Shown one piece after another: positions 1-62,493 of a DNA stretch of 62,493 nucleotides. Source of the DNA: a virus. Taxonomy: Duplodnaviria; Caudoviricetes. Under the pieces are notes generated by a model. The model did no database searches, was not told the origin of the DNA, and saw only the letters and a program-made list of their open reading frames with translations. The stretch is from IMG/VR virus record IMGVR_UViG_3300044527_000635, positions 1 to 62,493 of that record; one strand, written 5' to 3'. Position 1 is the stretch's first letter; each line of letters starts with the position of its first letter. The position numbers and the translations under genes are program-made.

Positions 1-679
1 TTATGTTTATTTTGGCGTTCTCTGCTGTCGATAAATCTGCATTAGAGAAATTTGAATTAAAATTCTCTATGGTAAAATCAAACGTTTCTTCTCCAGCGGA
101 TAGGTCAACTTGCCTTGGCCTTTGTTGACCCACTGAGTAGATTGGATTCCAATTGATAGAAATTCCATAGGTAAAGTCTAAAACATTATAGAGAGCGGCT
201 GTTCCTGAGACTTTAGTATTCCACGAATGAGCTATTCCTGATCCGCTAGCTAGGTTATTAATTGTAGGCTTATCATTAAGACTTCCAGAAATATTAGAAA
301 AACTAGACAAAGAAACAGAAGCTTGTACTTTTGAGTTAGGGTTTGCTGTTAATGAATATCTAGAAGGATAAAAAGAACCACTTACTCCTGCTAAAGTGAC
401 TTGAACAGGAATATTTGTTTCAGGAAAGCTATTAGTGAAAATACCTGTTTTTAGATAATCGAAACACTTGTATATAGGATCAGAGATATTTGGGAAATAA
501 GTAAACTCGATATTAGTCTCATCTGCTTTAGTCTTAAACATCTGAGATGAGTTTTGTCTTCCGATTGCGTAAGTAGAATTTATACTCCTATTTACTGCAA
601 TAGAAGCGTTCTGAGCCAGAACTAAGCCTGACCCAAAACGCGAATTAAATACTACGTCACACTCATTAAAATATTTCAT
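1..679 (-). CDS. Tail-tube-like protein (3' end runs off the window; not in the supplied ORF track)
   Basis: Manually translated from ATG at 679: MKYFNECDVVFNSRFGSGLVLAQNASIAVNRSINSTYAIGRQ...DFTYGISINWNPIYSVGQQRPRQVDLSAGEETFDFTIE..., open to position 1. It has the same 'aromatic-x-x-G...P' strand pattern twice, as in the other tube paralogs. Confidence 0.6.
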   Translation of the reverse strand, partial: MKYFNECDVVFNSRFGSGLVLAQNASIAVNRSINSTYAIGRQNSSQMFKTKADETNIEFTYFPNISDPIYKCFDYLKTGIFTNSFPETNIPVQVTLAGVSGSFYPSRYSLTANPNSKVQASVSLSSFSNISGSLNDKPTINNLASGSGIAHSWNTKVSGTAALYNVLDFTYGISINWNPIYSVGQQRPRQVDLSAGEETFDFTIENFNSNFSNADLSTAENAKINI

Positions 680-688
680 CCTTTTTCC

Positions 689-1507
689 TTATTTCAGATA
701 ACCCTTGTACCTTACCGTTATTCCTACAGGAGAATTTACACTAGCGGAGAAGTCTTCGGAAACGTCAATAAAATAACATAACGAACTTCCAAAATCAAAA
801 TTTACTGAATTTCCATTAAAGTCTTTAGTTTTAATGTAAAAATTACTAATGTTCTTTATGCTGTATGATAAATCTGAAAGTTTTTGCAGAGCGTAATTAT
901 CTTGAGCTATATTAAATTCACAACTCACCTCAAGAGGATAGATTGTCCTTACAGAAAATGGAGTTGAAGAACCTAAATAATATGCAGCGTTTCTATTAGC
1001 ATTTATATTAAGGTTAAAAGAATTAACTCTATTTGTAATAAAGTCATTAACTCCTATGTCTATCGAATTTGAATTTACCAAAGATGTGGCGTTTGATTGA
1101 TTAAAATTGCCTTGAGAAGCTATAGATCCAGCATCATTATATATTTCAAAATTCGCCCTAACGGTTGGCACTTCTCCAATTTGGGCACCACAAGTATAAG
1201 AAGTCAAATAGCCGCTTTGAAATCCAAATAAGACATTAGAACTTGGATTGTTTTTCTTAGTAATAAATCCGTAGTTACCCGCTTCACCAGTACAAGCTAG
1301 AAAGTCATTGGAAGTAGTCAATAGACTAGTTACAGACAAAGTAGCGCCCTTCGCTCCTTCTGGAGTGTAAAAGCTGCTATTCATACCAAGATACTTGGTA
1401 TGTTGAACTGGCATTTGATAGGAAGCCTGAATATCCTGAACGCCATGAACTTGGCTTTGATTCAAGTAAAAATCCAAGTTCTGTTTGTTTAGTCGAGATA
1501 ATGCCAT
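689..1507 (-). CDS. Tail-tube-like protein (paralog)
   Basis: 272 aa. 'GYLTSYTCGAQIGEVPTVRANF' and 'VNSFNLNINANRNAAYYLGSSTPFSVRTIYPLEVSCEFNI' parallel 'GFLTNYSINAAVGDFPTVSSTV' and 'IQNFSISMGLNRTPLQKLGSKYAFSREIDFPVTISFSV' in 24388..25569. Confidence 0.65.
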   Translation of the reverse strand: MALSRLNKQNLDFYLNQSQVHGVQDIQASYQMPVQHTKYLGMNSSFYTPEGAKGATLSVTSLLTTSNDFLACTGEAGNYGFITKKNNPSSNVLFGFQSGYLTSYTCGAQIGEVPTVRANFEIYNDAGSIASQGNFNQSNATSLVNSNSIDIGVNDFITNRVNSFNLNINANRNAAYYLGSSTPFSVRTIYPLEVSCEFNIAQDNYALQKLSDLSYSIKNISNFYIKTKDFNGNSVNFDFGSSLCYFIDVSEDFSASVNSPVGITVRYKGYLK

Positions 1508-1513
1508 CTTATT

Positions 1514-1544
1514 TTATTATTTACACAAAAAAGTGTAATAATAA
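1514..1544. promoter_or_regulatory. Divergent back-to-back GTGTAA promoter-like motifs
   Basis: TTATTAT-TTACAC-AAAAAA-GTGTAA-TAATAA: one copy faces each of the divergent genes starting at 1507(-) and 1565(+). Confidence 0.65.
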
Positions 1545-1564
1545 GTTGGTAAAAGGTAAAAGGT

Positions 1565-2119
1565 ATGTCTAGTTCAATTTTTAATATTAGTCCATGGAAT
1601 AATTCCACCGTATATAATAAGCACGATATTATCATATACACAGATAATCGGTATTATTACGCTAAAGCCGCTGTGCCCGCGAATAATCCACCAGTTTACT
1701 CTAGCGTTATTTCTAATTCAGATGCTTATTGGGGAGGATTCTTCCAACACCCTGTTGTCAAAAAAGACTACCCATTGTTTATTTGGAAGCCTTCTTATCA
1801 AACTCAAGCCAATTTTGAGCCCAAAGTAGATGTAATAAAATACGGAGATGGCTACGAAAAGAGAGTAAGCGACCAAATTAACTTTAATCTGCTTAATTTT
1901 GAATTAAATTTTGATGGGTTAACGTTAGATGAATGCACTGCTATCCTTCATTTCTTTAGTGCGAGGTCAGCGAAGACAGCTTTTATTTATTATCCATCTG
2001 CGCCGTATACAGTTGCATCTACAGATGCCAAACTATTTGTATGTAGAAGATGGGGATCATCTAATCCATTCTTCAATAATTTCTCTGTAAAAGCTACCTT
2101 CGAAGAAGTACCAGCATAA
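1565..2119 (+). CDS. Lambda gpM-like minor tail (distal tail) protein with N-terminal CBM5/12-like segment
   Basis: 'FIWKPSY...PKVDVIKYGDGYEKRVSDQIN...ILHFFSARSAKTAFIYYP...VKATFEEV' is the gpM signature. The N-terminus 'WNNSTVYNKHDII..YYYAK...PP...YW' resembles a chitin-binding type 3 module. Confidence 0.85.
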   Translation: MSSSIFNISPWNNSTVYNKHDIIIYTDNRYYYAKAAVPANNPPVYSSVISNSDAYWGGFFQHPVVKKDYPLFIWKPSYQTQANFEPKVDVIKYGDGYEKRVSDQINFNLLNFELNFDGLTLDECTAILHFFSARSAKTAFIYYPSAPYTVASTDAKLFVCRRWGSSNPFFNNFSVKATFEEVPA

Positions 2120-2123
2120 TATT

Positions 2124-3251
2124 ATGGCTACTCAACAAGAAAAAAATGCATCTTTAAAAATAAATACAGAGTTTTTCTCTCTTGAGCCTTCTTCAATAAT
2201 CTCTTTATTTGAAATAGATCTAAGTGAAATTGGTTTTACGACTACGGCGAGTTCTCAATTTATTGTTAATCTCAAAAACTTTCAAATAATTTTACCCGGA
2301 GGAGATACTACTCATACTTTTGATTATAGAGTTATTCGATTACATAATAATTTAAAACTTGGAAGGAATATCATTTATTGGAAGAATAAAGCTTATTTAC
2401 CCGCTCCATTAGGGACAGAGGGATTTGAAACAGCTTCAAGAGGAGTGTTTCCTAAACCGAAAGTTCAAATAAGCTTTTCTGATGAGATGCTTGACGTTTT
2501 TAGCCTTTTTAAAGGGGTTGTTAATTTTGGAGATTTAATTGGAGTAAAGTTCACTAGAATCAGAACCTTTGCTAAATTCCTTGACAGAAATAATTTTTAC
2601 CAATCTGATGGAGTAAGTACCCTATCTCCTGACAAATTAATCATACCAGATGGATTTGATCCTGATCCAAATTGCGAATTTCCTAGAGATGTTTATTACT
2701 TTGATAGGAAGTCTTCAGAAAATAAAAATAGCATTCAGTTTGAGCTTTCAAGCGCAATAGACCTAGACAGAGTGAAGTTGCCTAAGAGAAGAGTCTTAAG
2801 TTATATTTGTCCTTGGCAATATAGAGGAGAAGGCTGTCTTTATGAGTACAGCGAAAATTTAAAAGAAGAAATTCATGGGACTACAACTCCAATACCAAAC
2901 AAAAGTAATTCGTCAGGAGAAAATGCGCCGATCTGCGCCACTGAAGACGATCAAATAATTTCTGAAATGGCGATTTTTGGACAGACTACTATCGCAAACA
3001 ATCCAAGCGCTTGGCAATTGTCAAAAAGTTATAAAAAAGGAGAAATAGTTTTTATTACGAAAAACAAGATTAATTTTTATTTTATAGCAAAAACTAATAC
3101 ACCTATGGATGTGCCTCCTCCAAACGGAGAATACTGGATAGCTGATCAATGCTCCAAGAGTATAAAAGGATGTAAAATTAGATTTGGAGAAAATCCTTTA
3201 CCTTTTGGAGGATTTTATGGAGTATCTAATTACAATAGAGGAGTAGGATAA
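2124..3251 (+). CDS. Lambda gpL-like tail tip protein (Fe-S cysteines)
   Basis: 'LEPSSIISLFEIDL', 'RIRTFAKFLD', 'IQFELSSAIDL..VKLPKR', and four Cys in 'CPWQYRGEGC' and 'DQCSKSIKGCKIRFG..LPFGGF'. Confidence 0.9.
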   Translation: MATQQEKNASLKINTEFFSLEPSSIISLFEIDLSEIGFTTTASSQFIVNLKNFQIILPGGDTTHTFDYRVIRLHNNLKLGRNIIYWKNKAYLPAPLGTEGFETASRGVFPKPKVQISFSDEMLDVFSLFKGVVNFGDLIGVKFTRIRTFAKFLDRNNFYQSDGVSTLSPDKLIIPDGFDPDPNCEFPRDVYYFDRKSSENKNSIQFELSSAIDLDRVKLPKRRVLSYICPWQYRGEGCLYEYSENLKEEIHGTTTPIPNKSNSSGENAPICATEDDQIISEMAIFGQTTIANNPSAWQLSKSYKKGEIVFITKNKINFYFIAKTNTPMDVPPPNGEYWIADQCSKSIKGCKIRFGENPLPFGGFYGVSNYNRGVG

Positions 3252-4009
3252 TGATTTGCGACGAAATAAAAGCAAAAATAAAAGCTCATTCATTAAAGGA
3301 AAACCCAGATGAATGTTGCGGTCTTCTGCTTCTAAATAAAAAGAATATACTAGAATCTTTTCCTTGTAAGAATATAGCTCAGGATAAGGAAAATGAATTT
3401 GTTGTATGTCACCTAGATTACTTAAAGGCGGCAATGAATGGCAAAATTGTTGGGATTTATCATTCTCACTGCATACAAGACAACTCTTTCTCAGAGCTAG
3501 ACAAGCAGATAAGCCACAAGCTTAACCTAAAAAACATAGTTTATATACTAAAAAGTGATTCTTTTGAAGAGTATTCTCCAGAAAATTACTATAATAAATA
3601 CGTTGATAAAGATTTTGTAATTGGGGTATCTGACTGCTTATCAATAGTAGAAAACTATTACAATGAAGAATTCGGTATTAAGATTTTCCATTATGAAAGA
3701 ACAGCAGATTGGGATAAGGATTATCCAGAGTTTGTAAAAAATAAATTAGCAGAGTTTTGCGACTCGCAAAATTTTGATAAATTCTTTGAAAAAGAAAATT
3801 TCGTTAAGATCGAAGGAATAGAAAATGCCAGAAAACATGATATCATTGTATTCAAATACCTAGAAAATTACCCTTCACACTTTGGCATTTATCTTGGGCA
3901 AAACCACATTTTACACCAACCAAGAAATAAAAAATCAATCATTGAAAAGCTCACAGACGCAGAGAAAAGAAGAATCTATTGCTTCATAAGGAGTAATCAA
4001 ATATGCTAA
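3251..4009 (+). CDS. Lambda gpK-like tail assembly protein (JAB/MPN + NlpC/P60), copy 1
   Basis: JAB: 'PDECCGLL', 'YHSH-x7-SELD'. NlpC/P60: 'DCLSIV', 'HFGIYLG', 'ILHQ'. Confidence 0.9.
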   Translation: MICDEIKAKIKAHSLKENPDECCGLLLLNKKNILESFPCKNIAQDKENEFVVCHLDYLKAAMNGKIVGIYHSHCIQDNSFSELDKQISHKLNLKNIVYILKSDSFEEYSPENYYNKYVDKDFVIGVSDCLSIVENYYNEEFGIKIFHYERTADWDKDYPEFVKNKLAEFCDSQNFDKFFEKENFVKIEGIENARKHDIIVFKYLENYPSHFGIYLGQNHILHQPRNKKSIIEKLTDAEKRRIYCFIRSNQIC

Positions 4010-4749
4010 CGGAAGAGATTAAAAGCAAAATTATTGAACACGCTAATACTTCTAATAATGAAGTATGTGGGCTTCTCGTACATTCAGAGTCTGGATTAGA
4101 CATAGAAAAGACAGAAAATCTGATTAATTCAGCTACTGAATTTATGATGAATTTTGACGGTCAGTCTAATGTTGCTGCCTATTATCATTCTCATATTAAT
4201 TTTGATGCTATTTCAGAAGTAGATATAATTGTATCTGAAAGATTGGGATTACCATGCATTGTCTACAATAAGCAAAGCGGATCTTTCTACACCTATAATC
4301 CAAATAGTTATAAAATTCAATACACAGGAAGACCTTTTCTTTTAGGCTTTGCAGATTGTTTATGGTTGGTTAGAGACTATTACGCGCACGATTTGAATCT
4401 CCATCTTTGTCCAGAGTTAGAAATTCTTAAAAATAATGTTTCTGAAGAAGAGTACAATAAAACAGCAAGCAAAAGACTTCTAGACGAAGAAGCCGCTTTA
4501 AAAGATAAAGACGACTATTTAAAGAGGTACTTTGAATACAATGGATTCAGGCAAGTTCCTAATTTTAGAAAGAACGATGTTTTAATAATGAGAACAAAAA
4601 GGTTCGATTTCCCAATTCATTGCGCCGTTTATCTTGGAGAAGACATGATTTTGCATCATCCCGGAAATAAACCTTCTCTTACCGAAAAGCTTTCTAACCA
4701 ACACAAAAAATGGGTAATTTATATAATGAGGCATAATCTTTATGACTAA
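4003..4749 (+). CDS. Lambda gpK-like tail assembly protein (JAB/MPN + NlpC/P60), copy 2
   Basis: 'NEVCGLL', 'YHSH...SEVD', 'DCLWLVRDYY', 'HCAVYLG', 'ILHH'. Confidence 0.9.
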   Translation: MLTEEIKSKIIEHANTSNNEVCGLLVHSESGLDIEKTENLINSATEFMMNFDGQSNVAAYYHSHINFDAISEVDIIVSERLGLPCIVYNKQSGSFYTYNPNSYKIQYTGRPFLLGFADCLWLVRDYYAHDLNLHLCPELEILKNNVSEEEYNKTASKRLLDEEAALKDKDDYLKRYFEYNGFRQVPNFRKNDVLIMRTKRFDFPIHCAVYLGEDMILHHPGNKPSLTEKLSNQHKKWVIYIMRHNLYD

Positions 4750-5479
4750 CGTTACTTTACACGGAGAAATAGCAGAATATGTAGGAAGGGAAAATTGGAG
4801 TTTAAAAGTAAATTCTATAAAGGAAGCATTGCGAGCTATCCAAGTTTTGTCCAAGGGTAAGCTACTGGAATATCTAATTGGAGCAGCAGAAAAAAGCGTA
4901 GAGTATAAGGTGATTGTTAATAAAAGAGAGATAATGAATCCAGAAAATATTTCTCTAGAAAAACCAGAGTCTATTCTTAACTCTGAATTAGTAATGATAA
5001 ATGAGAAATTAGAGACTTTAGATATTGTGCCTATTATTAAAGGTGCTGGTGGAGGCGGTAACAGTAGCACCAAAGGAATACTAGCCTTAGTGTTGGGCGT
5101 TATACTAATCGCAACAGGTATTGGAGCAGCAGGGGGAGTTACATTTCTTGGCATGGCAGGAGCCGCAGGAGGAACAGGTGCAACTGTTTTGTCTGCCGCA
5201 TTAATTGGAGCAGGTATCGGATTAGCCGTAACAGGCGTTACTTTGTTAATGATGTCTCCTCCAAAATTTGAAGACTTTAGAAAAATTCAACAAGACGGCA
5301 GCAAGCCAAGTTACTTATTTGATGGACCTTCTAATGTTATTGGAGAAGGCGGACCTGTTCCAATTGGATACGGTAGAATGAAAATTGGATCTCAAACAGT
5401 TGAAGTATCCGTTAACAATGTTGAAATGGACACTAAATCAACAGCAGCAGATGTAAAAGACTCAATTAACTACATATAA
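4742..5479 (+). CDS. Lambda gpI-like tail assembly protein (ubiquitin-like N-domain)
   Basis: 'VTLHGEIAEYVG...SIKEALRAI', 'DIVPIIKGAGGGG', a hydrophobic Gly/Ala stretch, and 'SYLFDGPSN...GGPVPIGYGRMKIGS'. Confidence 0.9.
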   Translation: MTNVTLHGEIAEYVGRENWSLKVNSIKEALRAIQVLSKGKLLEYLIGAAEKSVEYKVIVNKREIMNPENISLEKPESILNSELVMINEKLETLDIVPIIKGAGGGGNSSTKGILALVLGVILIATGIGAAGGVTFLGMAGAAGGTGATVLSAALIGAGIGLAVTGVTLLMMSPPKFEDFRKIQQDGSKPSYLFDGPSNVIGEGGPVPIGYGRMKIGSQTVEVSVNNVEMDTKSTAADVKDSINYI

Positions 5480-5482
5480 AAA

Positions 5483-8400
5483 ATGAATAACTTTGAAGAT
5501 TTTAAATACATAAAAGGCTTTGGCGGTGGAGGCGGTGGTTCGCAATCGCCACAACCAACTGCCGCTTATGAAGACGTTGAAGGATTTGTATATAACGGAC
5601 AGCCTTATGGAGTGTACCAATTTGCAAAAGTAAAAGATCTTTTATCAGAAGGGCCAATCGGTGGACTTCTTGAAGGGCAGTATTTATATTCTGGTCAAGT
5701 TGGCGATTTAGGATTTAAAAAAGTTATTTATAATGAATACTCTTCTGTAGTAGGAGAGAACAGTGAATCTAAATATTTAAGATCTATCCAGTGGAACCAA
5801 ACTCCTCTTTTAGACAGCCAAGAAAAATACAATTTTCAACAAATAAATGTCCAAGTAACTAATGGAACTCCAGAAGGCACTTCATTAGATCAAGGTTTCG
5901 ATAGCGTATCTTATATTCGCTCCATAGGAGAAAGATTAAGAGGCCCAAATCAACTAGCTAGGACAACAGATGAAGTCCTTGATTACCAAAGGACTTACCG
6001 CATATTAAATAAAGAATGTAAAAAAATAAGTTTAAATTTTAGAATATCTTCTCTTTATGTGACTTTGAAATACCAAGATTTAACGGAAGTAAGGGATGGG
6101 AAAATAAAGATAGAAGGAGTTGAATCAGCAACGGCAACTGATTTTAAATTAACCCGCACAGGAAGAGAAACCGAAGATGGAAATCTCGACGCTATAGTCG
6201 CTGGTGCTGGGTCTGTTATACGAAATAAATTCAAAATAAGAATTAAAATCTCTCCAATTTACAATGAAGGATATAACGCTAATCTTCCAACACTTGATTT
6301 AACTTCGAATACTGCTACAATAATTAAAGACAATCAAAATTTAGTAATTGACGTAGACAACGTCCCTAAATTATTCGAAATAGAATCCGATGGAAAAGTA
6401 ACTCAAGGCTATTCTAAGCAAATCATTTTAAACACATCTAATGTTTTTTCTGGATTAAATGAAGACCAAAATTGGGCAGGTTGGGATATTACAGTATTAA
6501 AAATCACTCCAGAAGACACTTTTTCAGCAAGAGCATCTTTTATAAGTTTAGAAAGCATTACTGAAACATACTCTTCTTCGTTTAGATATACTAATTCTGC
6601 AATTGTTACTTCTAAATTTAACGCTGGATATTTTTCTAAAATACCAGAAAGATCATATGATGTTAACTTATTAAAAGTCAAAGTTCCTTTTAATTATAAT
6701 CCAATAACAAAAACTTATGGCATAACTACTCCACTTGCGCCGACCATTACAACAACAATTTCAAAAACAGACGGAGAAACAACAGAAGATTTCTTTTTAG
6801 GAGAAAATGGTAATTATGTAAATGCCGACAATGTCAATCCTCCAATTACAGATGGGTTAATTGCTCAATTTGATGCGAGCAATCCTTCCTTAACTACTTC
6901 GGCAGGAGAGGTAACTAGTTGGCCCAATACCGTAGCTGGAACCATAAAATGTGTCTTAGGAAATGGAACTTACGCAGCCCCTGCTGGAACTACCGCTAGA
7001 CCAAAATATGGATCAAGCCACTCAGAGCAAAGCCCCAATGGAAATTATGGAGTGACATTTGAGACTACTCAAAAAGTTAAATTCATTGGTAACGCAGATA
7101 GTACTGAGGCCATTAGTAAGGATGATTTTACTGTTTTCATTGTATGTAAATGGCATTCTAGCGCTCTAAATACTGAAAGAAATTCTATTTTAGCTTCTTT
7201 TCCTGTTCAACACTATATTTTCGGGCAAACACAGAAAATTAATCGCTACTTCGCAGCGGGTAACACAAATCTTGACATGCCGCAAACGCAAAGTAACATA
7301 CCTAAATTTTCTAGTCGCTCCAATTATTGGGGCGACACAAATGATCCAACTACTTATATCATAGGGCTCACTCAAGATAAAACTTCTTTTTATACAGTAT
7401 TTTGGCAGAATACTATTCGCAGTACCCAGAGGAATACTGTAAGTGTCCTACCATTATTGGGTCTAGCAATAAATCATAATGTCTCGCTTAATAGTAAATG
7501 CACAGTTTTTGAAGTTCTAGTTTATAATCGAAAATTAGCTACATCAGAAAGCATTTCTGTTAGAAATTGGTTGAATAAAAAATGGAATGTTTTGGTTCAG
7601 AATATAACTTCTATTTCAAGCTCGGCTATCCCTCAAGCATTTAATCCTAATGTTTTTGATATACCTTTAAGTAGCTCCATATCAATACCATTAAAAACTC
7701 TTTGCGCTAATGGACAGGCAACAAAAGCTTTCAAATATGAAGGTGGAGATCAAAATATAAACTTCTTTAATAATCCATATTACCAAATGGATTTAATACC
7801 TACTAGGAACTTACAGGTTACTAGTGAAAAAGGTTATTTAAAAGATCAAGGGTTTTCTGGGTGTTATTGTGACTTTTTTATTAAATTAAAAGATATTTCT
7901 TATGCTGGAACTTATTCTTTAATTAATAGAGAGGAGCAATTTAATCTTTCTATGGCTATAAATGGAGAGGTTGTAAGCTTAATACTTAAAATTATTTCTC
8001 CAAATGATGGCAAAATATATACCATAACAAAACAACTAAACACAAGCAAGTACTCGACAACTAAATTAAAAAACACTTTTACAAGAATTACTTTATCCAT
8101 CTTACCAAAAGTAGTAAACCCGAAAGTGACATTTAATGAAGTCGCGAGGGTCGTAGCAAATATAAATCTTAATGACAAAACTTGGGATAAAACTCCCCTT
8201 GTTGATACACAAAAACCACAATTAAGGGATCAAGCCGGTAAACTAGAAGCATCAGTCAAGGGGCTTCCCTCTCTTTTAATACAAGGAGTATCATTCAAGG
8301 AAGACTCCCTTTATAATAGTCAAATAGACAATCTTGCTGCTACTTGTTATAAATACTTTTATGGCACCACGAAAACTTTCCTAGCTACGGGTGGTGGTTG

Positions 8401-11400
8401 GTACATCGGGAAATCTTTAAGTAAAGAATTTTTCCCCAATATACTAAACGCCGAAATAGATGTTTTGTTAAATTCAGAGAAGCAAATTCAATGTAATATA
8501 AATATTGACGATTACAATGCTTACCAAACGCTTTGTATTGGAAATGCAATAAGGCCTTTGGATTTCAACAAGAGAACTGACAATTTATTAGAGAGAGCAG
8601 CTTTACTGCGACTAAAAGGAGACACTCAAAATCAATTACAAGCATATAACAGATTAAGAATAGATCAAACTTTTTTATCAAATTCTGTTACCCTTGAACA
8701 AAACCAAACAGTCGTTTTACTTCCCTTAAGCGCTGCTCAAATATACGATGCAGCAAACGATAAAACTGGGCCATTTATTCCTTCTTATTTCATAACTAAC
8801 AACAAAAAGATAGAAATTTTTAAAGATACTTTTGTAGGATACGCAGACAGTATTAAAGTAAATCAAATTTCTTTTGACAGAATTTCTTTATCAAAAGCTT
8901 TTTCAGGAGGCATAATTTCAGAAGGATATTCTAAAAAAATTAGCGTTTATGACACAGCAGGAGTTTTACCTTATTCTTCGTCAAACGATTATTGGGACGG
9001 GACTTTTAAAGAAGATAAAGAATGGACAGACAATCCTGCTTGGTGTTTTTATGATCTATTAACTAATAAAAGATACGGGGCAGGGAACTATGTTTCTGAA
9101 GCTGATGTAGATAAATGGTCGCTTTATCAAATAGCCAAATATTGCGATGAACTCGTTGCAGATGGTTTTGGAGGAGTCGAACCCAGATTCTCTTGTAATG
9201 TTTATCTTCAAAGTCAAGAAGACGCTCTTAAAGTATTAGCCGACATGGCTTCTGTCTTTAGAGGTATGTTCTATTATTCAAATGGATTTATTTATACAAT
9301 AAATGACATGCCAGAAAACACTCCTGTTTATTCTTTTACTAATTCGAACGTAACGGATGGTAATTTTAATTATGAATCTACTTCACTAAAAGACAGAAAC
9401 TCTGCTGTTTATATTAGATATATTGATAAAAATAATTTTTATAAACCAGCAGTAGAATATGTGGAAAATATTGAAGCATTTAGAAAATTCGGATTTAAAG
9501 AAACTGAATTAACAGCATTTGGATGCACTAGTAGAGGACAAGCCCAACGATTAGGAAGATGGTTATTAGCTTCTGAATATAACGAAACGGAAACCGTATC
9601 TTTTGAAGCAGGTCCAGAATCTGTTTATTTAAAACCCGGAGATGTGATAAAAGTTCATGATTATTACAAGAAGCATAAAACAGTAGGGGGGCGGTTAAGT
9701 AATATAAACATTTCTGGAGATATAAATGTCACTACTGGGACACTAACATTAGACAGAAAACTTGATTTCAATTTTTCTGGTGATCAGAACTATAAATTTA
9801 CTATTGTTTCTCCTAAGTACAACTTAGACCCTAGTTTTAAAGACACAGCGGGGAACAGTATTGTCACTAGTAATCTTGATTATAATGATTATAGGAAACC
9901 TCTTACTAATTCATTTATAGTAGGAAGCGGCAACTTAATTACTGGTCAATATTATGATTCTATAAGAATCACAGGTTTAGCTCCAGTAATGGCTTCTGGA
10001 CTTAATGTAACTGGTTTAGCGTATTTTACAGGCGCTTCGGGAATGTCTCCCAAATCAATAACTTGGGCGTTGGAAAATTCAGGAAATCTAAACGGAACTA
10101 CAGATAGTGATTATGATTTTTATAGAATTTTCAGAATTCAAGAATCTACTGAAGGGACGAACTACACAGTTATAGCGTCTCAAATGTATCACTTAAAATA
10201 TACCCAGATAGAATCTGGATTAAATATTACCCCCGCAAAAGCACCAGCACCAGAAGCCTCTGCTCCATTAAGAGCCTTATTCACTTCGCAGGAGACTAAC
10301 GTAGTGCTTGACATTTTTTATGATTCTTCAATTAAAAATAGCACTATAGGATTTAAAGTTTTTGCAAAAAATTTCTATCAATCAGACTTTGATCCGAATA
10401 AAGACACAAATTTTAAATTTGTTTCAATAGATATTTATGAATCTTTTACTAAAACTACATTAACTAAAAGTCAAGCAAGAGGTTTTATAAGAGTTTATGG
10501 AGTAAATATTAATAATTCTTCTCCTCTTTCTTATGTTGAAGCTGTAGACTCCACAGACGCTTTAAAAACAACTGCTTTTCCTGTTCAAGAAATCAGTTAT
10601 ACAAACGTGATTAAAGCGCAAACTATTGTCAATAATGTGACATACGAATTTGACAATCCTATTGCTTTAAATAGAAATCAATATTTTGCTGTAATTGGAA
10701 GTTCTCTTAATTTTAATATACCTTTAAATTTTATAGATAAAGTTGTTTTTAACAATATTGATTATCCTTATAGAGTAGTAATTATCCCTGAATTAGTAAA
10801 TAGTAAAGGGGCATTTGGGACTGCTTTCGGAAAATATTCCGCTCTTGATCCTGTAACACAAACAGAATATTTAACATTTGATAGTGACAATGCCTCTGAT
10901 AACGGTTATCTTTATAACTCTTTGAGTACTTTTGGTAGGTATAGAAGTTTTTCTTTAGCTATTGATAAAGGAGGGCTAACAGACAAAGGATTCAAAACTA
11001 CATCTGATTCTTTTAAACAAGAAGCAGGATTTCTATTAGTAACCTATGACAATAAAGATGCAGACATAATAGAGTATTTAAAGGCAATCTTGAACGGGGG
11101 TACATATGCAATATATCCAATTAATGGGACCACTTCGCGTCGATTAGTTTTTAACGTTCCAATACTCTCAGATAATTTCGTTAATTTCTTTTATTTATTA
11201 CTAACCCCTATAGAAACAACTTTTTCTTTTACTAAATATTCCATAATTCACGACGATGACGGAGAGCCAAAATCAATAAAACAAGGAAACGATGAAATAA
11301 TTGATTCTCATTTTATAAAAATATCGAAAGATCAATCAATCTTTTATTTTGACAAGGTTCAAGATGATAGTGGAAAAGCTTTTAATTTAGACTCTTATAA

Positions 11401-12808
11401 AGTCGTTTTAATAGCCGTAGATTCTTTTATGATCGCTTGGCAATATTCTTCTGACGAAACATCAAGAAAAATTTTAGATTATTATTCTAAATCAATTGAC
11501 GCGGCAAGTCAAATTAATACTACTTATCCGCTAATTAGTCCACCTAAAGAAATAAGCAAAGCATCTGATGCAACGCCGTTGTCTTATTCACTAGAAAATG
11601 TTTTAAAAACTAATAATGGTAATTACGTTCATTTCTCAATTAATAAAACCGTTTTAACTCAAAATCAAGTATCCATTTTATCCGCAAATAACACTGGCAG
11701 AAATTATCAGTCATTTTATAGACTATCAAGACAAAGCGTAATTTATAAACCTACTTTGGTTACTAATTTAACAGCTAATAATGTTGACAATAAAGTAATA
11801 GGATCAGAACCAGCCGCTACTAATTCTTTTTGTGCGCTTTCTTTACAAAATAGAGATTTGACAGGGGGCAGTTTCCCTTTAAATGTTAAAATTGAACCTA
11901 GCAAAAGGGCTTATATTTTAAATGGGAATAAAATTTTTACAAGAGCTTTAGAATTAGATGCGACAAATACAAATGATAAAAGCCCTGTTTTATTAAAATC
12001 AATCGATGCAGAAGTAGGCAATAATAAATATAAAGTAAAATTTGGAGCTAAAACAAGCGACTTCGGTTTAGACAGACAAGAGTTTTTCGATATTTCTATC
12101 ACAAGAATTATACAAAATACTAATTTTCTTGGAGCGAATAAAGAAGCATTTATTGATTTCAGTAAAGAATTTTATTTTCTGTCTTCCAGTTCTTCTTATG
12201 GAAGCATTCTAACAGATGAAGTTAGTAAAGGATTATTTAACGGCGCTTTTAATTGCGTAAATGTTACTCCTCCAAATAATTTCTCTCAGTTTTTGACTCC
12301 TTCTCAAATTCAAATTTCTATAAATCCAGAGCCGACTGTAATTGACATTCCTTTTATAGCAGCGGCAGAGTTTTCTACTTTTACTGGAGTGGGTAATCTG
12401 GGCCATAATTTCTATTATGGAGTTCCAGTATTAAAAAATGAAAATCTAAAAATTGTATTAACAATCCCCGATGTTCAAGAGAAAAAGAATATAAAAATAT
12501 TTTGTTTTCTTGGAGACAATTTCGTTAATAGTGAAGTCGATAAAACCGAACTTACAGTTGGGAATAACAACATAACAGTAACTTTAAAAGACCTGCCTTA
12601 TGCAAATTATTTCACCTATCGGCAGACTTATGCAAATAATGATTCAATAAACAATGCAACTTTTTGGAAATTTCGAAGTATAAAAAATTTATCTTTTGCT
12701 CATTATGCTGTTAGAAAGCCCCCTTTTAGTAGGGACCTTTATACTGACGCTTCTTTTTATTTTTACATTCAAACATTAGAGCTATCAATAGTTATGACTT
12801 ATGCATAA
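5483..12808 (+). CDS. Lambda gpJ-like central tail fibre/hub with a large internal insertion
   Basis: 'DLLSEGPIGGL', 'KVKVPFNYNP', 'WDGTFK..WTDNPAWCFYDLLTNKRYG', 'EPRFSCN', 'AFGCTSRGQAQRLGRW', 'LKPGDVI'; 2441 aa. Confidence 0.92.
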   Translation: MNNFEDFKYIKGFGGGGGGSQSPQPTAAYEDVEGFVYNGQPYGVYQFAKVKDLLSEGPIGGLLEGQYLYSGQVGDLGFKKVIYNEYSSVVGENSESKYLRSIQWNQTPLLDSQEKYNFQQINVQVTNGTPEGTSLDQGFDSVSYIRSIGERLRGPNQLARTTDEVLDYQRTYRILNKECKKISLNFRISSLYVTLKYQDLTEVRDGKIKIEGVESATATDFKLTRTGRETEDGNLDAIVAGAGSVIRNKFKIRIKISPIYNEGYNANLPTLDLTSNTATIIKDNQNLVIDVDNVPKLFEIESDGKVTQGYSKQIILNTSNVFSGLNEDQNWAGWDITVLKITPEDTFSARASFISLESITETYSSSFRYTNSAIVTSKFNAGYFSKIPERSYDVNLLKVKVPFNYNPITKTYGITTPLAPTITTTISKTDGETTEDFFLGENGNYVNADNVNPPITDGLIAQFDASNPSLTTSAGEVTSWPNTVAGTIKCVLGNGTYAAPAGTTARPKYGSSHSEQSPNGNYGVTFETTQKVKFIGNADSTEAISKDDFTVFIVCKWHSSALNTERNSILASFPVQHYIFGQTQKINRYFAAGNTNLDMPQTQSNIPKFSSRSNYWGDTNDPTTYIIGLTQDKTSFYTVFWQNTIRSTQRNTVSVLPLLGLAINHNVSLNSKCTVFEVLVYNRKLATSESISVRNWLNKKWNVLVQNITSISSSAIPQAFNPNVFDIPLSSSISIPLKTLCANGQATKAFKYEGGDQNINFFNNPYYQMDLIPTRNLQVTSEKGYLKDQGFSGCYCDFFIKLKDISYAGTYSLINREEQFNLSMAINGEVVSLILKIISPNDGKIYTITKQLNTSKYSTTKLKNTFTRITLSILPKVVNPKVTFNEVARVVANINLNDKTWDKTPLVDTQKPQLRDQAGKLEASVKGLPSLLIQGVSFKEDSLYNSQIDNLAATCYKYFYGTTKTFLATGGGWYIGKSLSKEFFPNILNAEIDVLLNSEKQIQCNINIDDYNAYQTLCIGNAIRPLDFNKRTDNLLERAALLRLKGDTQNQLQAYNRLRIDQTFLSNSVTLEQNQTVVLLPLSAAQIYDAANDKTGPFIPSYFITNNKKIEIFKDTFVGYADSIKVNQISFDRISLSKAFSGGIISEGYSKKISVYDTAGVLPYSSSNDYWDGTFKEDKEWTDNPAWCFYDLLTNKRYGAGNYVSEADVDKWSLYQIAKYCDELVADGFGGVEPRFSCNVYLQSQEDALKVLADMASVFRGMFYYSNGFIYTINDMPENTPVYSFTNSNVTDGNFNYESTSLKDRNSAVYIRYIDKNNFYKPAVEYVENIEAFRKFGFKETELTAFGCTSRGQAQRLGRWLLASEYNETETVSFEAGPESVYLKPGDVIKVHDYYKKHKTVGGRLSNINISGDINVTTGTLTLDRKLDFNFSGDQNYKFTIVSPKYNLDPSFKDTAGNSIVTSNLDYNDYRKPLTNSFIVGSGNLITGQYYDSIRITGLAPVMASGLNVTGLAYFTGASGMSPKSITWALENSGNLNGTTDSDYDFYRIFRIQESTEGTNYTVIASQMYHLKYTQIESGLNITPAKAPAPEASAPLRALFTSQETNVVLDIFYDSSIKNSTIGFKVFAKNFYQSDFDPNKDTNFKFVSIDIYESFTKTTLTKSQARGFIRVYGVNINNSSPLSYVEAVDSTDALKTTAFPVQEISYTNVIKAQTIVNNVTYEFDNPIALNRNQYFAVIGSSLNFNIPLNFIDKVVFNNIDYPYRVVIIPELVNSKGAFGTAFGKYSALDPVTQTEYLTFDSDNASDNGYLYNSLSTFGRYRSFSLAIDKGGLTDKGFKTTSDSFKQEAGFLLVTYDNKDADIIEYLKAILNGGTYAIYPINGTTSRRLVFNVPILSDNFVNFFYLLLTPIETTFSFTKYSIIHDDDGEPKSIKQGNDEIIDSHFIKISKDQSIFYFDKVQDDSGKAFNLDSYKVVLIAVDSFMIAWQYSSDETSRKILDYYSKSIDAASQINTTYPLISPPKEISKASDATPLSYSLENVLKTNNGNYVHFSINKTVLTQNQVSILSANNTGRNYQSFYRLSRQSVIYKPTLVTNLTANNVDNKVIGSEPAATNSFCALSLQNRDLTGGSFPLNVKIEPSKRAYILNGNKIFTRALELDATNTNDKSPVLLKSIDAEVGNNKYKVKFGAKTSDFGLDRQEFFDISITRIIQNTNFLGANKEAFIDFSKEFYFLSSSSSYGSILTDEVSKGLFNGAFNCVNVTPPNNFSQFLTPSQIQISINPEPTVIDIPFIAAAEFSTFTGVGNLGHNFYYGVPVLKNENLKIVLTIPDVQEKKNIKIFCFLGDNFVNSEVDKTELTVGNNNITVTLKDLPYANYFTYRQTYANNDSINNATFWKFRSIKNLSFAHYAVRKPPFSRDLYTDASFYFYIQTLELSIVMTYA

Positions 12809-12823
12809 TAACAGCTAATTAAA

Positions 12824-13522
12824 ATGAAACATTATATTATATATTTTATTAACGGTAGTTATAAAATTATTCAGTCTTCAATTAATTTAGTAGAAGACAC
12901 AGATCATCTCTATTTTTTAGGAATAGATTATCACTTGGTTGATTATATCGTCCAATTAAATAAAAATATTACCGACAACGATTTAAAACATAGGAAAATC
13001 CTTCCAGACGGCAATTCAATTTGGAACAAGCATGATTTGATTAATGAAAAAATTCAAAGAATGACAGAAGAGAGAAGTTCTTTATTGCAAAAACTTGATG
13101 TAGAATTTATGATTTCTCTTGAAATTGCTAACAATAAACAGACAGAGATTATTAAAAGAAATAAAAATTTCTTAAGACAACTCTCTTGCAGAACAGAAAT
13201 GCATCATATTCATGACTGCGAGAAAATTAATAAGTTTAACGCTTTCCATAATATAGTAGACATAGAAATCATTGACCCCGGTTACGGATGCTCAGAGTCT
13301 GTCCCTCATGTCACCATCTCTCGTCCTGAAGAGACTGACTATAACTATGGATTAGCAGCGGCTGCTAACGCTATTAGAGGATCAAAAGGAGAGCTACTTT
13401 CTTTATCTATGGCAAAATTAGGATGCGGCTACATATCTGAGCCTACAATTGAAATCAGTGGATATGAAGGAGAAAACGCAAAACATCCTGTGTTAAAAGC
13501 TGTTATTTGTAATATAATATAA
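12824..13522 (+). CDS. Tail fibre assembly (Tfa-like) protein with C-terminal beta-repeat
   Basis: 'ERSSLLQKLDVEFMISLE...KNFLRQL' resembles phage tail-assembly chaperones. The C-terminal 'IIDPGYG...LGCGYISEPTIEISG' is a structural beta-repeat. Confidence 0.5.
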   Translation: MKHYIIYFINGSYKIIQSSINLVEDTDHLYFLGIDYHLVDYIVQLNKNITDNDLKHRKILPDGNSIWNKHDLINEKIQRMTEERSSLLQKLDVEFMISLEIANNKQTEIIKRNKNFLRQLSCRTEMHHIHDCEKINKFNAFHNIVDIEIIDPGYGCSESVPHVTISRPEETDYNYGLAAAANAIRGSKGELLSLSMAKLGCGYISEPTIEISGYEGENAKHPVLKAVICNII

Positions 13523-13524
13523 AT

Positions 13525-14352
13525 ATGACAGACGTATTGTTTTCTTCCGGCGACGAATTTGCGTACTCTAATAATTTAGCAAATTGGTCTTCAATTAATT
13601 CAGGCCAAGAGATCGAAATAATTGGAAGCCCAGAGAAGTTCTCTACTGTTCGTGTTGATTTTATTAGCTACAATAAAGTATTTTCTGTTGTTTCTGAATC
13701 AAGAATTAAATTTGACTCTAATGCAAAAGATTTAATACTAGACGGAGATACAATTGATTGTTTTTTTAAGACTTATTATGTCGCTGTCATTAATGATGTT
13801 ATTGAAAAAGGCAATGGATATCAAGTCAACGAAGTAGTTAGTGTATCTAAGGATTGTTATTTTGATAATTTTTTAGACAAGAAAGAAAAAGCATTATTTA
13901 AAATTACTTCTGTAAATGCTGAAGGCGGCATTTTAGAACTAGATCTAATTAGTAAAGGCAAATTTTGCCAAAACTTTAGCGAAGCGGAGATAGAAAGCAG
14001 TTCTGGGAAAGGAGCTAAGATCTCTTTTATCTTGGGTGAAAATAAAAACAAAGAGCTTAAATTCTTTTCTGTATTAGATGTTAAACACCAAGATTCATAT
14101 ATTACCGCAGATCTAAATGAAAAGATTAAAAATCCTTTTCTCTGCGGCGAAATGCATATAAAAAGATATCGTATTACTTTAAATAAATCGCTAGGTAAAG
14201 AATATCTTTCTCACCCTTTTATTTTAAAAGTACAAAACACTCCTTTCTTAAACTTGCCGCTAGCCAAAGATAACAATATAGAGCAAATCTATAATCAGGC
14301 TATACTGACTATAGACTCTAAGATTAAAGAATTATCTACTGGAGTAAAGTAA
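13525..14352 (+). CDS. Hypothetical tail/baseplate-associated protein
   Basis: 275-aa ORF at the end of the tip operon with 'VIEKGNGYQVNE' and 'FKITSVNAEGGI' beta-repeats. It overlaps the tape measure stop convergently. Confidence 0.5.
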   Translation: MTDVLFSSGDEFAYSNNLANWSSINSGQEIEIIGSPEKFSTVRVDFISYNKVFSVVSESRIKFDSNAKDLILDGDTIDCFFKTYYVAVINDVIEKGNGYQVNEVVSVSKDCYFDNFLDKKEKALFKITSVNAEGGILELDLISKGKFCQNFSEAEIESSSGKGAKISFILGENKNKELKFFSVLDVKHQDSYITADLNEKIKNPFLCGEMHIKRYRITLNKSLGKEYLSHPFILKVQNTPFLNLPLAKDNNIEQIYNQAILTIDSKIKELSTGVK

Positions 14353-17300
14353 TCCTCCGGGTCTCTTTTGTTCGACTAATACTTCAACAACTTTGCTTCT
14401 AAGTAACTCAGCAAGTTTGCCATTGTTTTGCATGCTGTTCTGATCGTTTTTAGAATTGGATGCGCCTTTTTGAGTGGTGGAGTTAGCTTCAGAGGTAACT
14501 TCGCCGCCTTGAGACATGTTGATTGAAATATTGTTTACTACAGACATGCCAGACTCTTGAGCAGTTCCAGCAAGAGAAGCTCTTCCTGATTCTGATTGAG
14601 TTATTCCCGAATCCTTAGATAAGTTATCATTTAAAGTATTCAACGCAGTTACTAATTCATCCATGCTAGAAGACTGGTCTGTATTGCTTTGACCGCTATA
14701 ACTTGTGCCAACCATCCCGCCGCTAGCATATTTAGGAAGAGAACCAGAATTCAATTGACCCATGAAGTCTTTGCCGTACATATCGACGGCTTTTTTATTC
14801 ATGACGTATTCGCCGCCCATTAACAAAGCGGGAATATTGTCTTGGCCTGTAGAGCCGCCGCCAGCAAATTTGGCAATATAACCTCCTCCTGCTCTAAGAT
14901 TTTTTGCATATTGTTCATTTAATTGCGATTGACTTAAATTGCCTCCCGGTTCTAAACCTCTTCCCGCAGAAGTAGAAGCTCTACCCCTTAAACTCTCTGC
15001 TCCCATTGTAAGTCCAGCAGCGCCTATTTGGACAGCAGCAGCAGTTAATCCTGAATAGAAAGTGCTATTTACTTGATTTTTATAGTTTTTAAGGCTCTGT
15101 TTCTTGTCTCTCTCATATTGCGCTCGGTCTTGTAAGTACTGATCAAGTTTTTCATAACGATCTTGTCTTAATTTATTTTGAGGGTTATTGTCGTCAGTTA
15201 GAGCCATTGCTGACAATCTAGAATCAACAGCAAACTCTCCAGAAGTTGGGCGATCAGGATTATCGTACAAGAATTCATTTTGCAATGGGCCAACAGAGAA
15301 TCCTCCAGTCGCGTATCTTGGAATAATTCCACCATTTAGATTTCTTAAATAATCAGATCCATATTTATCAACAGAAGATTTCTTAATGACATACTCGCCG
15401 CCGCTCATCATCGCGGGCACATCGTCTTTCATCCCAGAGCCGCCAGTAACCATACCTCCAGAATTATAGCCTTTAATTGGTCCTCCATCTTTCCTGCCAG
15501 TTGTAGCAGCTTTACCAAAAGCAAACAAAGCATCAACGCCCATCTCTAGAGACTTATCAAGCATTCTATTTAAGATGCCTTGGAACATGTCTCTAAATGC
15601 ATCCTTAAGGGTTTTAGTGCCTTTAATAGCTTCGCCAAATGCGCTGCCAATACCAGACTTAAAATCAGTTTGAAATGTATCAATTAGTTGACCAGTGTCT
15701 TTTGCGAAGTCTGCTCTATTGTAAGTGGTGTTCTTCTCTGTGATTCCTCCTACATCGACTTTCCCAAGTCTAGCATTGTCTTCTATTTGGGAATTCATTC
15801 TGGCGGCTTTTTCTTCTTTGAAGAATGTGTCGCCGTAAGCTGAACCGTAAAGCCTCTTTGTTTCTTCTTTTGTTTTATTTAAACGCTCAGTTACTTTTGC
15901 TCTCTCATCTGCTATTTGCATTTCCAAGTACATTTGAGCGGCTAATTCTTTATTACCATCTCCATAAATTTTATTAATTTCTTCTATCTTTTTATTTTTT
16001 TCGATTTGAATACCCTCTTGAGCTTTAGCTAAATCTCGCTCTGCATCTATTAAAGATTGAGGTTTTGCTGGAATTGACGAAGAAGTTTTCCCAACTGAAG
16101 GATTGAATTCATAAAATTTAAAATCTGAAGAAGCGGCAGGAGTATTAATTTTATTAGGAAAATTAGAAGTTGGCGTTGATTGCGATTGATAAAGCTTTGT
16201 TAAAATAGAATTTAAATTCTCAAGTGGGACATTTAATTTTAAAGCCAGCTTTTCTCTATCTGTATATGCAATTGGATTATAAGGACCTGCATCACCCCCC
16301 ATTGGCATGCCTGATGCACTAGGATTAGCACTTCCAAAAAGCATACCAGAATTAGCCATCTGAGATCTTATCTCTGTCAAAGCTTTTTCTCTTTCAGAAA
16401 CTGAAGCTATTGGTAATAGATTTCTAATTTCTTTATTTAATTCTGCTGTATTTTGAGTATCAACAAGTTGCTTTAATGCTTCGCTCAAAGATCTATTTAA
16501 TTCAGTTATTTTTGATCCTACTTCAGCCTTAGAAATATCATAAAAAGCTTTAGTTATATCAGGAGCTTGTTTTGCTAGGATTTCTGTTTGAGTCTTCGCT
16601 AGCTCATTCGCATATTTACTTTCTTGAGCTAATAAATCGAAATAAGTTCCTATATTATCAAGCTTCAATTGAGAAGTCACTTGATCAATAGCAACGCTCA
16701 TTGCGTTTTCATTGAAGTTATCAAAAGCTTTCTCCAACGCACCGCCTGATTGAATTCCGCTTCCTGTTTGCCCTATCAATGAAATATTAGTTAAAGCTCT
16801 TGCTCTTTCGTTTTCTTTTTTAAGCTGTTCTGCTCTTGCGGTTATTGAAGCATTTTGTAATGGAGCTAATTCTGCTCCGACTCCTCCGCCTCTAATCCCA
16901 TACTGATTAGAAATCGTATCCAGCAATTTAAACAATCCAGATCCTGTTTCTGTTGGATTTCCTACTCTAACATTTTGTCCCAAAGTAGAAGTCAATTCAG
17001 TTAGCTTATCAAATAAATCAGAAACCCCAACTTGACCAGTTGATCCCAAAGCTGCGGCACCGCCAGCAAGAGAAAGCTTTTCAGATAGAGCTACGCTTCT
17101 TCTTTGATAATCAGAGTTTACTTTTTGAATAGCTAAATCAAATTTTCCTTGTTCAGTAATTTTAGTTAACTCGTTTAAAACTCCTTCAAAAGTATTTTGT
17201 AATTCTCCTGCAATTAATTCGGCTTCTGGCTTCTTGAAAAGACCCGTTGCAGAGACTCCTTGAATTAATTTGTTTTTTACTACTTCTATATTGCCACCAG

Positions 17301-20300
17301 CGCTTAACTCTTTCAAAGAAGAAGCGATTAGAGGAGAAATACCTTGGATATTTTTATTAAAAACGTTTAGTTCTTTTGTGATATCCTCTGGAGACTTTGA
17401 CAAATCTGTTACTGCTGGAAGAGCTTTTGATCTTATGTCTTCAGCTTTTTTAGTAATAATATCAGTGAAAGAAGACAATCCTTTATCTAAAGCGCCTCTT
17501 ACTTCAGAGTTTTGTTTATTTTGAAGATCTGTTAAAGCTAGGCTTGATTCTGCGGCGGTTTTACCTGCTTCAGTCATGAAAGGGGAAGCTAAACTCAAAG
17601 CACCTTTTGTCCTTGCTGAAGCTAATTGTACAGAGCCTTCTGCTTGTATTTTGTTTAGCTCTCTAAGAGTAGTAGCTCTATTTTTTTCTGCCTCAATTTG
17701 AGAAGAGAGAGAAAGATTTAGATTTTCATATCTTTGAGTTAAATCCTTTAGGATATCTGCATTCTTTTTAGTTATTTCAATATTTTGTTTTTGAATAGCT
17801 ACAAGGTTGTCCGCAGCTTCTTTAGAAGAAAAAACACCTTTACCAAATTCATCGATTGCATCAAAAAGAGATTTGACATTTTCTACGCTAATATTTTTAG
17901 AAACTTCTTCAAATTTAGCAGCAAGTTCTGGTCCAAAAATACCCTTAGATTCTAATTGCGATCTAATTTGTTTCAAACCTAATTGATCGACATTAGTTCT
18001 CTCGACAAATTTAGGAGCAGACGAACCTACAAAATTAGGATTAGCTCCATATTCAAGAATTTTATCAGTTTTTATTGATTGACCTTTTAAATTACTAATA
18101 AAAGAACCAAATTCTCCTGCGCCACCTTTAAATCCAGAAAGCACTTTTTGAGGATCTATTGATTGAGTAAATAATCTATTTAATTGATCTGAGTCAGCTT
18201 TTTTTAAATTGCTTCCTGCAATAATTCCTGTTTTATCATTAACTAATTTAGTAATAGCCAATTGCCTTTCTAAACTTTGTTGAGCATCGGACATTTCTTT
18301 ATTTACTCTAGCAATAGCATCAGCTACTTTACCAATATCAGTTCCTGCGGCTAATACCTTTCCTCTAAACTCATTAGGAATAGAAGCAAGAGAATCAGTT
18401 ATACTTGTTTGAAATTTTAATAAGGCTTGAGGCTGAGTTTTTGGATCATTTAAAGCATTTTGTAAGCTCTCTAATGAGGTTGCATAAGTTTGTGATGCGC
18501 CAGAGAACTTTGAAGAAGATTCCTTAACTTTATCTAAATTGGTAGAGATGTCAAAGATGGCTTGTTCTGCTTTTGAATCTACTATCTTTTTGGCGGCTAT
18601 CCCTACTCCGATTAGTGCGCCAGCAGCAGCGCCAACTGGACCAAATGCAGCACCTAAACCAGCATATTGAGCGACATCCGCAGCGCCCGAAAATGCGGCT
18701 TTCGTTTTTTTATCGGACTCAGGGACAAATTGTTCTGCAATATTTAATGCCCCAGCCGCTGCTAAACCTGCACCAGTTCCAGAAGACCTAATTAAATTAT
18801 TAAGTTTACCACCTTCTTTTAAGCTTAAAGGTAAATTAGTATAACTTGCTGTGGCTATTTTGTATTCTTGACTGCTTTGTTGTTTAGCAGACGCTCTTGC
18901 TATTGCTTTTTGCTCTTCTACTTTTGCTTTAATTGACTCAAACTCTTCTTTTTGTTTTTTGTTAACCATCTGGCCACCAGATGTTCTAAGTGGTCCTGTA
19001 ACATTTAAATCTTTATCAATATTAGAGAAACTAAATTTTGATTTAGCTTCTGTTTTTAGTTTTTTAACAGCATTGCCAGCTTCAGAGATCTCACTTCTTT
19101 TACTCTTTATTAAATTTTGGGTTTGAGTATTAATTTCTTTGAAGCCGCCAGCTAAAGATTTTAATTGACTTCCAAAAGCGATAAAAGCTACAGTAATCAT
19201 TGAAAGATCAAACTCATCTGCAAAATTAGGAATAAAACCTTCGGCCATCCCTTTGGTTTGAGGATTGATCCCCGCTTTCTTTGCTAGAGAAATTCCATTT
19301 CCTAGACTTCCTTCGGTTGTGTTGTAAACGCCAAGACCGTTTGGATTAAATGATGTTTTTAATTGACTATTTTGACCCAGTTTAACTTGAGAAGAGGAAT
19401 ATCCAGCAGACATCTCTCTTGCTACTGCTTCTTGAATTGGATTAAAATTAGGAATAAAGCCAAAAGCTTTTTTGCCACCGGGAGCAATTCTTTTAACAAT
19501 ATTAGTAACTTTTTCTCCAGAAGCTTTTAGTTTAGAAGCTTCGGCTGCGATATCTATTGAACCAGCTTTCGCTCTTTCCTCATCTTCAAATATTTTGATA
19601 TAGCCGCCAAATTCTCTTTCAATTTTTTTTGCAAAACTTGCTTCGCTATCATCATCATATCTAAGTTTATAGTCACCTAAATTACTTATAAATCCGGGAA
19701 ATAGTTGACGCACCTTATTAATATTAGTGCCTCCTCTAACGTCAAAATCACCTCCGCCTTTGCCTTCTCTAGAATAATCTTTTGAGAGGTTAACTCCAGC
19801 TTCAAATATTTTTCCTGCAAACTGCGCTGCTGGATTTTGTACAGCACCAAGATATTTTTTTCTTGATTGCTCGGTAGCCTTTTCTCCTCCGGGTAATCCG
19901 TCCGCAAAGTCAGTTAATAATTGATTAGCAAAAGAATCAGATTTTGCTCTTAGATCTACTTTATTACTTTCTAAAGCCTCTTTACTAAGGTTAACAACTT
20001 TAAAAGATATTGGAACATTTCCAGCCCCTCTACTCCTCTGGATTGTTTGACCAGACATTTGTGGACTTTCTAAAGTAAGCATCTCTGCTTGAGCCATATA
20101 TGGAGGCAATTGAGCGGCCTGTCTTTCTACTTCTCTTTCTAAAGCAGCTTGTTTTGGTAACCATGTTGGATTTTTAGAAATTCTTCTAATTTCTTCAATA
20201 GGTACTCCGCTGTCAGAGGCTCCATTTAAAGTAGCATTAGTCCATTTACCACCAAGAGTACCATCTGCATTTAAGAAAGCAGTTTTATATTGACCTCTCT

Positions 20301-22233
20301 TTTGACCAGCAGTAAGCCACTCTTCAACCGTAGGAGCGAAATTAGGCACATAACCCTTAGCCATATAAGGATTAACTCCCGTCTGATTCATTGAGCGAGA
20401 AGCTAATGAAGAAGCAGCTTTAGAACCTGCTGGAGGAAGTATAAATGGTTGACTAAAACCGGGAACATATTTTACTGTTTCAGCAGTATTCATTACTCCC
20501 CCAACAGAAGCAGGAGCATTAATTACATTACCAGCAACATATCCACCTTTAGCAGCAGAGGAAACTTCTGCTACCCTATCCTGCATAGGAATATACCCAC
20601 CGGCTTTTCCTTTAGTAACTCTTCCTTTTGTATCGGCTCCTATTCCTTGCTGCATTAAACTCTTAGCTAAAACAAGAGAAGATTTATCCATTCCCTGTAA
20701 CAAAGCAGACTGGTCTAATAAATTTTTTGTAACTTCTTTTTCTACATTGAGACGAGCCGTAGCTGACAAAGTCATTTGCTGCATTAAAGTAGGTTGCTTC
20801 GTAAGTATAGCTGAAATACCTTCTTGCAGCACTCCTTGTTGTTGAGATATAGTATTTAAACCTAAAAAACTTGAGCCAGCATCTTTTGCGAATTTACTAA
20901 ACGTAACGAAAAGCTTGCCCAAACCAATTATCCCTATCGCCACGCCGGGGCCAGTAATAAAATTAGTTATACCGCTTATAATGCCAGTTCCAATTTTCGC
21001 TCCAACGCTTTCGGAATCTTTATCATTTACAGAAGAAAGTTGGTCATTAATAAAGCCTAAAACTTTTCTAATTCCCGGAGCAACGCTTACAGAACCTACT
21101 TTAGCAGCAAACTGAGTTGCATTGGCAGTAGTTTCACTAAGCAAAGCAGATAAACTTTCGTTTAGGGCTTTATTTTTTACGATAGCTTCATCAACTGCTC
21201 TTGAAGATGCATTTGTAGCCCCAGCGAAAACAGAGTTTTCTTTAGAAAGGTCAGCTAAAGAGGCTTTTAAAATGTTAATCTGATAAACGCCACCAACTAA
21301 TTCAGCAACTTGAGATTTAACTACTGGGCTTAAGTTTTGGAAAGATTGAGAAAGGTTTTCCAATACTTTTATTGCTGGTAATGCATTCCCAGAAAGATCA
21401 GTAACTGTCACTCCAAAGTCTCTTAGGTCATTAATTACTTGAGGTCTTTCTATTCTTGTAAAAATAGTCTTTAAGGCGTTACCGATAACAGCACCACCAC
21501 GGGCAGTAGTTTGCTGAACAGAAGTTACGATACCTAGTAGTTCATCAAAGCTCACGCCAGCTTCACTGGCTGAAGAACCTACACACTGAATAGCTTCAGA
21601 AAGATCTCTTGAACTTACAGCAAATCTAGCATCAACCGCAGCCAGTTTATTAACAACTTCAGTAGTGGTAAGAGCTTCTTTTGTAAATGAGTTTACGGCA
21701 GAAGTCAGAGCCTCTGTACTAGATACTACATCGAGACCAGACAAGCGAGTAAGCACAAGAGCATCTCTTGTTCTTCTTAAGGTCTCCTCTAACCCCAAAC
21801 CTTGTCTTGAAAACTCTGTCGCCGCAGCAGCTACATCTTTAAAAGAAGAGCCAGTTTGTTTTGCGACATTAAATAATTGATCTCCAAATTGCCTAATTCC
21901 AGAAGAAGATGTATTTAATACAATATTAATATCAGTGAGTGATTTTTCTACTTCAATAGTAGAGCTTACTAATGCACTAAAAGCTTTCTGTACATTGTAA
22001 ATAACGCCAGCAGAAGCTCCGAAGGCGATAACACGGGCATTAGAAGCCTCTAAAGATTTTTGAAATTCATTAGCTTGACCAGTGATTTTGCCAAGCGGCT
22101 GACTAAAGTTCTTAGTATTTAAAGTAAGAGAGCTTTTACTTTGAATACGATTCAACGCTGCCAAAACATCTTTTTCAAGCTGGGCAGAGCCAAACGTCGC
22201 CGAAATGGGAATATTACCTGCTGATGTAGCCAT
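14332..22233 (-). CDS. Tape measure protein (TP901-family core)
   Basis: 2633 aa, Ala/Ser/Lys-rich helical sequence. Core 'FSRQGL...ALVLTRLSGLD...TARGGAVIGNALKTIFTRI', two C-terminal 'D(D/N)(V/I)PA..GGEYV.KK..V' repeats, and position downstream of the tube and chaperone genes. Confidence 0.93.
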   Translation of the reverse strand: MATSAGNIPISATFGSAQLEKDVLAALNRIQSKSSLTLNTKNFSQPLGKITGQANEFQKSLEASNARVIAFGASAGVIYNVQKAFSALVSSTIEVEKSLTDINIVLNTSSSGIRQFGDQLFNVAKQTGSSFKDVAAAATEFSRQGLGLEETLRRTRDALVLTRLSGLDVVSSTEALTSAVNSFTKEALTTTEVVNKLAAVDARFAVSSRDLSEAIQCVGSSASEAGVSFDELLGIVTSVQQTTARGGAVIGNALKTIFTRIERPQVINDLRDFGVTVTDLSGNALPAIKVLENLSQSFQNLSPVVKSQVAELVGGVYQINILKASLADLSKENSVFAGATNASSRAVDEAIVKNKALNESLSALLSETTANATQFAAKVGSVSVAPGIRKVLGFINDQLSSVNDKDSESVGAKIGTGIISGITNFITGPGVAIGIIGLGKLFVTFSKFAKDAGSSFLGLNTISQQQGVLQEGISAILTKQPTLMQQMTLSATARLNVEKEVTKNLLDQSALLQGMDKSSLVLAKSLMQQGIGADTKGRVTKGKAGGYIPMQDRVAEVSSAAKGGYVAGNVINAPASVGGVMNTAETVKYVPGFSQPFILPPAGSKAASSLASRSMNQTGVNPYMAKGYVPNFAPTVEEWLTAGQKRGQYKTAFLNADGTLGGKWTNATLNGASDSGVPIEEIRRISKNPTWLPKQAALEREVERQAAQLPPYMAQAEMLTLESPQMSGQTIQRSRGAGNVPISFKVVNLSKEALESNKVDLRAKSDSFANQLLTDFADGLPGGEKATEQSRKKYLGAVQNPAAQFAGKIFEAGVNLSKDYSREGKGGGDFDVRGGTNINKVRQLFPGFISNLGDYKLRYDDDSEASFAKKIEREFGGYIKIFEDEERAKAGSIDIAAEASKLKASGEKVTNIVKRIAPGGKKAFGFIPNFNPIQEAVAREMSAGYSSSQVKLGQNSQLKTSFNPNGLGVYNTTEGSLGNGISLAKKAGINPQTKGMAEGFIPNFADEFDLSMITVAFIAFGSQLKSLAGGFKEINTQTQNLIKSKRSEISEAGNAVKKLKTEAKSKFSFSNIDKDLNVTGPLRTSGGQMVNKKQKEEFESIKAKVEEQKAIARASAKQQSSQEYKIATASYTNLPLSLKEGGKLNNLIRSSGTGAGLAAAGALNIAEQFVPESDKKTKAAFSGAADVAQYAGLGAAFGPVGAAAGALIGVGIAAKKIVDSKAEQAIFDISTNLDKVKESSSKFSGASQTYATSLESLQNALNDPKTQPQALLKFQTSITDSLASIPNEFRGKVLAAGTDIGKVADAIARVNKEMSDAQQSLERQLAITKLVNDKTGIIAGSNLKKADSDQLNRLFTQSIDPQKVLSGFKGGAGEFGSFISNLKGQSIKTDKILEYGANPNFVGSSAPKFVERTNVDQLGLKQIRSQLESKGIFGPELAAKFEEVSKNISVENVKSLFDAIDEFGKGVFSSKEAADNLVAIQKQNIEITKKNADILKDLTQRYENLNLSLSSQIEAEKNRATTLRELNKIQAEGSVQLASARTKGALSLASPFMTEAGKTAAESSLALTDLQNKQNSEVRGALDKGLSSFTDIITKKAEDIRSKALPAVTDLSKSPEDITKELNVFNKNIQGISPLIASSLKELSAGGNIEVVKNKLIQGVSATGLFKKPEAELIAGELQNTFEGVLNELTKITEQGKFDLAIQKVNSDYQRRSVALSEKLSLAGGAAALGSTGQVGVSDLFDKLTELTSTLGQNVRVGNPTETGSGLFKLLDTISNQYGIRGGGVGAELAPLQNASITARAEQLKKENERARALTNISLIGQTGSGIQSGGALEKAFDNFNENAMSVAIDQVTSQLKLDNIGTYFDLLAQESKYANELAKTQTEILAKQAPDITKAFYDISKAEVGSKITELNRSLSEALKQLVDTQNTAELNKEIRNLLPIASVSEREKALTEIRSQMANSGMLFGSANPSASGMPMGGDAGPYNPIAYTDREKLALKLNVPLENLNSILTKLYQSQSTPTSNFPNKINTPAASSDFKFYEFNPSVGKTSSSIPAKPQSLIDAERDLAKAQEGIQIEKNKKIEEINKIYGDGNKELAAQMYLEMQIADERAKVTERLNKTKEETKRLYGSAYGDTFFKEEKAARMNSQIEDNARLGKVDVGGITEKNTTYNRADFAKDTGQLIDTFQTDFKSGIGSAFGEAIKGTKTLKDAFRDMFQGILNRMLDKSLEMGVDALFAFGKAATTGRKDGGPIKGYNSGGMVTGGSGMKDDVPAMMSGGEYVIKKSSVDKYGSDYLRNLNGGIIPRYATGGFSVGPLQNEFLYDNPDRPTSGEFAVDSRLSAMALTDDNNPQNKLRQDRYEKLDQYLQDRAQYERDKKQSLKNYKNQVNSTFYSGLTAAAVQIGAAGLTMGAESLRGRASTSAGRGLEPGGNLSQSQLNEQYAKNLRAGGGYIAKFAGGGSTGQDNIPALLMGGEYVMNKKAVDMYGKDFMGQLNSGSLPKYASGGMVGTSYSGQSNTDQSSSMDELVTALNTLNDNLSKDSGITQSESGRASLAGTAQESGMSVVNNISINMSQGGEVTSEANSTTQKGASNSKNDQNSMQNNGKLAELLRSKVVEVLVEQKRPGGLLYSSR

Positions 22234-22247
22234 ATGTCCTTAAACCT

Positions 22248-22261
22248 AAGAATAATTACAC
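22248..22261 (-). promoter_or_regulatory. GTGTAA promoter-like motif before the tape measure gene
   Basis: Minus strand reads GTGTAATTATTCTTAGGTTTAAGGACATATG. Confidence 0.55.
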
Positions 22262-23278
22262 TTAAACGCCGTGCAACTTCATTAAATCTTCAAAGCTTAA
22301 TGAGCCACCTTTTTTCTTTGCTGCATCTTCTAGAGAAACGCTTCCAGTGTTGTCTTGCTTTAACTTCTTTAAGTCTTCCTTGGTGGCTCCCATGACAGAA
22401 ACAGCTTGTACAGCAGTCTCTTTCCCGTTAGTCATGTTCTTGTCTTCGTGTAATTTTTCAAGATTGCTACTAGACTCATACCAGTCTATAATCTTGTCTA
22501 CATCATCATTATACTCATCAGGGTGTTTGATTGTAGATTTGCTCATCAAATCTTTGAAGTACCTTGCATAACCAAATAGCTCGACTTGATAAAAAGTCAG
22601 ATGAGTAATTGGTCTGCCATAAAAGAAGTAAGGATTATCCTCACACAAGTAGAAATAATTAAGGAAAAAACTGCTAACCCCAATTCTCTTTAAATTGTGG
22701 TGGCTAAATTTTCTTGCGCTTTCAGAATAATGAGAAACGAAATTAAACAACTCATATTGATCTAATTCTTCAAATTCTTCCAATGTAAAAGCATGGGTTT
22801 TGCAATCTTCATCAGAATAAACTGAGTAATAAATATAAAACTCATTCATTCTTTTGCCGCTGTATGTTTCGCAAGTATTTTCTAGAAGGTTATTTTTCTT
22901 ATTTTCAAGATCATTTATTTCTTGAGTTAATTCCTTCATTTGTATGTCTATATTGTCAAGGTCTCTACTTAGATACAACTTGCGGCGTGTTTTAACTAAA
23001 TTCGCAAGAGTCATTTTATTGTTTAGAATCTTTTGATCATCTTTTTTGCTATAAGAGCCTTCTTTAATTAGTTCTTCTATTTTTTGTTCGTTTGTGGGGA
23101 TGCCTTGAGATTTTGCTTTATTGTAATAGTGATTTTCGCGCAATTCAATAACTCCAGCATCTTTTGGAGACATGTGCTTTATAAAGTAATTTTTTTTATT
23201 TACTTCAAATGCAGAAGATCCATTTACTATTTCCCAGTAAAGAGATTTTAGATTTTTATTGAATGCTTGTAAGTCCAT
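22262..23278 (-). CDS. Tail assembly chaperone, GT-like (paralog of the upstream gene plus a C-terminal extension)
   Basis: Lies immediately before the tape measure, shares motifs with 23331..24071, and has a 'FYGRPITHLTFYQVELF' T-like segment. Confidence 0.55.
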   Translation of the reverse strand: MDLQAFNKNLKSLYWEIVNGSSAFEVNKKNYFIKHMSPKDAGVIELRENHYYNKAKSQGIPTNEQKIEELIKEGSYSKKDDQKILNNKMTLANLVKTRRKLYLSRDLDNIDIQMKELTQEINDLENKKNNLLENTCETYSGKRMNEFYIYYSVYSDEDCKTHAFTLEEFEELDQYELFNFVSHYSESARKFSHHNLKRIGVSSFFLNYFYLCEDNPYFFYGRPITHLTFYQVELFGYARYFKDLMSKSTIKHPDEYNDDVDKIIDWYESSSNLEKLHEDKNMTNGKETAVQAVSVMGATKEDLKKLKQDNTGSVSLEDAAKKKGGSLSFEDLMKLHGV

Positions 23279-23283
23279 ATACT

Positions 23284-23310
23284 AAAAAGCCCCCGCTCGC
23301 GCAGGGGCTA
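23284..23310 (-). terminator. Intrinsic terminator between the two chaperone genes
   Basis: AGCCCCTGC-GCGA-GCGGGGGCT followed by TTTT (GNRA loop). Confidence 0.8.
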
Positions 23311-23330
23311 GGATTAATTAATGCAAGAAA

Positions 23331-24071
23331 TTAGTTTATTTTTTGATCTTCTCTTAGAGCGTCAAAATCTTCTTTTGAATTTGCTCTACCAACATACCAG
23401 AAGCTAATAAGGTAAATAAACGCATTAGCGGTTTTTACTAAATGAGGATCTTCTGATTCAAAAATTTCGTCATACTTGTTCATTCGGGCTTCATAATCTC
23501 CTTCACCAAAAAATGGCTGTTTTTCCCCGTTTTTTTCATAGTATGACAAAAGTAATATCCACCAAGTAATTACTTTATTACGAGCCCTCGTTTCTGCTGT
23601 ATTATCAAAAAGAGATTCTTTTTGGACCTCTAATTCTGTTAGAGAGTTTTTAATTACAGTGATTTTCGACTCTAGTTCATTTTTCTTGGTTTCAAAATAA
23701 TCTGGGCGATCTTTCTCTGGTAGAGCTTCTAGTCTCTGTAGCTCGCCTTGAGAGTCATACAAGTCTTTGTACGCATCTGCTTCTGCATTCTTGCCCTTGT
23801 TGCCTAGGATTCCTCCATCATCAATATATCTCTTATTGAGAAGAGTGCGAGTTAGTAAACCTGCTTTTACGCCTTCAGAAAGTTTAACTCCATAAAACAA
23901 CTCGGCTTCATCAAACAAAGCTCTAGTAGGTTTCTTAATAAAATACTTATGAGGCACTGGCTTCACTACGTCTTTAGTGACAGTTACTTTTTGTCCTTCT
24001 TCGTTTACTGATTCCTCTGTCTCTTTTACAATTCCTTCTTTACTGATTGTAAATTCGTAGATTGTCTTCAT
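23331..24071 (-). CDS. Tail assembly chaperone, G-like
   Basis: 246-aa charged helical protein between the tube gene and the tape measure; assigned by synteny. Confidence 0.55.
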   Translation of the reverse strand: MKTIYEFTISKEGIVKETEESVNEEGQKVTVTKDVVKPVPHKYFIKKPTRALFDEAELFYGVKLSEGVKAGLLTRTLLNKRYIDDGGILGNKGKNAEADAYKDLYDSQGELQRLEALPEKDRPDYFETKKNELESKITVIKNSLTELEVQKESLFDNTAETRARNKVITWWILLLSYYEKNGEKQPFFGEGDYEARMNKYDEIFESEDPHLVKTANAFIYLISFWYVGRANSKEDFDALREDQKIN

Positions 24072-24289
24072 TATAAATTTATATTATTTAGATCTTCTTC
24101 AAAATTTCTGATGCTATCGTTGCCGCTGTCTAGTATTTTCTTTCTTAGACGTTGGTACTTTTCATCATTAATATTATAACCATCTTCCTTTAAATCTTCA
24201 AGTAAGATTAAGAAGTTTTTATATAAATTTACGACTTGTCGCCTATTCTTAAATAGGACATATTCTTTTAGCTTAATATCTATTGCCAT
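24071..24289 (-). CDS. Hypothetical protein
   Basis: 72 aa, TAATG-coupled to the downstream gene, with its own GTGTAA motif and AAGG leader. Confidence 0.7.
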   Translation of the reverse strand: MAIDIKLKEYVLFKNRRQVVNLYKNFLILLEDLKEDGYNINDEKYQRLRKKILDSGNDSIRNFEEDLNNINL

Positions 24290-24313
24290 ATAACCTTTGA
24301 AAAACCTTTACCT

Positions 24314-24327
24314 AATGGTATTTACAC
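24314..24327 (-). promoter_or_regulatory. GTGTAA promoter-like motif
   Basis: GTGTAAATACCATTAGGTAAAGG just downstream of a terminator. Confidence 0.5.
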
Positions 24328-24333
24328 TCTGTA

Positions 24334-24368
24334 AAAATAAAAAAGCCCCAGTTTTTAGGCTGGGGCTT
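24334..24368 (-). terminator. Intrinsic terminator after the major tail protein
   Basis: AAGCCCCAG-CCTAAAAA-CTGGGGCTT followed by TTTTATTTTT. Confidence 0.85.
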
Positions 24369-24387
24369 AGTGCGATTATTTTAAATA

Positions 24388-25569
24388 TTATACAAGAGGC
24401 AATGTTTCAAACATGAACATTCCTCTATCGGTTTGTTGAGGAGAACCAACTTGAGTAGTGAAGTTTAGTGTTACTGATTTATTAGCGCCAATTGAAGAAG
24501 ATATCTCTTGAGAATCTAGGCTCAATCTCTTGAGGACATATCCAACGCCTTCATTAGTAGCCAAATTATTGTTAGCATTAGCGGGAGCGCCCAAGATGAC
24601 GACAGCGTCATAAGTAGCATCATTATTTATTACATCAACAAGATTTCCAGTGGTAAGATCTTGAACTAGAGCATTCACGCTGAAAGAAATAGTAACTGGG
24701 AAATCAATTTCTCTAGAGAAAGCGTATTTACTACCGAGTTTTTGTAATGGAGTTCTATTTAAACCCATTGAGATAGAGAAATTTTGGATAGCAGCAGCAG
24801 TAGTGACATCTGTACCACCATAAGCTTGTCCGGCTGTCTTTGTTAGCGTAAGAGTAATATCTCCATGTCTCAATGCTGAAATTTTACCTAATGTATTTTC
24901 ACCATTAGGATTTGTAGCAGCCTGTGGCAGACAAAAGACTCCACCAGCGACTGCTCCAGCACTAGTTACACCGGGAGCGTTTCCTGAATTTCCAGCAGTA
25001 AAGTTCATATTCAAGCATTCAACGGTAGAAGAAACAGTTGGGAAATCTCCTACAGCAGCATTTATGCTATAATTAGTCAAGAAACCATTTCCTAAACCAA
25101 TTGTATTTCCTTTAGTGATATTTTCAGTAGCGTCGGGTGCAAATGTAGAAGCGTCATTGCCTTCAGTAACAGTTCTAACATAGTAATTTTTAGTGTTTAC
25201 AGTTCCACTAGTTAAGATTCCAGATAAGCAAGACTGAACAGCATTGGCAGAAGTAATGCCAGCGGTAGTAGTTTGATCTGTTATAATAGAAAAGCCTAAA
25301 TTCTTTTCATTAGCCATATCTGAAAGTAGATATGAAAAATCTAGACCAACAACTGGTTGCTCTACGATAATACGATCAATAGCAGCAAGATTGCCGAATT
25401 GATTAACATCTTTTCTCGCAATATTAAAATTATAATTACAAGATTGAACGCGAGAAAACTGGTTTATATATAAAGCTCCAGTTTGTGATGGTGTAGAAGC
25501 TGATACATCAATAAGATCATTTGTATTGAATAACGCTTCTGATTGGTAAATTACACGATTTCTTGGCAT
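24388..25569 (-). CDS. Major tail tube protein (two tandem tube subdomains)
   Basis: 393 aa between the tail terminator and chaperones, with its own upstream motif (ATGTAATAATAA, about 25594-25605) and a downstream terminator, as expected for a highly expressed gene. The strand pattern is internally repeated. Confidence 0.75.
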   Translation of the reverse strand: MPRNRVIYQSEALFNTNDLIDVSASTPSQTGALYINQFSRVQSCNYNFNIARKDVNQFGNLAAIDRIIVEQPVVGLDFSYLLSDMANEKNLGFSIITDQTTTAGITSANAVQSCLSGILTSGTVNTKNYYVRTVTEGNDASTFAPDATENITKGNTIGLGNGFLTNYSINAAVGDFPTVSSTVECLNMNFTAGNSGNAPGVTSAGAVAGGVFCLPQAATNPNGENTLGKISALRHGDITLTLTKTAGQAYGGTDVTTAAAIQNFSISMGLNRTPLQKLGSKYAFSREIDFPVTISFSVNALVQDLTTGNLVDVINNDATYDAVVILGAPANANNNLATNEGVGYVLKRLSLDSQEISSSIGANKSVTLNFTTQVGSPQQTDRGMFMFETLPLV

Positions 25570-25629
25570 ATTTTTAATCCTTTAAAATTCTGTTTATTAT
25601 TACATTTTTTATTCAGTTTTGAGAAATAA

Positions 25630-27291
25630 TTAAATTACATCAGGTATCTGCATCCAATAATCTCCATGCATTAAAATACCCTTAGTTGTGTCTTGAGGAG
25701 AACTCATTTGCCCTCCAAAAGTTAAAGTTGCTGTTTTATTCGCTCCGATTGACGAGCTAAAACTCATAGATTCTAATAGTGTAGATTTGGCCGTGTATCT
25801 AGCTCCTGTGATTCTTCCTAATGAAGAATTTTCTGTTCCGGGCTTAATGTGAGAAATTGACACATCGAAAGAAACATCTTTACCAGTAACCATAGTTAGT
25901 AGATTTCCAACAACAAGATCAGAAACCAAAACATCTACAGAAAGAGAATAATTAATTGGGAAAGTTATTTCTTTGGAAAATTCAAAAGTATTTCCTAATT
26001 TCTTTAGCGAATCTCTTTGCATGGCAATTGATAAGCTGTAGCTTTGAGCATTTAAAGAAGCTGAAGACGTATCGATACCAAAACCAGAAAGAGCATATTG
26101 ACTTAAATCAAGAACAATGCTTCCGGGTTTAAATACTGAAACATTGTTAGTCAAATCACTCGTATCATTAAAATCGGGTAAAGAGAATGTTCCATTTACT
26201 CTAGATCCATTAGAATCTAATGAAGGCAATTGATAACGTTGCCCAGCCGCAGAAGATTTAAAATTATTAGCTCCTGTGTGAAAAGAAATATTCCTAGCTT
26301 CATTGCCAACAGTAACAGTAGGGAAGTCTCCGACAGCGCCATTTGTAGCGTAATTATTCATTACAACATTTCCAAATGCAATAATCGCTTGATCTAATGT
26401 GCCAGTCGTAGCTACTGTTACGTCGTTTCCTTGAGCGACTGTCCTAACGAACATGTTTTTATCGTCAGTAACTTTCGTTAAGATCCCAGATAGGCAAGTA
26501 ACGTTGATAACGCTAGTCGTTCCTTCTGGATAGTTATTTACTAAAGTTGGAGAGAAAGCGTTGCCATTACTCGTGCCGCCAATTCCAACGTTAACTGGAA
26601 CATTAGCAATAGAAATTGTACTCGCGATTTGACTATTATTTATCCAAATCTCTCCTGATCCTCGGTTAGTTATTGAGACCCCTGTCGCTTGACCAGCAAA
26701 TAGGCCTCCCGTTGCGACACCAAAAGAAAGCACTGGAGCTACATTGGGCGCTGATTGAGGTAAAGTTAATATAAATGGATTTAAATATCCTTGACCGCCA
26801 TCGACAATAGAAGCCGCAGTTATTCCAAATTCATTATCTCCAGAAGCAACGATAGTTAAATTCACAGTAGCGCTTCTCTTGAGCGCCTGAACATTAAATC
26901 CCAATTCCTTTTCATTAGCGAAGCTATTTTGAAAGTAAGAAAAATCCAACGAAACAGTAGGCTGATCAATTATAACTCTATCAATTGCGGCCAAAGCGCC
27001 AAACTGATTTACGTCTTTCCTTGTAATATTAAAATTATAATTAATACTTTGAATACGATCTAAATTAGTAATATTTGCGGCCAAGCCGCCAGTCATTTGT
27101 GCCAAAGAAGCACTTGCCGTAGTGTTGCCTGAATTTACTGTTCGCACAGAAAGAGGGTCTAATTGACTCAATTTTTGAGTTGGGACATTTGGAGCATTAT
27201 CGCCCGTAACGAATTTATAGTGTCCACTTGTAGCTGGGCTAGGGCCAACATATAAAGCTTCATTTTGGTAAATTACTCTTGTTCTTGGCAT
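25630..27291 (-). CDS. Tail tube paralog with inserted beta-rich domain
   Basis: 'MPRTRVIYQNEAL', 'RIQSINYNFNITRKDVNQFGALAAIDR' and 'SSSIGANK' are nearly identical to 24388..25569; extra segment of roughly 110-120 aa ('IVDGGQGY...ITNRGSG'). Confidence 0.75.
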   Translation of the reverse strand: MPRTRVIYQNEALYVGPSPATSGHYKFVTGDNAPNVPTQKLSQLDPLSVRTVNSGNTTASASLAQMTGGLAANITNLDRIQSINYNFNITRKDVNQFGALAAIDRVIIDQPTVSLDFSYFQNSFANEKELGFNVQALKRSATVNLTIVASGDNEFGITAASIVDGGQGYLNPFILTLPQSAPNVAPVLSFGVATGGLFAGQATGVSITNRGSGEIWINNSQIASTISIANVPVNVGIGGTSNGNAFSPTLVNNYPEGTTSVINVTCLSGILTKVTDDKNMFVRTVAQGNDVTVATTGTLDQAIIAFGNVVMNNYATNGAVGDFPTVTVGNEARNISFHTGANNFKSSAAGQRYQLPSLDSNGSRVNGTFSLPDFNDTSDLTNNVSVFKPGSIVLDLSQYALSGFGIDTSSASLNAQSYSLSIAMQRDSLKKLGNTFEFSKEITFPINYSLSVDVLVSDLVVGNLLTMVTGKDVSFDVSISHIKPGTENSSLGRITGARYTAKSTLLESMSFSSSIGANKTATLTFGGQMSSPQDTTKGILMHGDYWMQIPDVI

Positions 27292-27297
27292 AAAATA

Positions 27298-28146
27298 TTA
27301 TGTTTGTCTTGGTTGTCTAAACTTGATCAGTTCAAAATCAATCAGCCCATAATATGAGCTAGGATTTAGATTGCTCTCTATATCTCTTACACTCGCGACT
27401 TTAGAGACAGAAACACTATCTATCATACAGTAGTCTTTTCCTGATGTTAAAGAATCGTAATTAAAGACTATTCCACTTTTAAAACTTCCTAATACATTAA
27501 AAGGATTATAAGTTGCGTCAATTAAAGGAACATTATCATAATTTCTATCTCTGAATAAAGAACAAACTGCATCTAAGGTATATTGAGAATCGGCGATCAC
27601 GATTGCTCGGAAATCCATTTTCGTTTTGTCAGTACCGCCAAAAGCCCAAGGGTCATTTGTGCTACTATTATTTTTAATAAAAACTACAGGATAAGTTATA
27701 GTATTTTCTTTAAGGCTTGACTTTAAAGACTCTGTTGAGGTCTTATTTCTTCTGACGTATTGAGTCTCAAAAAGCAAAACCTCTTCTGGCTGAGAGGTTA
27801 ATAATACATTAAATTCTTTAACTGAGTAAGTTCCTGAAACAGTAAGAGACCCAGAAGCTAAATAGATTTGCCCTTCTGAATAATTAATGCCGCTAACTGG
27901 GTTTTGACCTAAATTATAATTTGCTCCACCGATACTAACCCCAGTCATTACTGTAGCGCCAGATATAGAAGTATCATAAACTAATCCTTTATAAGGTCCA
28001 TTGTATGCATAGAACCCATTGACGTAAGATGAGTTGGCAGGAAAAGCACTTGTGACATTATAATAAGCCTCGCCTTTAGATAATAGAGTATGGTCAAACC
28101 ACATTAGGAACGAAGAAGATATTTGGTTATCAAATTGGGGTTTCAT
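27298..28146 (-). CDS. Tail terminator/completion-like protein
   Basis: Synteny (last neck gene before the tube genes) and 'TYPVVFIK...AFGG...DFRAIVIADSQYTLDAVCSLF'. Confidence 0.55.
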   Translation of the reverse strand: MKPQFDNQISSSFLMWFDHTLLSKGEAYYNVTSAFPANSSYVNGFYAYNGPYKGLVYDTSISGATVMTGVSIGGANYNLGQNPVSGINYSEGQIYLASGSLTVSGTYSVKEFNVLLTSQPEEVLLFETQYVRRNKTSTESLKSSLKENTITYPVVFIKNNSSTNDPWAFGGTDKTKMDFRAIVIADSQYTLDAVCSLFRDRNYDNVPLIDATYNPFNVLGSFKSGIVFNYDSLTSGKDYCMIDSVSVSKVASVRDIESNLNPSSYYGLIDFELIKFRQPRQT

Positions 28147-28757
28147 TATTTAAGTTTTTCCTTTAGGTTTCTTAATATCTCGCTTAAGTAGTCTACAGTA
28201 ACGAAAGAACCTTTTCTGACTTTATAACTTGATTGAATACCTCCGCCAGATCGACTAGGCTCTGGACTTTTGAATCGGCCAGACAAGTAGTAACCAAGGC
28301 CAGAAATTCCTCTCTCAATACCCTTAACCCAGCTTCTACCATTTTCCCAAGGCAATGGAGTCTCCGCTTCTATTGCTTTAAGAGTTGGAGCTAAGACTTT
28401 GAAATTGAATTGTATTCCTGTTTCTATGTTTCTTACTGTAGGTTTTTGATTTAGATCGATTTCTTGTTCTAAAATTTGCCTTACTTCTTGAGTTGGGTTA
28501 GCGCCTTCTGCAAACCCAATAAATGAAAACAAATTTGCATCACTTTTCGTTCCGGGCAAAGTCTTTGAAATATTTGAAGCACCAACCCCCTCTTCTAACT
28601 CTTTAGTAACAGGGTGTTGATTAAACTCTCTAAGAGCTTGTTTTTTAATCCTTTCAAATTCCTTAAAGGCTCTTTGATAAGCTAAATTTTGAATGTCTTT
28701 ATTAAAGAGAAGTTTTTTGACTTCCCTATTTAAGATTGTCTTATTTATGGTTGCCAT
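28146..28757 (-). CDS. Neck/tail completion protein
   Basis: Basic 203-aa protein in the neck cluster, TAATG-coupled on both sides. Confidence 0.45.
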   Translation of the reverse strand: MATINKTILNREVKKLLFNKDIQNLAYQRAFKEFERIKKQALREFNQHPVTKELEEGVGASNISKTLPGTKSDANLFSFIGFAEGANPTQEVRQILEQEIDLNQKPTVRNIETGIQFNFKVLAPTLKAIEAETPLPWENGRSWVKGIERGISGLGYYLSGRFKSPEPSRSGGGIQSSYKVRKGSFVTVDYLSEILRNLKEKLK

Positions 28758-29197
28758 TATGTAGACTCTTTCACCATGTATTCATAATAAGGTTCATCAA
28801 TAAATCTTTTAACAACAAAACCATATTGGACATTCCAAGATTTGCCATCAAAAGTTATCTTTTCAGTGCTTCCATTTTCAATGTAATCTTTAGTCTCTGT
28901 CTTCACTCGGATTCTTGCAATTGCTTTTGGGTTTTTAATCTCTGAACCTAAACCAATAAGATCTTCTTCTGGATTGCCATAGAAGATTCTTGCTTTGTAA
29001 GTACCATATACAGGAGTATAAGTTACGCTTTCTGCCAATTCGTCGCCGGGGTATCCAAAAGCTGGGGTTTCATTTATGGAAGTAATGTTTTTAATGGGCT
29101 CTTTATAAATTACAATATCTTCAGAGAATGTATCAAAAAGATCATTAAAATTTGATCCAAAGCTAGCTCTTTGTTCGTTTGTTAATAAAGATGCCAT
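28757..29197 (-). CDS. Head closure/stopper-like protein
   Basis: 146 aa, beta-rich, with 'KITFDGKSWNV'; follows the adaptor-like gene. Confidence 0.5.
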   Translation of the reverse strand: MASLLTNEQRASFGSNFNDLFDTFSEDIVIYKEPIKNITSINETPAFGYPGDELAESVTYTPVYGTYKARIFYGNPEEDLIGLGSEIKNPKAIARIRVKTETKDYIENGSTEKITFDGKSWNVQYGFVVKRFIDEPYYEYMVKEST

Positions 29198-29199
29198 AA

Positions 29200-29694
29200 T
29201 TAAACTCTATTGAATGGACGAGGTGTATAATATTTATCAGTGATAAAGGAACCAACGACAGTATCGTCGCCAGCAATTTGAAGAGGGCCAACATCATTAA
29301 TGTTATAATCACTAACCATCATAGTCAATTCAGTCAAGGCAGTCTTCTTTGCATCTAAGTATATTTTACTTGTTTCGTTTCGGTTGATTCTGCGGACAGT
29401 CCCGCCGCCATCTGTTACTTCTAGGACAGAATCGTTATTTATTGAATTTAGAGTTTGTTTGACTTTTAAATCATAGAAGTAGCATTCATAAATTTTCTTA
29501 TAAACAGACTTCTCTGCTTCGCCAAGGTTTGGGTCAAGCTCTAAAGTGGCGTCATTAATAACGATATCTTTATTTAATTTATTATTAAGGATACCAATAT
29601 TGTTTCGAAGCCAGTAGCTAATAGCTGGTACTGAAAGGTCAGTTGGCTGACCTAATTCGAAATAAAGTTCTTGAGCCATGTCTACGATTTTCAT
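29200..29694 (-). CDS. Head-tail adaptor-like protein
   Basis: 164 aa, helical with a 'VLEVTDGGGTVRRINR' hairpin; first gene of the neck cluster. Confidence 0.5.
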   Translation of the reverse strand: MKIVDMAQELYFELGQPTDLSVPAISYWLRNNIGILNNKLNKDIVINDATLELDPNLGEAEKSVYKKIYECYFYDLKVKQTLNSINNDSVLEVTDGGGTVRRINRNETSKIYLDAKKTALTELTMMVSDYNINDVGPLQIAGDDTVVGSFITDKYYTPRPFNRV

Positions 29695-29695
29695 A

Positions 29696-30076
29696 TTAGT
29701 ATGTTATTTCTGGGTTAATGATGAAATATCCACCTTCAATAGTACGAGCATAATCTGCTCCTGAAAATACTTGGACATCAAACAATAGATAACTAGAGGG
29801 TAAAGCTGCCATTCCAGTCCTGCCTACATCGATGTCTACATATCCACTACTATATAAGGAACCATTTGTTCCTGAGATTATTTGTGGATTTAAATTTAAT
29901 AAGATACCAGAGCTAGGCACATAAACGTTATCATTTGTATATCCCGCGCCATAACTAGCTCTTACATATCCAGAGGCCGTGAAACCTGATAAATTCATTA
30001 TATTATTATCAGAATCACGGGCTACAAGTCTCTTGTAAAAAGAGTTTCCTTGCGTACCTGTTAAATTCATACACAT
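29696..30076 (-). CDS. BppU-N-like fibre attachment protein
   Basis: 'QGNSF...MNLSGFTASGYVRASY...LFDVQV...TIEGGYFIINPEIT' pattern. The true start may be the ATG at 30070. Confidence 0.55.
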   Translation of the reverse strand: MCMNLTGTQGNSFYKRLVARDSDNNIMNLSGFTASGYVRASYGAGYTNDNVYVPSSGILLNLNPQIISGTNGSLYSSGYVDIDVGRTGMAALPSSYLLFDVQVFSGADYARTIEGGYFIINPEITY

Positions 30077-30084
30077 TATTACAC
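30074..30084 (-). promoter_or_regulatory. GTGTAA promoter-like motif fused to the terminator T-tract
   Basis: GGGGCTTTTTTT-GTGTAATAATGTGTATG. Confidence 0.55.
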
Positions 30085-30107
30085 AAAAAAAGCCCCTTTC
30101 GGGGCTT
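30085..30107 (-). terminator. Intrinsic terminator
   Basis: AAGCCCC-GAAA-GGGGCTT followed by TTTTT. Confidence 0.9.
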
Positions 30108-30127
30108 GAGAAGAGATATTTTAAAAA

Positions 30128-30955
30128 TTATGGCATAATTCCAGTAGGCATTGGCTCAGGAGGAAGTGGAGGAGTAGGCTCAGTAACGGTTACAATGGCG
30201 AAATCACTTTGAACAGATCCAGCGGCATTGCTAGCAGCTACGAAATAGCTTCCAGAATCAGAGAACTTGACATCCGCAATCATCAAAGAGCTTCCGCTTG
30301 CTCCAATAATAGTCTCATTATCTTTACTCCATTGGAGAGTTAATGGCTGATCGCCCATAACTCCTACATTTAAAACACCAAATCCGCTAACGGTCAAATT
30401 AAGATTTTGTGGTTGAGATGTAATGGTTGGAGCTTGAAAGAAATTTAATGATGCATAAGAACTGATAATAGAACTCACTGGATTATTAATTTGTACATTG
30501 TAAGAGCCTAGATCGCCAGTCCCGGCTGAATTAATGGAATAAACTGGAGAGGTAGCTCCTTCGATAGCGGTTCCATTTTTACCCCATTGATAATTCAATG
30601 GAGAATCGCCACTTGCGACTACGGAGAATTGAGCAGGTTGCCCATCTATAACTTTTTGATCTACTGGTTGGGTAGTAATAAATGGAGCAATAGCTTCAGT
30701 ATAGCCTAAATTATCTAGCACTACTTTCTTTACATAATTATAGTCAGCTTCGGCAGTTTGCTCAGAGGGCCAATCCTGCCAATCATCGCCGTACATGCAA
30801 GTATAAGTCCTATCTAGGCTTAAATCTTGTGGGTTTTTAAGGACTACTGAAAATTTAATCCCATTATGTGGATCAAAGTCATTAAAGTCTACGTCCAATC
30901 TGGTGACATTCGCGCCAGATGGTTTTGGGTAAACGGGGATAAATATTGTATTCAT
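30128..30955 (-). CDS. Virion protein with two immunoglobulin (I-set-like) domains
   Basis: 'PFITTQP..Q....G..AQFSVVASGDSPLNYQW.KNG..I.GAT......DLGSYNV.I.N' occurs twice; Pro-rich tail. Confidence 0.85.
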   Translation of the reverse strand: MNTIFIPVYPKPSGANVTRLDVDFNDFDPHNGIKFSVVLKNPQDLSLDRTYTCMYGDDWQDWPSEQTAEADYNYVKKVVLDNLGYTEAIAPFITTQPVDQKVIDGQPAQFSVVASGDSPLNYQWGKNGTAIEGATSPVYSINSAGTGDLGSYNVQINNPVSSIISSYASLNFFQAPTITSQPQNLNLTVSGFGVLNVGVMGDQPLTLQWSKDNETIIGASGSSLMIADVKFSDSGSYFVAASNAAGSVQSDFAIVTVTEPTPPLPPEPMPTGIMP

Positions 30956-30989
30956 TTTCTTATTTTAATTGAAATTTAAGTTATTCTAA

Positions 30990-31001
30990 TGTTTTTTACA
31001 C
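30990..31001 (-). promoter_or_regulatory. GTGTAA promoter-like motif
   Basis: GTGTAAAAAACA immediately after the stop of 31003..33093. Confidence 0.4.
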
Positions 31002-31002
31002 T

Positions 31003-33093
31003 TTATAATCCGAATCTTCCTTTTGTAGCATTGTAATTTTGTAATACTTGAGCGGCAGATAATGCAATATTATAAACTCTTGTTTCTCCTATTCTTCCGT
31101 TGAATGGATAATTATTTCCCGCATTGCCATATTTTCCAATATATTGATTTGTTTGGCCTGTATTTAATGTTCCAGAAGCGTTCACACTCGCAACTTGAAC
31201 ACCATTAACATATATAATTTTTATACTTCCATTGTAAGTACAAATAACATGATTCCATACATTCGCAGTCAAATAAGTAGAAGAAGCGAAAGTCAAATCT
31301 TGATTATTTATTGTTCCGCCAAATGTTCTAAAATAAAATGCAGTAAGACTAAGAAACATGCTATATTGACTATTTACTGCTCCTTTTTCAAAAAGAAATC
31401 CTTCTTGACTTAAAGGACTAGGATAAAACCAACATTCCATTGTTATTGTTTGAGAATCATAAGCTGCGGAAGTAGATGATTCTAACCAACTATTACTACC
31501 ATTATAACTAAAATATTTTGGATCACTTGAATTATATGTTGCATTATTAATTGTCCAAGATAAAGCGGTTGGACTTACATCATAAAATGTTGTTCCAGCG
31601 CCGCCATAACTATATGGATTACCAGCATCAAGATTTAATACTAATCCTTGTTGTACAATTGTATTTGCAAATTTTGACTTTTGAGCTTCGTAATTTTGAG
31701 ATATTTCTGTTGCACTTAATGCTCTGCTATATATTAAAGTAGACCCCACATTAATTGGCGCATATCTTCCAGAAACAATATCATCTCTAGCAATTATTAA
31801 ATCTCCAAGCGTAGAACCTGAATACGATATCGGCGAAGTATTTGCATTTGTATTTGCTAATACTCCGTCTTTATAAATTCTTACATTAGAACCATCAAAA
31901 GTACCTACTAAATTAGTCCAAGTATTCAATGGCATTGTAGTAGTAGCGTCTACAACCGCAGCTAAACTGTTTCTTATTCTAAACCAAACTGTGTCTGTAT
32001 TATTTGTAGCCATTAATGCGTACGCATCTCTATCATTTCTTCTTAAAAAGTTGCATATGCTTGATTGATAAGCATTTCTTTTAAGCCACATTGAGACAGT
32101 AACGGTTGTAGGATTTAATACAAAATAATCTGCGACTGTCAAATAATCAGAAGAACCATCAAACTTAATCGCTCCTTTATTATAAACATCAAATAACGGC
32201 ATATCTGCCACCACTTGACTACCTACTGCCCCACCAAATGATCCATGATTATTATTGTTACTCAAATCAATTATACTTCTATCAGTATTAGATATACCCC
32301 ATTTTTGTCCAAGATATGTGTTTACTTGTTTTCTTTCTGTGACTGATAACCCACGATTAAAAATAATGACTTCACACTGAATGCCATTAAAATATCTACT
32401 AAAAGTGTCTGTATTTGATCCCCAAGAACCTATTAACCAACCTTTTGTATCTTCTGTCCATGTAGAACTTGGAGATGGTACAGGAGTTACAGAAGTACCA
32501 TTATATCCACCAGTTATAGTAGTAGAATCTTTAGTTATCCAATAACAATATGTTGTATTATTAGAGTATGCGGTTGACCCAATATTACCCGCAGGAGTAA
32601 ATCCTGTGTCTTGAAATCCCCAATAATATTGATCGGCAGTTCCATTTCTTTCTATTGAAAAACCAGCATATTGAGCATTTGCTCCTCCGTGATAATTATC
32701 TAAAATTTGTGAATACGCATTGGTTTCTCCGGCAGTTCTCCAAACTACAAAAACAGAACCTCCAGTTCTATTATTAATTATTGTGCTATTGTATCTTAAA
32801 TATTGACCAGACACAGCAGTAAATTGAATTGCTTTTCTACTATTTACAACTGCGCTTCTTGATGGTTGATTATTAACAGTGGCTTGAAAAAAATGCCTAT
32901 TATTTCCACTTTTATCTCTCCATTGGCTGACACTCGTTCCTGAACTATAACTAAAAGTTGTATCATCAGCAGCATCTAACCACAATGCCAATCCATTTTT
33001 TACAGGCAAATCAGTTGGATATGATTTATTATTTGATGCATCTAAACACATCACTAAAGAATCCGTAATAATTTTGGGGCTATACTGAAGCAC
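31003..33093 (-). CDS. LamG/ConA-like lectin protein, three domains (one nested)
   Basis: 'LVMCLDASN.KSYP', 'GLALWLDAAD', 'WTNLVGTFDG', 'WNHVICTYNG', 'YNIALSAAQVLQNYNATKGRFGL'; GTG start. Confidence 0.85.
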   Translation of the reverse strand: MLQYSPKIITDSLVMCLDASNNKSYPTDLPVKNGLALWLDAADDTTFSYSSGTSVSQWRDKSGNNRHFFQATVNNQPSRSAVVNSRKAIQFTAVSGQYLRYNSTIINNRTGGSVFVVWRTAGETNAYSQILDNYHGGANAQYAGFSIERNGTADQYYWGFQDTGFTPAGNIGSTAYSNNTTYCYWITKDSTTITGGYNGTSVTPVPSPSSTWTEDTKGWLIGSWGSNTDTFSRYFNGIQCEVIIFNRGLSVTERKQVNTYLGQKWGISNTDRSIIDLSNNNNHGSFGGAVGSQVVADMPLFDVYNKGAIKFDGSSDYLTVADYFVLNPTTVTVSMWLKRNAYQSSICNFLRRNDRDAYALMATNNTDTVWFRIRNSLAAVVDATTTMPLNTWTNLVGTFDGSNVRIYKDGVLANTNANTSPISYSGSTLGDLIIARDDIVSGRYAPINVGSTLIYSRALSATEISQNYEAQKSKFANTIVQQGLVLNLDAGNPYSYGGAGTTFYDVSPTALSWTINNATYNSSDPKYFSYNGSNSWLESSTSAAYDSQTITMECWFYPSPLSQEGFLFEKGAVNSQYSMFLSLTAFYFRTFGGTINNQDLTFASSTYLTANVWNHVICTYNGSIKIIYVNGVQVASVNASGTLNTGQTNQYIGKYGNAGNNYPFNGRIGETRVYNIALSAAQVLQNYNATKGRFGL

Positions 33094-33886
33094 TTTGTTC
33101 CTTTATATTGTTAAGATAAATGTTAAAATTTTCTTTGGTTGCGTCTTTTAGTTTGACTAGTTTATGATACTGCTTATGACAAGGATTGCATAATGTTATT
33201 AAATTATTGACTTCAAATCTATCGCCTGAAAAATGTTTCCATGAATTTAAATGATGAGCATGTATATTTTTATTAGAATCGCAAATAACACATTGGAATC
33301 TATCTCTTTCGAAACAAGACCTAGAGAGTCCTTTAAGGATGAATTTTTGATTTTTTCTTAATTTTCTTTCTTCTTCTGTTAAATTGTGATTCCAAGCATG
33401 ATGTTTCGGACCAACTCTTTCTTTCGATGATCTTCTAACGCCTTCAATTTTTCTTTCTCTTTGCAAGCATTTGCATGATCCTACATTTCCATTTTTTAAA
33501 TCTTTAGAAATAACATGATGTTTGTTTCCGCAATCACATTGGCACAACCAATACCATCTATCATTTTTTCTATAAGATTTTTCTAAAACAATTAGTCTAT
33601 TAAATCTTTGACCAATAATTGATTTATCGACTCTCTCTTCTCCTGAAATTCCTAATTTGCATTTATGACAATAACAATCATTCGACCTATTAAAAGCAGA
33701 ATAAGGAGTTTCTTTTATCACTCCACATTTATCACATTGATATTGGATTCTAGAAGCGCTATTTTTCTTTAACATTTCTACAGGCAAATTTATTTTGTCG
33801 CCGACGTTACAAACAACTCCTTTGGATCTATAATAATTTACAGTTCCACCTACAATTAAAATTGGTAATGTTTTTGTAATTAACAT
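33080..33886 (-). mobile_element. Free-standing HNH homing endonuclease gene
   Basis: Zn ribbons 'CDKCG...CHKC', the module 'IIGQRFNRLIV...WLCQCDCGN...SCKC', and C-terminal 'RDRFQCVIC...HAHHL...NNLITLCNPCHKQYH'. A non-structural gene inside a structural cluster. Confidence 0.88.
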
Positions 33887-33889
33887 ATA

Positions 33890-35374
33890 TTATAATCCGA
33901 ATCTTGTTTTTACTGCTTGATAATTTTGCATTATTTCTGCGGCTGATAAAACTCTATTATATACTAAAGTTTGTGCTATACGTCCTGCAAAATATTGGGC
34001 ATTTACAGCATTACCTATAGTTGTATATAAATTTGAAATATTAAATGAAAATCCAGTTGCCGTTCCGTCTGCAATTCCATTTGTATACGAAGTTAATGTA
34101 GTTCCATCCCAAGTCCAAAAAGTATACCCCCAATTAGAAGGTAAAATTGCAGTTCCAGATGTCAATCTATCAAGCCCCCAAGTACCAACTCTTACTTTAT
34201 TATTCGCTGAGTCCCAATACGAAACCATTCCTAGTCCAGTAGAATTATTTCCAAAAAATACAGGTGTTCCTGTTGCTGTGGGATAAATCCAAGCACCCCA
34301 TGAAAAAGATTGATTTCCAGTTATTAACGAACTGACACTGACATATTGAGAACTTCCGTTAAATACAATGCTTCCGCCGTTTGCACTGTTAAATGTCGCT
34401 CCATTAATAGTTCCATTATTTCTATTTCCGCTTAAATCTACAAAAAATGTGCCTGTAACAAAAGTTCCGCTGCTAGTAAATGTATGGACTGTTTCAGTGC
34501 CTACCGTAGTGATTGTTCCACCAGTTGCTTTTTGTGGTCCTTTATAACGAATTATCACTATACCTGAACCTCCTGATCCACCGCCTTGTGCATTAAATAA
34601 ATAACCACCTCCACCTCCACCAGTATTTGCTGATCCACTTGTTGAATATCTCAGTGGAGAATTATGTGGAGATGGTGATACTCCTCCAGTGCCTCCACCT
34701 CCAATACCACCAAGTCCATATGTTAAAATATTAGTAAGATTAGTGCCGCCACCACCACCGCCATAATATTGCGACGTTCCAGAAATGGAAAATGGTAAAC
34801 CGGGTCCACCAAAACCACCATTCACTATTCCTCCAGTACCGCCTACGCCACCAGCACCTCCTCCTCCAGCAGTTCCATAGTAAACAGCCAAAGCGGGACC
34901 TGACTCAGCACTTACATCACCACCATTAAAACCTTGAGCAGCAGTACCAGAACCGCCTGTGATTGACGAACTATTACCATCACATCCACCTCCTCCAGAT
35001 CCTCCATTATTTCTTGCTTGTGTGGCGTTTCCTTGAGATTTACCGGCTCCACCACCAACAGCAGTTAAAACAGTACTAGCGCCAGAAAATATTGAATTTT
35101 CACCCGGATCTCCAGTATTTGAAGTAGAGTTAGCACCTGCACCTCCCTGACCAACAGTTACAGTGTAAGTCGTATTGCGAACGATAGTATAATTTGATGT
35201 ATATAAAACTCCTCCACCGCCGCCGCCGCCGCCATGATAACCACCACCAGCACCCCCACCAGCGACAACTAATACTTCAGCTTTAATTGGACCATACGAA
35301 TTTGCACTCGATGCATCCAAATCTAATATTAATCCACTCTTAACTATTTTTGGTCCGCCAGTTACTGTACTCAT
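33890..35374 (-). CDS. LamG-like lectin with inserted glycine-rich domain
   Basis: 'PKIVKSGLILDLDAS..SY', then 'EVLVVAGGGAGG...GGSGIVIIRY...HTFTSSG', then 'VDLSGNRNNG...YNRVLSAAEIMQNYQAVKTRFGL'. Confidence 0.85.
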   Translation of the reverse strand: MSTVTGGPKIVKSGLILDLDASSANSYGPIKAEVLVVAGGGAGGGYHGGGGGGGGVLYTSNYTIVRNTTYTVTVGQGGAGANSTSNTGDPGENSIFSGASTVLTAVGGGAGKSQGNATQARNNGGSGGGGCDGNSSSITGGSGTAAQGFNGGDVSAESGPALAVYYGTAGGGGAGGVGGTGGIVNGGFGGPGLPFSISGTSQYYGGGGGGTNLTNILTYGLGGIGGGGTGGVSPSPHNSPLRYSTSGSANTGGGGGGYLFNAQGGGSGGSGIVIIRYKGPQKATGGTITTVGTETVHTFTSSGTFVTGTFFVDLSGNRNNGTINGATFNSANGGSIVFNGSSQYVSVSSLITGNQSFSWGAWIYPTATGTPVFFGNNSTGLGMVSYWDSANNKVRVGTWGLDRLTSGTAILPSNWGYTFWTWDGTTLTSYTNGIADGTATGFSFNISNLYTTIGNAVNAQYFAGRIAQTLVYNRVLSAAEIMQNYQAVKTRFGL

Positions 35375-35377
35375 ATT

Positions 35378-37120
35378 TTATATTCCATAAGTTTTACGGG
35401 TTGCATTGAAATTTTGCAATACTTCTGCGGCAGTTAATGCTTTTTGATAATATAATATTTGAGCAATATCTCCGTTCCATAAATCCGCAGTTGTTTTATT
35501 ACATCCTATATATAATGGTGGACTGCCAGATGATGGATAATGATTACCGACAGGTAGAGAACTAAGAGTAGAGTAAAGAATACCATTTATATATATTGTA
35601 GCAGTATTAGATACGCTTTTATCAACCACAACTGCAAAATGTCTCCATACATTATCAGATATAGCCGGTCCTTGAACTTGACTTGCAGTAGTAGAATCTC
35701 CATATATCATAAATCTAAACGCATTGGCTGTAGTCAATCCATTTCTTAATCTGCTAATATTCCAACCATTAGCAGTTGCATATACGTCTGAATTTCTAGA
35801 TACTATTGTATCATGAGTATCATCATTTGTTGATGTTCTACAATATCCTGCTATTGTAAAATCATTTCTATCTAAATTAGAAGAATATGGAACAGTAATA
35901 TATTGAGATCCACTAAATACATATCCAGCAGAGTTAAACGTCGCATTTGTCAAATCAGCATTAACATTATTTCCACTTATATCCAACAAACCACCACCGC
36001 TTGCGAGAGTATTAGCTGTGGATGTATTTGATGCGTATTTTGTAGGATATGTTCCGGTTTGAATTTGAGGTTCTTTTAAATCATATGAATGAGTGTACCC
36101 TGTATAATCATCTCCATCTTGAATAAACCAAAGCACTTTGGCAGTTGACGCTGGCGAGGTAACTGTGAACCAAGCTAATTGCCATTCATCTATATTATAA
36201 ATATGAATTTGAAGTGTTGTTGGAAAACTAACTGACCCTACTACAACATTTGATGAATTATAAAATTGAATTTGAAATCTTAAAGTTGGAGTGCCAGATA
36301 CTTTTCTATATTTAACAGAAAATGTATAGGTTGTTGACGCTGAAAATCCACTAACATATCCAGTATTAAAACGAGTATTGCTATTAACGTCTACTATTCT
36401 TATAGCAGAATTATTTTCTATATACGAATATGATCCTATAGTTCCTTGGCCGCTGCTGTCAACACTCCAATTTGTTGGTAATGAAGAATATGTTGTTGTT
36501 AGTAAATTAGTTATTGTTTCATTTCTGGAAAAATAATCTGTAGCTAAATTACTATATTGAGTCATGTAGGCTTTTTTCTCAAACTGAGCGCCCCAAACTA
36601 AAATAGAAGTTGAATGCGGATGAGCATCGCTAAAAGTTACTCCAAATTGTATTTGATTAACTCCTGATGCCGGTATTGTTACAGATACCGATACTCTCCT
36701 CCAACTAGTTATTGTAGACCTAGATACAGCTAATACATTAGTTGTATAATTAACCAACGTTCCATTTAATCCAGTGGCTATTCTAATTTGAGGATCTACT
36801 GATAAATTTATATTTTTTAACCAAATACTTGCCGTGTAAGTAGTACTTGCAGCAACTGTAATGCTATCTGTCCATCTTGAATATCCACCTGTTAATTTTA
36901 TCGCAGTCATGGTCCCATCAGGAGCCATGTCAACATTTAACGCAACAGTAGCATTTACCCAATTATTAAATAAATTCCCATCCCATCCCCCAGTTGAAGC
37001 AACTGTATTTGTTATTAAATTTGTGGTAGCTTCACCTCTAAAGCTTTTAGAAAATTCACGGTTATAATATAACTGTAAATCTTTCTTTACTATTCCTCGG
37101 TTGGCATGTTGGACAGACAT
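35378..37120 (-). CDS. LamG-like lectin with two inserted CBM-like jelly-roll domains
   Basis: Two 'TNL...STTYT(A/F)S.....W.......' modules ending 'WGAQFE' and 'EPQIQ.G', then 'LDISGN...WRHFAVV...YQKALTAAEVLQNFNATRKTYGI'. Confidence 0.8.
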   Translation of the reverse strand: MSVQHANRGIVKKDLQLYYNREFSKSFRGEATTNLITNTVASTGGWDGNLFNNWVNATVALNVDMAPDGTMTAIKLTGGYSRWTDSITVAASTTYTASIWLKNINLSVDPQIRIATGLNGTLVNYTTNVLAVSRSTITSWRRVSVSVTIPASGVNQIQFGVTFSDAHPHSTSILVWGAQFEKKAYMTQYSNLATDYFSRNETITNLLTTTYSSLPTNWSVDSSGQGTIGSYSYIENNSAIRIVDVNSNTRFNTGYVSGFSASTTYTFSVKYRKVSGTPTLRFQIQFYNSSNVVVGSVSFPTTLQIHIYNIDEWQLAWFTVTSPASTAKVLWFIQDGDDYTGYTHSYDLKEPQIQTGTYPTKYASNTSTANTLASGGGLLDISGNNVNADLTNATFNSAGYVFSGSQYITVPYSSNLDRNDFTIAGYCRTSTNDDTHDTIVSRNSDVYATANGWNISRLRNGLTTANAFRFMIYGDSTTASQVQGPAISDNVWRHFAVVVDKSVSNTATIYINGILYSTLSSLPVGNHYPSSGSPPLYIGCNKTTADLWNGDIAQILYYQKALTAAEVLQNFNATRKTYGI

Positions 37121-37137
37121 ACTTTATTATTGTAATT

Positions 37138-37413
37138 TTAATTTGAAGGTAAGAATACTTTTCCTATCACTGAGTCTCTTTTACTCAATAGTTTTTGCTT
37201 TAGAGCTTCGATTGCATCTTTAACTCTTTCATAAGCCATCTGGCATACTTCTTCTTCGTCTTTACCAGCAGAATCAACTAAAGGAATAGTCTCTTCTACG
37301 TTTAAAGACCTGTTATTAGTAATGTCTGTGATCATGAACCCAATGATTATTCTATTTGGGTCATTGCTAGGACATAACTCGTATTTGTATATTTTGTATT
37401 CTATTTCTTCCAT
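37138..37413 (-). CDS. Small fibre-associated hypothetical protein
   Basis: 91-aa acidic ORF directly downstream of a giant fibre gene. Confidence 0.6.
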   Translation of the reverse strand: MEEIEYKIYKYELCPSNDPNRIIIGFMITDITNNRSLNVEETIPLVDSAGKDEEEVCQMAYERVKDAIEALKQKLLSKRDSVIGKVFLPSN

Positions 37414-37420
37414 AAATTTA

Positions 37421-40400
37421 TTAATTTAAAGGTCCGAATAATGGGATATAAACTTTGTCTGTTCCTGCTGCACCTGTCATAATTGGTAACCAACCTTTAA
37501 GGGTCCTACCAGCGGTGCCTCCTGCTGGGCTTTCTATTAAAGCTGTTTCTACTCTTATTACAGGAACAGAGCCATTGCCTTTAATGTGAAGCCTTGCTGC
37601 GTTTGGAGCGGTAAGACCAATGCCAACATTTCCATCTCTATCAAAAATATGGTTTGTTGTTCCATTGATTTGAAGAGTTAATATGTCGTAAGAGTTGCTT
37701 ACTGAACTAATTATAGCTCCACCACCATTACTAACAGTCAATCCTCTAGTGCTTGATCCGCTATCGTCACTAATTAAGACGGTGCCGTTATTAACTGCTG
37801 GTCTAATATTACCTTGAGAAGCGCTAGTTCCAGTAACAAAAATTCCTCCAACATTTGTAGTCCCCACTACTCTAAAAGAACCGACTACATCAAGTTTAGT
37901 AGTAGGAGCAGCCTTGTTAATACCAACATCCCCAGCAGTAGTAATAATAACGCTATTTGCTACACCATTAGCATGAAATCCAAAACCGCCATTATTATTG
38001 TACAAATTCATTGAATCTGTGCCACCCCAACTTGCACTGCTTCTATTTTTAAAGAATTGAGCATTACCATTACTCGTATACCAAATTAAATTTACATAGT
38101 CTGTATTAGCAGTGCTTCCTAGGCTTAATTGGCATGCAGTTTGATTATTGTAAAATCTACCTGCATCTAAGGCTGAAGAATATACATCTAAATTATAATT
38201 AGGATTTGTGCTGCCTATACCTACCCTTCCCTCTACAATTAATCCATTACTAGGAGCAGCAGTATTATAAGTAGTAGAACCGATGCTCGCGCCGCCAATT
38301 ACTGATAATTTATTAGCAGGATTACTAGTCCCAATGCCTATTTTGTTATTAATTAGAACGAAATCGCCGCTGCCATACTGACCAGCGACCACACGGTCAT
38401 CTGCAAATACCTCAAGCACTGGGAGACCAGCAGAGTTATTAACAGACATCAATGAATCAGATAAATCGTCAACTACTGAAAACAATGTACCATTTGTACC
38501 ATCTGTCCTCAAAACTGTCTCGCCAGCAATTGTAGATACAATGTGAAGTTTACCTGATGGGGTAGTCGTACCAATACCTACGCTGCCATTATAATTAAAA
38601 TTAACAGAATTCTGCCAAGCATTTGCAGAGTTATAAGTCCAAAGAGCTAAATTTGTACCTGCGGCATTTGGTTGAAAATTGTAAGCTCTAGTATTTGCTG
38701 CATTTGCTATATAAAGATGAGAACTTATTGAATCAGAACCATTTTTAAGAATTCTTACTCCATTTTGTCCACCTCCTACTATTAAAGTATTTGTGACTAC
38801 GAAACTACCATCTGTTTTAATGTGATCTGCTTCTGATCTATAAAGATTAGCTACAGAATTTGCGCCAAATGTTATTCCACTGGCTGGCAAAGTGGAACCC
38901 GCGCCGCCAACTGATAAGAGAGTAGTCCCATAACTAACACCAATACCTACTCTGCCATTGTCATTAATATGAAGTCTATTGGAAAGAGTTCCAGCAAATC
39001 TAGTAGCAAAAAATAAACCCCCATAACCGCCTCCAGCACTGTTTTCATAAGATCCTCTAATTTGAGCGATATCATGAGCGACATCTGCTATTCTAAAATT
39101 TAATCCAAATCCATTGGAGCTACCTTGTCCATCATTAGTTGATAAAGTTAAATATCTAATAGCAGCAGAAGCCAATTGAACATCTAATAAACTATATGGA
39201 GAAAGTGTACCAATTCCAACATTTGCACCAGTGATGACCATCCTTGTAGTGCTATTTGTACCAAAAGAAAGAGGTTGATTATTTACTGTTTGTAATTTCG
39301 CCTGATAAGAAGTTCCATCTCTTACTAAAGAGAACTCAGCAGAAGGAGTTCCCAATTCGCTCAATCTAAAACTCACTTTATTATTAGCAGAAACTCCATT
39401 GCTTCTAATATTAGCTAATATATTTTCGCCGCTATTTAAGTTAACTTGGAATTTGTCTCCGGGATTTGTTATACCTATACCAACATTTCCAACATTATCA
39501 ATAGACATTTTAGTAGTTGCAGCAGCGCCATTAGAAGTACCAAAAGCTAATTTATAATAATCAACACCAGCACCTTGGATCGCCTTGACGTAAGCACCAT
39601 GAGTATAGTATGAAGACAAAACGCTTCCCATTCTTAAAGTAATTTCTTCTCCATCTATATTATCTGTGCTGCCAATTAAGAATTCTGGGACACTATCAGC
39701 TACTATCGCTGTAGGAACGCTTGATTTAGCATAATTGTATACGTCTTCGCCCATTACAACCAATTTAGCAGTAGGATTATCTGTGCCTATACCAACATTA
39801 CCATTTGTATCGATACGAAAATATTCATTTACACCAATACCTTTTGTAATTGTAAATGATGTTGTTCCATATCCACCAACAAACCACTTACTTGTTCCAG
39901 CATTTAATAAATTAATACCATAATAACCAATTGTTGCAGAATCTAAATAAGCATAAGCACCTGCGGCAGTAGTTTTTGATCGTATAACAGCATCATTTGA
40001 TGTTTGATATATATCTAATTTATGACTAGGATTTGTTGTACCTATGCCGACACTACCGTTAACAAATAAATTGCCAGTAACATTGTCTATATAATTTGAC
40101 CCTCTGAAACTTTGTTGAGCAACATAGACTTTTACGTCACGAAAATAAATTCTTTGTCTAAATAAAGAAACTATTACCCTTAAATACTCATAATCATTTT
40201 GATTATTAATAGAAGTTTCTTTTATTAAATTCCATTTATTGTTTCTATAAACATAATGTAAAGCACCTGCTCCTTTTAAAACAGTTTTGAATCTCCACCA
40301 AGCATTTCTGGTATCAAACGAGTAATCAGAACCAGAGGAATTTGAATTTGTATATATGTCTATTGTAGTATTAGCTTGATAAATTAAATTGGCAGGTGTT

Positions 40401-43345
40401 TGATTATAACTAAAACTAACTGAATTTCCTCCAACAAATCCTATCATAACATAGATACCACCAGCACTATTATCTTGAGTAAAAGATTCATACTCTAAAG
40501 TTAAACCTTCAACTCTACGAAATCTTCTTTTACTTAAAATGCCTCTCTCCCAATTATCACTAGCCGCAGAATCAATAAACCAAGATCCATCTGCAAAACT
40601 ATTAGCTTGTGGATTATTAGTTAATCCTGAATAATCCCAGTCATTTATTGATCTATCAACTCCTCTAAATGAGTATTGATTTTGACCTTCTTCGTATTGC
40701 ATTATCGCAATTCCATTTACATCCAATTTTGCCCCCGGAACGTCCGTTCCTATCCCTACATCGCCTTGTTGAGTAACAACAAGTTGTTTTGTAAATGCAC
40801 CGCTGACATTCCAAACTGCAAAAGTATTAGCGCTATCTGCCCCAATGGCCCCTTGTCCAGTTGCACTCGCTGTTCTTCCTAAAACTAACTGTATCGAAGC
40901 GCTAGCTGCGCTAATTTGAGCGCCATAGTTTACCCTCTTATTTGCAATCAGAACACCAACCCCTAATTCATCAGCTACATACAGGTCTGCTCCAATATTT
41001 AAACTAGTGGCAACTTCTAAAGAGCCATCTGTTTTAATTGTCGAAGTGGCGCTTCTGTACAAATTAGCAGAAGCATCGCCGCCAAAAGATAAACCTTTTG
41101 CAGCAGTTGTCGAACTTGCTTCCCCTACGGTAAGCAAAGATAAAGGGGTAAAAGTACCTATCCCGACATTACCTAAACTAGTAATGCGCATTCTTTCGCC
41201 TTCATTAACACCACCTTCATGAGTGTTAAACGTAATAAACTGTGAATTGTAAGCTCCCGCAGCCGCTGCTGCATTATTTACCGTCATTCCTGCTGCAACA
41301 CTACCGCCATCTAATAAGCCAAATGTTATATTAGCTCCTCTATTTATTGTAGCGTGTGCCGTAAGGAAAGATCTGCGAACGGAAGTATCTGCGGTTGTAG
41401 AATTATAATTGACCTCTATGTTTCCTTGTACAGTGAGCTTTCCAACAGGACTTGTTGTGCCTATACCAACATTACCGCCCATCAATGCCAACTTTTGTGT
41501 ATCAATTCTTAAGCGAGTAGTATTGATTATAAAAATATTTCTATTTAAAAAATCAAATGTAGCAATGTTAGAACCATTCCAAGCCCATCCACAAACATTA
41601 GGAGTAATAGTAGTTATAGTGGCAATTGGAGTTCCATCTAATCCTACTTTATAAATATTTGCACCATTTTGTGTTACCCATAAATAAGAACCATCATATG
41701 TTATAGCTTGAGCGCTAATTGTACCCGCTGCACTTGCATACGATGACACAAAATCAATTGATGAACCATTCCATTTGTAAATATACAATGTACCAACATA
41801 AACTAAATATAAATGTCCATCAGCATATTCAATATCAAACGTATAAGGTACCGCAGTAATAGCAGCAGATTCTGCAATTATTGTTGCAGTTTGATTTGTT
41901 GTATCTAAATCATAACCTACTATTTTAGTTGCTGCTCCTGTGTAAACCACGCACCATAAATATCTACCATCCCAAGCAGCACCATGAGGATAATTATATC
42001 CAGATGGCAGTGGCAATGTTACGAAAAAATAACCATAAGCATTAGGTATTTGAACAAAATTATTATCATAAAAATAAGCACGATAATTAATATGATCAGT
42101 AAAAATATAATGTTTGCCAGTCCAAACCACGCCTCTAAATTCTTGATTTGCAACAAGTTTACCTGTATCATAATAAGTTAGACTAGAATCAGTAGTATCA
42201 GCGCCAAATGAACTAATACCCGGATAAGAAGTAGTATAAGAAGCGGTTTTATGAGAAAGCAGATTGGAGCTAAGTCTAATCGTCCCTACTACGTCTAATT
42301 TAGCGGTTGGACTTACTGTACCTATACCAACATTACCAGATGAGTTAATGCGCATTCTTTCTGCTAAACCATTATTATAATTTGTAAAAACTAAATCCGT
42401 CTGCGCAGCAGTAGTGTTCGATAAGACTGCGCTTATTATAGCTGTAGCTGAATAATTTCCTGCTACTATAAAAGATAGGGCGGATTCATTGTTAGTTGTA
42501 GCTGTTGCGGTATTTGCTAATGTTAAATTAAATACTTTTCCCCCAGCGCTAGAACCGCCAATTCTTGCGATAACGCTATTATCACTAACTACTGATATTG
42601 AATTTGAACCAACTTGCAAGGTAGCGGTTGGACTTGTTGTACTAATACCAACATTACCAGCGCCATCAATGCGCATTCTTTCTGTATAAGAACCATTATT
42701 CCAAGCAAAATAACCAGTGCCTCTTGTATAATAAGATGTATTGATGAATGCTGCCGTAGCTGCTCTGTCAATTGCCTCAATATAACAATTTGAAGAACCA
42801 ACTCCAAATTCAAATCCTCCGCCAGCACCATATACATGTAATTTTGTAGAAGGATTTGTCGTCCCTATGCCGACATTACCAGCACCAGCAATACGCATTC
42901 TTTCGATATCATTTGTCCCAAATATAATAGGAATAGTATTCGAAGTTCCAATCGCTAATAGCGTTGGATGAACTGCGCCGAGAGTAGTTGTGCCCAAAAA
43001 TGCTGCTCCAGAAGTATTTGCTCCGAATACCGTTCCTGCCACAGGATTAGGACCATACATTCCTGCTATTAGGACACCATCAGTGTTTGCTTTGGCTTGA
43101 AATTGAGCTACGCTAGTCAAAGTGTTAGAGTCAAGACGCATTATTGTAGCTGCGGCTCCACTTACATGGAGTTTTGAAGCTGGATTTGTTAACCCTATGC
43201 CTACGTTGCCAGCAGAAGTAATATAAACTCTATCAGTGTCACTCGTCTTTAATGACATCGCTTGAGCATCAGATGTCCTGATAATTAGCGTCCCCGCTGT
43301 TGAATTTACATCGTTTGATGCTGGTGTAATTACGATATCGCCCAT
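37421..43345 (-). CDS. Giant tail fibre/adhesin with GNVGIGT repeats, a beta-propeller and a lectin-like domain
   Basis: 1974 aa with many 'ERMRI..GNVGIGT..P..KL.V' units and C-terminal 'GWLPI...YIPLF'. Confidence 0.85.
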   Translation of the reverse strand: MGDIVITPASNDVNSTAGTLIIRTSDAQAMSLKTSDTDRVYITSAGNVGIGLTNPASKLHVSGAAATIMRLDSNTLTSVAQFQAKANTDGVLIAGMYGPNPVAGTVFGANTSGAAFLGTTTLGAVHPTLLAIGTSNTIPIIFGTNDIERMRIAGAGNVGIGTTNPSTKLHVYGAGGGFEFGVGSSNCYIEAIDRAATAAFINTSYYTRGTGYFAWNNGSYTERMRIDGAGNVGISTTSPTATLQVGSNSISVVSDNSVIARIGGSSAGGKVFNLTLANTATATTNNESALSFIVAGNYSATAIISAVLSNTTAAQTDLVFTNYNNGLAERMRINSSGNVGIGTVSPTAKLDVVGTIRLSSNLLSHKTASYTTSYPGISSFGADTTDSSLTYYDTGKLVANQEFRGVVWTGKHYIFTDHINYRAYFYDNNFVQIPNAYGYFFVTLPLPSGYNYPHGAAWDGRYLWCVVYTGAATKIVGYDLDTTNQTATIIAESAAITAVPYTFDIEYADGHLYLVYVGTLYIYKWNGSSIDFVSSYASAAGTISAQAITYDGSYLWVTQNGANIYKVGLDGTPIATITTITPNVCGWAWNGSNIATFDFLNRNIFIINTTRLRIDTQKLALMGGNVGIGTTSPVGKLTVQGNIEVNYNSTTADTSVRRSFLTAHATINRGANITFGLLDGGSVAAGMTVNNAAAAAGAYNSQFITFNTHEGGVNEGERMRITSLGNVGIGTFTPLSLLTVGEASSTTAAKGLSFGGDASANLYRSATSTIKTDGSLEVATSLNIGADLYVADELGVGVLIANKRVNYGAQISAASASIQLVLGRTASATGQGAIGADSANTFAVWNVSGAFTKQLVVTQQGDVGIGTDVPGAKLDVNGIAIMQYEEGQNQYSFRGVDRSINDWDYSGLTNNPQANSFADGSWFIDSAASDNWERGILSKRRFRRVEGLTLEYESFTQDNSAGGIYVMIGFVGGNSVSFSYNQTPANLIYQANTTIDIYTNSNSSGSDYSFDTRNAWWRFKTVLKGAGALHYVYRNNKWNLIKETSINNQNDYEYLRVIVSLFRQRIYFRDVKVYVAQQSFRGSNYIDNVTGNLFVNGSVGIGTTNPSHKLDIYQTSNDAVIRSKTTAAGAYAYLDSATIGYYGINLLNAGTSKWFVGGYGTTSFTITKGIGVNEYFRIDTNGNVGIGTDNPTAKLVVMGEDVYNYAKSSVPTAIVADSVPEFLIGSTDNIDGEEITLRMGSVLSSYYTHGAYVKAIQGAGVDYYKLAFGTSNGAAATTKMSIDNVGNVGIGITNPGDKFQVNLNSGENILANIRSNGVSANNKVSFRLSELGTPSAEFSLVRDGTSYQAKLQTVNNQPLSFGTNSTTRMVITGANVGIGTLSPYSLLDVQLASAAIRYLTLSTNDGQGSSNGFGLNFRIADVAHDIAQIRGSYENSAGGGYGGLFFATRFAGTLSNRLHINDNGRVGIGVSYGTTLLSVGGAGSTLPASGITFGANSVANLYRSEADHIKTDGSFVVTNTLIVGGGQNGVRILKNGSDSISSHLYIANAANTRAYNFQPNAAGTNLALWTYNSANAWQNSVNFNYNGSVGIGTTTPSGKLHIVSTIAGETVLRTDGTNGTLFSVVDDLSDSLMSVNNSAGLPVLEVFADDRVVAGQYGSGDFVLINNKIGIGTSNPANKLSVIGGASIGSTTYNTAAPSNGLIVEGRVGIGSTNPNYNLDVYSSALDAGRFYNNQTACQLSLGSTANTDYVNLIWYTSNGNAQFFKNRSSASWGGTDSMNLYNNNGGFGFHANGVANSVIITTAGDVGINKAAPTTKLDVVGSFRVVGTTNVGGIFVTGTSASQGNIRPAVNNGTVLISDDSGSSTRGLTVSNGGGAIISSVSNSYDILTLQINGTTNHIFDRDGNVGIGLTAPNAARLHIKGNGSVPVIRVETALIESPAGGTAGRTLKGWLPIMTGAAGTDKVYIPLFGPLN
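38342..38527 (-). repeat. 62-codon module, protein-identical to 45117..45302
   Basis: AGETVLRTDGTNGTLFSVVDDLSDSLMSVNNSAGLPVLEVFADDRVVAGQYGSGDFVLINNK occurs in both fibres. Confidence 0.95.
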
Positions 43346-43349
43346 ATTT

Positions 43350-46300
43350 TTATTCCGTATACCTTTCAGTTACAAGTTTAGAAACATCCTTACGTTCTGC
43401 AAAAATTGTATAATAATAATTATATATATTATCATCACTATCTGTATAAATGTATACTTTGTTGTCCCCTATTTGATCTACACTATAGTCTCTTACCTTA
43501 CCATCTTTACGTTTACCTATTGATGTTAAATCAACGGTTATTGAATCATCGTGAACTAAGCCTGACCAATAATGAGGTAGTTTTATTTCGCTATTATTAT
43601 TTCGGCCTCTGAAATAGACGCCGTTTTCTGGGCCTTCTAAAGAGGCATGCGCCAATCTCTTGCCAGAGACTGTTGGGTGAGTTATATCGAAACTTTTTGT
43701 TGTAGCAGCGAAGCTGCCGATTACTTGAAGCCTATATGTAGTATTAACAGCAGTATTTATTCCTACATAAGTGCCATCATCAAAGATTTGGCTATTTGCT
43801 ATTGATTTGGTGCCATTCCATTTCGTGATAAAGTTAGCAGTGCCATTGCCAGAAACAAGATTTGCGGCAGTTACATTTCCGGCAACTATTAAACTACCAT
43901 CTGTCTTTATTGTGTCTTCGGCAGATCTGTATAAATTAGCTTCAGCATCTCCGCCAAATGTTAAGCCGCTTGCTGCTAAAGCAGAACCTGCTCCACCAAC
44001 GTTTAAAAGAGAATTTGTTCCTCTTGATCCAACTAAAACTTTTGATCCGCTAATTGCAAAATTTACATTACTATTATGATCTTCTATAGACAGAGAATAG
44101 TCTGATGAATGATCTCTTATCCTTAATCCAGCGTTTGAAGTCGTTTGATTTGCTGCGCTTAAATTATTTCCTCTTTCTAAGAGAAGGATATTTGTTGCGG
44201 CAGGACTTCCAAAGAGTTCTTTAAAGAATGCAATTGGTTGAGCAGTGTTTGAATTCCTTGTTACATTAAGTAATCCAGTTGGCACTGAAGTTCCAATACC
44301 AACATTACCACCAAAAGGCTGAATATTTAATGGACTTACTCCAGCAGTATTAGTGTTATGTTGATAAGTTTGGATTAACCCATAAGTGAATCCAGCAGTA
44401 TTGACTGTTGCAACGGTCACTCTTACATTAGAAGAAAAAGAATCGCAAACATTAAAAGCATTAGCTCCAAAAGAATCAACTGATAGTTTGCCAGTTGGAT
44501 TTGTTGTACCTATACCGACATTACCGCCATTAGGATTTAATAAAAGAGGATAATTTGCCGCCAAACTAGTTTCATCAGTTGATTGTATCCAAGCGCCTAA
44601 GCCTCCCGCTCTAATCCCAAAATCTAGCACTGCGTTGTCTGTCGTATTGCTGATTCTAAATATACCACTTTGAGTTACGCCTACAGAAGCTGGATTTCCT
44701 ACTACTCCATCGACTTGCAATTTTTGTAAAGGACTTGTTATGCCTATACCAATATTTCCATCTCCTTTGATTGTTAATCTATCTGTACTATTAGTTTGTA
44801 AATTGAAAGATCTAACGCTGCTATCATGTCCAATATATAATGCAGTATCATTAATATTAAAAGTTGTAGTATATGCACTTGTAGAATTACCTGCAAATCT
44901 AAAAGCAGCTTTATCTCCGGGTTCAATACTTAGAGGAGTGGTATTATTAGCATCATAAACTCTTAACTTATAAGAAGAAGATGTTGTGCCTATTCCGACA
45001 CTACCTTCAACAATTAATCCATTTGCTGGAGCAGATACATTGTAACTATTTGAACCAATACTCGCGGCTCCAATTACTGATAATTTATTTGCTGGGTTAC
45101 TCGTACCAATTCCAACTTTATTATTAATTAAAACGAAGTCTCCACTTCCATATTGCCCAGCGACAACCCTATCATCAGCGAAGACTTCTAAGACTGGAAG
45201 ACCTGCTGAATTGTTTACTGACATTAATGAATCGCTAAGGTCATCAACGACTGAGAATAGGGTTCCGTTTGTGCCGTCTGTTCGAAGAACGGTTTCACCA
45301 GCAACTGAAGAGACGATATGAAGTTTACCACTTGGTTGATTTGTCCCTATACCAACATAACCTCCTTGATTGAATCTAATTGCTGATAACCAAGCATTTC
45401 CTGCGACATTTCCTACATTAATATCAATAGGATTAGTAAAAGCATTAGAGTATAGATTACTATTAAATTGAATATAATCTAAAGATCTTATTCGGCCAGC
45501 CGCTAAGAATGCGCCATCTGTTCTAATAGAAGCACTTGACTCTCTATATAAATTTGCACTAGCATCTGCACCAAAAGTTATACCACTTGCAGCGGCAGTG
45601 GAACCCGCGCCACCAACTGATAGAAGAGTCGTTGGAGAAGCTGTTCCTATACCGACTTTACCATCAGATGTTATTCTCGCTCTTTCGATTTCATTAAAAG
45701 AGAAAAGCAATGGATTTACAAACGTTGTACTTGCAGGTACTCTTACTTGCCATCCGCCGCCATAACTTTGCAAGTCCACCCCCGCATATGCAGAAATGCC
45801 ATTATTTTGGTTATTTATTCTTACATATGTTTGACTATTTGCTGTGTTATATACTTCTAATTTATGAGCAGGATTTGTAGTGCCTATGCCTACATTTCCG
45901 TTTTCATCAATAACAACTTGTGCAGTAGCAGCAACAGAAGGCAGAGAAGCTCCATTACAATTAAAAGCAATATAATCTACAGTATCAGAAATATGCCTTA
46001 TTAATGATCCATATGTTGGTCTTCCAAAACGAATACCGGGATCATTATTAGATTGCAAATCCAGCAAAACAGAATCTGCGCCCGCAGATTGCACCACGGT
46101 TAATCTACTAGTTGGACTTGTGGTTCCTATACCTATCCCAGTTCCTAAATCATAAATACTACCTGTAATTAATTCTTTAGCGCCATTCCAACGAGAGGTC
46201 CAGTTTGCTGTCCCTTGACCAGATAAGAAAGTACTACCTGCATAACCACTTAGAGAATTAATCCTAGCGTTAAGAGTTGAACCAGTTGCAGCTAGGTTCG

Positions 46301-48908
46301 TGTTCGTAGTGTTGATCTTCGTATCAAGAGTCGAACCAGTGGCAGCTAGGTTAGTGTTCGTAGTGTTGATCTTGGTATCAAGAGTCGAACCAGTGGCAGC
46401 TAGGTTAGTGTTCGTAGTGTTGATCTTGGTATCAAGAGTCGAACCTGTGGCAGCTAGGTTAGTGTTCGTAGTGTTGATCTTCGTATCAAGAGTCGAACCT
46501 GTGGCAGCTAAGTTAACTACCGTAGCGAAGGTACTGTTGGAGTAACCACTCAGAGTGTTGATCTTCGTGTCAAGGACCGAACCAGTTGCAGCTAGGTTCG
46601 TTATCGTCGCGAAGGTCGCATTTGAGTAGCCACTCAGAGTGTTAATCTTAGTATCAAGGACCGAACCAGTTGCGGCAATGTTTCCGCTCAAAGAAGTAAT
46701 CGTTGGGGAAATTATCCCGACAGCGGCCTCTAAAGATCCGTCTGTCTTAATTCTTGAGCTAGATATTCTGTACAAGTTAGCGCTAGCATCGCCACCAAAA
46801 GTTAAACCGTTTGCTGCGCTAGTTGACCCTGCTGTTCCTACGCTAAGTAAAGATAAAGGCGTAAAAGTTCCTATGCCAACATAACCCGATTGAGTAATAC
46901 GCATTCTCTCATCTGTACTAACATTACCTTCATGAGTGTTAAACCCAATGAACTGAGAATTGTATCCTGACGAACTTGATGCTGTATTATAAACTGTCAT
47001 TCCCGCTAGGCCACCGCCATCGATTAAGCCAAATCCTATATTAGATCCTCTATTTACTAGAGCATGAGATGTAAGAAACGTTCTGCGAACGAAGCTGTCT
47101 GCGGTTGTAGAGTTGTAATTAACTTCTATATTCCCTTGTACGGTAAGTTTCCCAATAGGACTTGCCGTACCTATACCAACGTTACCGTTTGTATCAATTC
47201 GAACCCTGTCTGTGTCGTTTGTTCTTAAAGAGAATCCATGATTTGTGACTGAGCCAGCATACACAAGCGAAGTGCCAGTGTTCGCAATCATCCCACCTTG
47301 CACAGTATTTGTTCCTGCTGACACCCGAATGCGAGCATCAGCGCCAGCGGTATCAACGTGCAACAATGTGGCTGGACTTGTTGTACCTATACCAACGTTA
47401 CCATTTGTATCTATTGTTAAACGTTGCGCATTTGATGTATAAAAATAAAGATTATCAGCGAAATAACTTATTATACCGGCACTATTAGTGCTATTTGAAA
47501 ATTTTATAGCAGCAAAAGCAGCAGAAGATGCAATATGTAATTTTTGTTCTGGAGCAGTTGTTCCTATACCAACATTACCACCAGCAGCGATTCTTAGTCT
47601 TTCTGTTCCATTTGTCGTAAATACTAGTGGATACGCTTGTGCAACGCCAAGGTAAGCAAGGCCTGTAGCCACACCATATACATTTGTCGCAGCAGCATTA
47701 TTAAATCCAACTGCACCACCAACTAAAGCCCTAACATCAAAACTTAATTTTACATCAGTTCCTGTCGCGTTTACTGTAGAAATGCTTCCGCCTTCAACTG
47801 CTAACCTTGAAGCTGGCGTAAGTGTCCCTATGCCTACGCTACCACCCGCTTGAATAACCATTCTAGTAGTATCTCCAAGAGCATTATCGTATCCAATAAA
47901 TTGAGCGATATAAGCGGTGGTAGTATCATTTGTAAATACTTTTAATGCTGTAGTAGCTGATGACTGTCTTATATCTAATTTAGCAGCAGGGTTATTTGAA
48001 CCAATTCCCAAACTTCCACCAGTAGCAAATGTAAAAAGTTCATTAAAAGTAGATCCATTATAATAAAAATACTGTAAAGCATGCGGAGAAGTTGATGAGC
48101 TAAGTCTTTTAGATATATGCCAAAATGTTCTAACTCCAGCCATATTAGAACCAAGATTTAAATTAGAATAACCATCTCCAATTGTTTCTGCTCCAAGAGT
48201 TGCTTGAGTATCGTATCCAGAAGAAACAGTAACTATTCCATAATCAACAAGACCATTGCTACCGTTATCTCCAATTTTTGATATTTGTAATTTCGCAGCG
48301 GGGCTTGTTGTGCCTATTCCAACTGCTGTACCTATATCATAAATACTACCTGTAACCAATTGTTTAGTGCCGCTCCAGCGAGGGACGTAGTTGGATACTC
48401 CGACTCCAGAAAGGAAAGTGTTACCTGCGTAACCGCTCAGAGAGTTAATCTTCGTATCAAGAGTCGAACCAGTAGCAGCTAGGTTAAGGATCGTCGCAAA
48501 GTTCGCATTGGAGTAGCCGCTCAAGGTGTTGATCTTCGTATCAAGAGTCGAACCAGTAGCAGCTAGGTTAAGGATCGTAGCAAAGTTCGCATTGGAGTAA
48601 CCACTCAGAGTGTTGATCTTCGTATCAAGGGCAGAATCAGTTGTAGCTAGGTTCGTTATCGTCGCGAAGGTCGCATTAGAGTAACCGCTAAGAGAATTTA
48701 TCCTATTATTTAATAAAGTTCCAGTAGCAGCAATTTGCCCACTTAAAGACGCAAGATCAGCGTTACTTGAATCCGCTTGCCACATTACGCCTGATGACGT
48801 ACAGGCTAAAACTTGACCGGGAGTTCCTAAACTACTGGAATAGTCAAATATAAAACCAGAAATTTGAATTCCTGTCGTCAGAACTTCATCTATAGCAAAT
48901 TGAGCCAT
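43350..48908 (-). CDS. Giant tail fibre with coiled-coil repeats, GNVGIGT repeats and a probable C-terminal intramolecular chaperone
   Basis: 1852 aa. The C-terminus 'TKSFDITHP..GKRLAHASLEGPENGVYFRG...LPHYW..LV...AERKDV..L..E' is typical of fibre C-terminal chaperone-like domains. Confidence 0.85.
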   Translation of the reverse strand: MAQFAIDEVLTTGIQISGFIFDYSSSLGTPGQVLACTSSGVMWQADSSNADLASLSGQIAATGTLLNNRINSLSGYSNATFATITNLATTDSALDTKINTLSGYSNANFATILNLAATGSTLDTKINTLSGYSNANFATILNLAATGSTLDTKINSLSGYAGNTFLSGVGVSNYVPRWSGTKQLVTGSIYDIGTAVGIGTTSPAAKLQISKIGDNGSNGLVDYGIVTVSSGYDTQATLGAETIGDGYSNLNLGSNMAGVRTFWHISKRLSSSTSPHALQYFYYNGSTFNELFTFATGGSLGIGSNNPAAKLDIRQSSATTALKVFTNDTTTAYIAQFIGYDNALGDTTRMVIQAGGSVGIGTLTPASRLAVEGGSISTVNATGTDVKLSFDVRALVGGAVGFNNAAATNVYGVATGLAYLGVAQAYPLVFTTNGTERLRIAAGGNVGIGTTAPEQKLHIASSAAFAAIKFSNSTNSAGIISYFADNLYFYTSNAQRLTIDTNGNVGIGTTSPATLLHVDTAGADARIRVSAGTNTVQGGMIANTGTSLVYAGSVTNHGFSLRTNDTDRVRIDTNGNVGIGTASPIGKLTVQGNIEVNYNSTTADSFVRRTFLTSHALVNRGSNIGFGLIDGGGLAGMTVYNTASSSSGYNSQFIGFNTHEGNVSTDERMRITQSGYVGIGTFTPLSLLSVGTAGSTSAANGLTFGGDASANLYRISSSRIKTDGSLEAAVGIISPTITSLSGNIAATGSVLDTKINTLSGYSNATFATITNLAATGSVLDTKINTLSGYSNSTFATVVNLAATGSTLDTKINTTNTNLAATGSTLDTKINTTNTNLAATGSTLDTKINTTNTNLAATGSTLDTKINTTNTNLAATGSTLNARINSLSGYAGSTFLSGQGTANWTSRWNGAKELITGSIYDLGTGIGIGTTSPTSRLTVVQSAGADSVLLDLQSNNDPGIRFGRPTYGSLIRHISDTVDYIAFNCNGASLPSVAATAQVVIDENGNVGIGTTNPAHKLEVYNTANSQTYVRINNQNNGISAYAGVDLQSYGGGWQVRVPASTTFVNPLLFSFNEIERARITSDGKVGIGTASPTTLLSVGGAGSTAAASGITFGADASANLYRESSASIRTDGAFLAAGRIRSLDYIQFNSNLYSNAFTNPIDINVGNVAGNAWLSAIRFNQGGYVGIGTNQPSGKLHIVSSVAGETVLRTDGTNGTLFSVVDDLSDSLMSVNNSAGLPVLEVFADDRVVAGQYGSGDFVLINNKVGIGTSNPANKLSVIGAASIGSNSYNVSAPANGLIVEGSVGIGTTSSSYKLRVYDANNTTPLSIEPGDKAAFRFAGNSTSAYTTTFNINDTALYIGHDSSVRSFNLQTNSTDRLTIKGDGNIGIGITSPLQKLQVDGVVGNPASVGVTQSGIFRISNTTDNAVLDFGIRAGGLGAWIQSTDETSLAANYPLLLNPNGGNVGIGTTNPTGKLSVDSFGANAFNVCDSFSSNVRVTVATVNTAGFTYGLIQTYQHNTNTAGVSPLNIQPFGGNVGIGTSVPTGLLNVTRNSNTAQPIAFFKELFGSPAATNILLLERGNNLSAANQTTSNAGLRIRDHSSDYSLSIEDHNSNVNFAISGSKVLVGSRGTNSLLNVGGAGSALAASGLTFGGDAEANLYRSAEDTIKTDGSLIVAGNVTAANLVSGNGTANFITKWNGTKSIANSQIFDDGTYVGINTAVNTTYRLQVIGSFAATTKSFDITHPTVSGKRLAHASLEGPENGVYFRGRNNNSEIKLPHYWSGLVHDDSITVDLTSIGKRKDGKVRDYSVDQIGDNKVYIYTDSDDNIYNYYYTIFAERKDVSKLVTERYTE
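45117..45302 (-). repeat. 62-codon module, protein-identical to 38342..38527
   Basis: Same peptide as 38342..38527, with 42 of 62 codons synonymously different. Confidence 0.95.
46272..46514. repeat. 54-bp coding tandem repeat, about 4.5 copies
   Basis: Unit aagagtcgaaccagtggcagctaggttagtgttcgtagtgttgatcttggtatc starts at 46272, 46326, 46380, 46434 and 46488 (partial). It encodes NLAATGSTLDTKINTTNT. Confidence 0.95.
46515..46680. repeat. 84-bp coding repeat (2 copies), related to 48430..48720
   Basis: Encodes (N)(I/L)AATGSVLDTKINTLSGYSN(A/S)TFAT units. Confidence 0.85.
48430..48720. repeat. 84-bp coding tandem repeat, about 3.5 copies
   Basis: 'ttcgtatcaa' recurs at 48451, 48535 and 48619; the unit encodes the 28-aa NLAATGSTLDTKINTLSGYSNANFATIL. 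Confidence 0.92.
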
Positions 48909-48925
48909 TTGTAAACCTTAAACCT

Positions 48926-48940
48926 TATTATTAATTACAC
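48926..48940 (-). promoter_or_regulatory. GTGTAA promoter-like motif before the fibre operon
   Basis: GTGTAATTAATAATAAGGTTTAAGGTTTACAAATG, directly after a terminator T-tract. Confidence 0.6.
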
Positions 48941-48980
48941 AAAAAAATCTCTAGCCCCCTAAAAATCGAGAGCTAAAGAT
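48941..48980 (-). terminator. Intrinsic terminator
   Basis: ATCTTTAGCTCTC...GGGGGCTAGAGAT (with G-U pairs) followed by TTTTTT. Confidence 0.7.
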
Positions 48981-49010
48981 TGCGTTTTTAAGATTGCTAT
49001 CTAATTTAAA

Positions 49011-49235
49011 TTAGAGTTGCATCTTCGGGAATGGAGGAATCTCTGGAGCCGTCGCTGAATTGACTACGCTTTGAAGAGCCGCAGTACACTTGTCAAGGTA
49101 TACATGCTCATCGTAACTCAATCGACTCTGACGAGCTAGACCTACAAAAGTGTTTAAGGCAATTTGTGCGGTAGGATCTGGCAGGTCTTTAACGGATGGA
49201 GGTTGCTGGGGTGGCTGTTGATTGGTCTGTTCCAT
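49011..49235 (-). CDS. Hypothetical protein
   Basis: 74-aa ORF between the capsid cluster and a terminator. Confidence 0.65.
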   Translation of the reverse strand: MEQTNQQPPQQPPSVKDLPDPTAQIALNTFVGLARQSRLSYDEHVYLDKCTAALQSVVNSATAPEIPPFPKMQL

Positions 49236-49242
49236 ATATTTA

Positions 49243-49596
49243 TTATCTTCCTTCGGCTAAAATTTTCTTTGCAATATCAGAGACGTTATTGTCACTGACT
49301 CTTTGATTTCCGGCTACTTTTAGATAAGAATTATTGTGTCTGCGAAATTCATTCAATAATCGCTCTCTCAACATCTTCATATTATCTACAGGGATAAGGC
49401 TCATTTTAAGGGCATGATTTTGGAGATCGCTTTTAGTCATGGCATTCAACTGACTCCAATATTCGTCTTCATTAAAAGTCCCGTATTTATCTGATCCAGA
49501 ATCGCCAAGAATTTGATCGAGAGTTTGGTACTGCTTCTCTTCAATCTTGGCATGAGTTTGATTTAGATCTTCTAGAGCTTGCTTCTTTTTAGCCAT
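49243..49596 (-). CDS. Hypothetical protein downstream of the major capsid gene
   Basis: 117 aa with a helical 'LNAMTKSDLQNHA' (Rho-N/SAP-like) segment. Confidence 0.65.
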   Translation of the reverse strand: MAKKKQALEDLNQTHAKIEEKQYQTLDQILGDSGSDKYGTFNEDEYWSQLNAMTKSDLQNHALKMSLIPVDNMKMLRERLLNEFRRHNNSYLKVAGNQRVSDNNVSDIAKKILAEGR

Positions 49597-49632
49597 ACCA
49601 TATTCTAATATATATAAAGGAAAATATAAAAT

Positions 49633-49662
49633 AAAAAACCCCAGAGGGGTTACCTCTGGGGC
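49633..49662 (-). terminator. Intrinsic terminator after the major capsid gene
   Basis: GCCCCAGAGG-TAACC-CCTCTGGGGT followed by TTTTT. Confidence 0.9.
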
Positions 49663-49683
49663 TAAAACTAAGAGAGTTTTTAA

Positions 49684-50829
49684 TTAGTTGGTGATAACAC
49701 CACCGACAGCGCGAGCATCGACGCAAACGCGACCTTCCTCTAGGAATCCGTAGAAGCCAGTCTTCTCTGCGCGAGAGATGAATTGGTCATCAGGGAGAAC
49801 AGTGAGTTGTCCACCGCTCTCAGCGTTTGTAGCAACTGGACGGACGAAGGCCTCACGGCTCAAATCAAGACCAATTGAGAGGTCATGAGAAGCAGTGGCG
49901 AAGGTGACAGCATTTGCACCATTGATGTCAGGATAAGTGGTTACGTCAAATGAATCAAATAGAGTGTTATACTTTTGGTTCTTACCAAGTTCGATTAGCT
50001 CGATAATGTTGATACCGAACAAGCTCTCCATCCCGCCGCCTCTATACAACTCAGTGCGAACATCTTCAGACAATTGAGTTTGAGTAGTAGAAGAGGTTGC
50101 AAAGATAGGATTAAATGAGAAAGCGCGAATCTTAGCCTTAATTTCTGGGCTAATAAAGAGGTCAGTCAACCCGCGAGCAGAGGCATCAGAAGGAGTACCA
50201 CCAGCAAATGAAACATTAATTCTCTTAAAGCGGAGAATCAAGTCATTCAAGCAGCCTAGATCAAAAGCTCTTGCGCCACCAACTGGAGCGATAAGATGCT
50301 TCAAAGCTCCAGAGGCTGAAAAAGAAGCTGAACGACCATTCAAGGTAGCAGCAGCGCCGAGAGCCTTCAAGATAACAGCCCAAGCATTGCGCTCTTGCTT
50401 AATAAGAACCTCTTGAGCCATACGATCCAAAGCTCCACTAACTACGTCAAGACGAGCCTTACGAGCATACTTCTTATTGAAAGAGACAGCAGAGTCAAGA
50501 CGGTAGGTGGCGAGCTTCAACTCTTGAACTGGTTGATCCATGTAGTTGGAGGGTAGACCACCAGCGACATTTTGAGCCCAGACGGAAACTAGGCCAGCGG
50601 CCTCGTTGTAATAAAGATCAAGAGGATAAGAAGGACTATCGTCTTCGTTAAACTCCATGTCTTTGTAAATCATGCTGGCAGTACCAGCTTGAGCGAGGAC
50701 CTTTTGGATAACTGGTCCTACGAAAGCGGCCAAGGCTTCCATAGCTTCAGCAGCCTCAACTACATTGCGAGAACCAACCTTCTTGATTAGCTCTACTTGT
50801 TCTGGCGTATTTTTTAATTTAAGTCTCAT
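49684..50829 (-). CDS. Major capsid protein (HK97 fold expected)
   Basis: 381 aa after the protease/scaffold and decoration genes and before a strong terminator. Motifs 'LTDLFISPE', 'LFGINIIEL' and 'GFYGFLEEGRVCVDARAV'; many C-ending codons, suggesting high expression. Confidence 0.85.
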   Translation of the reverse strand: MRLKLKNTPEQVELIKKVGSRNVVEAAEAMEALAAFVGPVIQKVLAQAGTASMIYKDMEFNEDDSPSYPLDLYYNEAAGLVSVWAQNVAGGLPSNYMDQPVQELKLATYRLDSAVSFNKKYARKARLDVVSGALDRMAQEVLIKQERNAWAVILKALGAAATLNGRSASFSASGALKHLIAPVGGARAFDLGCLNDLILRFKRINVSFAGGTPSDASARGLTDLFISPEIKAKIRAFSFNPIFATSSTTQTQLSEDVRTELYRGGGMESLFGINIIELIELGKNQKYNTLFDSFDVTTYPDINGANAVTFATASHDLSIGLDLSREAFVRPVATNAESGGQLTVLPDDQFISRAEKTGFYGFLEEGRVCVDARAVGGVITN

Positions 50830-50865
50830 ATTATAATTAATTAATTGGTTAGGTTAGTGGTTATA

Positions 50866-51429
50866 TTATAGGTCGAGGTTCAATAGTGCATAACCATCAT
50901 CGTCAGCAGAACCTAGATAAGTTCCAACTTTGACATAAGAACCGTGAATAGAAGCATTTGACTCTAGTTCTCCGAGAGTATTAATAAAGGCATTATTACC
51001 AGCGGTAGCGCCAGTAGCATAAGCCAAGATAATACCGCGCTTGAGAACTGGTACAGTTTGTCCAGAGACAACAGCACTCAATTCAGCAGCCTTACGAGGA
51101 TTGAAGATCAACTTCTCGCCGTTTTCGTCAGTTTCGCGAACGTCATTAAGGAGCAATCCAATGACCTTGTTAGCATCGCCAGTACCAGCAGTGGTAACGC
51201 GAGCGGTGGTAGAGTAACGATCAGAAACGACGTTAGAGTATGAAGCGCCAACGGAGGTAGCTGATGTGATATTTAAACTATCATCAGAGTTTTTCCAGCC
51301 ATTGCCGAGGACTTTAACGAAAGTTCCTTTGTTTACAGTTTCGAGATCGAAAGCGAACATGTTGATAACTTCATGCTCACCATAACCGCGAAATGGTTTA
51401 ATTAATCTTTTAGTAGATGAATATGCCAT
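50866..51429 (-). CDS. Capsid decoration/cement protein
   Basis: 187 aa between scaffold and capsid, with 'IGLLLNDV...SGQTVPVLKRGI' beta-tulip-like pattern. Confidence 0.65.
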   Translation of the reverse strand: MAYSSTKRLIKPFRGYGEHEVINMFAFDLETVNKGTFVKVLGNGWKNSDDSLNITSATSVGASYSNVVSDRYSTTARVTTAGTGDANKVIGLLLNDVRETDENGEKLIFNPRKAAELSAVVSGQTVPVLKRGIILAYATGATAGNNAFINTLGELESNASIHGSYVKVGTYLGSADDDGYALLNLDL

Positions 51430-51458
51430 AGTGTTTTCCTATATATTTATTTGTTTGT

Positions 51459-52928
51459 TTATTTTGTAATAACGAAGCCTTCGTCATTAAAAGCTGATTG
51501 GTATTTTTGCTTAACAGTCTTTGATGGATTAACCATGCCAGCAGTGATTTGATCAGCTTGCTGAGTTCCATTGTTAATAGCGTCATCAACGACAGTAGCA
51601 TTTTCTGTAGAGGCTACAGTTTCTTTGACTTCAGAAGAGGCGACTTGTTTAGTGTCTTCTTTTGGAGTTTTTGAAGCTTTGTAAGCCTTATTCTTTTCCT
51701 TCATTAGGACGCCCATTTTCTTTTGGTAGGCGGAGAAAGAAGTTTCATCTAAATCTCTGATATCGTTAGCAATTACTTCTCTGTCTTCGGTATCAAGATC
51801 GTACTCTTCATCAAGCGCAGCCATTCTGGAAGAGAATACTTCTTGCTTCTCCTTGGAAGATTTTTCTTGTTGTAGAGCTTCTAAAGATTGCTTGAGAGAC
51901 TCAAGCTCCTTCTTTAGGTTTTCAGAATCAGAAGAGAGACTAGCGAACTTCTCTTCAGCGTCCTTGATTGCATCTTCTTTAGCTTTTTGTTCAGCAGCGA
52001 ATTTCTCAGAGGCATCTTTGAGTTGCTCTCCAATAAAGTCCCTGATGGAAGAAGCGGTTGCCTCTTTAAGCAACTCATCAGTAATTTGAGATAATTCAGA
52101 TATTTTCATATTCTTTCTTTCGATAATTACATTAGATTCTAACGTTTGTGAAATTTCTTCCGCTTTTTGCTCTACAATTTGTTCAGATTCTTGTTTTCTG
52201 ACGCTAACACCGATAACATCAGCAGCGGGACTTGCTGTTAAACCAACCCCAAGAGGCAGCACTCGGCCTTTAATTTTACGGTAAATTAATTGATTTTCAT
52301 TCAGTCTTCCGCTGCCACCAAAGCCGGTTAACTTTCCTTTGATCTTTTCAATCTCTTCTTTGTCAGAAATGATTGTAGCATTTTCAATATTCTTTTCAGA
52401 TCCCTCTAATACCGCTACTTCAAAATCATTATAACCCAATTCCCAAGAGGCGCTGACCTTCATGTAGTTGTTAGAAGTAGGGTCATTTGATTCTTCGATA
52501 GTATTGGCAAGGTCTTTGTTCACAATCTTCCAAACCACACCGCCAAGGGTGATATTGTATGGTTCTTTTTTGTCTTTGACTTGCTCTTCGGTAAGTGGGG
52601 CATCAGTCCCAAACTCAGAAAATCCTGCTGACAAGATAACGCCAACTATATTAGCGCGATTGTGTTCAATATTGATTGGCTTATTGATGAAATTTTTATA
52701 CATCTCAGAAGCAATAGCAGAATCAACTACATCACCATTTTTATTAACACGATTTACGACACAAGCATTAAATGCAATTGGCAAAAGATCCATATTAGAC
52801 TCAGCATTAACGTTAGGAATAAAATTCCCCACATCAATAAGACTGGCTAATGATAAATACTTATCTTTTTCCTCAGAAACCAATGGTCTGATTGAAGAAC
52901 TAAATGTTGTAGAGAATTCAAATTTCAT
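51459..52928 (-). CDS. Prohead protease fused to a coiled-coil scaffold
   Basis: 'VNKNGD', 'NKPINIEH', 'SASWEL' (His/Ser) and 'GVGLTASPAA', followed by an acidic coiled-coil C-terminal half. Confidence 0.82.
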   Translation of the reverse strand: MKFEFSTTFSSSIRPLVSEEKDKYLSLASLIDVGNFIPNVNAESNMDLLPIAFNACVVNRVNKNGDVVDSAIASEMYKNFINKPINIEHNRANIVGVILSAGFSEFGTDAPLTEEQVKDKKEPYNITLGGVVWKIVNKDLANTIEESNDPTSNNYMKVSASWELGYNDFEVAVLEGSEKNIENATIISDKEEIEKIKGKLTGFGGSGRLNENQLIYRKIKGRVLPLGVGLTASPAADVIGVSVRKQESEQIVEQKAEEISQTLESNVIIERKNMKISELSQITDELLKEATASSIRDFIGEQLKDASEKFAAEQKAKEDAIKDAEEKFASLSSDSENLKKELESLKQSLEALQQEKSSKEKQEVFSSRMAALDEEYDLDTEDREVIANDIRDLDETSFSAYQKKMGVLMKEKNKAYKASKTPKEDTKQVASSEVKETVASTENATVVDDAINNGTQQADQITAGMVNPSKTVKQKYQSAFNDEGFVITK

Positions 52929-52929
52929 A

Positions 52930-53232
52930 TTATTCTAGGAAATAATTAATACTGCCGATTGAGTTAGCGGGAACGATGGCAACGCCCGAAAAATCAGGAA
53001 CGTCTATAGGCACAGAAAAGTTGCAGTTTCCTTGAGCAATATAAGCCAAAATACTGCCAGTAGTTGTGGCACCTGCATTTAACAAGGTGATAGCGTTGTT
53101 AGTTGCTACTACATCAGTGATAAAGATTCTTGAATTTCCACTATTAGGAGGTTGAATGACTACACCAGAAGTAGTGAAATTAGCTATGAGGCCATTTACC
53201 GCAGCTACGCCATGTTGAATAAAAGATTTCAT
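52930..53232 (-). CDS. Small beta-rich virion protein
   Basis: 100-aa hydrophobic beta-strand ORF in the head cluster. Confidence 0.55.
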   Translation of the reverse strand: MKSFIQHGVAAVNGLIANFTTSGVVIQPPNSGNSRIFITDVVATNNAITLLNAGATTTGSILAYIAQGNCNFSVPIDVPDFSGVAIVPANSIGSINYFLE

Positions 53233-53243
53233 TGTTTTATATA

Positions 53244-54401
53244 TTATTTATTTTTTTTATATTGTAGCAAGCAAGTTTGAAATTTTTCTTTGTCAGTTCC
53301 CTCTTGAGAGGGTATGCATTTTTGAAGGAAATCTCTGAAATTTTGGCCCTCTGTTTCGCACATTGACTTGTACTCTTCCTCTTCTTCGTAAGAAGCGTAG
53401 GTTTGAGCGCGAGATAGTTGATCGACTGTTTTGGTTAGTACTTCACCCTTTTTGTAAGTTGGGCCTTCGTTAATCACTTCGTATGAAATGACTTTACCCA
53501 TTTGATTTGGTAAATCTTTAATTTCTTTTACGATTCCTTCGCTACCATAATGATTACAGTTCTTATTCACATTTCTGACCTTCTGACCAACCATAAACAT
53601 TGGTTCAGAACTCATATAGTTAGCGTCAGACTCTTCGGCAAACATTACATAGTTATGAATCATTACCATGTAATCTTCAGTAATGGCAATCTTGCCTTGC
53701 AGCCATGACTCTGTTAAGTTTTCTTTAATTTTCTCATTATTTAAAGCATTAAGGATATTCTCCGCATGAGTTTTAATAGAATTCAAAGAGCTAACTGACA
53801 TTTCTAAATATTCGTTCTTGTACTCTTCCATTTCGCTCTCTTCTGACTCTATCATTTCTTCGGCTTTTGATAAATCAGGCCAAATTTTTAATAGCTCACT
53901 TCCATCCCAAAAAGTAATGCCATCCCACTCTTCTTCGTTTGCTTGAGCTTTCTTTAAGGCACCTTGCTTTGGATAATCTTTATCTCCGGGTTTCGCTGGC
54001 TTATAGTTCTTGCCAAGACGATCTTTCTTCTTCTGGATATTATGCCAAAGGCCTTTCCCAGCTTCTACTTCTAAACTAGAAATCCCTGCTGAAGCTTCAA
54101 CTGGAGAACCCGCTCTCCATTGATAACATGACCAATACTTAGCTTTCCATTTTGGACCGGGATTCTTGTCGCAACCATGTCTTGCTCTAAAACTTTTTCT
54201 TCTAGCAGGATCGTCTCTCTTGATCTCCATGTTAGGATCACCAAAGTTAACCTTTACGACGTTTCCTTTTTCATTTTTGACATAAACAGAAAACTTTTTA
54301 GGCCCATCAGGAGTTCTGAATGGCTTATTTAATGTTTTCTTTTCTTTGTCTGCGGCGATAATCTTAAAGGAGATATCGATTTCGAGTTCTTGGATTTTCA
54401 T
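53244..54401 (-). CDS. Multi-module head-associated protein
   Basis: Short modules in series: 'KVNFGDPNM..KRDDPARRKSFRARH.C...YWSC..W', 'GLWHNI..KK.R', 'ESWLQGKIAITEDY' and an SH3-like 'FMVGQKVRN'. Confidence 0.6.
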   Translation of the reverse strand: MKIQELEIDISFKIIAADKEKKTLNKPFRTPDGPKKFSVYVKNEKGNVVKVNFGDPNMEIKRDDPARRKSFRARHGCDKNPGPKWKAKYWSCYQWRAGSPVEASAGISSLEVEAGKGLWHNIQKKKDRLGKNYKPAKPGDKDYPKQGALKKAQANEEEWDGITFWDGSELLKIWPDLSKAEEMIESEESEMEEYKNEYLEMSVSSLNSIKTHAENILNALNNEKIKENLTESWLQGKIAITEDYMVMIHNYVMFAEESDANYMSSEPMFMVGQKVRNVNKNCNHYGSEGIVKEIKDLPNQMGKVISYEVINEGPTYKKGEVLTKTVDQLSRAQTYASYEEEEEYKSMCETEGQNFRDFLQKCIPSQEGTDKEKFQTCLLQYKKNK

Positions 54402-54402
54402 G

Positions 54403-54972
54403 TTAAATATATTCTAGCCAGTTTGCTTTTTCTTGTTCTGTATCTAAATATAGGTCATTCTCGTCTTCAAAATCGTAATCAAGATTATATTCTTGAATAT
54501 CATTATTTGCTTCAGAAAAATCACTATCATTTGGCTCCCAAGAACCTGTAACATCAATTTCCGAAGCTTTAGCTATGTCTTGATCTGCTTTTCTATATGA
54601 GTCTTTTACTTTTCCGCCAGACATCATTCTTAAAAACATATTTACTCTTGCTGCGGCCCATCCTCCTCTAGTCATTCCGGGTCTATGAGAAGAACTAAAT
54701 GCGCCAGCACCTCTGCGATATACTTTCTTTAACTGACTTAAATTAACTTTTCTAGAATGCTTTGCATTATGATTCTTTACTTTGTTTTTAAGCATCTCTA
54801 CAACTTTAGCAGAAAACTCTATTGCCTTATCGCTTTTGGTTCCTGCGCTACCAGCAGGATTTTTACTAGAACCACTGCGCCTTTCAGAAGGCTTGGAAGG
54901 CGTCTGAGCAGAGCTTTTAGGCCCAGACCTCTTTGATTCTATGATTTCAATTTCTAAACCTTGTAAGCTCAT
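54403..54972 (-). CDS. Basic head-associated protein (DUF5824-like from memory)
   Basis: 'LKKVYRRGAGAFSSSHRPGMTRGGWAAARVNMFL' and an acidic C-terminus. Confidence 0.6.
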   Translation of the reverse strand: MSLQGLEIEIIESKRSGPKSSAQTPSKPSERRSGSSKNPAGSAGTKSDKAIEFSAKVVEMLKNKVKNHNAKHSRKVNLSQLKKVYRRGAGAFSSSHRPGMTRGGWAAARVNMFLRMMSGGKVKDSYRKADQDIAKASEIDVTGSWEPNDSDFSEANNDIQEYNLDYDFEDENDLYLDTEQEKANWLEYI

Positions 54973-54983
54973 AATTTATAGTT

Positions 54984-54997
54984 GATAATAAATACAC
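54984..54997 (-). promoter_or_regulatory. GTGTAT variant of the promoter-like motif before the head operon
   Basis: GTGTATTTATTATC, 19 nt upstream of the ATG at 54972. Confidence 0.4.
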
Positions 54998-55019
54998 TGA
55001 AAATTAGCAATTAAGGAAA

Positions 55020-56294
55020 TTATAATGGCCCATTTGTATTAAAGTTTGTGTAGCTCAATCCTTTTAGTAAGCCGCTCATGGATAAGCCATTCGGATGAGG
55101 ATAAGAATTTTGGTCCATATCGCAGTAAAAACTAAAATCTAAAACAGCATTTGCGCCGACGGAAGAGTCATAAGAAAGGTCTTTAAACTTTGCTCCTCTA
55201 ATATCGTATCTTATAATAGTATCAGAGTCTTTGTTCATCTTAATTACAATATCGTATTTAGATTCTGATTTTATGTTGGATATTAGGTCTCCAGAATAAA
55301 TTAAATTTTTATAAATAGCTGAAAAAGTTCCTTCAACAGTGATAGGAGTATTTATTTGCCTGTCTACTGGATAAACATAGCCTAATGTCTTTAGGGGTTC
55401 CCTATCTAATGGAATAGTAAAATTAAAACCCTGAATCGCCGAGTCTTGTATGATTACATTTGATTTAGTTTTAGAAGTAGAGTTTACATCGAATACATCT
55501 ACGGTGATTTCTCCGGGTAACAAGACTGAAATTGAGTTACCTATTTCTTCATAAGCGGTATTATAATTAGGAATAGAAAAACGAACTCCCGTATTAAGTA
55601 GTCCACTCTTAGGCTCAACAAATGGAGATACTGCATTAGTACCGGAAGAATAATAAAGAACATTATGCGCCGTACAAGTAACTGAAGCTATTGGGATCTC
55701 GTTAATTTTAGCATTTACTCCATAAGAGGTGATGAAGCAATTACCAAAAGCCAACACAGGGAATCCAGATAGGTTAGAGTTAATGACATCTGCGGGATTT
55801 GGGTTAATAGACAAGAAAAGGTTTCTTTGGTCTCTGTATTTAAACGGATATTTGAATGTGTTATTTGTCGGTATCGTTAAATCAGTATTATAAGCAAACC
55901 CTTGATCTCCAAAAGCGAATCCTGATAAAATGTTTCCACTAGGATAAGTTTGCCCGCCATCAAATTGATCTAAATTTGGAGGCCCAAGATCTACATAAAA
56001 ACCAAGCCTAGCTTCGTTTCTTAAATCTTTAATGTTGTAATTGAAGCTAAGATTTATCTCTGGTGGATTTAAGTTGTGATCGTAAATTGTAGAAGCGTTT
56101 CCGATTTCAGTAAACCTTGCTGGCTGAGTAGATATCTGATAACTAAATTGATTTATTCTTTTAAGAGGTTGGATTAGGTTATGGACTCCTGTTGGCAAAA
56201 GAGTGCCATTAGGGTCACAAAAATAATACCCACTTGCTGGAGCAGGTCCAACAAGCAGCAACTGATTATTATAGATTACTCTATTTGTAGGCAT
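55020..56294 (-). CDS. Tail-tube paralog located in the head module
   Basis: 'MPTNRVIYNNQLLLVGPAPASG', 'AFGNCFITSY', 'DREPLKTLG...DRQINTPITV' and 'DSSVGANA' match 24388..25569 and 25630..27291. Confidence 0.7.
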   Translation of the reverse strand: MPTNRVIYNNQLLLVGPAPASGYYFCDPNGTLLPTGVHNLIQPLKRINQFSYQISTQPARFTEIGNASTIYDHNLNPPEINLSFNYNIKDLRNEARLGFYVDLGPPNLDQFDGGQTYPSGNILSGFAFGDQGFAYNTDLTIPTNNTFKYPFKYRDQRNLFLSINPNPADVINSNLSGFPVLAFGNCFITSYGVNAKINEIPIASVTCTAHNVLYYSSGTNAVSPFVEPKSGLLNTGVRFSIPNYNTAYEEIGNSISVLLPGEITVDVFDVNSTSKTKSNVIIQDSAIQGFNFTIPLDREPLKTLGYVYPVDRQINTPITVEGTFSAIYKNLIYSGDLISNIKSESKYDIVIKMNKDSDTIIRYDIRGAKFKDLSYDSSVGANAVLDFSFYCDMDQNSYPHPNGLSMSGLLKGLSYTNFNTNGPL

Positions 56295-58180
56295 TAGATT
56301 TTACTATGGTAAAGCAAACTAGCCATATAAGAATCCACTTGATGCTCGCAAGCAATTCCATGAATTTCTTCTACTGTTTTTTCATTTTTATCTACAGGAG
56401 ATTCTATGTACTCAGAGATCTTAGAAATCCAATTACTTTTTTCTTCGTTAGCGACTATGATTTTTGTGATGTCAAGAGCTACTTCTTTTTGCTTATCGTT
56501 TAACTTTTTAAGCTTATGTTTCTTCTTTAAAATGTTTTCTACTTCGACGCCTAATTTGTTTGTGGCTTCTACTATATCTTTTAACTTAGTTACGCTGTAA
56601 TTAGCCTTAGAAGAAGTGCCAACTGGTTTAACATTTTTAGTTGTTTGCTTGATGCCAGTGCTTCCCGCTGGTCTTCCGGCATCTATTTTAGGACCACCAA
56701 TTAATGGCTGATAGAGTCCTTTGTCTTTTAGATCAATAAAACTATTTTGAGACTGGAGCGACTCTTCTGGACTTGGCAATACTCCTGTTTCAATAGCTTT
56801 AAGGCCTTCCTCTGGGGTAAGAACCCCAAGCTCCATAAGGCGAGTATAAATTCTATTAAGGTTTTGATCTGTCTTAAGATCCATATCTTCAAAGAATGGA
56901 GTAGGGAATACTTTGAACCCTATTTCTTTAGAAATTCTCTTGATTTCAGGCAGCAAGAAGTCTGTGATAAAAGCTTGACGAGCTTGTATTAGTTTTTGTC
57001 CTAAGAGAGAAACTTTTGTAGTAGTGTTCGCGAACTTTTCGTTTCCAACTAGAATATTATTTAATCCAATATTAATGTCTCTATCGATCACCTCATATTT
57101 TCTTGGATCAAGGATGTCTGCGATTTGAGGGATAACGAACTCTGCTTTTGTCGTATAGTCTGCAATAAGGACTCTACCAATCGATTGATTAGTAAAGAGA
57201 TTTTGCATCGTCTTCAAGTTCTCTTGGTTCACTCCTCCCTTATCAGGTTCAGTTCCCATAGTAATAAGAAGAACGACTTGCTGGATTGTCCTTGTAAGTG
57301 CCATATCCATACGACGCATTTCAATTTTAGCACTTATATCTTCAAGAACTGGAAATCCCATTGGTACGGCAAAGGGCTCGTAGTCTTGCTTCTTATAGAA
57401 TACAGCATAAAACTTCTTTGTGTCTAAATGAAGTAGGACCGCTGTAGATTTTCCTTTTAAAATTTGCTCCCTAACAAGAGGGTCAAGAGAGTTTAGTATC
57501 TCTTTGTCTTCTTCTGTCCTTGGATTTCTAACCTGCTCAAGTTCGTAATCAGTTAGTACCTTATAATACTGCCCTCTATTAAAAGAAAGGTTACCATTGA
57601 CTTGAACATCTGCTGGGTTAATGATTATGTATCTAGAAGGTAAAGAAATTTTTGCTGCTAAAGCTTGCGAACCAAAAACTTGACTAATTTTAGATATATC
57701 CTCTTCTTTAATGGTAGTGTCGTATCTATAGATGAAAACGTTTCCAGAGCGGTAGTATTCTCTAAAGAACTTGTCTTGAAGAGCAGTGATATTTATCTTA
57801 TTGAATAAGGCTTGGAAGAAATCTCTTGCACTTTTATTTCCACCTTTCAAGTGAAGGTTTCCGCAAGAAAGCTCTGATAGTAAATCGATTGTGTTCCTAA
57901 ATAGACCAAAGTTATAATAAGCTTTTTGGCACAAGATTACCGTATCTCTTACGTCAATGTTAGATTTATTATAGTTATAGCCAGTGGCATAATTAAATGG
58001 CACCATGCCTTCATCGATATTGCGAAAACGATCTGTTCTCTCAATGGTTGACGCAGCATTTCTACGGCTTCTCGTCTCAGTGACTCTGCTTGCTACTCCG
58101 CCATGAGCAGGGGTAGAGCCTTCGACCATCATTGGAGCGAAAGAAGATTCCTCAATTTTTTCTTTTTTAACCTTTGCCAT
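56294..58180 (-). CDS. Portal protein
   Basis: 628 aa right after the terminase, with 'FFREYYRSGNVFIY', 'YIIINPADV' and 'KKQDYEPFAVP'. Confidence 0.82.
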   Translation of the reverse strand: MAKVKKEKIEESSFAPMMVEGSTPAHGGVASRVTETRSRRNAASTIERTDRFRNIDEGMVPFNYATGYNYNKSNIDVRDTVILCQKAYYNFGLFRNTIDLLSELSCGNLHLKGGNKSARDFFQALFNKINITALQDKFFREYYRSGNVFIYRYDTTIKEEDISKISQVFGSQALAAKISLPSRYIIINPADVQVNGNLSFNRGQYYKVLTDYELEQVRNPRTEEDKEILNSLDPLVREQILKGKSTAVLLHLDTKKFYAVFYKKQDYEPFAVPMGFPVLEDISAKIEMRRMDMALTRTIQQVVLLITMGTEPDKGGVNQENLKTMQNLFTNQSIGRVLIADYTTKAEFVIPQIADILDPRKYEVIDRDINIGLNNILVGNEKFANTTTKVSLLGQKLIQARQAFITDFLLPEIKRISKEIGFKVFPTPFFEDMDLKTDQNLNRIYTRLMELGVLTPEEGLKAIETGVLPSPEESLQSQNSFIDLKDKGLYQPLIGGPKIDAGRPAGSTGIKQTTKNVKPVGTSSKANYSVTKLKDIVEATNKLGVEVENILKKKHKLKKLNDKQKEVALDITKIIVANEEKSNWISKISEYIESPVDKNEKTVEEIHGIACEHQVDSYMASLLYHSKI

Positions 58181-58185
58181 AAGCC

Positions 58186-58201
58186 TAATAATTAATTACA
58201 C
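58186..58201 (-). promoter_or_regulatory. GTGTAA promoter-like motif before the portal gene
   Basis: GTGTAATTAATTATTAGGCTTATG. Confidence 0.6.
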
Positions 58202-58204
58202 ATT

Positions 58205-60046
58205 TTAAATTAAAATTGGTGTAAATCCCGCAGCTACTATTTTATTTTCAGTAGTCATAATGTCATTATAACATTTGGAACCCCATTTCGCTAACATTAA
58301 AGCAGTGTAATTATCTTTTCTCGCTCTATTGGGAGAATTGGAACGCTTTAGGTGTTGAGGCAAGTCGAAATTAACAGAACCACGACTGCTAGTAGTGAAC
58401 TCAACTAGCGAACATTGCTTCTTAGTGTTGTAAACTAATAAGTCTTGGTGTTCTATTAAGTCTAGTTTGTTCCAGTCCTTATTCTCTTCCACGAAGATTA
58501 TTTCTTCTGGAATCCTCTTATTAATCTCTTCATTAAAGAAATTCTCATTAGCGACAGTCTTTGAAGCGAACCAAATTTTCTTATAATCAATTGCCGCTTG
58601 TAGGTTTTCGTTACCTCTTCTGATAAACGTAGTAGTGAATACTTGAGTGACTGCTATCTGCTTGTTCTCAAGGTTATATTGGCTCTTAGCTTTTTGCACC
58701 ATCCTTGTATATTCAATACCCTCAAGATCAGAATCGAAATCAATAAACTTAATCTTCTCAGATTCTGAATTCACATATTGAGATTCATTATAAGTATTAA
58801 AGAAGATATCAGCGCCAGCATTATCGCAGATTATGTAAACAATATTAAAGCTCGTCATTAAGTAATGGAAGTATTTGATGTGAGTATTTAAGCTCCCAAG
58901 GCCAGCATAACAATGCACTAGGGTATCGTTCTTATTTTCTCGGTCTATTTCTAAAATACCCATTGCAAAATAGTCAGCATTTGGACTATCGCTCATGTTA
59001 GGGTCCATTGCTAAAATATATTGCTTACCACTATCTCCTTTAATTTGAGAATGGGGGCGTTCTTCGAACTTAAGGGTACACTCTTCCATTTTCTTCATGC
59101 TAAAATAAGAATCGCTACCGTCAGTGAATTGAGCGCAATACTCTCTTAAGAAAGAAGCATGAGAAGCTCCACCATTTTGCGCTTCTTCTGTAATTGAAGA
59201 GTCTATCATCTCTAGAGGGAGAGCTTCGTAACTTAATTGAGATACAAAATAAGTAGCACTTGTTGGCTCCTTTGAATAGATATTGTCACACCACTCTTTG
59301 TAAGTCTTATAGAGGTTCTCAAAAGTATAAGAGGCTGAAGATAGGGCAATCATTTTAGAAGTGTTCTTAAACTCCATGCGGTCAGCCTCTGTCATCGCCC
59401 CTTGGCTAATTAAATCATCTTCTTGTTCGCGAATACTAATACGTTCTTTAATATCTTGCGGCACAATCAAGAATGGCATCAATACATTCTTAATAATGTC
59501 TTCCGGTAGAAGCATGAACTCGTCTAGCACAAGTACGTTAGCACGGAAACCACGAATCTTTTCGCCGCTTAGAGGGATAGCTTTTATTGAACCCTCATTA
59601 ATTGACCAATCGTATTCATCATTGCGTTTTGACTTTGCGCCGAACGCTTGCATCAAAAGATCTGCGCCTTTAGACTCAGTAATCTTTTCTATTGAATTGA
59701 AAATGCTCCTTGCTGTTCTAAATGTTGGACCAGCAATTAAGATCTTGCTCTTGGGCTCAAATATGCATTGTAAAAAACAAAATACCGCAGCAGAAAAAGA
59801 TTTGGAAGCACCACGACCCCACACGTTGAGACAAAAGTTTCTATTTAACATGGCTTTAATTACAACCTCTTGATAAGGCCATAATTTTATGCCAGAAATT
59901 AGCTCTGTAGTTATGCCGATATTAGAACGTAAGAACTTGGCTAAAGTTATCTTAGCCTCTTTGTCTTCAAGAGTATCTTTTAGTCTAGAATATTCATCGT
60001 TTAGATTTGGAATTATTCTATTATACTTTTCTGGGGTATACCACAT
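58205..60046 (-). CDS. terL: Terminase large subunit
   Basis: 'KLWPYQ', Walker A 'GRGASKS', 'KIRGFRANVLVLDE' (Walker B), 'IALSSA', 'FLREYCAQF', and RNase H-like 'LAMDP...DYFA...KDNYTAL'. Confidence 0.92.
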   Translation of the reverse strand: MWYTPEKYNRIIPNLNDEYSRLKDTLEDKEAKITLAKFLRSNIGITTELISGIKLWPYQEVVIKAMLNRNFCLNVWGRGASKSFSAAVFCFLQCIFEPKSKILIAGPTFRTARSIFNSIEKITESKGADLLMQAFGAKSKRNDEYDWSINEGSIKAIPLSGEKIRGFRANVLVLDEFMLLPEDIIKNVLMPFLIVPQDIKERISIREQEDDLISQGAMTEADRMEFKNTSKMIALSSASYTFENLYKTYKEWCDNIYSKEPTSATYFVSQLSYEALPLEMIDSSITEEAQNGGASHASFLREYCAQFTDGSDSYFSMKKMEECTLKFEERPHSQIKGDSGKQYILAMDPNMSDSPNADYFAMGILEIDRENKNDTLVHCYAGLGSLNTHIKYFHYLMTSFNIVYIICDNAGADIFFNTYNESQYVNSESEKIKFIDFDSDLEGIEYTRMVQKAKSQYNLENKQIAVTQVFTTTFIRRGNENLQAAIDYKKIWFASKTVANENFFNEEINKRIPEEIIFVEENKDWNKLDLIEHQDLLVYNTKKQCSLVEFTTSSRGSVNFDLPQHLKRSNSPNRARKDNYTALMLAKWGSKCYNDIMTTENKIVAAGFTPILI

Positions 60047-60047
60047 A

Positions 60048-60986
60048 TTATAGCATCTTTAGGTCGTAGCAAAGTTGCAAATCATACTTAAAAAAGTTCT
60101 CATCAGTAGAAAACATCTTCTCAATTACTCTAACAGACTCTTTGCGCCCCTTTGCAAATAAGAATTGTACATGAGGGTATTTTTGTATTAGCTCTCTGAC
60201 GTTATGGAATATAAATTCAGGGTTTACCTTTGTAGCTTTCTTGTATACATGAGGAAGATAATTAAATGACAGAGTATTGCTTAAGCTCTCTTCTACAATG
60301 ATGACCATGTTAGCTTTAGCTTCACTTGCCTTCTCAATCTCTCGACAAAATCTTTCGTAACCTGCACTTAGTGTGCCAATAAAATCAGAAATAGACTTCC
60401 TCTCAAAATAAAGTTTGCCATCATAGCTTGGATGACTAAATCCATAGTCTCCAAACTTAAGGGTGCGAACTTCAGATGCCATATTGAAGATGAATGGCTT
60501 CTGTTCTCGGGTATCAATATAAATAATTGAATCTTTGGTTTGTAATTGAGCTAGATTATCCAAATTATTTGGATATACATACTTATTTTTAAACCCAAGA
60601 TCTTCAGCGAGCTTGTAGTAGTCACTAAAAATTTCTTGTAAGTAAATAACACTTGGACTCAATACACTACGAAGCTCAACTTGAGAGGGAGTATACTGCA
60701 AACCTTTCTTCTCTTTCCTCTTAATAAGGAAGTCTTTGCAATATTCTCTTTGCTTCTCTAATGACTGAGCCTTGAGCCAGTTCTTAAGATTGTTTTTATT
60801 ATTAAAGTCAGTATTGAAATACTGTTCTTTATTTTTATAGATGATTATTGAATTATCAAAAGCATCATAGCGAGGGTGCTGTTGTTGATAGTATTCTATT
60901 ACTCTAATCTTATGAGCCTTGAGATGGCGATTAAAATCTGCATCTGCTTCATAAACCTTTTGACATATTTTGCATGTTTCAGCCAT
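60048..60986 (-). CDS. C2H2 zinc finger plus ERCC4 (XPF/Mus81-family) nuclease
   Basis: 'CKICQK...RHLKAH', then 'IYIDTREQKP...GDY...FERKSISDF'. Confidence 0.85.
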   Translation of the reverse strand: MAETCKICQKVYEADADFNRHLKAHKIRVIEYYQQQHPRYDAFDNSIIIYKNKEQYFNTDFNNKNNLKNWLKAQSLEKQREYCKDFLIKRKEKKGLQYTPSQVELRSVLSPSVIYLQEIFSDYYKLAEDLGFKNKYVYPNNLDNLAQLQTKDSIIYIDTREQKPFIFNMASEVRTLKFGDYGFSHPSYDGKLYFERKSISDFIGTLSAGYERFCREIEKASEAKANMVIIVEESLSNTLSFNYLPHVYKKATKVNPEFIFHNVRELIQKYPHVQFLFAKGRKESVRVIEKMFSTDENFFKYDLQLCYDLKML

Positions 60987-62109
60987 TTAACACCTCATCT
61001 TCTGAAATTCCTAAGATACGGCACTTGATTTCATCCATTGTAGAGAGACGGTCTATCTCGTTCTTGACCATCGCCTTTCTCCTTTCGGCAAGTTTCAATA
61101 ACCGTGTGCGAGAATCTTCTTCTTTCCACATCTGAACTAAATTGAGGATACTGGCGTTCTCTTTTATTTGCTTGCTAAGGCGATCACTTCGTTTTACTTT
61201 AAGATCATTAAGAAGTTTTTGCTGGCGGATAGTCGATTGGTTGTATTCGTTTCTTGCACCGCTAATGGCCTCAATAAGAGCCATAGGAATTTTGCCACCC
61301 CCATCCACTTCCATATCAATCTGATTTTGGAGGGTCTGGATGGTCTCTTGGATGTTGGCAGATATGACTACTTCAGTAGCTAGTACAATGTATTGGTCAA
61401 CTTCTTCTTGAGTAAGGTCTGGCTTATCAAATGTATAACGGACAAAAGAGCTTTCAAATAACTCACGATCAATATTAGAGGAGTAACTGTTTATTTGATG
61501 GAGAAACCGATAAGTATGCATGTATCCAATGATAGCATTAATAGCCGCCTTCTGGCGCGAAGTGACTTTGTCTTTGTCAATGCCTTCATGGACGTATCTA
61601 TTGATGCGAAAGAGCATCCGCTCAAAAGTCTTTGGCGGCATGTATTGAGAATCGGCAATACTCTCTGTATCTCTTTGAGATACTGGACCTGCTTGAATTA
61701 CTTTTTGATCAAGGGTCTTAATGAACTCAATTATTGTACGAGTCTCTTGACTGAGGCTAGTAAGATTTTGATTATTAAAAACACTTTTAGTAATCTCAAG
61801 TGCGCCCATTGAACCGGCGTTATTAGCAGCAAATTCTTTTTGTTCTGGAGACAATTCAATCTTATCTTTTGCCAAGTACTCATACGAAGCCCTTGCTTTA
61901 ATTTGTCTTGTTGATAAGAACTCTTTAACCTTCTTGCCGTGCCAACTTCTACCGTCTGCGCCTTCAGCGTCAGGAAAAGCAACCCTAACAAGTTCAAGCA
62001 GAGAAGGAGGATTAGTAGCGCGGTTGTTCCACTCATTTAAAATTGCCAGTCTCTGTTGGTCGTTAAGTTCTTGAGGTTCATTTTCAGCCATAAATTTCCA
62101 CTTCTCCAT
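60979..62109 (-). CDS. Hypothetical helical protein (possible terminase small subunit; likely start ATG at 62091)
   Basis: Upstream of the ERCC4 and terL genes, with a coiled-coil C-terminus. Function inferred from position only. Confidence 0.45.
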   Translation of the reverse strand: MEKWKFMAENEPQELNDQQRLAILNEWNNRATNPPSLLELVRVAFPDAEGADGRSWHGKKVKEFLSTRQIKARASYEYLAKDKIELSPEQKEFAANNAGSMGALEITKSVFNNQNLTSLSQETRTIIEFIKTLDQKVIQAGPVSQRDTESIADSQYMPPKTFERMLFRINRYVHEGIDKDKVTSRQKAAINAIIGYMHTYRFLHQINSYSSNIDRELFESSFVRYTFDKPDLTQEEVDQYIVLATEVVISANIQETIQTLQNQIDMEVDGGGKIPMALIEAISGARNEYNQSTIRQQKLLNDLKVKRSDRLSKQIKENASILNLVQMWKEEDSRTRLLKLAERRKAMVKNEIDRLSTMDEIKCRILGISEDEVLNG

Positions 62110-62493
62110 TTGTAATGCACTTCTTAGCTTTTATAAGGATAGATCGCTTTAAGTTTTTTATCTGTTTATATCCGGGAGATCGGTTCTTTTCAGTAGTCTT
62201 AAAGCCTAATAGTTTTGCTACCTCTTCTTCTTTTTGATTCTTTAAGCAAAGCATCTCGTATACCATCCACTCTGCTGGCTTTAGTACTTTCTTTAATGCC
62301 GAAGATAAGCTATGAGTACTTCTTAGAAGGTCAAAGCCTTCGTTGGTCATGTCGTGGACTTCTTTAATGTGATTTTCAAGAGGAAGAGTTATTTTTGTAT
62401 TGAAAGCGTCTTTTTTATTACGCTCCCAATGAGAATACATTGGGCACTTCTTACACTGCTCTCCATATATTGAACAAGAATCATCCCACTCTG
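62084..62493 (-). CDS. Probable phage sigma-70-family factor, C-terminal part (5' end beyond the window)
   Basis: The frame stays open to the edge (EWDDSCSIYGEQCKKCP-MYSHW...). 'LKPAEWMVYEMLCLKNQKEEEVAKLLG...QIKNLKRSILIKAK' resembles a sigma region 4 HTH. Confidence 0.6.
   Translation of the reverse strand, partial: EWDDSCSIYGEQCKKCPMYSHWERNKKDAFNTKITLPLENHIKEVHDMTNEGFDLLRSTHSLSSALKKVLKPAEWMVYEMLCLKNQKEEEVAKLLGFKTTEKNRSPGYKQIKNLKRSILIKAKKCITNGEVEIYG

Follow-up and report, generated by a model that had tools for sequence, protein, structure and literature searches.

Two diverged paralogous genes without a frameshift form a candidate tail chaperone pair that precedes the tape measure gene in an uncultured freshwater phage

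The analyzed stretch of 62,493 nucleotides, referred to as the window, originates from an uncultured freshwater phage and contains lambda-like tip genes, which suggest that this phage has a long non-contractile tail. All features described here are located on the minus strand. The tape measure protein gene (14332..22233, 2633 aa) was recognized by its matches to PHROG tape-measure families (best E 1.8e-43). Its ATG follows the end of gene B (22262..23278, 338 aa) after 28 nt, and B is separated by a gap of 52 nt from the preceding gene A (23331..24071, 246 aa). Directly upstream of A lies S1 (24071..24289), which encodes a conserved, helical-looking protein of 72 aa and whose stop codon overlaps the start codon of A (TAATG). 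Long-tailed phages usually carry their tail assembly chaperone genes in the slot that separates the major tail protein gene from the tape measure gene. The first gene upstream of this slot encodes a protein of 393 aa (24388..25569) and is followed by a terminator-like hairpin with a T-tract (24333..24368; 9 pairs, 6 of them G-C, tail TTTTTATTTTT). Its position is conserved across related loci, and from this position it was assigned as a putative major tail protein gene. A search of the PDB by sequence gave no match for the 393-aa protein, and a single one of 31 members of its family matched PHROG 365 'tail protein' (E 2.7e-4). A longer paralog of 553 aa (25630..27291) is located further upstream and was likewise given the role of a putative major tail protein from its position. 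It has no match in Pfam or PHROG, and it is nearly identical to the downstream 393-aa protein at the N-terminus and in the core motifs. The identification of the upstream 'major tail protein' by position is a counterweight to a chaperone reading of the neighboring genes.

The order putative tail protein, S1, (S2), A, B and tape measure was found in the window and in 80 related viral loci. A member of the S1 family was found in each locus that extends far enough upstream, and the additional small gene S2 occurs in 28 non-redundant cases. S1 has no match in Pfam or PHROG, neither S1 nor S2 matches a chaperone family, and both are unrelated to A or B according to hhalign. S1, or S2 where present, could be the real chaperone, which is a further counterweight to assigning this role to A and B.

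A and B are diverged paralogs. Homology above chance level, as suspected in the original prediction, was obtained with BLASTP (E 0.001) and with hhalign, both for alignments of 31 rows (E 1.4e-4, 100 columns) and for alignments of 172 and 127 rows, where it extends over 175 columns (A41-229/B29-213) with an E of 1e-4 and a score of 38.7. The highest score among the controls, two reversed and 20 column-shuffled, was 25.4. Reciprocal profile searches of 1676 six-frame ORFs were consistent with this result: at E <= 1e-3 the profile of B detected 39 of the 84 A ORFs and that of A nine of the 84 B ORFs, and among these 1676 ORFs no others were detected by either profile at E <= 0.01. The short peptide pairs from which the relationship had been proposed (KYFIKK/NYFIKH, KAGLLT/SQGIPT and the block LEVQKESLFDNTAETRARNK/LENKKNNLLENTCETYSGKR) occur in A and B and were aligned in register by hhalign. 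Identity between the two proteins is about 17-20%. Their AlphaFold2 models (pLDDT 82.5 for A and 79.5 for B) consist largely of helices and include a long helical hairpin, and the predicted secondary-structure elements follow each other in the same order. Beyond the A-like core (approximately residues 29-213), B carries the expected C-terminal extension, although its surplus over A of about 110 aa (B214-338 versus A230-246) is slightly smaller than the 120-150 aa that had been claimed. The region comprises a predicted disordered stretch (residues 275-316) and a conserved C-terminal peptide. A complex prediction for the putative tail protein and B residues 225-338, run without controls, gave 'no answer' (score 0.00) and weighs neither for nor against an interaction.

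Neither protein could be linked to a described family. A and B had no relevant Pfam or PHROG family at E <= 0.1, six of their distant relatives had none at E <= 0.01, and profile searches of the PDB gave no match. Foldseek comparison of the models with PDB and BFVD returned nothing at E <= 0.001. Comparison with 48,161 chains by VIA-align gave generic helical hairpin matches only (best Z 9.6 and 9.4), and in the ESM Atlas A and B matched only their own unnamed viral clusters. With tblastn, A and B had no match at E <= 0.01 among 50,697 phage records, and no cultured relative was found in the database searches that included these records. With respect to a host or prophage context, a relative of A was located on only two metagenome-assembled contigs.

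Joining of A and B by a programmed frameshift is impossible in the window. As the original prediction had pointed out, stop codons block such a fusion: a TAG lies two codons before the ATG of B, so that the B frame is open for only one codon upstream of this ATG, and together with the 52-nt gap this leaves no frameshift route. No conserved frameshift joining A and B was found in 64 non-redundant related loci either. The frame of B relative to A is 0, +1 or -1, depending on the locus, and in 16 distinct junction types the B frame overlaps the end of A by 1-40 nt. A scan of the last 60 codons of A, which covered the 64 loci, revealed no in-phase X XXY YYZ heptamer whose -1 reading leads into B; the -1 readings from in-phase heptamers near the end of A stop within 1-20 codons. 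A search for longer fused forms of A (432-2000 aa) found none, which is weak evidence. Frameshifting was also considered for the small genes upstream. A fusion of S1 with A by a -1 slip at AAATTTA, which in the window stands just before the S1 stop codon and would give access to the A frame, was rejected, as most close relatives (L003-L015, L022) read AGATTTA, the A frame is open upstream for only 0-13 codons in most loci and the frame relation of S1 to A varies. S1 and S2 of the distant relatives were rejected as a frameshifted G/T pair, since S2 starts from an ATG of its own and its frame relative to S1 is +1 in some loci and -1 in others.

The gap between A and B harbors a hairpin (23309..23288) and a tract of five U residues (23287..23283), which together occupy 23283..23309. 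The sequence reads AGCCCCUGC-GCGA-GCGGGGGCU, followed by UUUUU, AGUAU and the AUG of B. The stem, encoded on the coding strand in the intergenic region, consists of nine pairs, seven of them G-C, and carries a GCGA loop; the stem-loop ends 10 nt and the U-tract 5 nt before the ATG of B. A GNRA hairpin with a short T-tract had been predicted at exactly this distance, and it folds beyond expectation: its folding energy is -22.1 kcal/mol (z -3.19), which was reached by none of 200 shuffles. The conservation check that had been suggested gave a positive result, as the hairpin is kept in all eight non-redundant close relatives, with GCGA, GAAA or GAGA loops and one compensatory change from G-C to A-T in the stem. 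The element in front of the B start is a real, clade-conserved hairpin with the features of a terminator. Hairpins with T-tracts of different sequence occupy the A/B junction in two other clades. Altogether, 15 of the 64 non-redundant loci, distributed over three distinct regions of the A tree, carry such hairpins and 49 do not; the hairpin label requires four changes on this tree, at least two of which are forced by well-supported branches. Hairpin and start-codon states are clustered on the A tree, and therefore neither these counts nor those given below for start codons represent independent events. A hairpin with a T-tract also follows the putative tail protein gene in all 58 related loci with full flanks, with sequences that differ between loci, and this occurrence argues for working terminators. 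A further hairpin of the same type is located at 30107..30090, after another gene. Parts of the stretch are present in 17 RNA-labelled runs, as assembled contigs with low word shares and with possible carry-over of DNA. The depth of such contigs gives no ranking of the genes; among the pieces listed for four of the runs none spans the hairpin, a lack of cover that carries no meaning. Any terminator at the A/B junction would also lower the tape measure transcript and not B alone.

In the relatives the junction is mostly organized differently. A and B abut in 44 of the 64 non-redundant loci, and for 35 of these 44 the start codon of B is GTG or TTG. An ATG start of B is found in all 20 loci where the A-B gap is at least 40 nt, compared to nine of the 44 without a gap; these nine lack both a gap and a weak start codon. 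The terminator is consequently not a general device of the A/B family. Weak start codons are far commoner in B than elsewhere: B has GTG or TTG in 35 of 64 loci, and when one start rule was applied throughout, such a codon was assigned to 27 of 360 further genes of these loci and to A in two of 64 loci. In the locus table the start of A was read as ATG in all 64. For the tape measure gene no non-ATG start was found among 62. The GTG and TTG starts of B were taken as real because in those non-ATG loci whose candidate starts were inspected, the listed starts include either no ATG or one well inside B (34 codons in, in locus L025), which the near-invariant B residues G20, K34 and H35 precede. Shine-Dalgarno scoring was set aside for the window, where such motifs are used unevenly and a run of G within the hairpin yields a spurious signal for B. 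The original prediction, in which duplication plus a terminator replaces the programmed frameshift, is supported in part, in its separate paralogs, its hairpin and its lack of a frameshift, but the terminator accounts for a minority of the loci.

These observations can be combined into an explanation that we consider about equally likely to be right or wrong, namely that A and B form a duplicated, separately translated and frameshift-free tail chaperone pair, with a short abundant and a long scarce member, in which the amount of B is lowered by a hairpin or by a weak start. From the sequence we infer a chaperone function, the binding partners and the A:B ratio; the putative role follows from the position upstream of the tape measure gene, and the excess of A over B from gene position and the expression signals only, that is the hairpin and the starts of B. 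One gene of the tail module would have been duplicated to give A and B, which would be translated separately. A would most likely be made in abundance, as the short form, and coat the very long tape measure protein. B would most likely be the long and scarce form, with its extra C-terminal part as the counterpart of the T part in lambda gpGT. In the window phage and its close relatives, the hairpin just after A would, in line with the read-through suggested in the original prediction, lower transcription into B and the tape measure gene and, being located only 10 nt from the ATG of B, would probably also hinder initiation on B. In the hairpin-less lineages, placing the start of B at the stop codon of A and using GTG or TTG would have the same outcome, less B than A. 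An extended version of this explanation, tentative and somewhat more probably wrong than right, holds that this large, uncultured lineage of aquatic long-tailed phages keeps the level of the long copy low with interchangeable devices that have replaced one another (a start-masking attenuator hairpin, a start codon at the upstream stop, and GTG or TTG starts), that the pair comes from a previously undescribed protein family, and that the frameshift is one of several equivalent solutions.

An unlikely alternative is that the paralogs A and B do another job within the tail module, for example as virion or assembly components of an unusually long tail, and that S1, with S2 where it occurs, is the real chaperone. 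S1 is conserved wherever the upstream DNA suffices, it lies directly behind the tail protein gene and is translationally coupled to A, and its 72 aa are closer to the size of classic gpG-like chaperones; moreover, searches for a chaperone family or fold gave no match for A and B. However, S1 and S2 lack a match to a chaperone family as well, and they show no frameshift signature, with the AAATTTA heptamer at S1/A not kept even in close relatives. The mostly helical A and B are also unlike tail structural proteins, which are generally beta-rich, and the combination of a short and a long paralog with signs of reduced B matches G/GT logic.

The hairpin could have a more general role, as an operon attenuator that holds down the tape measure gene and all that follows it or as a stabilizer of the mRNA 3' end that protects the upstream transcript. 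It would then not have been selected for the A:B ratio, and any effect on B would be incidental. The occurrence of the same hairpin type after the putative tail protein gene (58/58) and at 30107..30090, the position of the A/B hairpin ahead of B as well as the tape measure gene, and its absence from 49 of the 64 loci are consistent with such a role. We nevertheless regard it as quite improbable, as the end of the hairpin lies only 10 nt from the ATG of B and, where the hairpin or the gap is missing, weak starts are found on B but not on the tape measure gene (0/62 non-ATG), which points to selection specifically on the level of B. Very improbable is a third possibility, that in the abutting or overlapping lineages B is made as an A-B fusion by non-canonical recoding, either frameshift or read-through, and that the arrangement in the window is derived. 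It could explain why the B frame is open 1-40 nt before the A stop in 16 distinct junction types, why B lies in frame 0 one codon past the A stop in several loci, and why non-ATG starts of B are unusually common. Yet no in-phase slippery heptamer has a -1 reading that continues into B, the frame relation differs among close lineages, purine-rich Shine-Dalgarno-like runs (AAAGGA, AAGGT) precede several of the TTG and GTG starts, and no A-containing protein of 432-2000 aa was found, although this last point is weak evidence. For the window, recoding is inapplicable due to the 52-nt gap with its stop codons.

In phage late operons, partial intrinsic terminators follow abundant structural genes. 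The A/B hairpin shares with them a G+C-rich stem-loop with a U-tract, on the coding strand and in a short gap after a gene whose product is presumably needed in excess, but it differs in lying inside the chaperone slot, between paralogs and 10 nt from the next start. The G/GT frameshift is the textbook case of programmed recoding that fixes a protein ratio. Lambda gpG has a length of approximately 140 aa. The role of gpG and gpGT as tail assembly chaperones was reportedly described by Levin in 1993 and by Xu, Hendrix and Duda in 2004, two works cited in PMC7302621 and PMC12859696. Like gpG and gpGT, A and B are encoded directly upstream of the tape measure gene, occur as a short and a long form with a common N-terminal part and a C-terminal surplus in the long one, by paralogy in this case and not by identity, and show sequence signals suggestive of a lower amount of the long form. 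Unlike gpG and gpGT, they are two separate genes and distant paralogs (about 17-20% identity), possess neither a slippery site nor an overlapping frame, have no detected similarity to the lambda proteins in sequence or fold, and are about twice as large (246 and 338 aa), with one or two further small genes in the slot.

Frameshift-free chaperone pairs composed of two genes have already been published. The relevant passage of PMC10885494 describes such pairs in T4-like phages (Vladimirov, Gautam and Davidson 2022, Virology 566:9) as a short gene plus an independent, longer gene that resembles it in its first part. PMC12846349 credits the same Vladimirov 2022 paper with poly-T frameshift signals in T4-like genes, which differs from this paraphrase. 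As described in PMC10885494, the arrangement resembles A and B, a separate short gene and a longer gene with a similar first part. However, those phages are myoviruses, whereas a long non-contractile tail is suggested here, and the likeness concerns the described gene layout. Microbacterium phages of cluster EA have also been described with a two-gene, frameshift-free chaperone pair (Jacobs-Sera et al. 2020, PMC7302621), but the passage in question claims neither paralogy of the two ORFs nor a device that sets the expression level, and hosts and sequences are unrelated to the window.

As such pairs have already been published and the function of A and B is deduced, the gain is moderate. If the explanation is correct, a widespread environmental phage lineage would set a G/GT-type ratio by duplication, an attenuator and weak initiation, used as swappable tools. 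Annotators would be spared the search for a nonexistent slippery site, and A and B would add a new, structurally uncharacterized candidate chaperone family. If the devices are indeed interchangeable, the locus would be a natural test bed for the stoichiometry problem.

The tape measure gene of the window (22233..14332, 2633 aa) was securely identified by sequence comparison, as 12 of its 13 PHROG matches are tape-measure families (best E 1.8e-43). Like all genes of this finding, it is located on the minus strand. Upstream of it follow gene B (23278..22262, 338 aa), a gap that holds a hairpin, gene A (24071..23331, 246 aa), whose ATG overlaps the stop codon (TAATG) of the small gene S1 (24289..24071, 72 aa), a putative major tail protein gene (25569..24388, 393 aa) and a longer paralog of the latter (27291..25630, 553 aa). 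The label of these two tail proteins is assigned by position only, as neither showed a Pfam or PHROG match. They are tandem paralogs with near-identical N-termini and core motifs, and many distant relatives possess a single such gene of 347-573 aa. Plus-strand lambda-like tail tip genes at 1565-12808 (PHROGs 14, 18, 30 and 32 and a 2441-aa J-like gene), together with the tape measure gene, make a long-tailed, non-contractile phage most likely. These plus-strand tail tip genes (M, L, two K-like paralogs, I and the J-like gene) and two further ORFs (together 1565-14352) run convergently to the tape measure gene (14332-22233, minus strand) and overlap its 3' end by 21 nt, unlike the usual co-linear tail module.

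The virus record is estimated to be 38% complete, with a G+C content of approximately 0.32-0.42 across the window. Among the 50,697 records of a phage collection, no cultured phage matched A, B or the 393-aa protein, and the terminase shares 24-25% identity with those of Microcystis and Bacillus phages. Relatives occur in freshwater, lake and river samples, since libraries from these sources, labelled as RNA, contained contigs 88-99% alike to parts of 21800-25600. Two giant ORFs (1974 and 1852 aa) lie side by side in the structural region (37421-48908, minus strand), and virion structural protein genes surround a gene for an HNH endonuclease-like protein at 33080-33886 (minus strand; PHROG 374, E 1.3e-20).

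The original prediction regarded the two genes preceding the tape measure gene as paralogs, and this can now be stated with good confidence. Pairwise BLASTP of A and B gave an E value of only 0.001. Comparison by hhalign yielded E 1.4e-4 over 100 columns with 31-row alignments, and enlarging these to 172 sequences for A and 127 for B lengthened the match to 175 columns (A41-229 against B29-213; E 1e-4, score 38.7, probability 57%), which placed all three predicted motif pairs in register. The best score among two reversed and 20 column-shuffled controls was 25.4, and the profiles of S1 and of S2, a second small family found in some relatives, scored 10-16 against A and B. Both profiles were also run against 1676 six-frame ORFs taken from the window and all loci. 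At E <= 1e-3, that of B detected 39 of the 84 A ORFs and that of A detected 9 of the 84 B ORFs; beyond the opposite paralog, neither matched any ORF at E <= 0.01. At E <= 1e-3 the metagenome families comprise 576 proteins for A and 65 for B. AlphaFold2 models of A and B (pLDDT 82.5 and 79.5) share the same order of elements, beginning with a beta hairpin, followed by helices of roughly 20, 10, 25, 30 and 17 residues, and ending with a small beta hairpin and more helices. A lacks approximately 110 residues present in B, whose surplus includes a low-confidence stretch (275-316) and a conserved C-terminal peptide. A short acidic motif, [STDNK]-x-[EQ]-[DE]-[FLMI]-x-x-[LMI], is located at 232-239 of A and at 165-172, 299-306 and 328-335 of B. 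It occurs once near the C-terminus in 149 of 171 A proteins and in one to four copies in 114 of 121 B proteins, including the last two short helices of B, and may represent a shared docking peptide.

A frameshift between A and B is excluded in the window. As predicted, stop codons block the fusion: one codon ahead of the ATG of B, a TAG closes its frame, and A ends 52 nt before B. Likewise, no conserved A-B frameshift was detected among 64 non-redundant related loci, in which B lies in frame 0, +1 or -1 with respect to A. In 16 distinct junction types the frame of B overlaps the end of A, by only 1-40 nt. A scan over the final 60 codons of A revealed few in-phase X XXY YYZ heptamers, and none allowed a -1 reading to continue into B, all such readings stopping within 1-20 codons. 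Longer proteins containing A were not found, which is weak evidence. At the end of S1 (AAATTTA TAA TG), a heptamer of canonical -1 type (24072-24078, minus strand) leads into the frame of A. A fusion of S1 and A by slippage at this site was rejected; the heptamer is probably due to chance, since most close relatives read AGATTTA and the frame relation of the two genes varies.

The hairpin between A and B consists of AGCCCCUGC-GCGA-GCGGGGGCU, followed by UUUUU, AGUAU and the AUG of B. It ranked best among the terminator-like sites in a 17-kb scan, and none of 200 shuffled sequences folded as well (z -3.19). It is conserved in the clade of the window, where all eight non-redundant members (22 sequences including duplicates) retain it with GCGA, GAAA or GAGA loops; one stem pair has changed from G-C to A-T in a compensatory manner. 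Elsewhere on the A tree, G+C hairpins of different sequence, with T-tracts, occupy this junction in two separate parts. The distribution on the tree requires four changes, at least two of which are forced by well-supported branches. In all, 15 of 64 loci carry such a hairpin; it is one of several devices and not a rule of the family, which corrects the original interpretation.

A further terminator-like hairpin follows the putative major tail protein gene (24368..24343; 24333-24368 with T-tract). All 58 related loci with full flanks carry a hairpin with T-tract at this position; its structure is strongly conserved, as the stem sequences differ greatly. In the same scan A was followed by such a hairpin in 12 of 58 loci. 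The persistence of the former despite differing sequences indicates that the hairpins at both positions are likely working terminators. The window holds a third strong hairpin of the terminator-like type (AAGCCCCGAAAGGGGCTT with T-tract; 30090-30107, minus strand). It is located after a 275-aa Ig-like/Hoc-like gene (30955..30128), with the next ATG 13 nt further on, as in the layout upstream of B.

In 44 of the 64 loci the gap is absent and B starts at or adjoining the stop codon of A, with GTG in 22, TTG in 13 and ATG in 9 cases, whereas all 20 loci with a gap of at least 40 nt use ATG; these states cluster on the A tree, and the counts represent non-independent events. With the same 'first start codon' rule for all genes, B begins with a non-ATG codon in 35 of 64 loci, compared to 27 of 360 other genes of these loci, among them 2 of 64 for A and none of 62 for the tape measure gene. 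The weak starts of B are probably real, since in the non-ATG loci whose candidate starts were inspected these include either no ATG or one well inside the gene, and near-invariant residues occur within the first 35 positions of B. The recurring combination of gap, hairpin and start codon suggests that each lineage uses whatever device it possesses to hold B at a lower level than A.

In long-tailed phages, the slot directly before the tape measure gene is normally occupied by the genes of the assembly chaperones, which in lambda comprise a short gpG and a long, scarcer gpGT. A and B are proposed to be such chaperones mainly because of this position, and also because they form a short-plus-long pair, the long one presumably being scarcer here as well. 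Alternatively, the chaperone proper could be S1, with A and B serving another purpose in tail assembly. For this main rival speaks the conservation of S1 in every locus with sufficient upstream DNA; S1 is translationally coupled to A. In 28 non-redundant relatives, S1 and A are separated by S2 (74-95 aa; e.g. L025:2722-2997), which the clade of the window lacks. S1 and S2 are orphan families, and searches of Pfam, PHROG, PDB sequences, Foldseek, VIA-align and ESM Atlas linked none of A, B, S1 and S2 to a named family. If A and B are the chaperones, A would be the abundant coat of the 2633-aa tape measure, and the extra C-terminal part of the scarce B would recruit the tail tube protein. With the hairpins acting as terminators, transcript levels would drop behind the tail protein gene and, in some clades, a second time behind A. 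The hairpin between A and B would lower the transcripts of B and the tape measure gene and, located 10 nt from the ATG, would probably also hinder initiation of B.

Overall, the original observation is confirmed and its interpretation is partly supported: the paralogy of A and B, their separate genes, the absent frameshift and the conserved terminator-like hairpin are supported; the chaperone function and the control of the ratio are inferred. A limited literature search, which covered Vladimirov, Gautam and Davidson (2022) through paraphrases in other papers, found no publication in which a terminator or weak start codons control the ratio of such a pair. As paraphrased in the PRFect paper (PMC10885494), that study describes some T4-like phages that possess a short chaperone gene plus a longer, fused one instead of frameshifting; the paraphrase in PMC12846349 differs, as it refers to short and long isoforms and to poly-T frameshift signals. 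Jacobs-Sera et al. (PMC7302621), on Microbacterium cluster EA phages, provide a further precedent for the two-gene reading. Chaperone pairs encoded by two genes without a frameshift are already described for other phages.
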